Source: Planctomycetales bacterium (GTDB taxonomy: Bacteria > 4484-113 > JAFGCY01). Taken from it: a stretch of 32,000 nucleotides of DNA. Below are positions 1 through 32,000 of this stretch, piece by piece. Position 1 is the first letter of the stretch. Each line of letters begins with the position of its first letter. The translations under genes were made by a program, and so were the position numbers. The notes beneath the pieces are model-generated. The model was not told the DNA's origin, made no database searches, and was given only the letters and a program-made list of their open reading frames with translations. Location of the stretch: the NCBI GenBank assembly GCA_022646745.1, contig CP060262.1, positions 2,340,001 through 2,372,000 of the forward strand. Direction: 5' to 3'.

Positions 1-84
1 ACGGGTGTAGAAGGCGGTGCTCAGCTCGACCAGCTTCGGCAGGCCGAGTTCCTCGAACAGGTTGTGGTTGTCAATCTTGAACAT
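1..84 (-). CDS. First 28 codons of a small protein that runs off the left edge; possibly a 2-on-2 (truncated) globin-like protein, tentative
   Basis: The reverse complement of 1-84 reads ATG... = MFKIDNHNLFEELGLPKLVELSTAFYTR and stays open to the window edge. It starts 21 nt downstream of the amidohydrolase stop on the same strand. The pattern L..LV...FY.R resembles the N-terminal helix of truncated haemoglobins, but 28 aa is too short to be sure. Confidence 0.3.
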   Translation of the reverse strand, partial: MFKIDNHNLFEELGLPKLVELSTAFYTR

Positions 85-105
85 GAATCTGCTTCCGCGG
101 CGGAC

Positions 106-1353
106 CTAGCCATGCACCTGCACGCCGGCGGATACCTCGATGTGGATGATGCGGCCGTTGCAGATTGTAAGGCAGGACCGGCCGTTGTCCAGCACGGCGC
201 CGAAAACCGAGTCGAAATCATCCGCAGTGTCATCCGGGATCCTGAACGCGGCGAGGTCAGCGATGTAGGACGTGCACAGGCTGCCCAGCTCATGCTGGGC
301 ATTGATCACCGCCAGACCGTTGCGCGTCACCATGGAGAACAGGGCCTGTAGCGGCAGTCCGGGGAAGTTGTCACGCACCAGCGACGCCTCGTGCAGCGGG
401 GACAGCATGTCATTGCTCGCCAGGCTGTCAGTGCCCAGCGCCACGTTGATGCCGGCATCCAGCAGCTCCAGCAGCGGATGCTGCGGATGGCCGAAGTAGG
501 CATGGCTGCGCGGGCAGTAGACGACCGTCGGACGCATGCGCTGCAGCACCGCAATGTCGCCGTCACTCAGGTAGTTCACGTGGATCGCCAGCGTGTGCTC
601 GTCCAGGATGCCGTTGTCACCGTAGAACTGCACCGGTGACATCCCTGTGCCGCTGAAGTGCTCATTGCTGGTGCCCGCCAGTTCATGCAGGTGCTGGATC
701 TCAGAGTCCTGCCCGTTGCGGATGAACTCGATCTCGCCGTTGAACTCGCTCATGTGCACGCTCAGCGGCACATGCGCCTCCGTTGCCAGCCTGCGGCAGG
801 TGCGGGCCACGGCCAGGCTGGCAGTGTAAGGGGCATGCGGGGCATAGCCGAAGCGTGCGCGATTGCGGATCCGCTCGCCGTCCGGGTCGTCATTGTTGAA
901 CTCGAAGCATTCCAGCAGCGGGATATGCCTGAGCCCGGTCAGTTCGATGCGGTCCCACTCCAGGTCCACCGTGTGGTGGTCAAACACCGTGGTGCAGCCT
1001 GACATTGCCAGCTGGCGGATGCTGTCCAGCGGAAAGGTGCTCAGCTGGTTGCCACGCTGCTTCTTCAGGTCCCGCACATGCTGCAGCCAGTCCACGAAGC
1101 TGCCGTTGAAGCTGGTCTGGCCCTGGCAGAACTCCAGCTCGAGGTGGGCATGGGAGTTGGTGAAGCCGGGGGTCAGCACCGCATTGCCAAGGTCGATGTC
1201 ACAGGGTGGTGCACCATGCACGTAGCCTTCGGAAATCGAGAGGATGCGGTTGCCGTCCGTCTCAAGCTGGACGTCACGCCTCAGGTCACCGGGTGCCACG
1301 AGTGCATACCTGGCCTTGATGATCAATGCTGCTCCTCCTCGCTGGGTCAGCAT
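106..1353 (-). CDS. Metal-dependent amidohydrolase (chlorohydrolase / nucleobase-nucleoside deaminase-like, COG0402-type)
   Basis: 415-aa ORF. It carries the amidohydrolase metal-ligand pattern: HxH in FTNSHAHLELEF, later His residues in SVHMSE and AIHVNY, and Asp in LGTDSLASN. The substrate cannot be assigned from sequence alone. Confidence 0.85.
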   Translation of the reverse strand: MLTQRGGAALIIKARYALVAPGDLRRDVQLETDGNRILSISEGYVHGAPPCDIDLGNAVLTPGFTNSHAHLELEFCQGQTSFNGSFVDWLQHVRDLKKQRGNQLSTFPLDSIRQLAMSGCTTVFDHHTVDLEWDRIELTGLRHIPLLECFEFNNDDPDGERIRNRARFGYAPHAPYTASLAVARTCRRLATEAHVPLSVHMSEFNGEIEFIRNGQDSEIQHLHELAGTSNEHFSGTGMSPVQFYGDNGILDEHTLAIHVNYLSDGDIAVLQRMRPTVVYCPRSHAYFGHPQHPLLELLDAGINVALGTDSLASNDMLSPLHEASLVRDNFPGLPLQALFSMVTRNGLAVINAQHELGSLCTSYIADLAAFRIPDDTADDFDSVFGAVLDNGRSCLTICNGRIIHIEVSAGVQVHG

Positions 1354-1367
1354 CCATCATAGCAAAC

Positions 1368-2108
1368 TCAGCCGGTGCGGCGCTGCCTCTCCAGTGAGGG
1401 TTCAGTGTCGTGCCGCACGAGGTAGCCCTCATCCAGGCTGAGCATCGGGCGCTGTGGGACCTCAACCGGCGGCTCTACCCGGCTGCCGGCCCTGCGGTGC
1501 AGCAAGACGGAGAAGGCCGGCAGCCATGGCTGGGGAAGCCTGATGCCCCGCAGCTGCGGGACGGCGCGCCGGAATCGCTCAGCTAGCCTGTTGGCCAGTG
1601 CAAGCGGGGCCGCCAGCAGTGCATTGCCACAGATCAGGAGGGCTGCCAGCGAAAGCATGCCTGATTGCCACTGCGGATTGTCAGGCAGCAGCACCGGGCC
1701 GAATGCCAGCAATACCAGCAGTAGCGCAGTCGCGAGCAGCACCGATTGCCGTGGCCTTGGCTGCATGTTTATTGTCCAGCTGCGCAGCAGGTGTTCGCCC
1801 ACGACCAGTGCGAGCAGGATCACAAGCTCCAGCGCACTGCCCAGCAAGCGCTCGACGATCGGGACCGGGGGACGCAGGTGCACCATCAGCAGTGCCGTGA
1901 GCAGAAGCCAGGGCCAGGCCAGGCAGCGCCGCGAGAGGACGGTCATCAGCACGCCGGCGGCGAGGGCAAGGAAGATTGCATCACCGGTGAGCTGCAGCAG
2001 CAGTGGATTCCACAGTGAAGCTTCCGCCAGCACCAGCCTGCTGTCCGGCCACCAGGGCCGGCTGAGCAGGATGGCCAAAGCCAGCACCAGGGCTGGCAGG
2101 AATGGCAT
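1368..2108 (-). CDS. Polytopic membrane protein, unknown function
   Basis: The ORF is open from 2135, but the ATG at 2108 (MPFLPALVLALAILL...) is preceded by AGGAG 5 nt upstream. The product is very hydrophobic and Leu/Ala-rich with several predicted TM helices. Its stop lies 14 nt before the amidohydrolase start, so co-transcription is likely. Confidence 0.6.
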   Translation of the reverse strand: MPFLPALVLALAILLSRPWWPDSRLVLAEASLWNPLLLQLTGDAIFLALAAGVLMTVLSRRCLAWPWLLLTALLMVHLRPPVPIVERLLGSALELVILLALVVGEHLLRSWTINMQPRPRQSVLLATALLLVLLAFGPVLLPDNPQWQSGMLSLAALLICGNALLAAPLALANRLAERFRRAVPQLRGIRLPQPWLPAFSVLLHRRAGSRVEPPVEVPQRPMLSLDEGYLVRHDTEPSLERQRRTG

Positions 2109-2188
2109 TACGGCTCCTGTCCTGAAAGGACGCATTGCAAATAAGGTATAGGGGCTTGCAGTGAAAATATCAAGGATTACCGGCGAAC

Positions 2189-2219
2189 TTGCGGCAAATA
2201 ATCCTATACGGATTATAAT
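2189..2219 (+). promoter_or_regulatory. Putative sigma70-like promoter overlapped by a 7-bp inverted repeat, upstream of lipoprotein paralog 1
   Basis: TTGCGG (2189-2194), a 19-nt spacer, then TATAAT (2214-2219), inside an AT-rich intergenic region. A perfect inverted repeat ATAATCC-N5-GGATTAT (2198-2216) overlaps the -10 element. The spacer is longer than optimal. Confidence 0.3.
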
Positions 2220-2263
2220 TAGCTATATGACATCGTAAATATCCGCTTTACGGAGGTGATGTC

Positions 2264-3910
2264 TTGAGGCTCAGCTGTAACCACCTGATTGTCGTGATCT
2301 CCCTGCTGCTCTTTTCCTGCGGTTCCACAAGCCCTCAGGACAACGACAACCCCTCTCTCCTTGACCCGTCCGCCGGACTGCCCTCCGTCGCGGATCTGGA
2401 CCGGCTGTCTGCCACGGTTCCTGCCCAGTTGAGCGTGCTTGGCCGGGAAGCCGTCGGCAGCAGCTCGATGGCATTCATTGACAACGACGACATGCTACTG
2501 CCGGCATTGCCAGGGCAGAGCAGTTATGCGTTGTATTCGATCCATACCGGTACAACGGATGTCACGCAGGTCGGCTTCGAGCTCACTGACACCACGGTTG
2601 CGGAAAATGTCTGGATCGGCGCGCCGGATTACTACACCGGGCGCTGGAGCTTCACGCAGTTCACTGTTGGGATGAACAGCCTTGATGTAGGTGCCATCCG
2701 CAGCAGGAGCTATGCCGGCAACGTCTATATCGCGATCCTCACTCACGACGACACCTTCACCAGGGTCAAACGCTGCTACGTTGACCTGGAGGTGCCGGAA
2801 TGGCGGCGATACACCATTGACGCCACCGGCTCACCGGGAATCAGGTCGGCCATGGCCATGATTGGCAACACTCCCGGGATTGTCTATGAGCGCTATGATG
2901 GGGGCGGTACATACGAGCTGGTGATGGCTGGGACTACGTCACTGACCCCGCTCAGCCCTGCCGACTGGAACATTACCTTCATCCAGCCGGGTTTTGTGGA
3001 CCCGGTCTTCGGCCTGGACCTGATCAGCGTTGACAACAAACCGGGGATGGCAATGATGATGGACCACCTGACTCCCGGCTTAACGAATGTCTGGTACGCA
3101 CATGGCAATGTCGCGCAACCCCCCACAGGGGCAGGCTGGACCTGGAGCCATGTGGGGGTCGGTGTGGATTCGGATGAGATTTCCCTGGCAAGCGTGGATG
3201 GCAAGCCGGCCGTTGCATTCGAAAGCCGGGAAGCCAACAATGGCAATTCTATCCACTATGGCTATGCCTCACGCCCTGACCCGCAGGACAGCCTGGACTG
3301 GACGGTGGTTGTCGCCGCTGACAGCTTTGATCCGCTGTACGATTACTCAGGCATCAGGCTGTTCAATTACCTCAACCATCCGGCACTGCTTTTCTATGAC
3401 CATATTGACCAGTTCATTGAGTATGGATATGGGGCCACTTCAACACCGACCGGCCCGGCGGACTTCAGCAACGGCTACGTGGCACCGGACCAGTTCAGCG
3501 GAGAAGGTATCGCCGGAATTGAATATGGTGGTTTGCCGGTTGTGCTGTACACGGATTCATCCGGAAGCGGCCTGCATTACGCCCGCGGCACATCGGCAAC
3601 ACCCGCAGCACCTGAGGATTACAACCAGAAACATGTGATTGACCCGCGCCTTGTGGGCAACCGCATTGAGATTGTCCGGCCGCCGTTGGGCCTTGGGATC
3701 GCCTATCGGGAGGGAAGCAGCGGTTCACTGATTTATGCCTGGATTGACAGCGGTACTCCCGGTTCCGGAGGTGCCTGGCACATGGCACCGGTGGATGACC
3801 GGCCGATGAGCGGGGACATCGGTCTCGTGATAATGCAGGATGGCAACCCCGGGATCTGTTACCACACAGTCAATCCGGACGCACTGCAATTTGCACAGAT
3901 GATTCCGTAG
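2264..3910 (+). CDS. Lipoprotein, family A paralog 1: shared N-terminal module plus 7 propeller-like repeats
   Basis: TTG start preceded by GGAGGTG (2252-2258). The signal peptide ends in the lipobox LLFS-C. The N-terminal module carries VWIGAPDYYTGRWSF. Seven repeats of about 45 aa follow, of the type hydrophobic-G-x-P-[AGV]-[IVL]-x-[YF]...[YF]-[AG]...W (for example LASVDGKPAVAFES...IHYGYAS...DWTVV). It is paralogous to 4344-6008 and 22721-24376. Confidence 0.85.
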   Translation: MRLSCNHLIVVISLLLFSCGSTSPQDNDNPSLLDPSAGLPSVADLDRLSATVPAQLSVLGREAVGSSSMAFIDNDDMLLPALPGQSSYALYSIHTGTTDVTQVGFELTDTTVAENVWIGAPDYYTGRWSFTQFTVGMNSLDVGAIRSRSYAGNVYIAILTHDDTFTRVKRCYVDLEVPEWRRYTIDATGSPGIRSAMAMIGNTPGIVYERYDGGGTYELVMAGTTSLTPLSPADWNITFIQPGFVDPVFGLDLISVDNKPGMAMMMDHLTPGLTNVWYAHGNVAQPPTGAGWTWSHVGVGVDSDEISLASVDGKPAVAFESREANNGNSIHYGYASRPDPQDSLDWTVVVAADSFDPLYDYSGIRLFNYLNHPALLFYDHIDQFIEYGYGATSTPTGPADFSNGYVAPDQFSGEGIAGIEYGGLPVVLYTDSSGSGLHYARGTSATPAAPEDYNQKHVIDPRLVGNRIEIVRPPLGLGIAYREGSSGSLIYAWIDSGTPGSGGAWHMAPVDDRPMSGDIGLVIMQDGNPGICYHTVNPDALQFAQMIP

Positions 3911-3945
3911 CGTGAAGCTGCACTGCTTGGTCTTCCGGGCTGGAT

Positions 3946-4278
3946 TTACTGCGTCTGCCCATCAGGCCTTGTGCGGCCCTGGCCTTCTCCACCATTGCGT
4001 TTCGGTGCCAAGCGGTCCGGTCCGCGCCGCCCGTCCGGCATGCTATCAGGGGGCCTGATCGGGCCGCGGCCATCCTGCGCTCCGCGGCCACGCTATTCCA
4101 GCAGTTCCCTCAGGATGCGGGCAGAACTTTCCGAGAACATATGTCCCGTGGAAAGTGCACTTCGCACAATGTAAACGGCAAAGCATCTCCCATGCAGGCA
4201 CCAGCCTTGCAATGCGTGTAAATCTCGGGGTCTGGAGATGTGTCCAGGAGTAACTCTATTGGGTTGTTTCAATTGCAA
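3946..4278 (-). pseudogene. Decayed duplicate of the 3' part of gene 6018-6683, with a premature TAG and an internal deletion
   Basis: 3991-4117 aligns without gaps to 6081-6207 (offset 2090 bp), and the core 4021-4100 matches 6111-6190 at 74 of 80 nt. In the frame used by gene 6018-6683, this copy reads ...ILRELLE-TAG-RGRGAQDGRGPIRPPDSMPDGRRGPDR..., against ...FLKELLE-R-RGRGAEDGRGPIRPPDGMPDGRRGQDR... in the intact gene. About 66 nt present upstream in the intact gene are missing here. There is no equivalent of the N-terminal TM segment. Confidence 0.55.
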
Positions 4279-4293
4279 AGCATTGGATATAAT
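4264..4293 (+). promoter_or_regulatory. Putative sigma70-like promoter upstream of lipoprotein paralog 2
   Basis: TTGTTT (4264-4269), an 18-nt spacer, then TATAAT (4288-4293). The block GGATATAATTA resembles GGATTATAATTA upstream of paralog 1, which fits duplication of the promoter together with the gene. Confidence 0.3.
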
Positions 4294-4343
4294 TAAAAGG
4301 TTAATTGATGTCCAAAATATCTGAATTTGCCTAGGAGAGTATC

Positions 4344-6008
4344 ATGCGTTGTTTCCACCTGCTACTGCTGGGCTGCATCATGCTTGGAGCTTCCTGTGCA
4401 AGTAATGCCGGGCTGTCCCGGCAGAGTACTCCGGATCCTGCGGTGGAGAGCCAGATTCTCCCGGACCGTCTTGCAATTCCCTTCCCCGATGACTCACGTG
4501 ATCTGTCAACTGTGCCACTCAGGCTGGAAGTAGTGGGTCGTGACACCTACGACCGCGGTGGACTGGCAGGCGATGACAACGATGACCTGCTACTGCCAGC
4601 CATGCAGGCTCAGATGAGCTTCGGGATTTACCGACTGCATCCTGGCCGCTTCCCGTTTTCGGAAATCGGGTTGGAATTGCAGGATACAACGCGGCCGGAG
4701 GGCATCTGGATCGGGGTAGCGGACTACTTCACTCATCGGTGGCAGTGGACGCAATACACCGTGGGAATGACGACCCTGGATTGCAGCGGCTTAGCCCAGA
4801 TCGGACCGGCAGGCAATACCTACCTGGCAATCCTGGCCTACGACGACACCTTGACACGGGTCAAGCGCTGCTACATCGACCTGCAAGTGCCTTCCTGGAA
4901 CGGTTACGAGATTGACAGCAGCAACACGCCCGGGGTGCGCAACGTCATGGCGCGCTTTGGCAACAAGGTCGGCATCCTGTATGAGGCAGGTGATGGCGCG
5001 GGCGGACAGGAACTCCGATTTGCCACGCACAACCCGCTGATCCCGACCCAGCCCTCCGACTGGACCGTCACAGAGGTCTACAGCGGCTACCTTGAGCCGG
5101 TTATCGACATAGACCTGGACAGCATTGGCAGCAATCCCGGGATGGCCATGCTGATCACGGATGCCGTCCCAGGCAAGACGGATTTGTGGTATGCCTATGC
5201 CTCCACGTCAAACCCGGCGGATGCGTCTGCCTGGAAGTGGACCTCGGTTGGTGTCGGTGTTGACAGCGACGGCATGGACCTCACGGTTGTCAATGGCAAT
5301 CCGGTGCTGGCCTATGAGGCAAATGAGGGGGGGCCTGGCCATACGCTGCGCTGTGCCTTCAGCAGCCGGCCGGACCCGCAGGTCAGCCCTGACTGGGTCA
5401 ACACGGTGGCCTGGCAGGATCCAGGCCTGAGCGGGGACTATTCGTCCATCCATGTCTATCCACTGGTCAATGGACTGGCTCTGCTGTTCTACAATGCTGC
5501 CAACCAGCATCTGGAGCATGGCTACTATGAAGGGGTGCTCCCGCCTGCCGGTCCCAGTGAATTCACCATCGGTGATGTTGATACGGAACCCCTGCTGGGG
5601 CAGCTCAATGCTGGCATCAGCTTCAATAACTCCTCGAGCTGTCTCTATACCGATCCGGCAACGGGAGTACTGCTGTATGCGCATGGCACCAAGCTCAGCC
5701 CGTTGTCACCGGCAGACTTCGAACATCAGCACGTTGTGGATGAAGCCACCGTGGGAGAGAGCCTGGCCGTGATCAATCTGCAGAGTGGCCTGGGAGTTGT
5801 ATACCGGGAAATGGATGGCAGTACGGTGCGCTATGCCTGGACGGAAGGTTACCCGGTGAATTCCGGAAACGACTGGTACATCCTGCAGGTGGATGACCGG
5901 CCGACGATGGGCGATATCAGTGTTTCGACACTTCAGGACGGCCGGACCTGTATCAGTTATCACACTGTCTTTCCGCCGGCTTTGCAGTTCGCCGTAATGG
6001 TTCCCTGA
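4344..6008 (+). CDS. Lipoprotein, family A paralog 2: shared N-terminal module plus 7 propeller-like repeats
   Basis: AGGAG lies 7 nt before the ATG, and the signal peptide ends ...MLGAS-C. A 94-residue block (IWIGVADYFTHRWQW...GILYE) matches paralog 1 at 52 of 94 positions by hand count. It has the same seven-repeat architecture, ending ...PPALQFAVMVP against ...PDALQFAQMIP in paralog 1. Confidence 0.85.
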   Translation: MRCFHLLLLGCIMLGASCASNAGLSRQSTPDPAVESQILPDRLAIPFPDDSRDLSTVPLRLEVVGRDTYDRGGLAGDDNDDLLLPAMQAQMSFGIYRLHPGRFPFSEIGLELQDTTRPEGIWIGVADYFTHRWQWTQYTVGMTTLDCSGLAQIGPAGNTYLAILAYDDTLTRVKRCYIDLQVPSWNGYEIDSSNTPGVRNVMARFGNKVGILYEAGDGAGGQELRFATHNPLIPTQPSDWTVTEVYSGYLEPVIDIDLDSIGSNPGMAMLITDAVPGKTDLWYAYASTSNPADASAWKWTSVGVGVDSDGMDLTVVNGNPVLAYEANEGGPGHTLRCAFSSRPDPQVSPDWVNTVAWQDPGLSGDYSSIHVYPLVNGLALLFYNAANQHLEHGYYEGVLPPAGPSEFTIGDVDTEPLLGQLNAGISFNNSSSCLYTDPATGVLLYAHGTKLSPLSPADFEHQHVVDEATVGESLAVINLQSGLGVVYREMDGSTVRYAWTEGYPVNSGNDWYILQVDDRPTMGDISVSTLQDGRTCISYHTVFPPALQFAVMVP

Positions 6009-6017
6009 GCCGGGTTC

Positions 6018-6683
6018 TCAGTTTCCGCTGCGGCTGCCAGGAGCGTCCTCAGGCGGCGGGTTGCGATCAGCGCCGGAACCACCATTACGCTGCGGAGACA
6101 TTCGATCCTGTCCGCGCCGCCCGTCCGGCATGCCATCAGGGGGCCTGATCGGGCCGCGGCCATCCTCTGCTCCGCGGCCACGCCGCTCCAGCAGTTCCTT
6201 GAGGAACTTGCGCTGGTCGAATTCAGGTCCCTTGGGCAGGACCTGCACACCCTGGCGGCTCATGCGCACGATGAACTTCTCGGCAATCAGCACATGCATG
6301 TGCCCGTTCATGAATGACAGCGGTTCATTCTCCCCGCTCTTGAGAGATATTTCCGGTGGACGGCGTTCGTGGTCAGGCCCTTCCACCGTGTAGCTTACAT
6401 TCAGTCCATCAGGAAGGTCGGGCAGCTTGCGGCCATTCTCGCCGACGGCGTAGCCATCCTGTTCACGCAGGACACCCAGTTCGATGGAGAGATTGCCCTG
6501 CTGGTCCTCGCTGATGGACAACGGCCGTCCCGCCAGCCGGATCGCACGCCGCTCAAGCCTGACGCCGAGTCCGTCCTTGCCACCTTCGGAATCATCCAGC
6601 GCACCGAACAGGACGAACAGCGACCAGAACACGAGCGGGATCACCGCCCACATGAGCTTCCGGTTGAACAGGAAGATGTCCAT
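6018..6683 (-). CDS. N-terminally membrane-anchored protein with an Arg/Gly/Asp/Pro-rich C-terminal tail, unknown function
   Basis: 221-aa ORF with one N-terminal TM helix (MWAVIPLVFWSLFVLFGAL), a soluble domain of about 130 aa and a low-complexity tail. It converges on 4344-6008 with a 9-nt gap. Its 3' part is the source of the relic at 3946-4278. Confidence 0.65.
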   Translation of the reverse strand: MDIFLFNRKLMWAVIPLVFWSLFVLFGALDDSEGGKDGLGVRLERRAIRLAGRPLSISEDQQGNLSIELGVLREQDGYAVGENGRKLPDLPDGLNVSYTVEGPDHERRPPEISLKSGENEPLSFMNGHMHVLIAEKFIVRMSRQGVQVLPKGPEFDQRKFLKELLERRGRGAEDGRGPIRPPDGMPDGRRGQDRMSPQRNGGSGADRNPPPEDAPGSRSGN

Positions 6684-6792
6684 GCACTGCCTATCGTACT
6701 ATGCCGGCGCCCGGCTGGGCTCCTGCAATATATGAGTGGCTTGCCCGGCGCACGGTTTCAGGGTTCGCGGAATTCGCTGCTGACAGGGTAGA

Positions 6793-7230
6793 ATGCTCCA
6801 GATGCGCCTGATTGTGACCATCCTCTGGAGCATTGCCGCGCTGTGCTGGGTTCCCTGGCTGCTCGTGCTGCTGCGCCTGCTGGTGGACCTCGCCAGTGGA
6901 ACGCCGCCGCTGGAGAGCGGTTACCTGCCGCTGGTTGTGCAGGGGTTGTGGCCGCGCTGGCAGGTTGTCGGTCCCTGGTACATCCACTCCTGGTTCCCGG
7001 TCAGCGCCTTCCTTGGCTGCGCACTTTCAGCCGCAGGCTGGCGGGTGTACTGGGTAAGCGAGGGGTACCGGCTGACCCGGCCGCTGGCAAAGGTCGTGCT
7101 TAGCATCCTTGTGCCGCCCTACGCGGTGTTCCTGATGTACGACGACGCGGTCCGCCGCCACAATGCACGCGAGACCGAGCTGGCGCATGAGTCTGAGGAT
7201 GCCCGCCTGCGGCTGGAATCACGCTCATAG
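6793..7230 (+). CDS. Small membrane protein, unknown function
   Basis: 145-aa ORF with 3-4 hydrophobic, Trp-rich segments and a charged C-terminal tail. An alternative ATG lies at 6802. It sits 56 nt upstream of lipoprotein 7287-9368 on the same strand. Confidence 0.5.
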   Translation: MLQMRLIVTILWSIAALCWVPWLLVLLRLLVDLASGTPPLESGYLPLVVQGLWPRWQVVGPWYIHSWFPVSAFLGCALSAAGWRVYWVSEGYRLTRPLAKVVLSILVPPYAVFLMYDDAVRRHNARETELAHESEDARLRLESRS

Positions 7231-7286
7231 CCTTCTTTGTTGATAGGATTCCTGGACTGGTTTGAATTCAGCTTTCGGAGTAGTCG

Positions 7287-9368
7287 ATGCGGACTCTTTA
7301 CTGCCTTGTTTTGCTAATGCTGCTGGCTGGCACCTGCCTGTCCGCATCCTGCTCCGGCCAGGGAAAGGCATCCCCGCAGCCGCGGTTGATCGTGCCCGGC
7401 AGCCCGCAACTTGCCAGTCCCGCTGAACTTAAGCAGCGGACAGTGTCCTCCACATTCCCGTTCTTCCGCCAGGCCAGTGATTTTCTGCCTGGTGCAACAG
7501 CGCGCACGCTGCCCGGACTGGCCCTTGGACAGCTCATCTTCCAGCCGGACCTCGATGGCGGCGGCAGCGGGAATGGTCCAGCATGGGCAGTTTATGGAAT
7601 CACGCTGGCCGACTTCAGCGGGCCGGACGAGATCACCCTGGACTGGGCGAGTGCTCCGGCAGCTTCCGATGCCTATTTCGGGGTTGCCAACTTCAGCAGC
7701 AAGCGCTGGGACTGGCGCTCGGCTGCGAACGTCTCACTTGTCACGGACACCATCAACGCTGACCACATCAGTCCGACCGAGGTGCTGTACATTGCCGTAC
7801 TGCTGACTGGGACTGATGAGGCGACACTCAACTGGGTCCGCGCCGGTGGCAACATCGCCCCGCTCGTGACATTCGACGCTTCTGTGCGCGGCGGCTTCGG
7901 CAGCCTGACAAGCACTCTGGTGGCCAGTGGGGTTGACCCCGAAGGCACCCCGGTCAGCTTTGCGTTTGATGTGTACGGCAGCAGCAGCTTCACGGACAAC
8001 GGTCCAAGCGGCATCGTGGCGGACGTGCTGTACGACTCCATCGGGGCCTACCATCCAGTCGTGCGGGTGACGGACGGCGATGGTGGCATGACCGAGGAAT
8101 CCATCACAATCGGGGTTGGCTGGGTGCACAGCTATGGCCAGTCCGGCTATGAGGGCCTGAACGCCGCCACGCGCTATGTCGGTGGAGCGCTGCTGGCGGC
8201 CGGCATCACCAATTCCTGGACCCCGGCATTCGACCGCGCGCTGGCCGCAGCCTGGCAGCCGAATGGCAACTTCGCCAATGGCAACAACTTCGGCAATGCG
8301 ACTGCCTCCAGCGAATTCACGCGCCTGGCAACCAATGAGAACAACTTCGTGATGCTCGGCGGATTCACCGCGGAGCCACCGGACTTCAAGACGGACCATT
8401 TCGTGGCACTGGTCAGCTCCACGAACCTGGTCATCTACCAGAAACTGATCGGCACTGCTGAGTATGAAACCGGACTGGACGTCGCACTGGATTCATCTGC
8501 CAACGCTGTTGTGGTCTGTGGGTATGACAACGGTGGTGAGATGGACCTGCTGGTGCTGAAGATTGATTCCGGGGGCAGCGTGGTGATGCAGAAGCTGGTG
8601 ACCGGCACTGGAGCTTTCCTGGATCCGCAGTTGCAGCTGGACAGCGCTGGCAATATATACATCAGCGCCTTGATGGACCGCTCTCCGGATCCGGGCAGGG
8701 ACATCGTGGTGATGCAGCTTGACCCGACCGGTGTATTGCAGTGGGCCAGGCGCCTGGTTGTTCCGTTCAGCGCAGAACTGCGCGGGATGATTGCGGATGA
8801 ACAATCGCTTTACGTCAGCGGCTCGATCCACGCCGAGATGCCGGGTGTGACGGATGGTGCCTACCTTGCATGCATCGGCCATGATGGAAGCTTCAAGTGG
8901 AACCACCGGCTTGGTCTTGGCAATCCGAACTCAAGCTGGTCTCGGATGGCAATCGACGAACGGAATGGCGACCTGCTGCTGTGCGGGATCACATTCAACC
9001 AGGGAGTCGGCGACTCGTCCCTGTGCGGCCTCATTTCAAGGTACTCCTCCAGCGGTGCGCTGCTGTACATCTCGGCCTACAACCAGCCGAACATCAACAA
9101 CCAGTTCCTGGACATCGATTACGACGGGGACGGAGGATTCTTCATCGTCGGGAATGGCGAGGGGGTGACCGGTGAATTCTATGAACCGGCCTACACGGAA
9201 ACCACCGACACCCTGGCCTGGGAGACGATCAGCCCGCTGGTCGCGGACACTGCCGCAAGCATCAGCAACTGGGATGGAGCGCTCGCATCCAACGATGTCC
9301 CGCCGCCGGTGATCGACTCGCCAACCGGCACGACGGATGCGCTCGCGATGCGCTGGTTCCAGCCATGA
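7287..9368 (+). CDS. Lipoprotein with the family A N-terminal module, one PKD-like domain and a C-terminal beta-propeller-type repeat region
   Basis: The signal peptide has Cys lipobox candidates (LLAGT-C / LSAS-C). The module motif AYFGVANFSSKRWDW matches YLGVANFSEGRWDF and WIGAPDYYTGRWSF in the paralogs. A PKD-like stretch reads ...VSFAFDVYGSS...YHPVVRVTDGDGG. Repeats follow of the type DSAGNIYISA / GGSVVMQKL / DGSFKWNHRL, typical of beta-propeller (SBBP-like) repeats. Confidence 0.85.
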   Translation: MRTLYCLVLLMLLAGTCLSASCSGQGKASPQPRLIVPGSPQLASPAELKQRTVSSTFPFFRQASDFLPGATARTLPGLALGQLIFQPDLDGGGSGNGPAWAVYGITLADFSGPDEITLDWASAPAASDAYFGVANFSSKRWDWRSAANVSLVTDTINADHISPTEVLYIAVLLTGTDEATLNWVRAGGNIAPLVTFDASVRGGFGSLTSTLVASGVDPEGTPVSFAFDVYGSSSFTDNGPSGIVADVLYDSIGAYHPVVRVTDGDGGMTEESITIGVGWVHSYGQSGYEGLNAATRYVGGALLAAGITNSWTPAFDRALAAAWQPNGNFANGNNFGNATASSEFTRLATNENNFVMLGGFTAEPPDFKTDHFVALVSSTNLVIYQKLIGTAEYETGLDVALDSSANAVVVCGYDNGGEMDLLVLKIDSGGSVVMQKLVTGTGAFLDPQLQLDSAGNIYISALMDRSPDPGRDIVVMQLDPTGVLQWARRLVVPFSAELRGMIADEQSLYVSGSIHAEMPGVTDGAYLACIGHDGSFKWNHRLGLGNPNSSWSRMAIDERNGDLLLCGITFNQGVGDSSLCGLISRYSSSGALLYISAYNQPNINNQFLDIDYDGDGGFFIVGNGEGVTGEFYEPAYTETTDTLAWETISPLVADTAASISNWDGALASNDVPPPVIDSPTGTTDALAMRWFQP

Positions 9369-9392
9369 AAAAGGGCAGGCCGTGGCCTGCCC
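9368..9392. terminator. GC-rich hairpin between convergent genes; the U-tract is present only on the minus strand
   Basis: GGGCAGGCC (9373-9381) pairs with GGCCTGCCC (9384-9392), realistically 8 bp with a 4-nt loop. On the minus strand the hairpin is followed by TTTTT (complement of 9368-9372), so it suits termination of gatB transcripts. On the plus strand there is no U-tract. Confidence 0.5.
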
Positions 9393-9542
9393 TGTCGGTG
9401 CCGCGGCTTTGGGGGAATGCATTTACTGCGGCACCTTCTGCCATAGATAGACACCGCGTGATCGGGCTGTGATACGTTTTTGCGCAGGAAATCCTCAATA
9501 TTCCGATTTGCAGCAATCAGGCCATTCCAATCAGGCTATTGC

Positions 9543-10985
<1,443 letters not shown>

Positions 10986-11117
10986 GTGACTATTTTAAGG
11001 CAGAGTCTGGACTGCAATTCAAGGCTTAAACCCACTGCAAACCTGTACAGCAGTCCACAAACGTGTTGGTGCCGCAGTTATATCCCTCGCAGCATACATG
11101 CTTGCAGAGGAGTCAAC

Positions 11118-11882
11118 ATGACCAGATTCATTGCTGTTTTCATTCTTTCAATAATGATTACCGCCTTCGCTTCCCTGAGTGCCATCGCTTCCGGACCGTC
11201 CAGCCCCGAAGAGGCCATCGTTGCCCTGAAGGATGGCAACGAGCGCTTCGTTGACGGACGCAGTGCACATCCGAACCTCGACCTGTCCCGCATCCGCGAC
11301 ACCAGCGAGAACGGGCAGCACCCCTTTGCCACCATCATCGGCTGCTCCGACAGCCGCGTACCGCTCGAGCTGGCGCTCGACCAGGGCATCGGCGACCTGT
11401 TCATCATCCGCGTGGCCGGCAATGTCTGCAGCACGGATGAGATCGGCAGCATCGAGTACGGCGTGGACCACCTCGGCACCCCGCTGATGGTCGTGATGGG
11501 CCATACCCATTGCGGTGCCTGCACCGCAGTCGCCCAGGGCGCGGAAGTACACGGCAGCATCCCGGCACTGGTGGCCCCGATCGGCGACGCAGTCAAGGCC
11601 GTCAAGTCCACCAACCACGAGCTTGAAGGTGACGAGCTTGTGGCGGCCGTTGTCGAGGAGAACGTCTGGCAGTCCATTGAGGACCTGCTGATGAAGAGCC
11701 CCGACACCCTCAAGCATGTCAACAGCGGCACCACCAAGGTGATCGGCGCGATCTATGACATTGAGACCGGCGAAGTGCGCTGGCTCGGCGAGCACCCGAA
11801 ACAGGCAACCATCATCGCGGCTGCCGGCGGTGGCAATGGACACATTGCCAGCGTGGATGGCCACGGCGACGGACACCGTTAA
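11118..11882 (+). CDS. Beta-class carbonic anhydrase with an N-terminal signal peptide (copy 1 of 3)
   Basis: The ATG at 11118 is preceded by GAGGAG (11107-11112); the longer ORF from 10932 is rejected. The hydrophobic leader is MTRFIAVFILSIMITAFASLSAIA-SG. Beta-CA zinc and catalytic motifs GCSDSRVP and GHTHCGAC are present. The C-terminal tail is His/Gly-rich (GNGHIASVDGHGDGHR). Confidence 0.92.
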   Translation: MTRFIAVFILSIMITAFASLSAIASGPSSPEEAIVALKDGNERFVDGRSAHPNLDLSRIRDTSENGQHPFATIIGCSDSRVPLELALDQGIGDLFIIRVAGNVCSTDEIGSIEYGVDHLGTPLMVVMGHTHCGACTAVAQGAEVHGSIPALVAPIGDAVKAVKSTNHELEGDELVAAVVEENVWQSIEDLLMKSPDTLKHVNSGTTKVIGAIYDIETGEVRWLGEHPKQATIIAAAGGGNGHIASVDGHGDGHR

Positions 11883-11898
11883 CCTGCTAAGCAACCGG

Positions 11899-11933
11899 CG
11901 GCCGGCCATGGAGGGCCGGCCGTTTGCTTTTCT
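11899..11933 (+). terminator. Intrinsic terminator after beta-CA copy 1
   Basis: A 9-bp GC stem, CGGCCGGCC (11899-11907) pairing with GGCCGGCCG (11914-11922), closes a 6-nt loop. It is followed by TTTGCTTTTCT (11923-11933). Confidence 0.7.
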
Positions 11934-12003
11934 GGGGAGGCTTGTTGACTATTGCAGTCCTGCCGGATAATGTTGCTTCCCAATCGCACCTGCAGGAAAG
12001 AAA

Positions 12004-12750
12004 ATGAAGTCCAACTTCCTCCTCATCATCGTCATGCTTTGCAGCTGCCTGGCCTCAGCGGCCGTCGCTGCAGACCTGCCCAGCCCGCAGGAAGCACTGG
12101 CCAGCCTGGTTGATGGCAATGCCCGCTTCGTGGCCGGCGAAAGTGCGCACCCGCACCTGACAATAGATCGGGTGCTGGAGACCGGTAAGGATGGCCAGCG
12201 TCCCTTTGCGACTATCATCGGCTGTTCCGACAGCCGTGTACCGATCGAGCTGGTGATGGACCAGGGGCTGGGTGACCTGTTCATCATCCGTGTGGCCGGC
12301 AATGTCTGCAGCACGGACGAGATCGGCAGCATAGAGTACGGCGTTGACCACCTCAATACCCCGCTGATGGTGGTGCTGGGGCATACGCACTGCGGTGCCT
12401 GCACGGCGGTGGCCACGCATGCGGAGGTGCATGGCAGCATCCCTGCGCTGGTGGCCCCGATTGGCACCGCAGTGGCGGAAGTGCTGGACGCCCAGCCTGG
12501 CCTTGAAGGTGATGCACTAGTGGAGGCTGTGGTCGAGGAGAACGTCTGGCAGTCCGTCGAGAGCCTTCTGAAGCGCAGCCCTGATACGCTCAGGCATATT
12601 GAGGAAGGTAGCCTGATGGTGGTCGGCGCGGTCTACGATATCGAGACGGGCGTGGTTGAATGGCTTGGCGAGCACCCGCAGCAGTCTGAGATCCTGATGG
12701 CGATGGCAGACGGCAGCACACTCGCTGAGACGGCTACTTCTCGCGACTGA
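12004..12750 (+). CDS. Beta-class carbonic anhydrase with an N-terminal signal peptide (copy 2 of 3)
   Basis: AGGAAAG precedes the ATG. The leader is MKSNFLLIIVMLCSCLASAAVA-AD. It has the same GCSDSRVP and GHTHCGAC motifs. The segment 12274-12354 matches 11394-11474 at 77 of 81 nt. Confidence 0.92.
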   Translation: MKSNFLLIIVMLCSCLASAAVAADLPSPQEALASLVDGNARFVAGESAHPHLTIDRVLETGKDGQRPFATIIGCSDSRVPIELVMDQGLGDLFIIRVAGNVCSTDEIGSIEYGVDHLNTPLMVVLGHTHCGACTAVATHAEVHGSIPALVAPIGTAVAEVLDAQPGLEGDALVEAVVEENVWQSVESLLKRSPDTLRHIEEGSLMVVGAVYDIETGVVEWLGEHPQQSEILMAMADGSTLAETATSRD

Positions 12751-12798
12751 TCCGAACACAAGCTACGTTGGTTCCGGCCTTGGACAGTCTGCAATGGT

Positions 12799-12829
12799 CT
12801 GACCACTGACGACTGACCACTGACTACTG
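12799..12829. repeat. Short tandem repeat, a 14-nt unit present about 2.2 times
   Basis: CTGACCACTGACGA (12799-12812), then CTGACCACTGACTA (12813-12826), then CTG. It lies in the spacer between beta-CA copies 2 and 3. Confidence 0.6.
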
Positions 12830-12846
12830 TTCTATACTCTTCACCG

Positions 12847-13551
12847 ATGTTTCCCTCAGCATTCTCCTCATCCATCCACTTCGCCCCGGACGGCTGGGCC
12901 GGCACGGCTTCTGATCGTCCTTCGCCCACGGAGGCCCTGCGCCTGATGCAGGAGGGCAACCGCCGCTTCCTGGCCGGTCAGAGCGAGCTGGCGGAGCATG
13001 ACCTGGCGCATATCCTTGAGCACAGCCGCAAGGGCCAGCAGCCACTGGCCACGGTGCTTGGCTGCTCCGACAGCCGGGTGCCGCTGGAGCTGGTGCTCGA
13101 CCAGCACATCGGCGACCTGTTCGTGATCCGTGTCGCCGGCAACGTGGTGCGCACCGCCACGCTTGGCACTATCGAGTACGGTGTGGATGCACTCAAGACT
13201 CCGCTATTGGTCGTGATGGGCCATACGCATTGCGGCGCCTGCACGGCGGTTGCCAACGGTGACGAGTTGGGAGGCCATATCCCGCAGTTGGTGGCCCCGA
13301 TCGGCGATGCGCTGGCCGCGGTCAGGCAGCGGTACTCCAGCCTGGAGGGCGAGGCCCTGCTCAACGCCGTGATAGAGGAGAACGTCTGGCAGAGCATCGA
13401 GGACATGCTGCGTCACAGCTCAGTTGTGCGTGGCCTTGTACGGAATGGCTCGCTCAAGGTGAAGGGCGCGGTTTACGACATCGAAAGCGGAGCGGTCAAA
13501 TGGCTCGGCCCGCATCCGCGCCAGAATGTGATCATCGCGGAACTGGGCTAG
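12847..13551 (+). CDS. Beta-class carbonic anhydrase without a recognisable signal peptide (copy 3 of 3)
   Basis: 234 aa carrying GCSDSRVP and GHTHCGAC. The N-terminus MFPSAFSSSIHFAPDGWAGTASDRPSP lacks a hydrophobic core. This is the only in-frame ATG upstream of the conserved ALRLMQEGNRRF helix. No Shine-Dalgarno sequence is visible. Confidence 0.88.
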   Translation: MFPSAFSSSIHFAPDGWAGTASDRPSPTEALRLMQEGNRRFLAGQSELAEHDLAHILEHSRKGQQPLATVLGCSDSRVPLELVLDQHIGDLFVIRVAGNVVRTATLGTIEYGVDALKTPLLVVMGHTHCGACTAVANGDELGGHIPQLVAPIGDALAAVRQRYSSLEGEALLNAVIEENVWQSIEDMLRHSSVVRGLVRNGSLKVKGAVYDIESGAVKWLGPHPRQNVIIAELG

Positions 13552-13658
13552 GGCAGGCCGGACAAGAGTCAGGCCATCTGGGAACTGACAGCAGGTTTAG
13601 GGCCAGCCCGGCCTACACCTCAGTTTGCCGCAGGAACACAAGGCCTGTACCATGCTCC

Positions 13659-15485
13659 TTATTCCCTCAGCCACTCCAGTACATTGCAGAGCATGTCGCA
13701 GCGCAGGGTCGGCTCCCCCGTGTTGTCAGGATCCTGCAGGATCTCGACCTCCGTCCAGGCATAGCCGATCACCCAGCAGCGCGCCGTGCCGCTGGAGCTC
13801 AGGTCGCAGAATGGCGGATAACCGTTGAATCTGCAGGGTGCGGTGGTGCAGCCCCAGCTCACGAGTGCGCTGACATGCCCAGGATCCTCAGGGTAGGGTG
13901 AGAAGAACAGGCCGGGCTGGAATCCAGGTGCCGCACACATCCCGCCTAGGCCCTCACGTGGCATGATGCTGGAATTCCAGGCCCGTGTGCTGAACTGCGC
14001 ATCTGCGGGAACGCGGATCGCCCATGGTACGCGCCCGCCCGCACCGGCGTAACGCTCACCGTCATCACGGCCCATGCCGTCGTCAAACTCCGGGTCGGTC
14101 TGGAATGAGCCGACGAGGCTGACGGTCGACACGGGCAGGCTGATCCCGGTTGCCAGCAAGGGGTCGGGCCAATAGGGCAGGCCGACGGCGTCGGTGAACT
14201 CCAGATCGTTGCCAGGCAGCACCTGCGTTACGGGCTCGAAGCCCAGTTCCTGCCAGCTCAGGCCCTTGCTGACCCCCATGTTCTGGCTCATCACGAGCAT
14301 GTTCATCCCGCTTTCCAGCAGGGCCATCACGTCGGTCTGCTCAGCATACCCCCAGCTGTTGTAAGCGAGGCTGCGGTTCGGTCCGCCGCGCCCCCCGCAG
14401 TACCAGACCACGCTGTCGTAGCCACCCTCCAGCAGGGTGCTGCTCAGGCCCGGTTCATAGAGGAACCAGTCAAAGTCTGCACCGATGCGCTGCAGGTCGA
14501 ATCTCACAGCGATGTAGCCGATGTAATCGCTGGCATCGCCATTGTTGACGAGCGCCAGCCGGCCTCCGGAATAGACGGGGCGTGGCAGATCAGGAAACAG
14601 GTCCCCGAAGTAGATCATGTGAAAGCTTTCGAGATCCTTTGAATAGCAGAAGCTGTTGATATCCCAGGAGATTTCGCCGAGCACCCCATTCACCGAGTCG
14701 TAGGACTGGACTCTGTAGTCATACCAGCCCGGCAGTTCCGGCTCATCGCGGAATTCGAAGCGCAGCGGCTCAGCCCCACCGCCGCTGCCCTCGCTGAGCA
14801 GCATGCTGTGCTGCGCGGAATCCGCCCCCGGCAGGAAATCCGGCAGGAAGGTCTTGTCCTGCGGTCCCTGGCGGAAGACGCGGTAGCCATCGAGCCTGTC
14901 ACCGAAGTTGGCGGCGATCGGCGTGAGGTCCGCCAGGTTGAGAAGGCCGTTGCCATCTCCGTCAATCTGGGCCAGCCTGCGGTTGAGCGCCGGATCAGCC
15001 ACACTGTCATCCGGGACCGTGGCGTGGCCCTCGCGTGTGGAGATCCGTGTGTATTGCACGGTGGAATTGAAGTACTGTCCGAGCGGCGTGATGTCGGCGA
15101 TGTCTACGACGCCGTTGAGATCGTAATCCCCGGGGTGCCGGAAGGACCAGCTCAGATTGATTCCCTGCGGTGGTGCTCCTCCCTCGCCGTCGGGATCGTC
15201 AAGTTCCGCGAGTACGTCATACACTCCGCTGCCGGAGTACAGTGAGTAGTCTGCGGCACTCGTGGCCTCCCGCTCCTGCAGGCGCGCAAGCTCCAGCAGC
15301 AGTGCCATTTCCAGTTCCGGGTAATCCGTGACGAATCGCCGCTTCTCTGCGGGGCGGACGGCGTGAGTTTGCCCGGATGACGAGGAGCAGGCGCCGGCAG
15401 TGGACAGCAGTAGCAGAGCCATGATCAGCATGAGTCCAGTACCAGTCGTAACATATCTGTTGGCTTGCTGATGGGATCGTTTCAT
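13659..15485 (-). CDS. Lipoprotein, family B paralog 1: dockerin-like double Ca-loop module plus a shared C-terminal domain
   Basis: The ORF is open to 15572. The ATG at 15485 gives MKRSHQQANRYVTTGTGLMLIMALLLLSTAGA-C, a lipobox; an alternative ATG lies at 15506. Two EF-hand-like loops are present, GDYDLNGVVDIADITPLGQYF and DGDGNGLLNLADLTPIAANFG, followed by LDGYRVFR. The C-terminal domain shares VVWYCGGRGGP, MNMLVMSQN, SWGCTTAP and CWVIGYAWTEVEI with 17977-19845. Confidence 0.8.
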   Translation of the reverse strand: MKRSHQQANRYVTTGTGLMLIMALLLLSTAGACSSSSGQTHAVRPAEKRRFVTDYPELEMALLLELARLQEREATSAADYSLYSGSGVYDVLAELDDPDGEGGAPPQGINLSWSFRHPGDYDLNGVVDIADITPLGQYFNSTVQYTRISTREGHATVPDDSVADPALNRRLAQIDGDGNGLLNLADLTPIAANFGDRLDGYRVFRQGPQDKTFLPDFLPGADSAQHSMLLSEGSGGGAEPLRFEFRDEPELPGWYDYRVQSYDSVNGVLGEISWDINSFCYSKDLESFHMIYFGDLFPDLPRPVYSGGRLALVNNGDASDYIGYIAVRFDLQRIGADFDWFLYEPGLSSTLLEGGYDSVVWYCGGRGGPNRSLAYNSWGYAEQTDVMALLESGMNMLVMSQNMGVSKGLSWQELGFEPVTQVLPGNDLEFTDAVGLPYWPDPLLATGISLPVSTVSLVGSFQTDPEFDDGMGRDDGERYAGAGGRVPWAIRVPADAQFSTRAWNSSIMPREGLGGMCAAPGFQPGLFFSPYPEDPGHVSALVSWGCTTAPCRFNGYPPFCDLSSSGTARCWVIGYAWTEVEILQDPDNTGEPTLRCDMLCNVLEWLRE

Positions 15486-15607
15486 CTGTTCAGTGATCTG
15501 CCGCATCAAGCAGATCATATCCGGAGTTTCGCCTGGGCAGACTGCACAATCGGCCTTCGATTCTGACTGCACACATCAATTGATCTAATTCACGATGTTG
15601 CTTGATA

Positions 15608-15635
15608 TTGCAATGTCAGTCCCCTCCGGTAGAAT
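15608..15635 (+). promoter_or_regulatory. Putative sigma70-like promoter for the cytochrome c peroxidase gene
   Basis: TTGCAA (15608-13), a 16-nt spacer, then TAGAAT (15630-35), about 49 nt upstream of the ATG at 15684. Confidence 0.35.
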
Positions 15636-15683
15636 CTGCAGAGGCTGCTGTTCCAGAAGACGGTGGCCTGTGAAGGGGTTTCC

Positions 15684-17036
15684 ATGAAACTGAAAGGGCT
15701 GATCACGACAACTGCAGTGCTTGCAGCGCTGGCTTCCTCCTGTGGTGGAGGGGGCTCGGCACCACAGCAGGACCTGGACAATGAACTGCGTCAGGCGCTA
15801 AGCACCTACGGTGTCAGTGAGCTTGCAACGCTTCCAATGCATTCCGCCGAGAAGGTGGCCCTGGGCCGTGCACTGTTCTTCGACAAGCTGCTCAGTGGCA
15901 ACCGGGACATGTCCTGTGCCACCTGCCATGACCCCCGTGAAGCGGGCGGTGACGGACTCTCCCTGTCCGTCGGTGTCGGCGGCAGCGGGATCGGGCATGC
16001 GCGCACGCTTGGCGACGGGAAGGAATTCATCCCGCGCAATGCCCCGGAGATCTTCGAGCGCGGTGGTCCCGAGTTCACCAGCATGTTCTGGGACAGCCGG
16101 GTACATGAGGACGAGCAGGGCTTCCTGCACACCCCGGCGATGGGCATGCTGCCGCAGGGCCTGGACAGCGTACTGGCGGCACAGGCGATGTTCCCGGTCA
16201 CCTCACGCGCAGAGATGCGCGGCTTCGTCGGTGACAATGATGTGCTGGGCGACCCCAATGAACTTGCGCCCCTGGCTGACAACGACTTCCCCGGCATGTG
16301 GAGCAGCCTGATGGACCGTGTGATGGCTGTGGAGGAGTACCGCCACATGTTCGCCGCTGCCTATCCCGCTGTTGACGAGGCGGAATTCGGCTTCCAGCAC
16401 GCGGCGAATGCGATCGCCGCCTTCGAGGGTACCGGCTTCAGCTTCCGTGACACCCCGTTTGACAACTACCTCTCCGGTGACGACTCGGCGATGACCGACA
16501 CGCAGAAGGAGGGTGCGCTGCTGTTCTACGGTGCCGCAGGCTGCGCTCGCTGCCATACCGGCTCAGCGTTGACCGACCTGCAGCACTACAACTTCATGGT
16601 GCCGGCGCTCGGTCCCGGCAAGCAGGATGGCATCGACCCCGGCTTCGCCCTGACCAGCCACAATGATGCCGACCGCTTCTCCTTCCGCACCCCGCCGCTG
16701 CGCAATGTCGAGCTGACCGGTCCATGGATGCATGACGGCTCGTTCACTGACCTGCGCAGTGCGGTGAAGCATATGCTGGACTGCCAGGACAGTGTGCACA
16801 ACTACGACCCGCTGACACTCAAGTCTGATGTGCGCGAGACCCTCAACATGGACCAGGCGCTGATGGACGAGATGCTGGCAACGATCAGCCCGGCTGCCGC
16901 CGAGCGCCGCGAACTGACGGAGGCACAGATTGACCAGCTGATGGCATTCCTGCATGCCCTGACTGACCCGTCAGCGGCAACTGAGATGCCGGCCCTGCTG
17001 CCTGCCAGCGTACCGAGCGGCCTGCCGGTGGATTAG
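15684..17036 (+). CDS. Di-haem cytochrome c peroxidase / MauG-family protein, lipoprotein-type signal
   Basis: The ATG at 15684 follows GAAGGGG; the GTG at 15663 is rejected. The leader is MKLKGLITTTAVLAALASS-C. There are two CxxCH haem motifs (CATCH and CARCH), and the family block FRTPPLRNVELTGPWMHDGSF is present. Confidence 0.92.
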   Translation: MKLKGLITTTAVLAALASSCGGGGSAPQQDLDNELRQALSTYGVSELATLPMHSAEKVALGRALFFDKLLSGNRDMSCATCHDPREAGGDGLSLSVGVGGSGIGHARTLGDGKEFIPRNAPEIFERGGPEFTSMFWDSRVHEDEQGFLHTPAMGMLPQGLDSVLAAQAMFPVTSRAEMRGFVGDNDVLGDPNELAPLADNDFPGMWSSLMDRVMAVEEYRHMFAAAYPAVDEAEFGFQHAANAIAAFEGTGFSFRDTPFDNYLSGDDSAMTDTQKEGALLFYGAAGCARCHTGSALTDLQHYNFMVPALGPGKQDGIDPGFALTSHNDADRFSFRTPPLRNVELTGPWMHDGSFTDLRSAVKHMLDCQDSVHNYDPLTLKSDVRETLNMDQALMDEMLATISPAAAERRELTEAQIDQLMAFLHALTDPSAATEMPALLPASVPSGLPVD

Positions 17037-17140
17037 GAGGTCAGCTGTCAAGCTGACAACGGAGGTGTGGCGCAAGTCGCACAATCTGAGCAAACCGGAG
17101 CTGACAACCAACCTCAGGCACGAACCTCGACGGGAAGTTT

Positions 17141-17845
17141 CTACAGCTTCGCCAGCTCATCGCGCAGCAGCCTGATGTTCAGCAGGCGCTGGCCGACGTC
17201 ATAGCTGCCAAGGATACCCAGCACGGCGAATGCCATCACATATGGCGTGAGCTGGGCCCAGGCGGTCAGCACGCTGGCATTGCCTCCGAACAGTCCGGTC
17301 TGGTACAGCACGAAGCCCAGCATTGCCAGCATCATCGCGAAGCTTGCCATGCTGGCCAGCCAGCGCATGCGCAGCAGGTGCCGTGGTTCCGCCAGGTACC
17401 AGTCCAGCTCTGAAGCGTACAGCCGCACCCAGTCCTTCAGTGACACTGGTGCTGGCCCGAGGAACAGGATCCAGGGCCAGGCAACGTACCGCCTGATGTC
17501 TGGCAGCTGCCCGTGGCCGATGGCAACCCTGTGGATGAAGTCGCTTTGATCCATGCGCTGCTGGATGCGCTCGCGATATGTCCGGCTGCGCCATTCCATG
17601 CACGCGAGCAAGGCGATACACAGTACCGTCCAGCCGATGAACTGCAGCGGGGGGAACTGCATTGCATTGCCCCCGGAGGCTGCGAAGTTGCCAGTGACGA
17701 TCATCACCAACCCGATCATGTACATCATCCCGCTGATCATGCGCGGGCTGTAGCCGGAACGCTGCTCCAGCATCCGGTTGAGTTCTGCCAGCAGCTGCTC
17801 ACTGTATCCGCCTCCCGAAAGTCCGGCATCCGCCTGACCGGCCAT
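17141..17845 (-). CDS. Polytopic membrane protein, family C paralog A
   Basis: The ORF is open to a GTG at 17917, but that codon directly abuts a terminator U-tract. The ATG at 17845 has GGAGGTG 4 nt upstream and gives 234 aa. It is paralogous to 20190-20900 (YRERIQQRM against YREKLRDKV; SELDWYLAEPRHLLRMRWL against SHLDWYLGKPDRVIRIEWL). Confidence 0.65.
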   Translation of the reverse strand: MAGQADAGLSGGGYSEQLLAELNRMLEQRSGYSPRMISGMMYMIGLVMIVTGNFAASGGNAMQFPPLQFIGWTVLCIALLACMEWRSRTYRERIQQRMDQSDFIHRVAIGHGQLPDIRRYVAWPWILFLGPAPVSLKDWVRLYASELDWYLAEPRHLLRMRWLASMASFAMMLAMLGFVLYQTGLFGGNASVLTAWAQLTPYVMAFAVLGILGSYDVGQRLLNIRLLRDELAKL

Positions 17846-17922
17846 GCTGCACCTCCATGCACAACTGTTGTACATCCTGCAGGCCTTGGCGGTTTCGTCG
17901 GCAAGGGTGGACTGCACAAATG

Positions 17923-17952
17923 AAAAAGGCAGGCCCGCCTGGGGCCTGCCTT
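17923..17952 (-). terminator. Intrinsic terminator after dockerin-like lipoprotein 17977-19845
   Basis: A perfect 11-bp stem, AAGGCAGGCCC (17926-17936) pairing with GGGCCTGCCTT (17942-17952), closes a 5-nt loop. On the minus strand it is followed by TTTTTCATTT. Confidence 0.7.
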
Positions 17953-17976
17953 CAATTGGGTCAGTCTGTTGTCCGC

Positions 17977-19845
17977 CTACTGCATCAACCAGGCCATCGT
18001 GTTGAGCAGCAGCTCGGCACGGACCATGCCTGAGGGGCTGCCGGACGGGTCGTCCTTGATCTCGACGTCATTCCAGGCATAGCCGATCACCCAGAACCGG
18101 GCACTGCCGAAGTCGTCAAGGTTGTATGACGGGAAGAAACCCATGTTGAAATATGGAGCAGTTGTGCATCCCCAGCTGGTGAAAGCCGATGCAATTCCCT
18201 CGGTCAGCGGCGGATCAAGTGTATCCAGCGGGAAGAAGCCCAGGCCTGTGCGGAAGCCGGCGCCGGCGGCGCTGCCACCGAAGAACCCGTCGAAGTAGCC
18301 GATGGACATGAACTGCGTATCATCCGGCAGGCTGATCTGCCAGGCAGCCTGCCCCGAACTGTCAGTGCCGGTGAAGAACTCACCATCGCCACTTCCGGTG
18401 CCGTTCGAATCCATCGAAACTCTGTTGGAATCAATCCTGCCAACCACGCTGAATGGCGCTGTCGGGAAGTAGCCGACACTGCCACCGAAGCCTACGCCGT
18501 CATCCTCGGCCAGGCCGCTCATCCAGACGAACCAGCGGTCAGCAAGTGTGAGCGTATTTGCGCCGACTACGCTGTAATCGGGGTGGTAATCCCAGGAGTT
18601 GATGAAGAAGCAGTCGCCCATCTGGTGGTTCTGGCTCAGCAGCAGCAGGTCGCCGTCCCCTGTCAGGATATCGCGGATGTTTTCCATTTCCGCTTCAGCC
18701 CAGACGCTCTCCTGCAGGTCAGTCTCGCTGCCGCCGGGGCCGCCGCGGTACCAGATCGCCAGGTCGTAGTCGCCGGTGAGGAAGTAGTCGTCAACGCCGT
18801 CGTAATAGTCAACTTCCTCGTAGTCCGTGCTCAGGTCGTCAAGGTCGGAGACGATCGCATCGTAGTTGGCATTGAAGCTGTCACCGTCGTCGCGCACCAG
18901 CAGCACCTTGCCACCGAAGTCCGGCAGCGGGTTGGGATTCGGGTCCGGGTCGGGGTCTGGATCGGGGTCCGGATCCGGGTTCGGGTCGGGATCAGGATCC
19001 GGAGCCGGCGGCGGGGCGAATTCCAGCGCCGGGTCATCGCCGGGGCCACAGCCCGGGCCGTCGCCGCCATGTGCATGGCTGCTGCTGCCTTCACTGCCGC
19101 TGCCAAAGCCGGCGAGGAAATAATCGTAGCCACCATCCACACTGACCGGGTCGTCAAACTGGAAGTGCACCACGCTGCTTCCGCCGCCCAGCGCCTCGCC
19201 GCGGCCGATCGTGTATGGCAGCCCGCCGTCCTGCGGGTTGGCAAGCATGCTGAATGAATCCTCGCCCGGAGCCTTGCGGTAGATGCGGTAGCCCTCCAGC
19301 TTCTCGCCGAAATGCTGGGCGATCACGGACACATCCGCCAGGTTGATCTCACCGTTGCCATCGCCGTCCACGCGGGCCAGCCTGTGGTTCTCGCTGTCGC
19401 TGTCCCCTGACGGGATGTCGGCTATGCCATCGTTGTCAGCCGCCGGAAGGTAGTCCACGCTCTTCAGGTAGTTCTGCCCGAGTGCGGTCAGGTCACTGAC
19501 CGCCACCTCGCCGTTCTGGTCGAAGTCACCGGCCAACCGCTCAGTCCAGCTGAGCCGGATATAGCTCTGCGCACCTTCCGGATCCATCTGCTCCACCCGC
19601 AGGTCGTTCACGGAGTTGCGCTCGCCAGTCGGTGCACTGGCTGCCACCTTGTCCGGGTCGATCCCCAGCCTGGCGAACTCAGCATCAAGTGCTGCGGCCA
19701 GTTGTTCACTGTCCGGCACGGACAATTCATTATTGCCAGTGCCAATTGCGGAGATATCCTGTTGAGTTCCGCTGCCAGCGCAGCCAAACAGGAAAAGTGC
19801 GCCAAACCCGATCAGTGCAATTCGGGTGTACTTCCCATGTCCCAT
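17977..19845 (-). CDS. Lipoprotein, family B paralog 2: dockerin-like module, (Pro-Asp/Asn)12 linker, shared C-terminal domain
   Basis: The ATG at 19845 is preceded by AGGAGGA; the ORF extension to 19998 is rejected. The leader is MGHGKYTRIALIGFGALFLFG-C. The Ca-loops are GDFDQNGEVAVSDLTALGQNY and DGDGNGEINLADVSVIAQHFG, followed by LEGYRIYR. The C-terminal domain (KVLLVRDDGDS, AIWYRGGPGGS, DLLLLSQNH, SWGCTTAP, FWVIGYAWNDVEI) is paralogous to 13659-15485. Confidence 0.85.
   Translation of the reverse strand: MGHGKYTRIALIGFGALFLFGCAGSGTQQDISAIGTGNNELSVPDSEQLAAALDAEFARLGIDPDKVAASAPTGERNSVNDLRVEQMDPEGAQSYIRLSWTERLAGDFDQNGEVAVSDLTALGQNYLKSVDYLPAADNDGIADIPSGDSDSENHRLARVDGDGNGEINLADVSVIAQHFGEKLEGYRIYRKAPGEDSFSMLANPQDGGLPYTIGRGEALGGGSSVVHFQFDDPVSVDGGYDYFLAGFGSGSEGSSSHAHGGDGPGCGPGDDPALEFAPPPAPDPDPDPNPDPDPDPDPDPDPNPNPLPDFGGKVLLVRDDGDSFNANYDAIVSDLDDLSTDYEEVDYYDGVDDYFLTGDYDLAIWYRGGPGGSETDLQESVWAEAEMENIRDILTGDGDLLLLSQNHQMGDCFFINSWDYHPDYSVVGANTLTLADRWFVWMSGLAEDDGVGFGGSVGYFPTAPFSVVGRIDSNRVSMDSNGTGSGDGEFFTGTDSSGQAAWQISLPDDTQFMSIGYFDGFFGGSAAGAGFRTGLGFFPLDTLDPPLTEGIASAFTSWGCTTAPYFNMGFFPSYNLDDFGSARFWVIGYAWNDVEIKDDPSGSPSGMVRAELLLNTMAWLMQ
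18931..19002 (-). repeat. Hexanucleotide repeat encoding 12 Pro-Asp/Pro-Asn dipeptides, a linker
   Basis: The plus strand reads GTTGGG ATTCGG GTCCGG GTCGGG GTCTGG ATCGGG GTCCGG ATCCGG GTTCGG GTCGGG ATCAGG ATCCGG. The translation is PDPDPDPNPDPDPDPDPDPDPNPN, inside CDS 17977-19845. Confidence 0.9.
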
Positions 19846-20109
19846 AAGTATCCTCCTGTGCCGGGGATGAGCCCCGGCCAGTTCGCAGCCGGTAGAACTG
19901 CTCCCCAGAATGTAACAGGATTCAGGATTCTCCAAAAGGCACAATCCTGCCGAAATCAGGGGAAACAGTCGTGCTGAGGATACACCTGCGACGAGCATTG
20001 TGTAGTTTTTCCGAAATCCCAGGAAATCACTTCACAAAGTGTTACCTGCACAAGTCAGCGGAAAGCTGTCCATGTACAACTGGACTCAACGCAGCTAACA
20101 GCATGGTGC

Positions 20110-20180
20110 TCAGTCCAGTTCGTCTTCGCCAGCCCTTGGCCGGTATGCCTTTCCTTCGAGGTCGGCCCGGGCAAAGCGGC
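20110..20180 (-). pseudogene. Orphan, diverged copy of the last ~23 codons plus stop of the gamma-CA-like gene
   Basis: 20110-20178 aligns codon for codon with 21048-21116, matching at 52 of 69 nt by hand count. The translation is ...RFARADLEGKAYRPRAGEDELD*, against ...RIARAYMEGKTYRPGVNEDELD* in the intact gene. No upstream coding continuation exists, because the stop of 20190-20900 lies about 10 nt away. Confidence 0.6.
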
Positions 20181-20189
20181 AGGGCCAAA

Positions 20190-20900
20190 CTAGTTGTCCT
20201 GAATCACAGACAACAGTTCGTTGAGGTTCACTTCATTACGGCAGCGGACCAGTTGTTCGCCTGAAAAGGCAAGCGTAAAGAAAGTGATTACAAGCAGATA
20301 ATAATGTTTAAAAATCCAACTCTGTTGAATCACTTCATTGCCAAACTGGTGTCGAACAACTGTGATAACCAGAGCAACCAACCCCAACTCCAGCATTGCC
20401 AGGATACACAGCAGCCACTCAATGCGAATAACCCTGTCAGGCTTGCCAAGATACCAATCCAGATGTGACACAACATATCGGAGCCATTGGTCTTCGTTCT
20501 TTGGTCGGAATCCGAGTATGAAGCGCATTGGCAGTGGGACGTAGTCGTGGACCATGGGTAAGGAATTGGGCCAGGCAAGAAGTTCCAGAGCGGTTTCTTT
20601 GTTGAGGACTTTGTCCCGAAGCTTTTCGCGATAAGCTGGCGTGAAATAGACAGACATGAAACCCATCGCCAGGCAGCAAGCCAGCCAACAGACTATGGGA
20701 ATATAAGGTAAGAGTCCTGGTTGGGGCTTGGGCGACCGTAAGCTTTCAGACGTATAGAAAATGAAGAAATATCCTGTGCCTCCCATGGCGTTCCATGCCA
20801 GAAAGCCAGAAGGATTTGCAAAGTACCTGTATCCCTTGGTGCGGAGATCATTAAGCTTGCCGGATAGCGCTACATTCCTGAATACTTGGATTCCTTCCAT
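20190..20900 (-). CDS. Polytopic membrane protein, family C paralog B, in a lower-GC segment
   Basis: The ATG at 20900 gives 236 aa, colinear with paralog A (234 aa). The ORF-track start at 20948 is a TTG. The sequence is visibly more AT-rich than its neighbours (for example AAAGTGATTACAAGCAGATAATAATGTTTAAAAATCC). Confidence 0.6.
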   Translation of the reverse strand: MEGIQVFRNVALSGKLNDLRTKGYRYFANPSGFLAWNAMGGTGYFFIFYTSESLRSPKPQPGLLPYIPIVCWLACCLAMGFMSVYFTPAYREKLRDKVLNKETALELLAWPNSLPMVHDYVPLPMRFILGFRPKNEDQWLRYVVSHLDWYLGKPDRVIRIEWLLCILAMLELGLVALVITVVRHQFGNEVIQQSWIFKHYYLLVITFFTLAFSGEQLVRCRNEVNLNELLSVIQDN

Positions 20901-21047
20901 CAAATGTCGCCTTGATTGCGTTGAATTGTAACTGCACTGCAATAACAATGACTATCGCAATCATTACTTTACATCAGGCTAACTGAGCCGATTCCACGCT
21001 GGCACGGATGTTGCCATACCTTCTATAGCACGGCTCAATTCGGAATG

Positions 21048-21674
21048 TCAGTCCAGCTCGTCCTCATTTACGCCAGGCCGGTAGGTCTTGCCTTCCATGT
21101 AGGCCCGGGCAATGCGCCGGTACTTGCGCGCAAAGGGCGTACCTGCCAGTCCGCGCAGCTCCTCCGGGATGTCAGCGGCATTTGCAATCGCCTCGCGTGC
21201 CCCGATCTTGACCAGTGTGCGCTCCGTCACTTCGCCCTTGACCTGTGCCGGGATGCCGACCGCCACGCTAAGCGGCGGAATCACCGCCCCCTCGCCGACC
21301 ACCGCGCCGGCCGCGATGATGCTGCCGCGCCCGATGTGTGCGCCGTTGAGCACCCTGGCACCCATCCCGATCAGGCAGCCGTCCTCCACCGTGCAGCCGT
21401 GCAGGATCGCGCTGTGCCCAACGGTCACGTAGCGGCCGATGATGCAGGGGTGCACATCCGCCACATGCAGCATCACGAGGTCCTGGATATTGCTGCCGAA
21501 GCCGATCTCCACGTGGTTCACGTCTCCGCGGATCACGCTGTTGAACAGCACGGTGCAGTTCTGCGCAATGGAAACGTCACCTGTCACCACCGCACCGGGG
21601 GCGAGCCATGCACTCTCGTGGATCTGCGGGCTGTACTTGCCATAGGGGAGGACTGTTGCTGAATTCACGGCCAT
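21048..21674 (-). CDS. Gamma-carbonic-anhydrase-like / left-handed beta-helix (hexapeptide repeat) protein, YrdA/PaaY-type
   Basis: 208 aa. PQIHESAWLAPGAVVTGDVSIAQNCTVLFNSVIRGDVNHVEIG... and ...GHSAILHGCTVEDGCLIGMGARVLNGAHIGRGSIIAAGAVV are the typical gamma-CA-family hexapeptide turns with conserved His residues. There is a C-terminal extension of about 45 aa. Confidence 0.9.
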   Translation of the reverse strand: MAVNSATVLPYGKYSPQIHESAWLAPGAVVTGDVSIAQNCTVLFNSVIRGDVNHVEIGFGSNIQDLVMLHVADVHPCIIGRYVTVGHSAILHGCTVEDGCLIGMGARVLNGAHIGRGSIIAAGAVVGEGAVIPPLSVAVGIPAQVKGEVTERTLVKIGAREAIANAADIPEELRGLAGTPFARKYRRIARAYMEGKTYRPGVNEDELD

Positions 21675-21851
21675 ACTTTACTACATCGGGAGCTGGGATC
21701 TGGATTGTGGGTTGTAGCAGGCGAGGATCTGGGAACTCGAGTGTAGGGTGTAGCAGAAGGGAATCAGAGTGCCCGGAGCGCGACGGGTAATCTATGGTCA
21801 TGCCGCAGGCATGACACCAGCCCTACACCCCAGGTCCCGTGTCCTAAGTCC

Positions 21852-22589
21852 TCAGTCTCCCAGTGGCCACTGCGGGCCGAACATCGCCTCGAACTGCTCG
21901 ACTGCGGCCCGGCCGCCGAGTGCGAGGATCTCAAAGAATCGCGCCCGGTCGCGCTCACGGTAGTCCAGCCGGCGTACGTTGAAGCCGGTCAAGTTGGCAC
22001 CGCTGCGCCGGCCCGTCGCCACCGCGAGGTAGTAGTCCAGCGCATTGGCAACACTGCCGCTGTCCGTCCAGTCGCTGGAGTACTGCGGCCGCCCGGCCCG
22101 GTTGAAGATCCAGGTCATGTTCGGCATCGAGCCGAAGTACTGGTGGCAGTGCCCCTGCAATGTGTCAACGAGGATCGGGCGCCCGCTGCCGATGCGATCC
22201 GTCATCAGCCGGGCCTGGGCCAGCTTCTGCTCGAAGCTCGTATGATGCGGGATCAGCTCACCGGGGTGCGCTTCATTCGTGTAGATGAAGTAGCTGCCGA
22301 CTTCCCGCGGGTTGTATTGCTGCGCCACTTCGTTCATCGATGGACCCGCCATCGTGCAGTAGGGTCAAGTGACGCTGCCGAACTCGAACACCGTCAGCAG
22401 GTGCCTGCGGCAGACCTCCTGCATGGAGACCTGCTCTCCCGTTGCCAGCATTGTCAGCTGGAAATCCGCTACCAGGCTGCCCGGTGGCGGGGACTGCTCG
22501 AAGCGCATCAGCGGCTCAAAGCCCTCCGCAGCAAACACCGCGTAGTTGTACTCCGCCAGCAGCTCAGGTCCCTTGAAGTGTGCAGTCAT
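21852..22589 (-). CDS. Probable selenoprotein: thioredoxin-fold, iodothyronine-deiodinase-like protein with an in-frame TGA (Sec75) in a U-P-Y-C motif
   Basis: ORFs 22365-22670 and 21852-22352 share one frame and are separated only by TGA (minus-strand codon 22367-22365) and four sense codons. Read-through gives ...PPGSLVADFQLTMLATGEQVSMQEVCRRHLLTVFEFGSVT-U-PYCTMAGPSMNEVAQQYNPREVGSYFIYTNEAHPGE...RPILVDTLQ.... The preferred start is the ATG at 22589 (MTAHFKGPELL...), giving 245 aa; the ATG at 22670 is an alternative. A hairpin lies 11-27 nt after the TGA. Confidence 0.7.
22338..22354 (-). promoter_or_regulatory. Candidate bacterial SECIS hairpin
   Basis: The mRNA reads UGA CCCUACUGCA CGAUGG-CGGGU-CCAUCG. 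This is a 6-bp stem starting 11 nt after UGA, with a G/U-containing pentaloop 17-21 nt after UGA. A further 4-bp helix (CUGC/GCAG) could close a larger structure. Confidence 0.45.
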
Positions 22590-22720
22590 TCCAGCCTCAC
22601 TACAACTATAGCGGAGTGCCACGCGGCACCTGCCTGGCTGCTGATTCGGACGTTTGGTGTTAAGATGCATTTAATCCGCCTTGCCCGTCCTGGACCGGGC
22701 AGATTCACCAGGAGCTGCCC

Positions 22721-24376
22721 ATGCCCGCAAGATTGACTGCTGCATTGCTATTGACCATGCTGGCCTTGCTGGCTTCCTGCTCATCCTCAGGCTCACCGGC
22801 CCCACCTGCGCCCAAGCCTGAGTTTCCGACCCAGGACCTTCTGCCGCAGGTGAATGAACTGGATTCCCTGCATTCCACATCCAGCCTGAACCGCACGGTG
22901 ATCCTCGGCAAGGACACCTACGTACGCTCCAGCGGCTGCACCGAGCAGCCAGGCGGTGAACTGCTGATGGAGTCCGCGGCGGGCTCGGTCTGCTGGGCGA
23001 TCTGGCAGCTGCCGGACGAGCCGGAATTCCTTGACTCGGTGTTCTTCGACATCATTGACGCGCTGGGCGAGGGCGGCTACCTCGGCGTTGCCAACTTCAG
23101 CGAGGGGCGCTGGGACTTCAGCGGTCCCTATACTGACCAGACCACGCTTGAGTTTGCACCGGACTGGCAGGCATCACCGGGCGGCTTCCACTACTTCGCG
23201 GCCCTCGTGCATGACGGGGCTGCCATCGAGATGGCGCAGCTGCTGTGCTATTTCAACGATGGCTGGCAGGTGGTGGTTGTCTCGGCGATGCATGAGGCGG
23301 GTGTCAACTCTTCAATTGCCAACATCGACGGGCATCCCGCGATCGCCTACCGCCGCAATGAGGACGAGGCCCTGCGCTATGCATGGAGCTCAACGGAGAC
23401 GGGTGCGGAAGGTGATGACTGGACGGACATTTCCATTCCGGCCCTGTTTACGGCGGGGCTGTACTGCAGCCTGGCGGATGTCAACGGGCGCCCGGCGATC
23501 AGCTTCCGCGGCGAGACGGACAACTTTGGGTACGAACTGCACTACGCGATCAGCAACAACTCCAGCGGCAGTGCCTCCGGCAACTGGAATGTAATCGTGC
23601 TTGATCCGACGGAGGATGTCGGCTACCACACCAGCCTCGCCATGATCAATGGCCGCCCGGCAATTGCGTACAGCACACAGGCCGGGCAGGATCTGTTCTA
23701 CATGCGCAGTGCAAGCCTGTACGGCGATGCGCTGGAGGACTGGTCAGTGCCCGTGGAGGTGGACCATGATGGTGCCGGTGATCTCGGCGCTGACTGCAGC
23801 CTGGCGGAGGTGGATGGCCGTCCCGCCGTCAGCTACTTCGCCAATGGCACGCTGCGCTACAGCTGGAGCAGCACGGCATCAGGAGAGTCGGGTGCCGACT
23901 GGAACATCCGCGTGATTGACAACGAATCCGCCAGCAATGTCGGCTTCTACTCCAGCCTGGCGGTGATCAACGGCAAGCCCGCGATCAGCTACTACGACCA
24001 GCTGCATGCCGACCTCAAGTTCGCCTGGAGCAGCACCGCCGGAGGGCAGATTGCCGCTGACTGGAACACTATGGAAATCAGCGGCCCGCCGATCGCCGGC
24101 CAGTACAGCAACCTGGTGGAACTGGACGGGCAGCCGGCGGTCTGCTATTACACCGTTGGAGTGCTCAGGGACCTGTTGTTCGACCAGGCGGTCCCGGCGG
24201 CAATCCCTGAGGAATGGTCCTGGGGGCCCTACGTGACCGTGGATGGCAATGATGGCCTGATGCCGGCTGATGTCGGACGCAACTGCAGCATGGCGGTTGT
24301 CAACGGCCGGCCCGTGATCTCATACTATGACGCGACCAGTGAGAGCCTGAAGTACGCAGTGCGCGTGCTGCCCTAG
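22721..24376 (+). CDS. Lipoprotein, family A paralog 3: shared N-terminal module plus a very regular 7-bladed propeller
   Basis: AGGAG lies 7 nt before the ATG, and the leader carries the lipobox LLAS-C. The module motif is YLGVANFSEGRWDF. Seven clear repeats follow: IANIDGHPAIAYRR..LRYAWSS; LADVNGRPAISFRG..LHYAISN; LAMINGRPAIAYST..LFYMRSA; LAEVDGRPAVSYFA..LRYSWSS; LAVINGKPAISYYD..LKFAWSS; LVELDGQPAVCYYT; MAVVNGRPVISYYD..LKYAVRV. Confidence 0.87.
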   Translation: MPARLTAALLLTMLALLASCSSSGSPAPPAPKPEFPTQDLLPQVNELDSLHSTSSLNRTVILGKDTYVRSSGCTEQPGGELLMESAAGSVCWAIWQLPDEPEFLDSVFFDIIDALGEGGYLGVANFSEGRWDFSGPYTDQTTLEFAPDWQASPGGFHYFAALVHDGAAIEMAQLLCYFNDGWQVVVVSAMHEAGVNSSIANIDGHPAIAYRRNEDEALRYAWSSTETGAEGDDWTDISIPALFTAGLYCSLADVNGRPAISFRGETDNFGYELHYAISNNSSGSASGNWNVIVLDPTEDVGYHTSLAMINGRPAIAYSTQAGQDLFYMRSASLYGDALEDWSVPVEVDHDGAGDLGADCSLAEVDGRPAVSYFANGTLRYSWSSTASGESGADWNIRVIDNESASNVGFYSSLAVINGKPAISYYDQLHADLKFAWSSTAGGQIAADWNTMEISGPPIAGQYSNLVELDGQPAVCYYTVGVLRDLLFDQAVPAAIPEEWSWGPYVTVDGNDGLMPADVGRNCSMAVVNGRPVISYYDATSESLKYAVRVLP

Positions 24377-24768
24377 CAGCCTGGCCTGAGTGATTCAGGC
24401 GTACTGACCGGCATCACGAGGCGTTCGACGATCTCATTGCGTTCATTGAGCACCACCTTGCTCGGCATGTGCGTCATCGCTTCGCTGTGCTCCAGCTCGC
24501 AGAAGCTCATCACGATGATGCGCTCGCCGGCCTTGCCCTTGTGGGCGGCGGCGCCGTTCAGGATGATCTGCCCCGGCTCCTCCACCGGGATCACATAGGT
24601 CTCCAGCCGGTTGCCGTTGTTGAGGTTGGCAACGAGGATCTTCTCCCAGGGCAGCAGGCCGACGGCCTCCATCAGCTCCACGCTGACACCCATGCTGCCC
24701 TCGTACTCAACGTTGGCGTCGGTGATGCACGCGCGGTGCAGCTTGCTCTTGAGCATCGTCACTTTCAT
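24373..24768 (-). CDS. panD: Aspartate 1-decarboxylase proenzyme
   Basis: 131 aa. MLKSKLHRACITDANVEYEGSMGV contains the conserved Gly-Ser self-cleavage site, and ...ILNGAAAH.G..GERIIVMSF is typical PanD. The start overlaps the panC stop by 4 nt. Confidence 0.95.
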   Translation of the reverse strand: MKVTMLKSKLHRACITDANVEYEGSMGVSVELMEAVGLLPWEKILVANLNNGNRLETYVIPVEEPGQIILNGAAAHKGKAGERIIVMSFCELEHSEAMTHMPSKVVLNERNEIVERLVMPVSTPESLRPGC

Positions 24769-25670
24769 TTTCCTGTTCCTGTTGCCTGTCCGGCGGGGAT
24801 TGTCTCCTGCAGGGCGCGCTGTGTGCGCAGTTCCATGTTGTCAATCAGTCGCACGCCGCCGCAGCGTACAGCGGTGATGATCCTGTCCCGGTCCTGCAGC
24901 TCGCCCTCGCGGGGCTCAAGAGTCAGCGGGTCCACGATTGCCAGGTACTCGATCTCAAGGATGCCGTCCCGCTCCATGATGTCCCTCGACAGGCTGAGCA
25001 GGGAGGAGGGATCCGTGTTGCCTGTCATGCCTTCCACCAGCGCTGCCTGCAGCGCGCGGGAGATCTGCAGGGCGCTGGTCCGATCATCTGTTCCCAGGCG
25101 GCTGTTGCGGCTGCTCATCGCCAGGCCTTCGCTCTCCCGCACCGTCGGGCAGCCGATCACCGCCACCGGCAGGTTGAGGTCGGCCGTCATGCGCCTGACC
25201 ACCGCCAGCTGCTGGAAGTCCTTCTCGCCGAAGTAGGCCCGGTCCGGCATCGCCATCCCGAACAGCTTGGCAACCACTGTGGCCACGCCGTCGAAGTGGC
25301 CGGGGCGGAACTCACCTTCCCAGCGCTCCGTCAGCCCGCTGACATGCACGCTGCTTGCAAAGCCCTGCGGATAGACCTCGGCAGGGGATGGAGCGAACAC
25401 TATGTCAACGCCATTGCGCTCGCACAGTGCCGCATCCGCCTCCAGCGTGCGCGGGTAGTTGTCAAGGTCGCTCTGCTCATTGAACTGCGTCGGGTTGACG
25501 AAGATACTGACAACCAGCACATTGCATTCTTCCCCAGCGCGATGCACGAGTGACATGTGTCCCTGATGCAGGGCACCCATCGTCGGCACCAGCCCGACCG
25601 GACCGCCGCGCTCACGCATCAGCACCCCGGTCTGCCGCCGCAGCTCGTCAATTGTGGTGACGATCAGCAT
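24765..25670 (-). CDS. panC: Pantoate--beta-alanine ligase
   Basis: 301 aa. GLVPTMGALHQGHMSLV (the HxGH-type motif), VVSIFVNPTQF and GHFDGVATVVAKLF are canonical PanC blocks. Confidence 0.96.
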   Translation of the reverse strand: MLIVTTIDELRRQTGVLMRERGGPVGLVPTMGALHQGHMSLVHRAGEECNVLVVSIFVNPTQFNEQSDLDNYPRTLEADAALCERNGVDIVFAPSPAEVYPQGFASSVHVSGLTERWEGEFRPGHFDGVATVVAKLFGMAMPDRAYFGEKDFQQLAVVRRMTADLNLPVAVIGCPTVRESEGLAMSSRNSRLGTDDRTSALQISRALQAALVEGMTGNTDPSSLLSLSRDIMERDGILEIEYLAIVDPLTLEPREGELQDRDRIITAVRCGGVRLIDNMELRTQRALQETIPAGQATGTGK

Positions 25671-25671
25671 C

Positions 25672-26541
25672 TCAGCTTCTCAGGTAGGCCGGCCGGTCCG
25701 GAGTGTGTTCCGCCGGCAGCACTTCCTTCTGTTCCGGCACAGCGTTGTCAGTCCCAAGCTCGGGGAACTCCCGGCTGCCGACTTCATCGCGGTACTGCTT
25801 CACTGCTTCGATCGCGGTGCCGTACAGTTCCGCGTAGCGCTTGGCGAAGCTCGGGGCCTTGCCTGGCAGCATCCCGAGGATGTCATGCACCACGATGATC
25901 TGGCCGCTGGTCACATTGCCACAGCCGATGCCGATCGTCGGGATCTTCAGTTCGCGTTTGATCATTTCCGCGGCTTCCGGCACCACGCATTCGAGGATCA
26001 CGGCAAACGCACCGGCTTCCTGCATCGCCTTCGCCTGGCGCAGCAGTTCCTTCGCCGCCTTCTCGGTCTTGCCCTGCATGCGGTAGCCGCCCTCGCTGTT
26101 CACCTGCTGGGGCAGCAGGCCGAGGTGTGCCAGCACGGGCACGCCCATTTCTGTGAGGATGCGCGTCGCCTCAATATTGCTTTCGTTGGCCCCTTCGAAC
26201 TTCACCGCCCCACAGCCGCTCTCCTTGAAGGCCCGCACGCAGTTGCGTACGGTCTCCTGCGTGTCAGCCTTGAAGCTGCCGAAGGGCATGTCGATCACCA
26301 CACGCTGGGCCGGGAAGTGCCGGGCCACGATGCGGGTGTGGTAGATCATCTCGTCCAGCGACACGGGCACGGTGGTGCCATGCCCCTGCATCACGTTCGA
26401 CAGGCTGTCGCCAACCAGCACGAAGTCCATCTCCGCTTCAGCGGCAAGCAGCGCCGTGAAGTAGTCGTAGGCTGTGATGGAGTGGATGGGCTGGCCATCG
26501 CGGTACTTGCGGCGCAGGCGCGCCACGAGGAAATCAGACAT
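25672..26541 (-). CDS. panB: 3-methyl-2-oxobutanoate hydroxymethyltransferase
   Basis: 289 aa. ITAYDYFTA, LVGDSLSNVMQGHGTTVPVSLDEMIYHT, AVKFEG and HLGLLPQ are canonical PanB blocks. It lies directly upstream of panC. Confidence 0.96.
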   Translation of the reverse strand: MSDFLVARLRRKYRDGQPIHSITAYDYFTALLAAEAEMDFVLVGDSLSNVMQGHGTTVPVSLDEMIYHTRIVARHFPAQRVVIDMPFGSFKADTQETVRNCVRAFKESGCGAVKFEGANESNIEATRILTEMGVPVLAHLGLLPQQVNSEGGYRMQGKTEKAAKELLRQAKAMQEAGAFAVILECVVPEAAEMIKRELKIPTIGIGCGNVTSGQIIVVHDILGMLPGKAPSFAKRYAELYGTAIEAVKQYRDEVGSREFPELGTDNAVPEQKEVLPAEHTPDRPAYLRS

Positions 26542-26792
26542 TTCACACTCCTGACTACAGGCCTCCTTGGAGGTCCCGCTTCACTCATGTGAGTCTCGCA
26601 ACTCGGTGAGCACTCAATTCAATGGTGTCCCGGTCCTGTGGCAGGCTCCGGGCACCACGGGATTATACCAGTCCAGTGTCATTAATATCCTCGCCGGAAG
26701 TGTCCCTCGACAATCCCTTTCCTGCGGTGTTAAGATCTGGTAAACCCGCAATATTCTGTTTTTCACCATGAAGTAAATCCGGAAGGTGCCAG

Positions 26793-29700
26793 ATGTTGAA
26801 GCACTTTCTTCCTGCTGAACGCCTTGGCAGAATCAGCACTGTCCTGCTGCTGACCGGCTTGCTGTCCGGATGCGGCCCCCAGGGAAGCGCGGATAGCCCT
26901 GCCAGCCTGCCGGAAGTGACGGCTCCTGCTGCAGGTCTAAAGCCTGCCGCAACCGGCCGGTCCGTCAAGCTGGTATCTCTTCCCCCGCGGATCACACCCG
27001 CAGCCGACCTTGCTGCACTGCGGGCCGAGGCCGAGGCCCTGCCTGTACCTGCCGGGGTTGACCCCCAGCTGTTCGGCGAGTTGCGCGAGGCAATGCTGGC
27101 TGCCGTTGGGCAGGACGCCGCCCGCAGCGTTTCAAAGCTGCCGAGCGGGGAGGGCAACCTCGTCAGCGACCTGCACCTCGAGGAGCAGGGCAGTAGAGGC
27201 ACCCTCGGCTGGACATATGTGAACATCGGGGACTACGACCTCAATGGCGAGGTCGGCATCTCGGACATCACGCCGATCGGCATCCACTTCAACAAGTCTG
27301 AGGCCTCCAGCGACTGGGACAGCGCGCGAGTGGCGGACGGCGATGGCAACGGCCTCGTCAGCATCTCCGACATCACTCCGCTCGGCGTGCACTTCGGTGC
27401 CTCCGTGCAGGGCTACAACATCTACGGCCGGCTGTCCGGCGGCAGTGGCTACAGCCTGCTTGGCAGCGTGCCCGTGGCCAGTGGCAGCGGCACACCGAAG
27501 CAACTGCAGTTCCCGCTGGCGAGCATTGACTACGACATCTACATGGTTGCGCCCTACGATTCCTTCGGTGAGGACATGCCGCAGCAGGAACTGCTGAACC
27601 CGATGGCGCTGCCGCTGGACCCGGCCGTCGTGCAGGTCGACTCATTCGACGATGACGGTGTGCTGCTTTCCGGCGATGTTGGCAACATCGAGGTCGGCAG
27701 CGTGATCGTCAGCACGGAGGGCCGTGGCCTGCTGCGCCGAGTGGAGGGCATCACACCAGTCGCCGGCGGGGCACAGCTGGCAACCAGCCAGGCAACGCTT
27801 GAGGACCTGTTCGACTATGTCAGCTTCGGCGACCAGCTGCAGTTCAGCTTCGATGACGTTGAATCATTCGAGCCCGAGATCGAGGGACTGACTTTCGAGG
27901 AGGACGACTCCGGCGCCGGGACATCCTCCGCCCGCTCCGGCAGCGCCAGCACAGGGATCATCAAGCTGTCGGTGTCCTACAAGCCGCATGACAACCTGCT
28001 GCTCAATGGCACGATCAGCATGGATGCCGGTGCGGACCTTGCCGTCGACATCGGCACGGGCTGGTCCGACTTCGGCCAGCTCAATACCTTCGAGTTCAAT
28101 GCATGGGCCGACGGCAAGATATCCGGCACGGTCAAGGCCCTGCGGGAATTCAAGCTGGCGGAGGGCAAGCTGAAGCTCGGCACCCTGCATCTGGCACCGG
28201 TCTGGATGCCTGCCGGACCGATCCCGGTCGTTGTCACTCCCGAGATCCAGGTCTGGCTGAAGTTCACCGGCAAGGGCGACGTGGCGATCCAGGCCACCAC
28301 CTCCGGCACCGCCCATGTCAGTGTGGCAACGAAGTATGACCGTTTGCGCAGCTGGTCAGCGGACTTTGACAGCGACCTGCAGTGGGGCGAATCACCGGCG
28401 CCGGTGCTATCCGGCACGATCACGGGTGAATTCAGCATCTTCGGCCCGGAGATGGACCTGTTCATCTACGGTGTGATCGGGCCATACCTGCACCTCGAGC
28501 TGCCCTATGCCAGCGTGTCAGCAAGCATCAATGACAAGTTCATCCCGCCGGACAGCTTCGACTACAGCCTGACCATCGGCGCCAGCTTCGGCGCACGCGG
28601 TTCAGTCGGGGTTGAAGTCGCAGCGCTCAGCGGCACGATTGCCCGCTTCGACACCGGAAACATCCTCAACGTCAGCAAGCCGCTCTACAGTGCGACCTAT
28701 CCCCTGAGCGGTGCAAGTGTAAGTGGCAAGGTGCTCAGCGCTGTCCCGTACCTCACGGATGGCAACCAGGACCTCGGTGAGGACGAATACATCCTGCTGG
28801 ACTGGGTACCCGAGGCGCTCGTGGAATTCATGCAGGGCGGCAAGGTCGTTGCCAGCTGCCTGCACCAGAACAACAGTCCCAGCCTCAGGTACAGCTCCTA
28901 TTCACGCTTCCTCGCCCCCGGCACTTACCAGATAAGGGCCACGGCGGAGGGCTACTTGGAGGGCAAGGGCGAAGTCATAGTCACGGACAAGGTAGCGGCT
29001 TACAGCCAGAACATCTATGTCTATCCGCATGCGGATTCCGAATCCGTTGACATTTCCATCAGCAGCCCGGCCGCTGGACAGGTGATCCATGAACCGATGC
29101 TGGTGCTGGAAGGCGTGGCCACAGCTGGTGAGAAGCCCTTCGACGGACTGCTGCTGGACTTCCTGCCCGATAAAGCGGGAGGACTCTACGATGGTACGGG
29201 CAACTTCGGAGTTGGTGCGATCGAGCCGAATCCAGATGGCTCATTTGCGATTCCTGTGAAGCTGGATTCAGACGTGCAAAGCCTGCTGGTCGTGCCTTAC
29301 TACGAATTCTTTTTCGGACCGGGTGACTCACAGTCCCTGCTGGTTCCATTAAAGACCAACCTGCCGGACGGTTTCCCGCTTGATTGCGATTTTGAACCTG
29401 CTGCAATGCTGGGTGTACTTTCATGGAAACTCGACGCCGTCTACTCAGATGGCACGCAGGAGCCTGACATCCCGGGCGTGCCCAATGAGGATTTCCGCCT
29501 TGTGGTTATCGAGCCCGGGCATGCGCTAGTGGCTGGCCAGGAACAGGACGGACTGGGCTATATCAGGCAGGTTCCGGGGAGCTGGCACTGGTATTACTAC
29601 CTGCCGCAGTCAGCAGCCCAGAGTGGGGACATCATTTATCCCAAGGTGCACCTGCTTAGCTCTACACACGATGGAGGCCCGTTCAGTTACTCGGCGTATT

Positions 29701-29849
29701 TTCAGGTAAGTTTCTATTCTGAGGTATACACCTCATTGGATCATTACTTTGCAAGTGGCTCGCTCAAGAATGCTCAAGGGATAACGCCGATAGACCCATT
29801 TGGTACCGGATTCGACTGGTTATCGACACTGGGGCTGACTATCCCCTGA
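26793..29849 (+). CDS. Large (1018 aa) lipoprotein with the family B dockerin-like module, otherwise uncharacterised
   Basis: GGAAGGTG precedes the ATG, and the leader carries the lipobox LLSG-C. The Ca-loops are GDYDLNGEVGISDITPIGIHF and DGDGNGLVSISDITPLGVHFG, followed by VQGYNIYGR as in family B. A carboxypeptidase-regulatory-like stretch (ASVSGKVL...GTYQIRATAEGYLEGKGEVIV) is present. The remaining ~600 aa are beta-rich with no motif I recognise. Confidence 0.85.
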   Translation: MLKHFLPAERLGRISTVLLLTGLLSGCGPQGSADSPASLPEVTAPAAGLKPAATGRSVKLVSLPPRITPAADLAALRAEAEALPVPAGVDPQLFGELREAMLAAVGQDAARSVSKLPSGEGNLVSDLHLEEQGSRGTLGWTYVNIGDYDLNGEVGISDITPIGIHFNKSEASSDWDSARVADGDGNGLVSISDITPLGVHFGASVQGYNIYGRLSGGSGYSLLGSVPVASGSGTPKQLQFPLASIDYDIYMVAPYDSFGEDMPQQELLNPMALPLDPAVVQVDSFDDDGVLLSGDVGNIEVGSVIVSTEGRGLLRRVEGITPVAGGAQLATSQATLEDLFDYVSFGDQLQFSFDDVESFEPEIEGLTFEEDDSGAGTSSARSGSASTGIIKLSVSYKPHDNLLLNGTISMDAGADLAVDIGTGWSDFGQLNTFEFNAWADGKISGTVKALREFKLAEGKLKLGTLHLAPVWMPAGPIPVVVTPEIQVWLKFTGKGDVAIQATTSGTAHVSVATKYDRLRSWSADFDSDLQWGESPAPVLSGTITGEFSIFGPEMDLFIYGVIGPYLHLELPYASVSASINDKFIPPDSFDYSLTIGASFGARGSVGVEVAALSGTIARFDTGNILNVSKPLYSATYPLSGASVSGKVLSAVPYLTDGNQDLGEDEYILLDWVPEALVEFMQGGKVVASCLHQNNSPSLRYSSYSRFLAPGTYQIRATAEGYLEGKGEVIVTDKVAAYSQNIYVYPHADSESVDISISSPAAGQVIHEPMLVLEGVATAGEKPFDGLLLDFLPDKAGGLYDGTGNFGVGAIEPNPDGSFAIPVKLDSDVQSLLVVPYYEFFFGPGDSQSLLVPLKTNLPDGFPLDCDFEPAAMLGVLSWKLDAVYSDGTQEPDIPGVPNEDFRLVVIEPGHALVAGQEQDGLGYIRQVPGSWHWYYYLPQSAAQSGDIIYPKVHLLSSTHDGGPFSYSAYFQVSFYSEVYTSLDHYFASGSLKNAQGITPIDPFGTGFDWLSTLGLTIP

Positions 29850-29925
29850 TTCCATGTAGCGGGCTTCCCGCACCCGACTTGCAGCGCACTGTATAATTGG
29901 GCGAACTTTCCTCTTCGGAAACCCC

Positions 29926-31005
29926 ATGTACAACGAACGCAACCAAAAGCTCTGCGCCGGATTCGAGGCGGCGGGTATCGATGCACTGCTCGTGACATCC
30001 CTGCCCAACATCATGTACCTCACCGGCTTCACCGGCTCCACGGCGATGATCCTCGTCACGCCGACCAAGCGCTGGTTCATCACGGACTTCCGCTACCACA
30101 CCCAGGTCGCGCAGCAGGTGGACCCCAGCTTTGAGCTGGTGGACAACACAGCCAAGAACCTTATCAAGGTCGTGCTGCCCTCCATCCCGGGGGCGGATGG
30201 CCTGAAGCGCATCGGCTTTGAGTCAACCAACGTGTCTTATGACATGTGGAAGATGCTCAGTGCTGATGAAAACCACGAGTGGGTGCCGACCAAGGCAATG
30301 GTTGAGTACCTGCGCGAGGTCAAGAGCGAGGCAGAGATCGAGCTTTTGCGCAATGCGGTGCTGCTAAACGAAGTGGTCTGGCAGGAAGTGCTCGGCACCC
30401 TCAACGAGAACACCACCGAGGCTGACCTCGTGGCCGAGATCGAGTACCGTGCCCGCAAGCGCGGTGCTACGAAAACCAGCTTCGACCCGATCGTGGCTTC
30501 AGGCGCAAATTCCAGCAAGCCGCATGCACGCTTCACGCAGGATCGCATCGTGCCCGGCACGCCGCTGACCTTCGATATGGGCATGCTGCTCAATGGCTAC
30601 TGCTCGGACATGACCCGTACGGTGTTCTTCCGTGACTGCCCGCCACTGTGGGAAAAGATCTACGGCATCGTGAAGCTGGCCAAGGACAGCGCAAATGCGG
30701 CCGTGAAACCGGGCAAGCTCGGCAAGGAGATCGACGCGGTGGCCCGCCAGGTGATCATCGATGCCGGCTACGGCGACAAGTTCGGCCATGGCCTCGGGCA
30801 TGGAGTCGGACTGGAGGTGCACGAGGGCCCGCGCCTGGCGCAGGTGGCCGAGATGCAGCTCAGGGTCGGTAACATCCTCACCAACGAACCGGGCATCTAC
30901 CTGCCCGGCGAGGGTGGGATCCGCATTGAAGATATGTTTGTCGTAAGGGCCGACGGCCCCGAAAATCTCAATACGCTCAGTACGGACCTGCAGGTGGTCG
31001 GCTAG
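29926..31005 (+). CDS. M24-family Xaa-Pro aminopeptidase/dipeptidase
   Basis: 359 aa with a creatinase-like N-domain followed by a pita-bread domain. Metal-ligand blocks are FDMGMLLNGYCSDMTRT, HGLGHGVGLEVHEGP and NEPGIYLPGEGGIRIED. Confidence 0.93.
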   Translation: MYNERNQKLCAGFEAAGIDALLVTSLPNIMYLTGFTGSTAMILVTPTKRWFITDFRYHTQVAQQVDPSFELVDNTAKNLIKVVLPSIPGADGLKRIGFESTNVSYDMWKMLSADENHEWVPTKAMVEYLREVKSEAEIELLRNAVLLNEVVWQEVLGTLNENTTEADLVAEIEYRARKRGATKTSFDPIVASGANSSKPHARFTQDRIVPGTPLTFDMGMLLNGYCSDMTRTVFFRDCPPLWEKIYGIVKLAKDSANAAVKPGKLGKEIDAVARQVIIDAGYGDKFGHGLGHGVGLEVHEGPRLAQVAEMQLRVGNILTNEPGIYLPGEGGIRIEDMFVVRADGPENLNTLSTDLQVVG

Positions 31006-31055
31006 GTCGCTACCTTTCAGCAGTACTACATAGGTATAGGAACAAGGAGACAGCA

Positions 31056-31622
31056 GTGTCTATAACACCGAATGATTTCCGCAACGGGATCATCTTCGAG
31101 CAGGATGGAAAGCTCATCCAGGTCGTGGAATTCCAGCACGTCAAGCCCGGCAAGGGGCCGGCCTTCGTGCGCTGCAAGCTGCGCAACCTGATGACAGGCG
31201 CTCTCTACGAGGACAAGATCCGCCCGAACGTGAAGCTGGAGGAGGTCCGCGTTGAGAAGAAGGTCTACGACTACCTCTACTCAGAAGGCGAGGACATGGT
31301 GCTGATGGACAAGGAGACCTATGACCAGGTCCACGTCCCGACCGAGATGCTCGGCAAGCAGGCTGAACTGCTGCTGGAAAACGAGGAACTGACCGTCGCA
31401 ATGCACGGTGAAAACCCTCTTTCAGTGGAAATGCCGCTTACGGTGGTCCGCCAGATCACTTTCTGTGAGCCTGGAGTGAAGGGAGATACCGCCACGAACG
31501 CCACCAAGGCGGCCACCGTGGAGGGTGGGGCGACAGTCCAGGTACCGCTGTTTATCAACGAAGGCGAGCGGATCAGGGTGAACACCGCGGATTTCAAGTA
31601 TGTGGAAAGGGCCAAAGATTAG
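31056..31622 (+). CDS. efp: Translation elongation factor P
   Basis: GTG start preceded by AAGGAGA. 188 aa. The blocks FQHVKPGKGPAFVRCKLRNLMTG and EPGVKGDTA..ATK.ATVEGGATVQVPLFI are canonical EF-P. The peptidase-efp gene order is common in bacteria. Confidence 0.97.
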   Translation: MSITPNDFRNGIIFEQDGKLIQVVEFQHVKPGKGPAFVRCKLRNLMTGALYEDKIRPNVKLEEVRVEKKVYDYLYSEGEDMVLMDKETYDQVHVPTEMLGKQAELLLENEELTVAMHGENPLSVEMPLTVVRQITFCEPGVKGDTATNATKAATVEGGATVQVPLFINEGERIRVNTADFKYVERAKD

Positions 31623-31667
31623 TACTAACACTTGAATAGAATCCGTGAATGGTTCATAATTACCGGA

Positions 31668-31692
31668 TTAAACCCGCCTCGTGTGGGTTTAA
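31668..31692 (+). terminator. Hairpin downstream of efp, terminator-like with a weak U-tract
   Basis: TTAAACCC (31668-75) pairs with GGGTTTAA (31685-92) around a 9-nt loop. The hairpin is followed by GTGTTGATG, so the U-tract is poor. Confidence 0.35.
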
Positions 31693-31768
31693 GTGTTGAT
31701 GATGGGTAAGATAAAGCGTACTACGGTTTGCTTTGGGGCAAATTGCTGACATAGTCAGGAGGCTAAGG

Positions 31769-32000
31769 ATGAATTCTAGTTCAACTAGAATATGGGCAGT
31801 TCTGCTGCTCAGCTTCGTCGCGTTCATCGCAAGTTGCGGTGGAGGCGGCACCACTACACCGAACGTCGGAAGTGCATTCAGCCTGTTCGTGCAGGCCAGC
31901 ACTGACGTCGGCCCGGCACCGCTTGCGGTGACCTTCGATGTGGTGCCTTCAGGGGGTGTGGCTCCCTATACGTACGCCTGGGACTTCGATGATGACGGCG
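31769..32000 (+). CDS. Lipoprotein with a PKD-like domain, 5' part, running off the right edge
   Basis: AGGAGG (31757-62) precedes the ATG at 31769. Hand translation gives MNSSSTRIWAVLLLSFVAFIAS-CGGGGTTTPNVGSAFSLFVQASTDVGPAPLAVTFDVVPSGGVAPYTYAWDFDDDG. This has the lipobox IAS-C and the start of a PKD signature (PL.V.F......Y.WDFGDG-like). It is absent from the ORF track because there is no stop within the window. Confidence 0.75.
   Translation, partial: MNSSSTRIWAVLLLSFVAFIASCGGGGTTTPNVGSAFSLFVQASTDVGPAPLAVTFDVVPSGGVAPYTYAWDFDDDG

Follow-up and report, generated by a model that had tools for sequence, protein, structure and literature searches.

A predicted jelly-roll module at the N terminus of a family of modular lipoproteins from an uncultured GC-rich bacterial lineage

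The window, by which we mean the whole 32,000-nucleotide stretch of DNA analyzed here, encodes four lipoproteins (A1 to A4) that the initial annotation had described as sharing an N-terminal module fused to different beta-propeller bodies. ORFs at 2264-3910, 4344-6008, 7287-9368 and 22721-24376 are all present, and their designation as lipoproteins agrees with a hydrophobic leader that ends, in each protein, at a lipobox-like Cys (Cys19, Cys18, Cys22 and Cys20, respectively). The features of these genes, together with those of a second lipoprotein family in the same window, are as follows:

2264-3910, + strand: A1, lipoprotein of 548 aa with a TTG start (module 117 bits; gene call identical in L007)
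2264-2320, + strand: A1 signal and lipobox (Cys19)
2372-2806, + strand: A1 module, residues 37-181, including a degenerate tether motif (family HMM, profile positions 4-145)
about 2807-3907, + strand: A1 seven-bladed propeller
4344-6008, + strand: A2, lipoprotein of 554 aa, 42% identical to A1
4344-4397, + strand: A2 signal (Cys18)
4479-4901, + strand: A2 module, residues 46-186 (family HMM, 123 bits)
about 4902-6005, + strand: A2 propeller
7287-9368, + strand: A3, lipoprotein of 693 aa, with a module followed by a PKD-like domain and a different, SBBP-like propeller
7287-7352, + strand: A3 signal (Cys22)
7419-7844, + strand: A3 module, residues 45-186, with a securely matched core at residues 97-183 (profile built without A3, 48.9 bits)
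7854-8120, + strand: A3 PKD-like domain of divergent sequence, residues ~190-278, with the motif VRVTDGDGG (18.8 bits against the family-derived PKD profile)
8400-9164, + strand: A3 propeller region, residues 372-626, partly similar to the SBBP/LipL53 family (NF047494)
22721-24376, + strand: A4, lipoprotein of 551 aa (AlphaFold2 full-length model)
22721-22780, + strand: A4 signal (Cys20), followed by a low-confidence tether
22838-23272, + strand: A4 module, residues 40-184, with the beta-sandwich at residues 57-179 (AlphaFold2 module model)
23273-24373, + strand: A4 seven-bladed propeller (28 propeller strands in the AlphaFold2 model)
13659-15572, 17977-19998 and 26793-29849: dockerin-like lipoprotein genes, with double F-hand modules at the membrane-proximal end

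Profile matches to the module are found in all four proteins, and the core motif initially proposed for it occurs in each of them (WIGAPDYYTGRWSF, WIGVADYFTHRWQW, YFGVANFSSKRWDW and YLGVANFSEGRWDF). A 44-sequence family profile gives exactly four matches in the window, the next ORF scoring 6 bits. The acidic stretch DNDD, put forward as a conserved entry into the module, is a feature of A1 and A2 only, family-wide conservation at this place being limited to L-x-L-x-S. Along their full length, A1 is 42% identical to A2 (E 1e-152) and 22% identical to A4 (E 3e-17), and sequence comparison identifies A1, A2 and A4 as full-length paralogues composed of a module and a seven-bladed propeller. The earlier picture of four copies combined with different bodies is therefore overdrawn for the window: the module does precede two propeller types there, but only the body of A3 differs from the others.

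The case for a shared module therein turns on A3, which BLASTP aligns with A1 or A4 over a 14-residue motif only (E 0.003-0.05), as if there were no common module but three ordinary paralogues and a chance motif in A3. However, a profile made from the three non-A3 modules matches A3 residues 100-174 (i-E 5.6e-7), and the 44-sequence family profile, also lacking A3, matches the 87 residues from 97 to 183 with 48.9 bits (i-E 2.8e-14), so that the similarity does not collapse under profile statistics. Against the family profile, the A3 orthologues P0253 and P0254 reach 44.9 and 36.1 bits, and in hundreds of clusters the same module is followed by PKD domains and by bodies of unrelated kinds. On the basis of the A3-free profile score, the orthologue scores and the partner-domain survey, we rejected the chance-motif explanation, whose probability we regard as negligible. 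Against the stringent A3-free profile, A3 is matched over no more than about 85 residues (positions 49-133 of the profile), and the N-terminal third of its module is divergent from the family profile.

In line with the initial failure to place the module in a named family, no Pfam, NCBIfam or PDB sequence model recognizes it. Searching 45 modules against Pfam yielded zero matches at E<=1, with no match to the BACON/DUF1735 models (PF13004, PF19190 and DUF1735); a search of PDB sequences with the module profile returned nothing significant, the top match being eIF3i (E 0.57); and neither the Pfam nor the PDB profile search revealed sequence similarity to CAZy CBM families. The AlphaFold2 model of the A4 module (pLDDT 91.9) is an all-beta sandwich of 10 strands, and the full-length A4 model reached a pLDDT of 89.7 and a pTM of 0.83. 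When the module model was compared with the PDB using Foldseek, the top 16 matches were to CBM29, CBM86 and CBM6 (TM 0.49-0.62), with CBM29 as the best match (E 6e-5) and CBM86 at TM 0.62, and the search also matched CBM35, CBM36, CBM16 and domain III of Cry toxins; among viral models, the module resembles the jelly rolls of phage tail-fibre tips. The structural check that had been suggested therefore brought out a resemblance to jelly-roll CBMs, but no clean mapping to a characterized family. As modeled, the fold is a jelly-roll, CBM-like beta-sandwich, the likeness being at the level of the fold. We consider the fold, and the reality of the domain itself, to be established: profiles and models alike describe an autonomous unit of about 125 residues predicted to fold independently. 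Its conserved loop and aromatic residues include W92, W/Y95, Y/F126, W131, S152 and G155, with the strongest loop conservation at S152-P-x-G155, D/N125-Y126 and the invariant W131.

To follow the module beyond the window, as had been proposed, we carried out an exhaustive profile search, which yielded 1,580 clusters at 50% identity, with the module always single-copy and N-terminal. We counted 185 modules in 185 module proteins, with a median projected start at residue 39. A lipobox-like Cys lies upstream of the module in 163 of the 166 proteins with an intact N terminus under a relaxed pattern (135/166 match the strict pattern), about 42 residues before the sandwich; the outliers have internal lipoboxes, which points to mis-called starts. 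The intervening tether carries the family consensus LPxLPxxR (L 85%, P 90%, L 58%, P 71%, R 62%), which is only degenerate in A1-A4. The architecture thus follows a rule: a signal with its lipobox Cys, a tether of ~40 residues, one module, zero to seven PKD domains and a variable body. PKD domains occur in 56 of 65 long members and reach seven in L036, PQQ-like propellers and transthyretin-like repeats are found in others, and members without PKD join the module to the propeller by a 2-residue link with a conserved GW. The bodies comprise propellers of three types, transthyretin-like repeats and, in L024, an S15 peptidase, so that the combination of the module with different bodies, first noted in the window, is borne out across the family; a PcRGLX-like or PL4-like domain is present in 1/65 members, and no glycoside-hydrolase family was seen among the partner domains observed. 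We likewise take as established where the module sits, how many copies a protein has, which domains accompany it and how large the family is. The relatives are MAGs labelled UBP7 or “bacterium,” and in related genomes and metagenome contigs the module genes are clustered; at module loci, we found no conserved neighbor gene and no SusC/D-like, glycan-use or machinery neighbors. The modular lipoproteins that carry it make up a family, so far uncatalogued, from an uncultured GC-rich bacterial lineage.

Regarding the bodies, the seven repeats initially noted correspond to seven four-stranded blades in the A4 model, in agreement with repeat conservation. The best Foldseek matches of the full-length A4 model are GH33 sialidases from Bacteroidales (PDB 4fj6, 6mrv and 8feb; E about 1e-10), and Pfam BNR_2 is reached below threshold by a few homologues only. 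In GH33 sialidases, the propeller is six-bladed and catalytic, with an Arg triad and a Tyr/Glu nucleophile. A GH33 sialidase/BNR_2 identity was rejected, as A4 has seven blades and, among 61 family members, every polar residue conserved at >=60% falls within the repeat motif; the conserved propeller residues are repeat-structural only, which fits a non-enzymatic head. In A3, the PKD domain initially proposed corresponds to a divergent, putative PKD domain, suggested by the VRVTDGDGG motif and a profile derived from PKD domains of family members (18.8 bits, conditional E 2e-7; 24.5 and 29.2 bits for the A3 orthologues), with no match of residues 190-278 to Pfam PKD, PKD_4 or K319L-like_PKD and an E of 0.53 against the PKD domain of ColG in the PDB. 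The description of its propeller as SBBP-like stands in part: the match to NF047494 has an E of 8.3e-10, but its 37.9 bits compare with an equivalog cutoff of 400 bits.

Based on these data, we propose that the module is a membrane-proximal pedestal or anchoring unit of surface lipoproteins, a predicted role to which we give about an even chance of being correct. The module would provide a rigid base common to the family, adjoining the lipid anchor, and would hold the variable, mostly non-catalytic head clear of the membrane. It may in addition bind carbohydrate, most plausibly that of the cell's own envelope, since it shares the fold of glycan-binding jelly rolls. Of the roles first suggested (targeting, anchoring or interaction), anchoring or positioning fits the strict coupling to the lipoprotein N terminus (163/166), while binding and targeting are putative. 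We infer the pedestal role, any ligand and the extracellular location: the PKD stalks and the T9SS sorting domains on module-less propeller homologues suggest surface exposure, and the proteins could possibly face the periplasm. A purely spacing role would be partly redundant, because PKD domains already provide spacing, and the sequence conservation of the loops (S152-P-x-G155, D/N125-Y126, W131) points to a specific binding site more than to a passive strut. Two further observations go against the pedestal reading: the module has a CBM-like jelly roll, whereas BACON/DUF1735 domains fold as Ig-like units, and it is no better conserved than the propeller (31% vs 31% family-wide; 65% vs 62% among orthologues).

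The same fold would be accounted for if the module were a true CBM or lectin for an external glycan (a substrate, the matrix of a biofilm or another cell's surface). In that case, module and propeller would both be binding units, and the proteins would serve as adhesins or in substrate capture. The top structural matches are all glycan-binding jelly rolls, conserved loop and aromatic residues are present, and the sialidases closest to the full-length model also place an N-terminal CBM before a propeller. However, zero sequence matches to CBM families were obtained, the partners are almost never carbohydrate-active enzymes, and SusC/D-like or glycan-use neighbors were not found at module loci; moreover, true CBMs are N-terminal, C-terminal, internal or tandem, whereas the module is always single and beside the lipid anchor, the site least accessible to an external ligand. 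We thus hold a role in external glycan binding to be possible but doubtful. The position of the module lends itself to another explanation, that module and LPxLPxxR tether form a sorting or retention determinant read by a lineage-specific machinery that flips lipoproteins to the surface or holds them there, equivalent in function to the T9SS C-terminal domain or to the Bacteroidota lipoprotein export signal. The module is tied to the lipoprotein N terminus whatever the body, and the tether motif is conserved; in addition, the Bacteroidota propeller homologues have, in place of the module, T9SS C-terminal sorting domains, which are found in 0/65 module proteins, the two devices being mutually exclusive in the sample. 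We nevertheless find it unlikely, given that other large lipoproteins of the window (the dockerin-like family) lack the module, which is therefore not a general export tag, that no conserved neighboring machinery gene was found, that known lipoprotein export signals are short peptides rather than a 125-residue domain, and that the window's own four proteins carry the tether motif only in degenerate form.

A further candidate is a cohesin-like receptor that binds the dockerin-like modules of the second lipoprotein family, giving membrane-anchored heteromeric surface complexes. Cohesins, too, fold as beta-sandwich jelly rolls, with a length of about 150 residues. The same 32 kb contains three genes for dockerin-like lipoproteins, with a Dockerin_1 score just under threshold; similar genes occur at distances of up to about 10 kb from module genes in L001, in L002 and in three independent metagenome loci (L011, L017 and L024); and both types of module are membrane-proximal. 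However, cohesin structures are absent among the best 50 Foldseek matches, Pfam Cohesin is matched by none of the 45 modules at E<=1, and a dockerin-like gene is missing from many module loci (L003-L006, L008, L009, L012 and others). Co-location may reflect merely two abundant surface-protein families, and docking is less needed when both partners are lipid-anchored. We consider this receptor very improbable; if real, it would give an uncultured lineage a cohesin-dockerin-like system that relies on lipid anchors and on a fold other than that of cohesins.

Several known systems resemble these proteins in part. The Bacteroidales GH33 sialidases, like A4, have an N-terminal beta-sandwich (their CBM) followed by a BNR/Asp-box-type propeller, but the rmsd of 16-20 Å indicates a different domain arrangement. 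LipL53-type SBBP beta-propeller lipoproteins of Leptospira (NF047494) share with A3 the lipid anchor and part of the propeller region, the score being far under the cutoff, and A3 adds the N-terminal module and the PKD-like domain. The T9SS C-terminal sorting domain (PF18962), found on propeller homologues from Flavobacteriales, is a small beta-sandwich that determines surface attachment of similar passengers (PKD plus the same propeller family); it is C-terminal, recognized and cleaved by the T9SS and unrelated in sequence, whereas the module is N-terminal and next to a lipid anchor, so that an equivalence would be functional at most. Jelly-roll CBMs (CBM29-2 of Piromyces NCP1, CBM86 of Roseburia Xyn10A, CBM6/35/36) and Cry toxin domain III have the fold and size of the module, as two-sheet jelly rolls of about 125-140 residues (Foldseek E 6e-5 to 1e-3), with structural alignments at 8-18% identity and no detectable sequence similarity; the module differs from CBMs in being almost never joined to carbohydrate-active enzymes and fixed at a lipid-anchored N terminus, its ligand binding being putative. 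The BACON, DUF1735 and SusE/F N-terminal domains have an Ig-like fold and a length of about 80-100 residues, are restricted to Bacteroidota and are often located in PULs with carbohydrate-active enzymes, whereas the module is a jelly roll from another, uncultured lineage, outside any PUL context and without a Pfam match. Like the module, they form a single beta-sandwich after a lipoprotein signal, with varying C-terminal modules, and have been proposed to act as membrane-bound spacers, a precedent for N-terminal beta-sandwich spacers coupled to lipoprotein signals (PMC11216935). By this analogy, the pedestal module is best read as an analogue, specific to its own lineage, of the BACON/DUF1735 spacers found in Bacteroidota.

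The initial annotation had proposed that four lipoproteins of the window carry one shared N-terminal module on different beta-propeller bodies. We found all four ORFs where it had placed them, and in each a hydrophobic leader ends in a lipobox-like cysteine:

2264-3910, forward strand: lipoprotein A1, lipobox-like LLFSC
4344-6008, forward strand: lipoprotein A2, lipobox-like LGASC
7287-9368, forward strand: lipoprotein A3, lipobox-like LSASC
22721-24376, forward strand: lipoprotein A4, lipobox-like LLASC
22838-22880: tether region of A4 (example)

A1 is 42% identical to A2 (E 1e-152) and 22% identical to A4 (E 3e-17), and because the similarity runs over the full length in both cases, these three are ordinary full-length paralogues; the idea of different bodies within the window thus holds for A3 only. 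BLASTP gave a 14-residue motif as the sole match to A3 (E 0.003). An HMM built from the modules of A1, A2 and A4 matched A3 at residues 100-174 (i-E 5.6e-7 in a search of 363 six-frame ORFs), and a family profile of 44 sequences, from which A3 had been removed, matched its residues 97-183 with 48.9 bits (i-E 2.8e-14). The A3 orthologues P0253 (70% identical) and P0254 (38% identical) scored 44.9 and 36.1 bits against the module profile; the N-terminal third of the A3 module is divergent. The proposal of one shared module is borne out, as is the number of copies in the window, exactly four, the next-ranking ORF reaching just 6 bits. The core motif described from the sequence occurs in all four translations.

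Neither the modules of the four window proteins nor any of 45 family modules scanned singly at E<=1 matched Pfam or NCBIfam, and nothing significant was found among PDB sequences, whether the query was the module profile, A4 or A3; the best PDB match of the profile, the WD40-like eIF3i (E 0.57), was rejected as a chance WD-repeat look-alike. The AlphaFold2 model of the module, computed from a 45-sequence alignment (pLDDT 91.9, pTM 0.82), is confident and all-beta with ten strands, and the module is an autonomous, CBM-like jelly roll. Using Foldseek against the PDB, we found jelly-roll binding modules alone at the top of the list, including CBM29-2 (E 6e-5, TM 0.53-0.56) and CBM86 (TM 0.62), with further matches to CBM6, CBM36, CBM35, CBM16 and Cry toxin domain III, while the best matches among viral models were phage tail-fibre and tailspike jelly rolls. 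Since no sequence family matches, yet the structural neighbors are jelly rolls that share 7-18% sequence identity within the alignments, the module is a new sequence family on a known fold, outside every described CBM family.

The family is large and has no Pfam or NCBIfam entry. Searching 1.84 billion cluster representatives exhaustively with HMMER, we retrieved 1,580 module proteins at E<=1e-3, of which 868 reached E<=1e-10 and 82 reached E<=1e-30; this sets the family size at 1,580 or more clusters at 50% identity. Each of 185 module proteins analyzed for position and copy number has a single module, with a median projected start at residue 39, and among the 166 with an intact N terminus a lipobox lies upstream of the module in 135 by a strict pattern and in 163 by a relaxed one. 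The module starts late in six proteins, and the internal lipobox found in several of these indicates mis-called gene starts. About 42 residues separate the lipobox cysteine from the sandwich's first conserved glycine; about 20 residues past the cysteine, directly ahead of the beta-sandwich, the tether carries a family-wide LPxLPxxR motif (L 85%, P 90%, L 58%, P 71% and R 62% across the 185 proteins), which is degenerate in A1-A4 themselves, and the tether was modelled at low confidence. When the four-module alignment served as query in a word-indexed search for homologues, there was no match; we read this as a limitation of the search, full-length A4 yielding 312 relatives. In a scan of a genome collection, A4 alone retrieved none and an alignment of orthologues only four close relatives.

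In members of about 520-560 residues the module leads straight into a seven-bladed propeller, and the 2-residue link between them has a conserved GW. In the full-length AlphaFold2 model of A4 (pLDDT 89.7, pTM 0.83), the 28 strands past the module form seven four-stranded blades, in agreement with the seven body repeats originally noted. The repeat reads S-L-A-x3-G-x-P-A-I-x-Y ... L-x-Y ... G-x3-4-(D)-W, and its G...W loop resembles a degenerate Asp-box. When catalytic residues were sought in the propellers of 61 full-length relatives, the residues conserved at >=60% all lay within the repeat motif and no blade-specific polar residue was conserved, which makes a common catalytic site unlikely. 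PKD domains are inserted in 56 of 65 longer members, seven of them in one protein (locus L036). As alternative bodies, five of the 65 have a PQQ-like propeller, others (L012) have CarboxypepD_reg or transthyretin-like repeats behind the module, and some members have bodies of about 1,090 residues without a Pfam match. A metagenomic fusion to an S15 X-Pro dipeptidyl peptidase (Peptidase_S15 and PepX_C; L024, 11693-13987, reverse strand) shows that enzymatic bodies, too, are carried by the module. In A3 the module is followed by a PKD-like domain of divergent sequence, which scores 18.8 bits with a PKD profile made from the family (24.5 and 29.2 bits in the orthologues), and then by a propeller partly similar to the SBBP/LipL53 model.

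The closest genomes are MAGs named "UBP7 HKST-UBA03" (A4 80% identity) and "HKST-UBA01", together with "bacterium AC1.30" and a "Planctomycetales" MAG; the HKST-UBA MAGs come from saline activated sludge (PMC8495973). Given that current GTDB UBP7 genomes have 0.83-1.39 Mb and 36-53% GC (PMC11382960), compared with about 61% GC in the window and contigs of 1.88 and 0.68 Mb in AC1.30, the UBP7 label is probably out of date, and published UBP7 metabolism was therefore left unused. The scarcity of glycoside hydrolases reported in UBP7 (PMC9765126) was dropped as an argument against a CBM, a lineage with 61% GC and contigs above 1.8 Mb being unlike current GTDB UBP7. The window is ordinary chromosome, with genes for an amidohydrolase, gatB, three beta-carbonic anhydrases, cytochrome c peroxidase, panBCD and an M24 peptidase, and Rfam and tRNA scans of it found nothing. 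At the syntenic locus of AC1.30, four module genes (633, 554, 693 and 682 aa) lie between the amidohydrolase gene and gatB, and a different contig of this genome holds two or more further copies; the gene content of the A1-A3 cluster is fluid. Metagenome loci were gathered by a degenerate DNA pattern scan, of whose 34 matches 23 were real module loci and 11 were chance matches without the module. Module genes cluster, six of the 23 loci containing two or three each. Further features of the window are:

13659-15572, reverse strand: dockerin-like lipoprotein, membrane-proximal double F-hand
17977-19998, reverse strand: dockerin-like lipoprotein, membrane-proximal double F-hand
26793-29849, forward strand: dockerin-like lipoprotein, membrane-proximal double F-hand
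10932-11882, 12004-12750 and 12847-13551, forward strand: three tandem beta-class carbonic anhydrases (Pro_CA, E about 1e-40 each)
21048-21674, reverse strand: hexapeptide-repeat ORF, gamma-CA-like by eye
17141-17917 and 20190-20948, reverse strand: multi-pass membrane proteins, paralogues (23% identical, E 2e-14)
6018-6683, reverse strand, and 6793-7230, forward strand: small membrane/low-complexity ORFs between A2 and A3, without Pfam match
31056-31622: ORF read as EF-P by eye

The double F-hand (GDYDLNGxVxxxDxTPxG ... DGDGNGxxxxxDxxxxxxxFG) falls slightly under the threshold of Pfam Dockerin_1 (E 0.005 in the window, 1.8e-4 in L017). The products of the first two dockerin-like genes have a C-terminal domain in common and are paralogous (32% identical, E 2e-37); the third shares their N-terminal segment, but its body, about 800 residues long, is a different one. 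Genes of this kind also occur close to module genes at loci L001, L002, L011, L017 and L024. In L011 and L017, a stretch ahead of the dockerin-like segment seemed cohesin-like by eye, which Pfam did not bear out. The two membrane proteins have no Pfam match and share the motif DWYLxxP...RxxWL, one of their genes lying directly downstream of a dockerin-like lipoprotein gene. The local carbonic anhydrase dosage is unusual, and the first of these enzymes is extended at its N terminus by about 130 residues. The small ORFs are found at the corresponding position in L007 and in AC1.30, where they encode 221 and 142 aa. At L006 (AC1.30, JAWLAZ010000001.1), four module genes and a 777-aa gene occupy 2370-14226, compared with three module genes at 2264-9368 of the window, and a single 554-aa gene stands for the A1/A2 pair; the 56-kb contig of L024 and L041 has at least four module genes. 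GC dips to 0.56-0.58 at 2001-6000 (spanning A1 and A2), 20001-22000 and 28001-32000, the rest being at 0.61-0.64.

The module always occurs beside the lipid anchor, ahead of interchangeable, mostly non-catalytic modules, an arrangement consistent with a membrane-proximal pedestal or anchoring unit, a role to which we give about an even chance. Such a unit would position the variable head, and the PKD domains would set its reach. Propeller homologues in Flavobacteriales and other groups have no module and end in a C-terminal T9SS sorting domain, which none of 65 scanned module proteins has; this replacement on homologous passengers, together with the PKD stalks (up to seven domains), suggests an extracellular location. 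A real ligand, in the simplest case a glycan of the envelope, is conceivable in view of the CBM-like fold and of the loops conserved in the family alignment (S152-P-x-G155, D/N125-Y126 and the invariant W131); compared with the bodies, the module is not the more conserved part. That it is a classical CBM binding an external glycan seems rather doubtful: it looks most like a type B/C CBM, but it is almost never fused to carbohydrate-active enzymes.

A sorting determinant would fit the substitution of "lipobox plus module" for the T9SS domain, and we hold it to be improbable. All-against-all BLAST of ORFs from 30 loci revealed no candidate partner or machinery gene among conserved neighbors, the sole recurring ones (panBCD, M24 peptidase and EF-P) reflecting synteny of close relatives. 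As for a cohesin-like receptor for the neighboring dockerin-like lipoproteins, such genes are co-located with module genes not only in the window but also in L001, L002 and three independent metagenome loci; however, cohesins are absent among the 50 best Foldseek matches and many module loci have no dockerin-like gene, making this role very improbable indeed.

In an uncultured, poorly known lineage, the module appears to organize a large part of the proteome that is lipid-anchored and probably exposed at the surface. A profile of it would annotate thousands of "hypothetical proteins" and define where the domain begins and ends for work on structure and binding; the family merits a database entry and would not much surprise a specialist. 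If the pedestal or anchoring role is true, a principle proposed for Bacteroidota, that of an N-terminal beta-sandwich base with interchangeable heads, would extend to an unrelated fold and lineage, and if the module is a sorting or docking element, an undescribed mechanism of surface display would be indicated.

Among known structures, the full-length A4 model is nearest to the Bacteroidales GH33 sialidases 4fj6, 6mrv and 8feb (E about 1e-10), which have an N-terminal CBM, as in the order of A4, but the high rmsd points to a different domain arrangement; taken by itself, the A4 propeller comes closest to a PL42 lyase (TMt 0.61) and YncE (TMt 0.70). Because the sequence test failed for each CBM family, for BACON and for DUF1735, and enzyme fusions are so rare, we assign the module to none of them. 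The name BACON itself records an original carbohydrate-binding prediction. In its way of working, the module is closest to N-terminal spacer or anchor domains of lipoproteins, and the closest functional precedent is provided by the BACON, DUF1735 and SusE/F N-termini of Bacteroidota, lipoprotein-coupled beta-sandwiches proposed to act as membrane-bound spacers with varying C-termini (PMC11216935).

Follow-up and report, generated by a model that had tools for sequence, protein, structure and literature searches.

Two paralogous lipoproteins from an uncultured bacterium of wastewater, with a dockerin-like module predicted to lie inside an fn3 domain

Introduction

Three lipoprotein genes, here called p1, p2 and p3, lie in the window (the whole 32-kb stretch of DNA analysed) and encode paired loops that resemble dockerin repeats. 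Two of the products, p1 and p2, also share a C-terminal domain. This raises the question of whether the loops are genuinely related to dockerins, how they are built into lipoproteins, and what the shared domain could do.

Results

Genes and lipoprotein signals

The three open reading frames (ORFs) were found where the original prediction had placed them, at 13659-15485 on the minus strand (p1, 608 aa), 17977-19845 on the minus strand (p2, 622 aa) and 26793-29849 on the plus strand (p3, 1018 aa). The N-terminal module of p3 is that of p1 and p2, and its C-terminal part is different. The farthest possible upstream start of the p1 ORF is at 15572, and the longest ORF of p2 reaches 19998. The p2 ortholog in L001, a near-identical locus of a metagenome-assembled genome (MAG) from which the p1 gene is missing, begins with the same MGHGKY. 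P0002 is a full-length homologue of p1 (45% identity), and P0010 and P0015 are homologues of p3. Identity between the window and MAG HKST-UBA01, for which UBP7 is the depositors' label, is 94-98%. p1 and p2 are paralogues of each other, lipoproteins encoded by an uncultured bacterium of activated sludge (wastewater). Both are ordered as a lipobox signal peptide, a short helical spacer, one predicted fn3 domain, a flexible linker and an alpha/beta domain of 305-316 aa.

Lipoboxes were defined as signal peptides ending in [LVI][ASTVI][GAS]C. Read directly from the sequence, the p2 signal peptide (19780-19845, minus strand) ends in L-F-G-C22 and that of p1 (15387-15485, minus strand) in the less canonical A-G-A-C33. 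At the start of p3, a signal peptide ending in the lipobox-like L-S-G-C27 was likewise read by eye. By this pattern all three are predicted lipoproteins, as had been proposed. The p2 linker (18928-19089, minus strand) is a low-complexity Gly/Ser segment followed by PDPDPNPDPD; matches of p2 to PARP, SslE and YfaL were caused by this linker and were rejected as spurious.

Number and spacing of the calcium-type loops

The loops are DYDLNGVVDIAD and DGDGNGLLNLAD in p1 (residues 120-131 and 175-186), DFDQNGEVAVSD and DGDGNGEINLAD in p2 (residues 107-118 and 160-171), and DYDLNGEVGISD and DGDGNGLVSISD in p3. All six are 12 residues long and match D-x-[DN]-x-[DN]-G-x-[VILA]-x-x-x-D, the coordinating residues being those at positions 1, 3, 5 and 12. 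A six-frame regular-expression scan of the 32 kb detected only these six, two per ORF, and 200 codon-block shuffles of the window gave a mean of 0.03 loops and a maximum of 1. Thus, each protein has exactly two EF-hand/dockerin-type loops, in agreement with the original prediction.

The spacing differed from what had been described. The distance from loop start to loop start is 55 residues in p1, 53 in p2 and 35 in p3. Counted between the two sequence patterns of the earlier description, the gap is 38, 36 and 18 residues, respectively, not 25-35, and a classical Clostridium thermocellum dockerin counted likewise in alignment has 19, not about 10. The spacing of p3 is therefore classical and the extension is confined to p1 and p2. 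Most relatives resemble p3 and type I dockerins in this respect, 78 of them sharing a start-to-start distance of about 35 aa. In the dockerin subtype of p1 and p2, about 20 more residues separate the repeats, and the term "atypical split" suits these two proteins but not p3. Even the extended length falls within known dockerin variation: group 1 dockerins of Ruminococcus flavefaciens have an inter-repeat segment d of 37-45 aa (PMC2930009), and in p1 and p2 the stretch past helix 1 is about 33 aa. The inserts are unrelated in sequence, however; that of p1/p2 carries a conserved motif of its own (V.Y ... G[FI]..WP.G ... NWR.AR.DGN) and is tied to one C-terminal domain.

Relationship to dockerins

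The paired loops of p1 and p2 lie at 14889-15131 and 19294-19530, both on the minus strand. Using profile comparison, the module matched dockerins in the PDB over both repeats, namely the C. thermocellum GH9 dockerin 4fl4_A (E 3.7e-5), the Bacteroides cellulosolvens Cel48 dockerin 2y3n_B (9.8e-5) and CelD (1clc_A, 2.2e-3). In the proposed Pfam search, Dockerin_1 (PF00404, gathering threshold 22.9 bits) was the sole family to recur, and 12 of the 21 modules matched it as against three for EF-hand_1. For p2 the Dockerin_1 match was below gathering (17.4 bits; the alignment takes in 74 aa and profile positions 1-55). p1 and p3 gave no match in the Dockerin_1 scan, nor did p1 match any other Pfam family. 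One long-linker relative, P0122, exceeded the gathering score (23.7 bits), and a precomputed PF00404 match was available for about 12 of 96 relatives. These results support the proposed kinship with dockerins. Thrombospondin type 3 and FG-GAP repeats were rejected as identities of the loops, the profiles pointing to dockerin instead.

Like type I dockerins, the modules consist of two duplicated loop-helix segments with D-x-[DN]-x-[DN]-G-x-[VI]-x-x-x-D. They differ in that their helices carry a conserved Thr-Pro and that p1 and p2 remain under the Pfam gathering threshold. Another reading takes the loops for generic calmodulin-type EF-hands for Ca2+ sensing, with no specific dockerin kinship. 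Calmodulin chains were indeed among the weak matches, and calmodulin nearly equalled the dockerins against the module profile (1.7e-4). We nevertheless consider this reading very improbable, because loop 1 directly follows an fn3 B strand with no preceding helix (an F-hand, as in dockerins), the dockerin alignments cover both repeats at native spacing, and Dockerin_1 recurred far more often than EF-hand_1.

A dockerin predicted to interrupt an fn3 domain at its B-C loop

The loops are followed by GYRVFR, GYRIYR and GYNIYG, and then by WYDYRV, GYDYFL and DYDIYM, in p1, p2 and p3, respectively. The original prediction had noted these GY..YR ... YDY motifs as a short segment of their own; they do come after the loops, but profile comparison assigns them to strands C to G of a predicted fn3 domain and not to a separate appendix. 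To compare the flanks, the dockerin was excised and a profile, A5, was built from the segments on either side of it, with p2 as its first row. A5 matched fibronectin FN3 in the PDB (E 2.8e-6) as well as fn3 domains of PTPRF, gp130, titin and ChiA1, and it matched FN3con (4u3h_A) over the full length (E 1.4e-3; profile 7-101 against residues 15-97). The alignments to PDB fn3 domains continued unbroken over the excision junction. Pfam fn3 was reached by two of 38 excised single sequences (best E 1.1e-4).

As in fn3 (PF00041), the flanks match strands A-G, including the B-strand Trp, the GY.[VI]Y of strand C and the Y.Y.V of strand F. In p1, strands A-B are assigned to 15132-15230 (GVYDVLAEL ... 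INLSWSFR) and strands C-G to 14661-14888 (GYRVFR ... LRFEFRD ... WYDYRVQSYD); in p2, they are assigned to 19531-19617 (NSVNDLRVE ... IRLSWTER) and 19090-19293 (GYRIYR ... VHFQFDD ... GYDYFLAGF), all on the minus strand. In p3 the profile matches place the fn3 domain at 27156-27578 on the plus strand, with the dockerin of classical spacing at about 27228-27410. From sequence comparison it is thus well supported that the LSW strand before the loops and the GY..YR ... YDY segment after them probably form one fn3 domain, which would put the complete two-repeat dockerin in the fn3 B-C loop. This nested layout, itself well supported by the same profiles, had been overlooked. The two ends of a dockerin are known to lie in contact (PMC3821032), a geometry that permits insertion into a loop.

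In type I dockerins the module is an enzyme's C-terminal appendage, whereas here it would lie in an fn3 loop near the N-terminus of a lipoprotein; conversely, the fn3 domain departs from the ordinary one by the 60-80-aa domain inserted between strands B and C. Parallels are the noncellulosomal cohesin-dockerin pair Clostridium perfringens NagH/NagJ (2ozn) and the X-module-dockerin dyads, in which a dockerin likewise stands against an Ig- or fn3-like module, outside cellulose degradation. Their organisms are Firmicutes, unlike the host of p1-p3. The modules of NagH/NagJ and of the dyads are arranged in tandem, not nested. Dockerin similarity alone would fit parts of a clostridial-type cellulosome, a reading that we disfavour as barely credible: the window has no glycoside hydrolase, CBM or scaffoldin, the proteins are lipid-anchored with the dockerin N-terminal and nested in another domain, and the host belongs to an uncultured non-Firmicute MAG lineage.

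Search for a cohesin partner

No cohesin-like domain was found in the window or the fetched loci. Among the relatives, P0005 has a Cohesin match just under threshold (22.9 vs 24.1), and cohesin-like segments below threshold are present in P0005, P0008 and P0019. A crude profile of these segments ranked the C. perfringens NagJ cohesin first (E ~0.05), the best, though weak, PDB match; an additional search on this lead found nothing.

The dockerin-like pair might instead be a structural Ca2+ clamp that makes the extracellular fn3 stalk stiffer or more stable, with neither a cohesin-type partner nor a docking system. All material examined is free of cohesin domains above the Pfam threshold, and many relatives consist of the module by itself, as lipoproteins of about 280 aa. 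Peer and colleagues reportedly described in 2009 dockerin-like modules outside cellulosomes as widespread, with partners not known, which is a point for the clamp. Both repeats, however, keep the helix pattern D-[IL]-T-P-[IL]-[GA]-x-x-F, a symmetry typical of partner-binding dockerins, and this, together with the sub-threshold cohesin-like segments, makes the clamp a possible but somewhat unlikely explanation.

The C-terminal domain

The C-terminal domains of p1 (13662-14579, minus strand) and p2 (17980-18927, minus strand) share 33-34% identity. The motifs quoted in the original prediction are present in both, in degenerate form in p1 (NNGD, WYCGGRGG, SQNMG). The domain is thus shared and real, as had been claimed, with a length of 305-316 aa and not about 330. 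The Cys of SWGCTTAP did not hold as a family motif, since it is replaced in most members, which read S[YW]GNxxAPDxNIG. The family comprises 50 related clusters among 1.84 billion representatives and had no Pfam match, no PDB sequence match and no annotation in any library searched. The 316-aa domain of p2 was modelled by AlphaFold2 with pLDDT 91 and pTM 0.92. It is a rare, unannotated family with a confident fold, and the earlier description of it as uncharacterised is borne out in that it maps to no known enzyme family; no profile links to any family were found. Comparison of p2 with L001 gave a dN/dS of 0.10, indicating purifying selection on this domain.

The original prediction had also suggested a GATase1/ThuA-like fold. 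Whole-domain Foldseek matches of the model were all class-I GATases (7d97_B, 8rp2_BBB, 7yc6 and 3fij_C), with TMt 0.56-0.58 on chains of about 185 aa, TMq 0.36-0.37 and E 4e-3 to 2e-2; ADC synthase and viral FGARAT homologues were further matches within this group. Like class I GATases such as GMP synthetase (7d97_B) and PabA (8rp2_BBB), the domain has an alpha/beta core (b1-a1-b2-a2-b3-a3-b4) plus a C-terminal helix; unlike them, it has about 120 extra, mostly beta residues, and no sequence or profile similarity was detected. hhalign against an approximate PabA sequence gave no match. ThuA (PF06283) and other GATase1-like clan profiles gave no match at E <= 10 among 32 members, with one exception; a single member matched DUF4350 at 0.035. 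What stands of the suggestion is a weak fold resemblance to GATase1, and ThuA was never matched.

By DSSP of the AlphaFold2 model and alignment, the conserved motifs IRNDG, WYRGGPG and SQxHG lie at the C-terminal ends of beta1, beta3 and beta4, respectively. Strand C-terminal ends are the usual ligand crevice in flavodoxin-like and GATase1-like folds. p1 departs from several conserved motif residues, among them R61 (to C) and H101 (to M). GATase1 catalysis was rejected: no Cys or His is invariant among 32 aligned family sequences, the Cys-His-Glu triad is lacking, and there is no helix after beta4 in the model and hence no canonical nucleophile elbow carrying a Cys. The family could still be an active hydrolase derived from a GATase1/peptidase-like fold, with the near-invariant Ser98-Gln99 after beta4 in its active site, making p1 and p2 surface-anchored enzymes and not binders. 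The Foldseek matches, the conserved polar motifs at strand ends and the purifying selection would fit such an enzyme; the missing invariant Cys/His and elbow, together with the empty PabA and Pfam clan comparisons, argue against it, and we regard it as doubtful.

Coupling of the C-terminal domain to the long-linker dockerin

The new C-terminal domain occurs only with long-linker dockerins: all 15-16 proteins having both the N-terminal module and this domain carry the long linker, and none of the 78 short-linker modules is joined to it. Such exclusive pairing with a single dockerin subtype suggests that the two parts work jointly. Elsewhere, the same N-terminal module is fused to PQQ-like propellers, PKD, Ig and fn3 arrays. 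Gene neighbourhoods of the C-terminal domain family are not conserved and thus give no pointer to a substrate.

Discussion

The locus combines known parts in a new arrangement, with the dockerin probably nested in fn3, and adds a domain family that is new. We favour, with a probability of roughly 0.6, a lipid-anchored protein with an fn3-mounted dockerin for Ca-dependent docking and a C-terminal head that binds or hydrolyses a ligand. The lipid anchor would keep p1 and p2 on the membrane surface, the two loops would bind Ca2+ and thereby fold the dockerin, and the dockerin on its fn3 stalk may serve to attach the protein to a partner, cohesin-like or otherwise. The working head would be the C-terminal domain, acting on an extracellular ligand by means other than GATase Cys-His-Glu chemistry. 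A wider proposal, which we hold to be quite improbable, is that this candidate-phylum lineage runs a non-cellulosomal cohesin-dockerin display system. Dozens of lipoproteins would then share the fn3-nested dockerin as their N-terminal plug, and those among them with cohesin-like domains might link into chains. The long-linker subtype would serve specifically to bring to the surface a hitherto unknown enzyme or binding domain, of GATase1-like fold and with a novel active site.

The C-terminal domain, with its confident fold and no annotation, lends itself well to structure-function studies. If the nested fn3-dockerin module docks, dockerin assembly would be a general device for lipoprotein display, in a new structural format and far beyond cellulolytic Firmicutes, and it would open a way into how an uncultured lineage of wastewater organises its cell surface.

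Three lipoproteins with paired calcium-type loops

The window has a G+C content of about 61% and encodes p1 (13659-15485, minus strand, 608 aa), p2 (17977-19845, minus strand, 622 aa) and p3 (26793-29849, plus strand, 1018 aa). All three ORFs start with a hydrophobic signal sequence with a terminal lipobox-like Cys, and p1 and p2 would be lipid-anchored. A six-frame scan detected one pair of 12-residue loops of the pattern D-x-[DN]-x-[DN]-G-x-[VI]-x-x-x-D in each ORF, and these six were all such loops in the window. Codon-block shuffles yielded 0.03 loops per window, indicating that the pattern is not due to chance; the three ORFs with two loops each, as described in the original prediction, are real and non-random. 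The loops would bind Ca2+.

The loops are related to dockerins

Pfam and NCBIfam searches of p1, p2 and p3 returned, beyond artefacts, a single sub-threshold match of p2 to Dockerin_1 (17.4 bits; threshold 22.9). Its alignment placed 74 residues on 55 profile positions, implying an insertion of about 19 aa. Matches of p2 to PARP, SslE, YfaL and ClfB were rejected as low-complexity artefacts of its Gly/Ser- and PD-rich linker, PDPDPNPDPDPD (18928-19089, minus strand).

A profile of 21 modules was compared with the PDB and matched dockerins over both repeats (4fl4_A, E 3.7e-5; 2y3n_B, 9.8e-5; also CelD), with calmodulin next at 1.7e-4. When modules were scanned singly, Dockerin_1 was found in 12 of 21 and EF-hand_1 in 3 of 21, and the long-linker relative P0122 cleared the Dockerin_1 threshold. 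Loop 1 directly follows a beta strand with no entering helix; an F-hand lacking the entering helix is the dockerin arrangement. These results support the reading of the loops as probable dockerin relatives, though p1 and p2 themselves score under the Pfam threshold. An origin from thrombospondin-3 or FG-GAP repeats was rejected, as no such profile came up. A cellulosome role of these lipoproteins was also rejected.

The repeats had been called atypically split, which held for p1 and p2, with 55 and 53 aa from loop start to loop start, but not for p3 (35 aa), which is classical. Between the two repeat patterns of the original prediction lie 38 residues in p1, 36 in p2 and 18 in p3, against 19 in a classical C. 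thermocellum dockerin, so the extension is limited to p1 and p2. The collected proteins formed two spacing classes, 30-40 aa (n = 78) and 45-70 aa (n = 21), and in most members the extension carries a conserved motif of its own (V.Y ... G[FI]..WP.G ... NWR.AR.DGN). Long spacing alone is not unprecedented, since bona fide R. flavefaciens dockerins, which p1 and p2 resemble in this respect, have inter-repeat segments of 37-45 aa (PMC2930009).

A predicted nesting of the dockerin in a fibronectin type III domain

The loop pair is flanked by two conserved segments. The preceding one (..V.DL......L.W.YR) resembles fn3 strands A-B, and the following one (GY.VYR ... F.F ... YY.V.P.D) resembles strands C-G of the same fn3. 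We built a joined profile from 38 sequences with the dockerin removed and compared it with the PDB. Its matches were to FN3 repeats of fibronectin (E 2.8e-6), to the full length of the consensus FN3con (1.4e-3), and to fn3 domains of PTPRF, gp130, titin and chitinase A1. The alignments crossed the excision junction unbroken ("sDlrle...vrLsWtyrntesvdGYrVyr" opposite "TNLHLE..."), which places the dockerin in the B-C loop of the predicted fn3. Such an insertion is feasible because dockerin termini contact each other (PMC3821032). The GY.. segment noted earlier after the loops is present, but it would belong to one fn3 with the pre-loop strands, a nesting that the original prediction missed. No account of an fn3::dockerin arrangement of this kind turned up in a non-exhaustive literature search.

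A rare C-terminal domain family

The C-terminal regions of p1 and p2 (305-316 aa) are 33-34% identical and contain the motifs quoted previously; the shared domain is real, but smaller than the claimed 330 aa or so. Sequence searches of Pfam, NCBIfam and the PDB gave no match to it; neither single sequences nor a 32-sequence profile matched the PDB, and the 32 members showed no recurrent Pfam family at E <= 10. When 1.84 billion cluster representatives were searched exhaustively with HMMER, 50 clusters were retrieved, 42 with E-values below 1e-10, and a protein homologue search with the 32-sequence alignment retrieved just two proteins. Members are named only "PKD domain-containing" or "hypothetical" at NCBI. 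Their architectures are of three kinds: the p1/p2 type, into which 0-7 PKD domains are inserted; fn3-TIG-PKD proteins; and proteins of 1300-2100 aa in which the domain occupies roughly residues 600-900. At 1105-20367 of the related locus L007, at least three tandem genes without Pfam match encode proteins of 2126, 2124 and 1287 aa with one copy each. In the related protein P0128 (875 aa) the domain is split and its two parts are swapped: profile positions 90-308 align to residues 557-784, ahead of the beta1-beta3 part at 785-875. This reflects either a tandem pair truncated by the contig end or a circular permutation.

AlphaFold2 modelled the domain from the 32-sequence alignment with pLDDT 91 and pTM 0.92. 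Foldseek found no close structure, and a BFVD search gave nothing more. Only class-I glutamine amidotransferases aligned over the whole domain (TM 0.56-0.58, normalised to targets of about 185 aa), and the first 100 residues partially matched flavodoxin, CheY and DHH folds. The earlier suggestion of a GATase1-like domain has weak backing from the fold comparison and none from the profile searches of Pfam and PDB or from the conservation pattern: no Cys or His is invariant among the 32 sequences, including the Cys of SWGCTTAP. Comparison of the family with E. coli PabA by hhalign detected no relationship. The alignment and model place the strongest motifs, IRNDG, WYRGGPG and SQxHG, where strands beta1, beta3 and beta4 end on their C-terminal side. 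Folds of this kind bind ligands at the C-terminal strand ends. We read the domain as a putative functional binding or catalytic domain without amidotransferase chemistry, which would act as the working head of p1 and p2.

Module coupling and divergence of p1 and p2

All proteins with both the N-terminal module and the C-terminal domain (15-16) have the long-linker dockerin, and none of the 78 short-linker modules is joined to this domain. Comparison of p2 with its ortholog in HKST-UBA01 gave a dS of 0.135 and dN/dS of 0.013 for the N-terminal half, and a dS of 0.46 and dN/dS of 0.10 for the C-terminal domain. Both parts are therefore under purifying selection, and the higher synonymous divergence of the head suggests a separate, probably recombinational, history. 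p1 is missing in HKST-UBA01, which has about 70 bp at its place; in HKST-UBA03 it occupies the syntenic site with just 48% identity. In the window's copy of p1, the motifs are degenerate (WYCGGRGG, SQNMG).

At the DNA level, the window shares 94-98% identity with contig JAGRNR010000003.1 of the MAG "UBP7 HKST-UBA01", recovered from saline activated sludge (PMC8495973), and about 80-89% with the sister MAG HKST-UBA03. The name UBP7 was assigned by the depositors and disagrees with how that phylum is now described (0.83-1.39 Mb, 36-53% GC; PMC11382960), and we therefore leave the phylum open. Window stretches 13565-15567 (whole p1) and 19989-21048 (gene 20190-20948, of lower GC) are missing in HKST-UBA01, and both genes are present in HKST-UBA03.

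On either side of p2, 17141-17917 and 20190-20948 (both minus strand) encode paralogous multi-pass membrane proteins of about 255 aa without Pfam match, sharing the motif DWYL..P......W. The former gene follows p2 at a distance of 60 bp in the same orientation, an arrangement also seen in the HKST-UBA01 locus L001. Three tandem beta-carbonic anhydrase paralogues (10932-13551, plus strand; Pro_CA, E ~1e-40 each; 69-77% mutual DNA identity) adjoin gatB and lie upstream of p1. A di-haem cytochrome c peroxidase gene (CCP_MauG; 15663-17036, plus strand) lies between p1 and p2, divergent from p1 and with no evident functional link. The neighbourhoods of three C-terminal-domain family members revealed no conserved context or functional clue.

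Possible docking and distribution of the module

Beyond the architecture, which is well supported, the dockerin would serve in docking. No cohesin was found in the window. The relative P0005 (locus L003, 8001-9632) had a near-threshold Pfam Cohesin match (22.9 vs 24.1), and its C-terminal segment alone matched no cohesin in the PDB. A crude five-sequence profile of cohesin-like segments from P0005, P0008, P0018 and P0019 had the C. perfringens NagJ cohesin as its best PDB match, at only E ~0.05, and gave no match when run against the window and the fetched loci. This lead goes no further than a hint of a possible partner. The four proteins carry the cohesin-like segment and the fn3::dockerin module on one polypeptide, an arrangement that could permit protein chaining.

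Further lipoproteins of the window without Pfam match (2264-3910, 4344-6008 and 22721-24376, plus strand; also 7287-9368) have in common a beta-rich N-terminal region and, after it, about seven propeller-like '..NG[RK]PAI.Y...L.Y.W' repeats. In P0008, P0016 and P0017, which come from other metagenomes, these repeats are joined to the fn3::dockerin module.

The module profile search added 96 proteins at E < 1e-5, every one from a metagenome or an unclassified MAG, with several per MAG. Many are lipoproteins of about 280 aa consisting of the module alone, and one has two modules; in others it is fused to PQQ-like propellers, PKD, Ig or fn3 arrays, or to the "NG[RK]PAI.Y" propeller repeats. The fn3::dockerin module is thus a lineage-wide lipoprotein N-terminus. 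Its predicted nesting in fn3 and the undescribed C-terminal domain family are the new points, beside a variant of known parts.

Follow-up and report, generated by a model that had tools for sequence, protein, structure and literature searches.

A predicted deiodinase-like selenoprotein gene with an in-frame UGA and a conserved SECIS-like hairpin, annotated in relatives as two hypothetical proteins

The window analyzed here, a stretch of 32,000 nucleotides taken at its full length, contained on its minus strand a reading frame at 22589..21852 with one internal TGA. The evidence set out below makes it highly probable that this is a single gene, encoding a cytoplasmic thioredoxin-fold selenoprotein of about 27 kDa that belongs to the prokaryotic deiodinase-like family. 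The features of the locus were as follows.

21852..22589 (-): complete coding sequence of the predicted deiodinase-like selenoprotein, 245 codons including Sec75, with a terminal TGA stop at 21854..21852
22595..22598 (-): putative Shine-Dalgarno sequence GAGG, read from the sequence, 5 nt 5' of the ATG at 22589..22587
22365..22367 (-): in-frame UGA, predicted Sec codon U75 (conservation, DIO2/DIO3 alignment, P0009 model)
22355..22364 (-): 10-nt spacer CCCUACUGCA from the UGA to the hairpin, coding for P76-Y77-C78 (Cys78 is the TGC at 22358..22356)
22338..22354 (-): SECIS-like hairpin, CGAUGG / loop CGGGU / CCAUCG (covariation, RNAalifold, codon entropy)
22263..22274 (-): codons of E106-A107-H108-P109, the deiodinase-type 'EAHP', invariant and aligned with DIO2/DIO3
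22143..22148 (-): codons of C148-H149, with Cys in 83/84 sequences
22365..22589 (-): N-terminal 74-aa fragment as delimited by gene callers, e.g., KDL29_01610 'hypothetical protein'
21852..22352 (-): C-terminal fragment as delimited by the ORF tool; gene callers mostly use the ATG at 22337, giving 161–162 aa, e.g., KDL29_01615

The ORF at 22670/22589..22365 (-) closed with the TGA at 22367..22365, and the ORF at 22352..21852 (-) shared its frame, with exactly four sense codons (CCC TAC TGC ACG, 22364..22353) between the two. This confirmed both the coordinates and the read-through of the first-pass annotation, which had described two ORFs in one frame separated by a TGA and four sense codons. 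The read-through product was ...LLTVFEFGSVT-*-PYCTMAGPSMNEV...YFIYTNEAHPGE...RPILVDT..., in which the catalytic motif is FGSVT-U-PYC. The start codon is likely the ATG at 22589..22587, with the GAGG 5 nt upstream; gene calls in relatives used the equivalent start (74-aa ORFs), and sequence conservation began about 10 residues past it. Two further ATGs occurred 4 and 9 codons downstream of the TGA. The adjacency of the two ORFs was not in itself proof of a single gene, because about 70 same-frame ORF pairs split by one TGA occurred in the window (61% GC), nearly all of them in non-coding frames. It was the homology and conservation across the TGA that went beyond chance.

Matches obtained with tblastn crossed the TGA in 80 genomes, covering query residues 1–245 or 9–238. 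The N-terminal 66 residues had a mean column identity of 69% (78 genomes), and dN/dS against three related loci (L006–L008) was 0.14–0.20 for the N-terminal part and 0.16–0.22 for the C-terminal part. By these comparative measures, the halves on either side of the TGA are both coding and under purifying selection, and together constitute one conserved coding unit, in line with the earlier proposal that the two ORFs are one gene. The number of C-terminal fragment rows in the alignment was kept low, since MAFFT misaligned the N-terminal fragments when many such rows were present (A4, A7).

When the protein was searched with Cys in place of U, T4_deiodinase (PF00837) was the top Pfam match at 31.0 bits (E 2e-7), above the gathering score of 27 by a margin of only 4 bits, with residues 66–164 aligned to profile positions 105–210 of 237. 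Matches below threshold were found to AhpC-TSA (23.5 bits, cut-off 26), Redoxin (21.1, cut-off 26.6) and Thioredoxin (11.7, cut-off 23.5). Homologues with Cys scored 29–56 bits on PF00837, and the distant ones among them passed the thresholds of the Prx models as well as of the DIO model. Among NCBIfam models, NF038285 scored best but, with 36.5 bits, stayed below its cut-off of 250, and no model there covered the clade. Searching the PDB with phmmer returned DIO2 and DIO3 as the best sequence matches, with the UGA column opposite the residue changed from Sec to Cys in mouse DIO2 (9h48) and DIO3 (4tr3). The first-pass annotation had placed the UGA at the β1/α1 catalytic position within a UxxC motif, which agrees with this alignment, and had noted a deiodinase likeness (FGSxTUP, ...EAHP, ...LVDT), which the DIO3 alignment upheld.

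Residues S72, T74, U75, Y103, E106, and H108 aligned with residues of DIO, in which the Ser, Thr, Sec, Tyr, Glu, His, and a second His have proposed catalytic or proton-relay roles (PMC11592359). The EAHP motif was invariant in three alignments (A1, A3, and A5) and paired with the EAHP of DIO2 and DIO3, at the edge of DIO loop-D, where the proposed proton-relay Glu and His are located. The second DIO His paired with the variable position 116 (H/L), one residue off the near-invariant H115. C148 was a third conserved Cys of redox type, adjacent to the invariant H149. The protein also has a C-terminal helical extension of about 70 residues. The N-terminus (MTAHFKGPELLAEYNY...) was hydrophilic, and the sequence had neither a signal peptide nor a membrane anchor.

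Structural comparison was based on an AF2 model of P0009, a full-length relative 49% identical to the window protein; a first AF2 model had been set aside, as its N-terminus was unmodelled (pLDDT 62). The P0009 model (pLDDT 80.9) showed the TlpA/Prx/DIO variety of the thioredoxin fold, in which residue 71, equivalent to U75, sits between strand 61–67 and helix 72–91. Among the 50 Foldseek matches listed, DIO3 (4tr3) had the highest query-normalized TM-score (0.57), whereas the best E-values belonged to ResA-type CxxC oxidoreductases (8e-10; target-normalized TM-score 0.84).

Deiodinase-like proteins with PF00837 and UxxC are an established prokaryotic selenoprotein family (PMC1088965, PMC9312934, PMC13188914), with bacterial UxxC members described from the Sargasso Sea by Zhang, Fomenko & Gladyshev in 2005 (PMC1088965), again from the GOS data in 2008, and in reviews of 2022 and 2026. 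The window protein shares with that family a PF00837 match above threshold, a UGA at the DIO Sec column, the UxxC motif, a bacterial-type hairpin with a loop G, Cys homologues, and a function presumed to be redox; the comparison with the published representatives AACY01143874, MBO99264.1, and MFL2763324.1 was by family description. In contrast to the published marine family, the present clade was found mainly in Chloroflexota and in UBP7 MAGs (from wastewater, groundwater, and similar sources), is almost exclusively Sec, and carries the helical C-terminal extension and the invariant Cys148-His149. The gene is a further member of a family type known since 2005, and therefore overturns nothing.

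Similarity to the animal deiodinases DIO1–3 extended to the thioredoxin/Prx-like core, the FGS-x-T-U-P strand and turn with its Sec nucleophile, the Y..EAHP motif followed by a P-H..S.E.K segment, and the hydrophobic ...LVDT... strand, at an identity of about 18–25%. However, the window protein lacks the N-terminal membrane anchor of DIO1–3, has UPYC with a vicinal Cys instead of UPPF, carries the extra C-terminal helical region, and has a candidate bacterial in-frame SECIS, compared to a 3'-UTR SECIS in DIO. Against DIO3, there was a 9-residue gap between EAHP and IPxH, and the center of the loop-D omega-loop, with SDGW and its Trp, was absent. Proteins of the TlpA/ResA/DsbE type (B. subtilis ResA; 1su9, 2h1g) share the fold, the redox pair at the β1–α1 junction, and an N-terminal β-hairpin extension, but they are secreted or membrane-anchored and Cys-based, and the EAHP motif is missing in ResA; the window protein, for its part, has neither signal peptide nor anchor and falls below the Thioredoxin, Redoxin, and AhpC-TSA thresholds. 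The Sec Prx-like/Redoxin UxxC proteins (PF00578, PF08534) have the UxxC motif and the thioredoxin/Prx-like fold in common with it, and it has the sub-threshold AhpC-TSA and Redoxin matches. Nevertheless, PF00837 was its best model, and the peroxiredoxin motif PxxxTxxC(U) was absent, VFEFGSVTU having Thr at -1 and Ser at -3 and no Pro at -7. Taken at the sequence level, these comparisons assign the window protein to the deiodinase-like family.

As a working choice, a general reductase- or peroxidase-type role may be preferred for this enzyme over thyroid-hormone-like deiodination. It seems rather unlikely that the same Sec enzyme is a true reductive dehalogenase, removing iodine or bromine from halogenated phenolics as animal deiodinases do. 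Such an activity would fit T4_deiodinase being the best family match, the retention of the six DIO residues from S72 to H108, and the presence of a VCPO_2nd/DUF6851 lipoprotein gene (vanadium haloperoxidase-related) directly downstream, in convergent orientation, in three other UBP7 genomes. Yet this VCPO-like gene was missing from the window and from every Chloroflexota locus, the region equivalent to DIO loop-D is 9 residues shorter and lacks SDGW, and the UxxC motif, the ResA-like structural matches, and the sub-threshold Prx-family matches indicate a generic chemistry, either of the thiol-disulfide or of the peroxide kind. Clustering of the gene neighbors over 80 loci revealed no conserved partner, the top cluster being an antisense ORF artefact. 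More speculative still is the proposal that the whole Chloroflexota/UBP7 clade forms a distinct, near-exclusively Sec subfamily (UPYC, Cys148-His149, C-terminal helical domain) of bacterial reductive dehalogenases of halogenated phenolics. If it were true, the clade would be a free-living prokaryotic counterpart, and possibly the evolutionary source, of thyroid-hormone deiodination chemistry, and the UBP7 enzyme may be functionally linked to the neighboring vanadium-haloperoxidase-like lipoprotein. This large and well-conserved clade would offer a good entry point to the substrate of bacterial deiodinase-like enzymes.

A hairpin with a 6-bp stem and a 5-nt loop began 10 nt past the UGA, within the coding sequence, and its loop G was invariant across the family. 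Hairpin positions were paired in 95.8% of cells (78 sequences), and 18 cells, spread over 3 pairs, carried compensatory changes. In 500 shuffles the observed score was never reached, slid controls gave at most 51% pairing, and RNAalifold recovered the same helix. Synonymous codon entropy was 0.39 bits inside the hairpin versus 1.69 elsewhere, with hairpin codons nearly fixed (GCG 79/79, GGG 70/74, CCA 70/76). The residues M80 and S84 were replaced by L and A exactly where an A-U pair was replaced by C-G; Met80 and Ser84 thus change to Leu and Ala only jointly, because both codons base-pair. As judged from covariation and codon usage, the conserved hairpin, including the downstream ATGs, is under selection at the RNA level, and it provides a clear example of a putative SECIS inside a coding region constraining the protein sequence.

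The hairpin is short, with a folding energy of -6.1 kcal/mol in the window sequence; the consensus reached -10.2 kcal/mol. When the 81 nt past the UGA were folded as a single sequence, the minimum free energy was no better than that of shuffles (z = 0.45), and a scan of the window against Rfam at the gathering threshold gave no match, and no SECIS. The hairpin is therefore visible only by cross-genome comparison, single-sequence folding carrying no signal. [quoted passage not shown]

Across the 84 related loci (mostly Chloroflexota, with the UBP7 lineage in addition), the UGA column was TGA 82 times and never TAA or TAG. The true terminal stops of the same 84 genes were mixed (TAG 39, TGA 27, TAA 18). 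The Cys78 column was Cys in all 84 sequences. Among the 31 distant full-length homologues that were fetched, most had FGSxT-C-P, with Cys at the UGA column (e.g., P0135, P0160, P0163, P0183, P0187, P0201, and P0204), and a few had Ser, Gly, or Ala. Such an exchange of Sec and Cys among homologues is the classic selenoprotein pattern. The same column thus holds TGA in close relatives and Cys in distant ones, the pairing that the first-pass annotation had looked to as evidence for Sec, and from this conservation the in-frame UGA is almost certainly a selenocysteine codon, as predicted.

It is very improbable that this TGA is a true stop and that the locus is either a gene that has been split or pseudogenized, or a pair of independent small genes of 74 and about 161 aa. 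Gene callers and NCBI do annotate two hypothetical proteins, ATGs are available shortly after the TGA, and searches of the sequence at hand (the window, the 81 loci, and about 1.26 Mb of flanks) yielded no Sec machinery. However, the break would interrupt one thioredoxin-fold domain midway, precisely at its catalytic residue, purifying selection acts on both halves, and full-length Cys homologues exist. The near-fixation of TGA in the column, with no TAA or TAG although the terminal stops are mixed, also argues against termination, and the downstream ATGs lie inside the hairpin under RNA-level selection.

Elsewhere in the window, TGA ended 9 of 20 well-defined genes, including those closing at 6006–6008, 9366–9368, and 12748–12750 and the Pfam-supported GatB, PanB, PanC, and a β-carbonic anhydrase; an internal in-frame TGA occurred in none of the 19 other genes. 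The genetic code of the window is accordingly standard, and TGA is a real stop for its other genes, as had been noted in the first-pass annotation. ARAGORN detected no tRNA-Sec in the window or in the 81 related loci, and no selA, selB, or selD was present among the 20 Pfam-annotated window ORFs. A tblastn search for selD over the flanks of related loci, about 1.26 Mb in total, was also negative, although the approximate E. coli SelD query makes this a weak negative. The Chloroflexi and Acidobacteria include Sec-decoding members (PMC1794560).

Translation of the UGA by means other than Sec, either through a reassigned code (Trp or Gly) or through hairpin-stimulated near-cognate suppression, is likewise very doubtful. 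Downstream RNA structures are able to stimulate read-through in general, and no Sec machinery was found in the window, the 81 loci, or the flanks. On the other hand, a reassigned code is at odds with the TGA stops of the other window genes and the lack of further internal TGAs, the homologue column is Cys, and the spacing and loop G of the hairpin fit a bacterial SECIS (PMC1088965). Finally, an error in sequencing or assembly that turned a TGC or TGT into this TGA, for which a single base change would suffice and which would mean the Cys form known from distant homologues, can practically be dismissed, since the exact window allele had TGA in 8/8 independent contigs from different samples and pipelines, as did relatives at 96–97% identity and the 82 of 84 loci. 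The first-pass annotation had named such an assembly error as a possible objection, against which these contigs speak; those of its suggested checks that were run all favored its interpretation. Code reassignment, pseudogene, and assembly error were therefore all rejected.

With the UGA at 22367..22365 read as selenocysteine, the hairpin would recruit SelB carrying Sec-tRNA(Sec), by analogy with the SECIS of E. coli fdhF, while the terminal TGA, which has no hairpin, would end translation. U75 would then lie at the N-terminus of helix α1, from where its selenolate may attack an oxidized or electrophilic substrate; the Ser, Thr, Tyr, Glu, and His of the proposed deiodinase proton relay are retained. 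Cys78 would be expected to resolve the intermediate, forming an intramolecular selenenylsulfide, and the enzyme would probably be regenerated by a thioredoxin-type reductant. Sec insertion itself and the resolving role of Cys78 are both what we infer from conservation and fold. If decoding machinery is confirmed there, the use of Sec would extend to the UBP7-like lineage.

The named public records of the clade that were encountered were all annotated as two hypothetical proteins, KDL29_01610/KDL29_01615 being one such pair, in keeping with the prediction of the first-pass annotation that standard gene callers would split the gene. A family-specific HMM combined with a Sec-aware rule would fix the annotation. 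The split was recurrent among the 258 matches to the clade in the GTDB species-representative collection, and a search with an N-terminal profile retrieved from metagenomes 1,684 clusters (90% identity) of N-terminal fragments. From this recurrent split (258 matches, >1,600 clusters), the clade appears to be an abundant component of the selenoproteome in Chloroflexota and some candidate phyla that current annotation leaves invisible. The best 120 of the 1,684 clusters were all fragments, about 69–99 aa in length and mostly 68–70 aa.

The minus-strand ORF ending at position 22365 was in frame with the ORF at 22352–21852, with only a TGA (22367–22365) and four sense codons between them, confirming the claim of the first-pass annotation that the two ORFs are one frame split by TGA. 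Read-through from the ATG at 22589 gave 245 codons (...LLTVFEFGSVT-U-PYC-TMAGPSMNEV...YFIYTNEAHPGE...RPILVDT...GHCHQYFGSMPNMTWIF...). This ATG had a GAGG 5 nt upstream, and gene callers chose the matching start in relatives. About 70 ORF pairs of the same type were listed in the window (61% GC) and such pairs are common by chance, so that ORF adjacency alone was no evidence. TGA is a normal stop in the window, as also claimed previously: it terminated 9 of 20 well-defined genes, including GatB, PanB, PanC, beta-carbonic anhydrase and the hexapeptide protein (all called Pfam-supported, PanB and PanC via synteny with L001, a related locus from another genome), and none of the other well-defined genes (20 checked) had an internal in-frame TGA.

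When U was replaced by C, the read-through protein matched T4_deiodinase best in Pfam (31.0 bits; gathering score 27); AhpC-TSA (23.5) and Redoxin (21.1) came next, both sub-threshold. The top PDB sequence matches were the animal iodothyronine deiodinases (DIOs) mouse DIO2 (9h48) and DIO3 (4tr3), whose alignments both placed the UGA column at the Cys that replaces Sec in FGSATCP and FGSCTCP, in line with the deiodinase family proposed from the sequence. A search of 5.8 billion proteins revealed 323 relatives; nearly all those listed were fragments of 154–162 aa starting right after the TGA. The N-terminal part occurred separately as 68–74 aa ORFs, and its profile retrieved 1,684 clusters, the best 120 of which were all short fragments, mostly 68–70 aa. 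Both halves (KDL29_01610 and KDL29_01615) are labeled “hypothetical protein” at NCBI. When one genome per GTDB species was scanned, 258 relatives emerged, the closest being three UBP7-labeled MAGs (96–87% identity); most others were Chloroflexota, with a few labeled Armatimonadota, Acidobacteriota, Gemmatimonadota, Latescibacterota, Planctomycetales or Deinococcus. In 80 fetched loci, tblastn matches crossed the TGA (query residues 1–245 or 9–238). Within the UBP7 clade dN/dS was 0.14–0.20 upstream and 0.16–0.22 downstream of the TGA, placing both halves under purifying selection, and mean column identity was 69% for the 66 residues preceding the TGA (78 genomes). The locus is one gene, not two.

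TGA occupied the Sec column in 82 of 84 loci, the remaining two being one sequence with TTA, within the conserved context EFGS-F/V-T-U-PYC-G/T-M/L-A-x-P-S/A-M-N. An ordinary stop was rejected, since no stop codon other than TGA stood at this column whereas the codons that actually terminate these genes were mixed (TAG 39, TGA 27, TAA 18). Assembly error was ruled out because the exact window allele kept its TGA in 8 of 8 contigs, which came from separate samples and different assemblers. Searching 1.84 billion representatives exhaustively with HMMER yielded 1,085 relatives. Among the distant full-length ones, Cys was the usual residue at the Sec column (for example in FGSITCPFC, FGSLTCPYC and FGSATCPMT) and a few had Ser, Gly or Ala instead, answering the earlier question of whether aligned homologues carry Cys or Sec. 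Sec/Cys exchange at one column is the usual signature of real selenoproteins, which these Cys forms fit; they scored 29–56 bits on PF00837, several also scoring above threshold for AhpC-TSA and Redoxin.

A hairpin (6-bp stem, 5-nt loop) was located 10 nt downstream of the UGA (CGAUGG-CGGGU-CCAUCG in the window, 22354–22338, minus strand; family consensus GGAUGG-CGGCG-CCAUCC); it came to light by cross-genome comparison. Single-sequence folding downstream of the UGA was uninformative, and no Rfam family matched in the window. Pairing held in 95.8% of cells (78 distinct sequences), and three pairs showed changes on both sides in 18 cells (G-C to C-G; G-C to A-U or U-A; A-U to C-G). In 500 column shuffles neither covariation nor pairing ever reached the real values, pairing fell to 27–51% when the partner was shifted by 1–3 columns, and RNAalifold independently predicted the same helix. 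The closing pair was C-G instead of G-C in the window’s clade, a clade-specific compensatory change indicating that the stem is maintained in that lineage too. Hairpin codons were near-fixed (Ala81 GCG 79/79; Gly79 GGG 70/74; Pro83 CCA 70/76), with a mean codon entropy of 0.39 bits vs. 1.69 bits at 92 conserved codons of four- or six-fold degeneracy elsewhere, which shows RNA-level selection. Met80 (AUG) and Ser84 (UCC) changed as a pair to Leu (CUG) and Ala (GCC), an amino-acid covariation imposed by the hairpin. The hairpin was also compared with the SECIS of Escherichia coli fdhF. Its spacing and conserved loop G match the bacterial SECIS description (PMC1088965).

Within the close clade a single homologue, P0009, was called at full length (49% identical; L003:54-776 and L004:54-776, from one JGI and one Logan contig). 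It had TTA (Leu) at the Sec column, one base from the TGA of all others. Its hairpin was weakened (GGCUAG-CCGCC-CCGGCC), with an A-C mismatch and another base in place of the conserved G of the loop; this copy may have been inactivated or repurposed recently. According to record titles, homologues with TGA and hairpin occurred in MAGs labeled Planctomycetales, Deinococcus, Armatimonadota, Acidobacteriota, Gemmatimonadota and Latescibacterota (L008, L012, L018/L028, L038/L068, L058, and L060). Their identity to the window protein was ∼50–55%, the Chloroflexota range, except for the Planctomycetales-labeled L008 (78%); horizontal transfer, or short contigs assigned to the wrong bins, could explain this scatter.

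P0009, with Leu at the Sec column, was modeled as a stand-in for the window protein, using N- and C-terminal fragments together in a correct alignment (pLDDT 80.9, pTM 0.76). The model had an N-terminal beta-hairpin, strand beta1 at residues 61–67, residue 71 (the Sec equivalent) N-capping helix 72–91, an otherwise thioredoxin/Prx-like core and a C-terminal helical extension (∼173–233). In Foldseek searches of the PDB, ResA-type CxxC oxidoreductases ranked first (E 8e-10), followed by DIO3 (4tr3; E 3e-8), whose query-normalized TM-score of 0.57 was the highest among the 50 matches listed, and Bcp-type peroxiredoxins. Conserved residues, numbered from the N-terminus MTAHF, were S72, T74, U75, C78, Y103, E106-A107-H108-P109, H115, R137, D142, and C148-H149; the S, T, Y, E, and H align with residues of the proposed DIO proton relay (PMC11592359). 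The U75 selenolate would act as the nucleophile, resolution would give a U75–C78 selenenylsulfide, and a thioredoxin-like reductant would recycle the enzyme.

Deiodinase-like selenoproteins of bacteria have been on record since a 2005 Sargasso Sea study (4 Sec sequences, 6 with Cys; PMC1088965); they turned up again in GOS (22 Sec sequences; PMC2398784) and appear in reviews as “Deiodinase-like protein, PF00837, UxxC” (PMC9312934, PMC13188914). Judged by the family description, the window gene agrees with this family in all testable features. Unlike animal DIOs, it lacks a membrane anchor, a full loop-D (the center is deleted, leaving a 9-residue gap) and a 3′-UTR SECIS, and its UPYC adds a vicinal Cys absent from DIOs. 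No NCBIfam model covering its clade was found. The earlier reading of a deiodinase-like gene with Sec at the UGA is supported. The gene joins an already described selenoprotein family as a new member that present annotations get wrong. The solid points are the clade size, the near-exclusive predicted use of Sec and the SECIS-imposed amino-acid covariation.

No Sec machinery genes were found in the window or related flanks; we infer Sec-decoding capacity for the UBP7-like organism. Sec users are known among Chloroflexi and Acidobacteria (PMC1794560). No gene neighbor was conserved across the family loci. In three other UBP7-type genomes, the selenoprotein gene is adjoined downstream by a convergent gene (L001:10705-12360, also L005, L006, and L007) for a lipoprotein of 551 aa that carries VCPO_2nd/DUF6851 domains and has vanadium haloperoxidases as relatives. 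The window lacks this ∼2 kb segment (corresponding junction 21685–21865), and the gene was absent from all Chloroflexota loci. It is suggestive that a haloperoxidase-like gene sits beside a deiodinase-like one, but the arrangement is not conserved. Directly downstream in the window (21048–21674) is a hexapeptide-repeat protein, a fold common to gamma-carbonic anhydrases and acyltransferases.

Elsewhere in the window, a tandem array of three beta-carbonic-anhydrase paralogues (Pro_CA) and a nearby di-haem cytochrome c peroxidase (CCP_MauG) occupy 10932–13551 and 15663–17036. As listed, the first Pro_CA ORF shares ∼50 nt with the start of GatB (9543–10985, minus strand), and its real start is therefore probably later. 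The window and L001 (95–97% identical) differ by whole-gene insertions/deletions at 26692–29878, 19989–21048, and 13565–15567, the window ORFs of 1018, 252, and 637 aa being absent from L001 at the corresponding places; the pattern is mosaic, with large hypothetical genes that vary inside otherwise syntenic DNA. Three paralogous ORF sets had no significant Pfam domain:

Paralogous ORF sets in the window
Set 1: 2264–3910, 4344–6008, 22721–24376; trio of ∼550 aa
Set 2: 13659–15572, 17977–19998, 26793–29849; 637, 673, and 1018 aa
Set 3: 17141–17917, 20190–20948; pair of 252 and 258 aa

Within set 1, h548 and h554 were 42% identical and h551 was more distant; its seven repeats of the type [ILV][NDG]G[RKQH]P[AVG][ILV] suggest a putative beta-propeller. 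Lipoprotein-like N-termini (a hydrophobic stretch, then Cys) were present in all three 550-aa proteins and in the 1018-aa protein.
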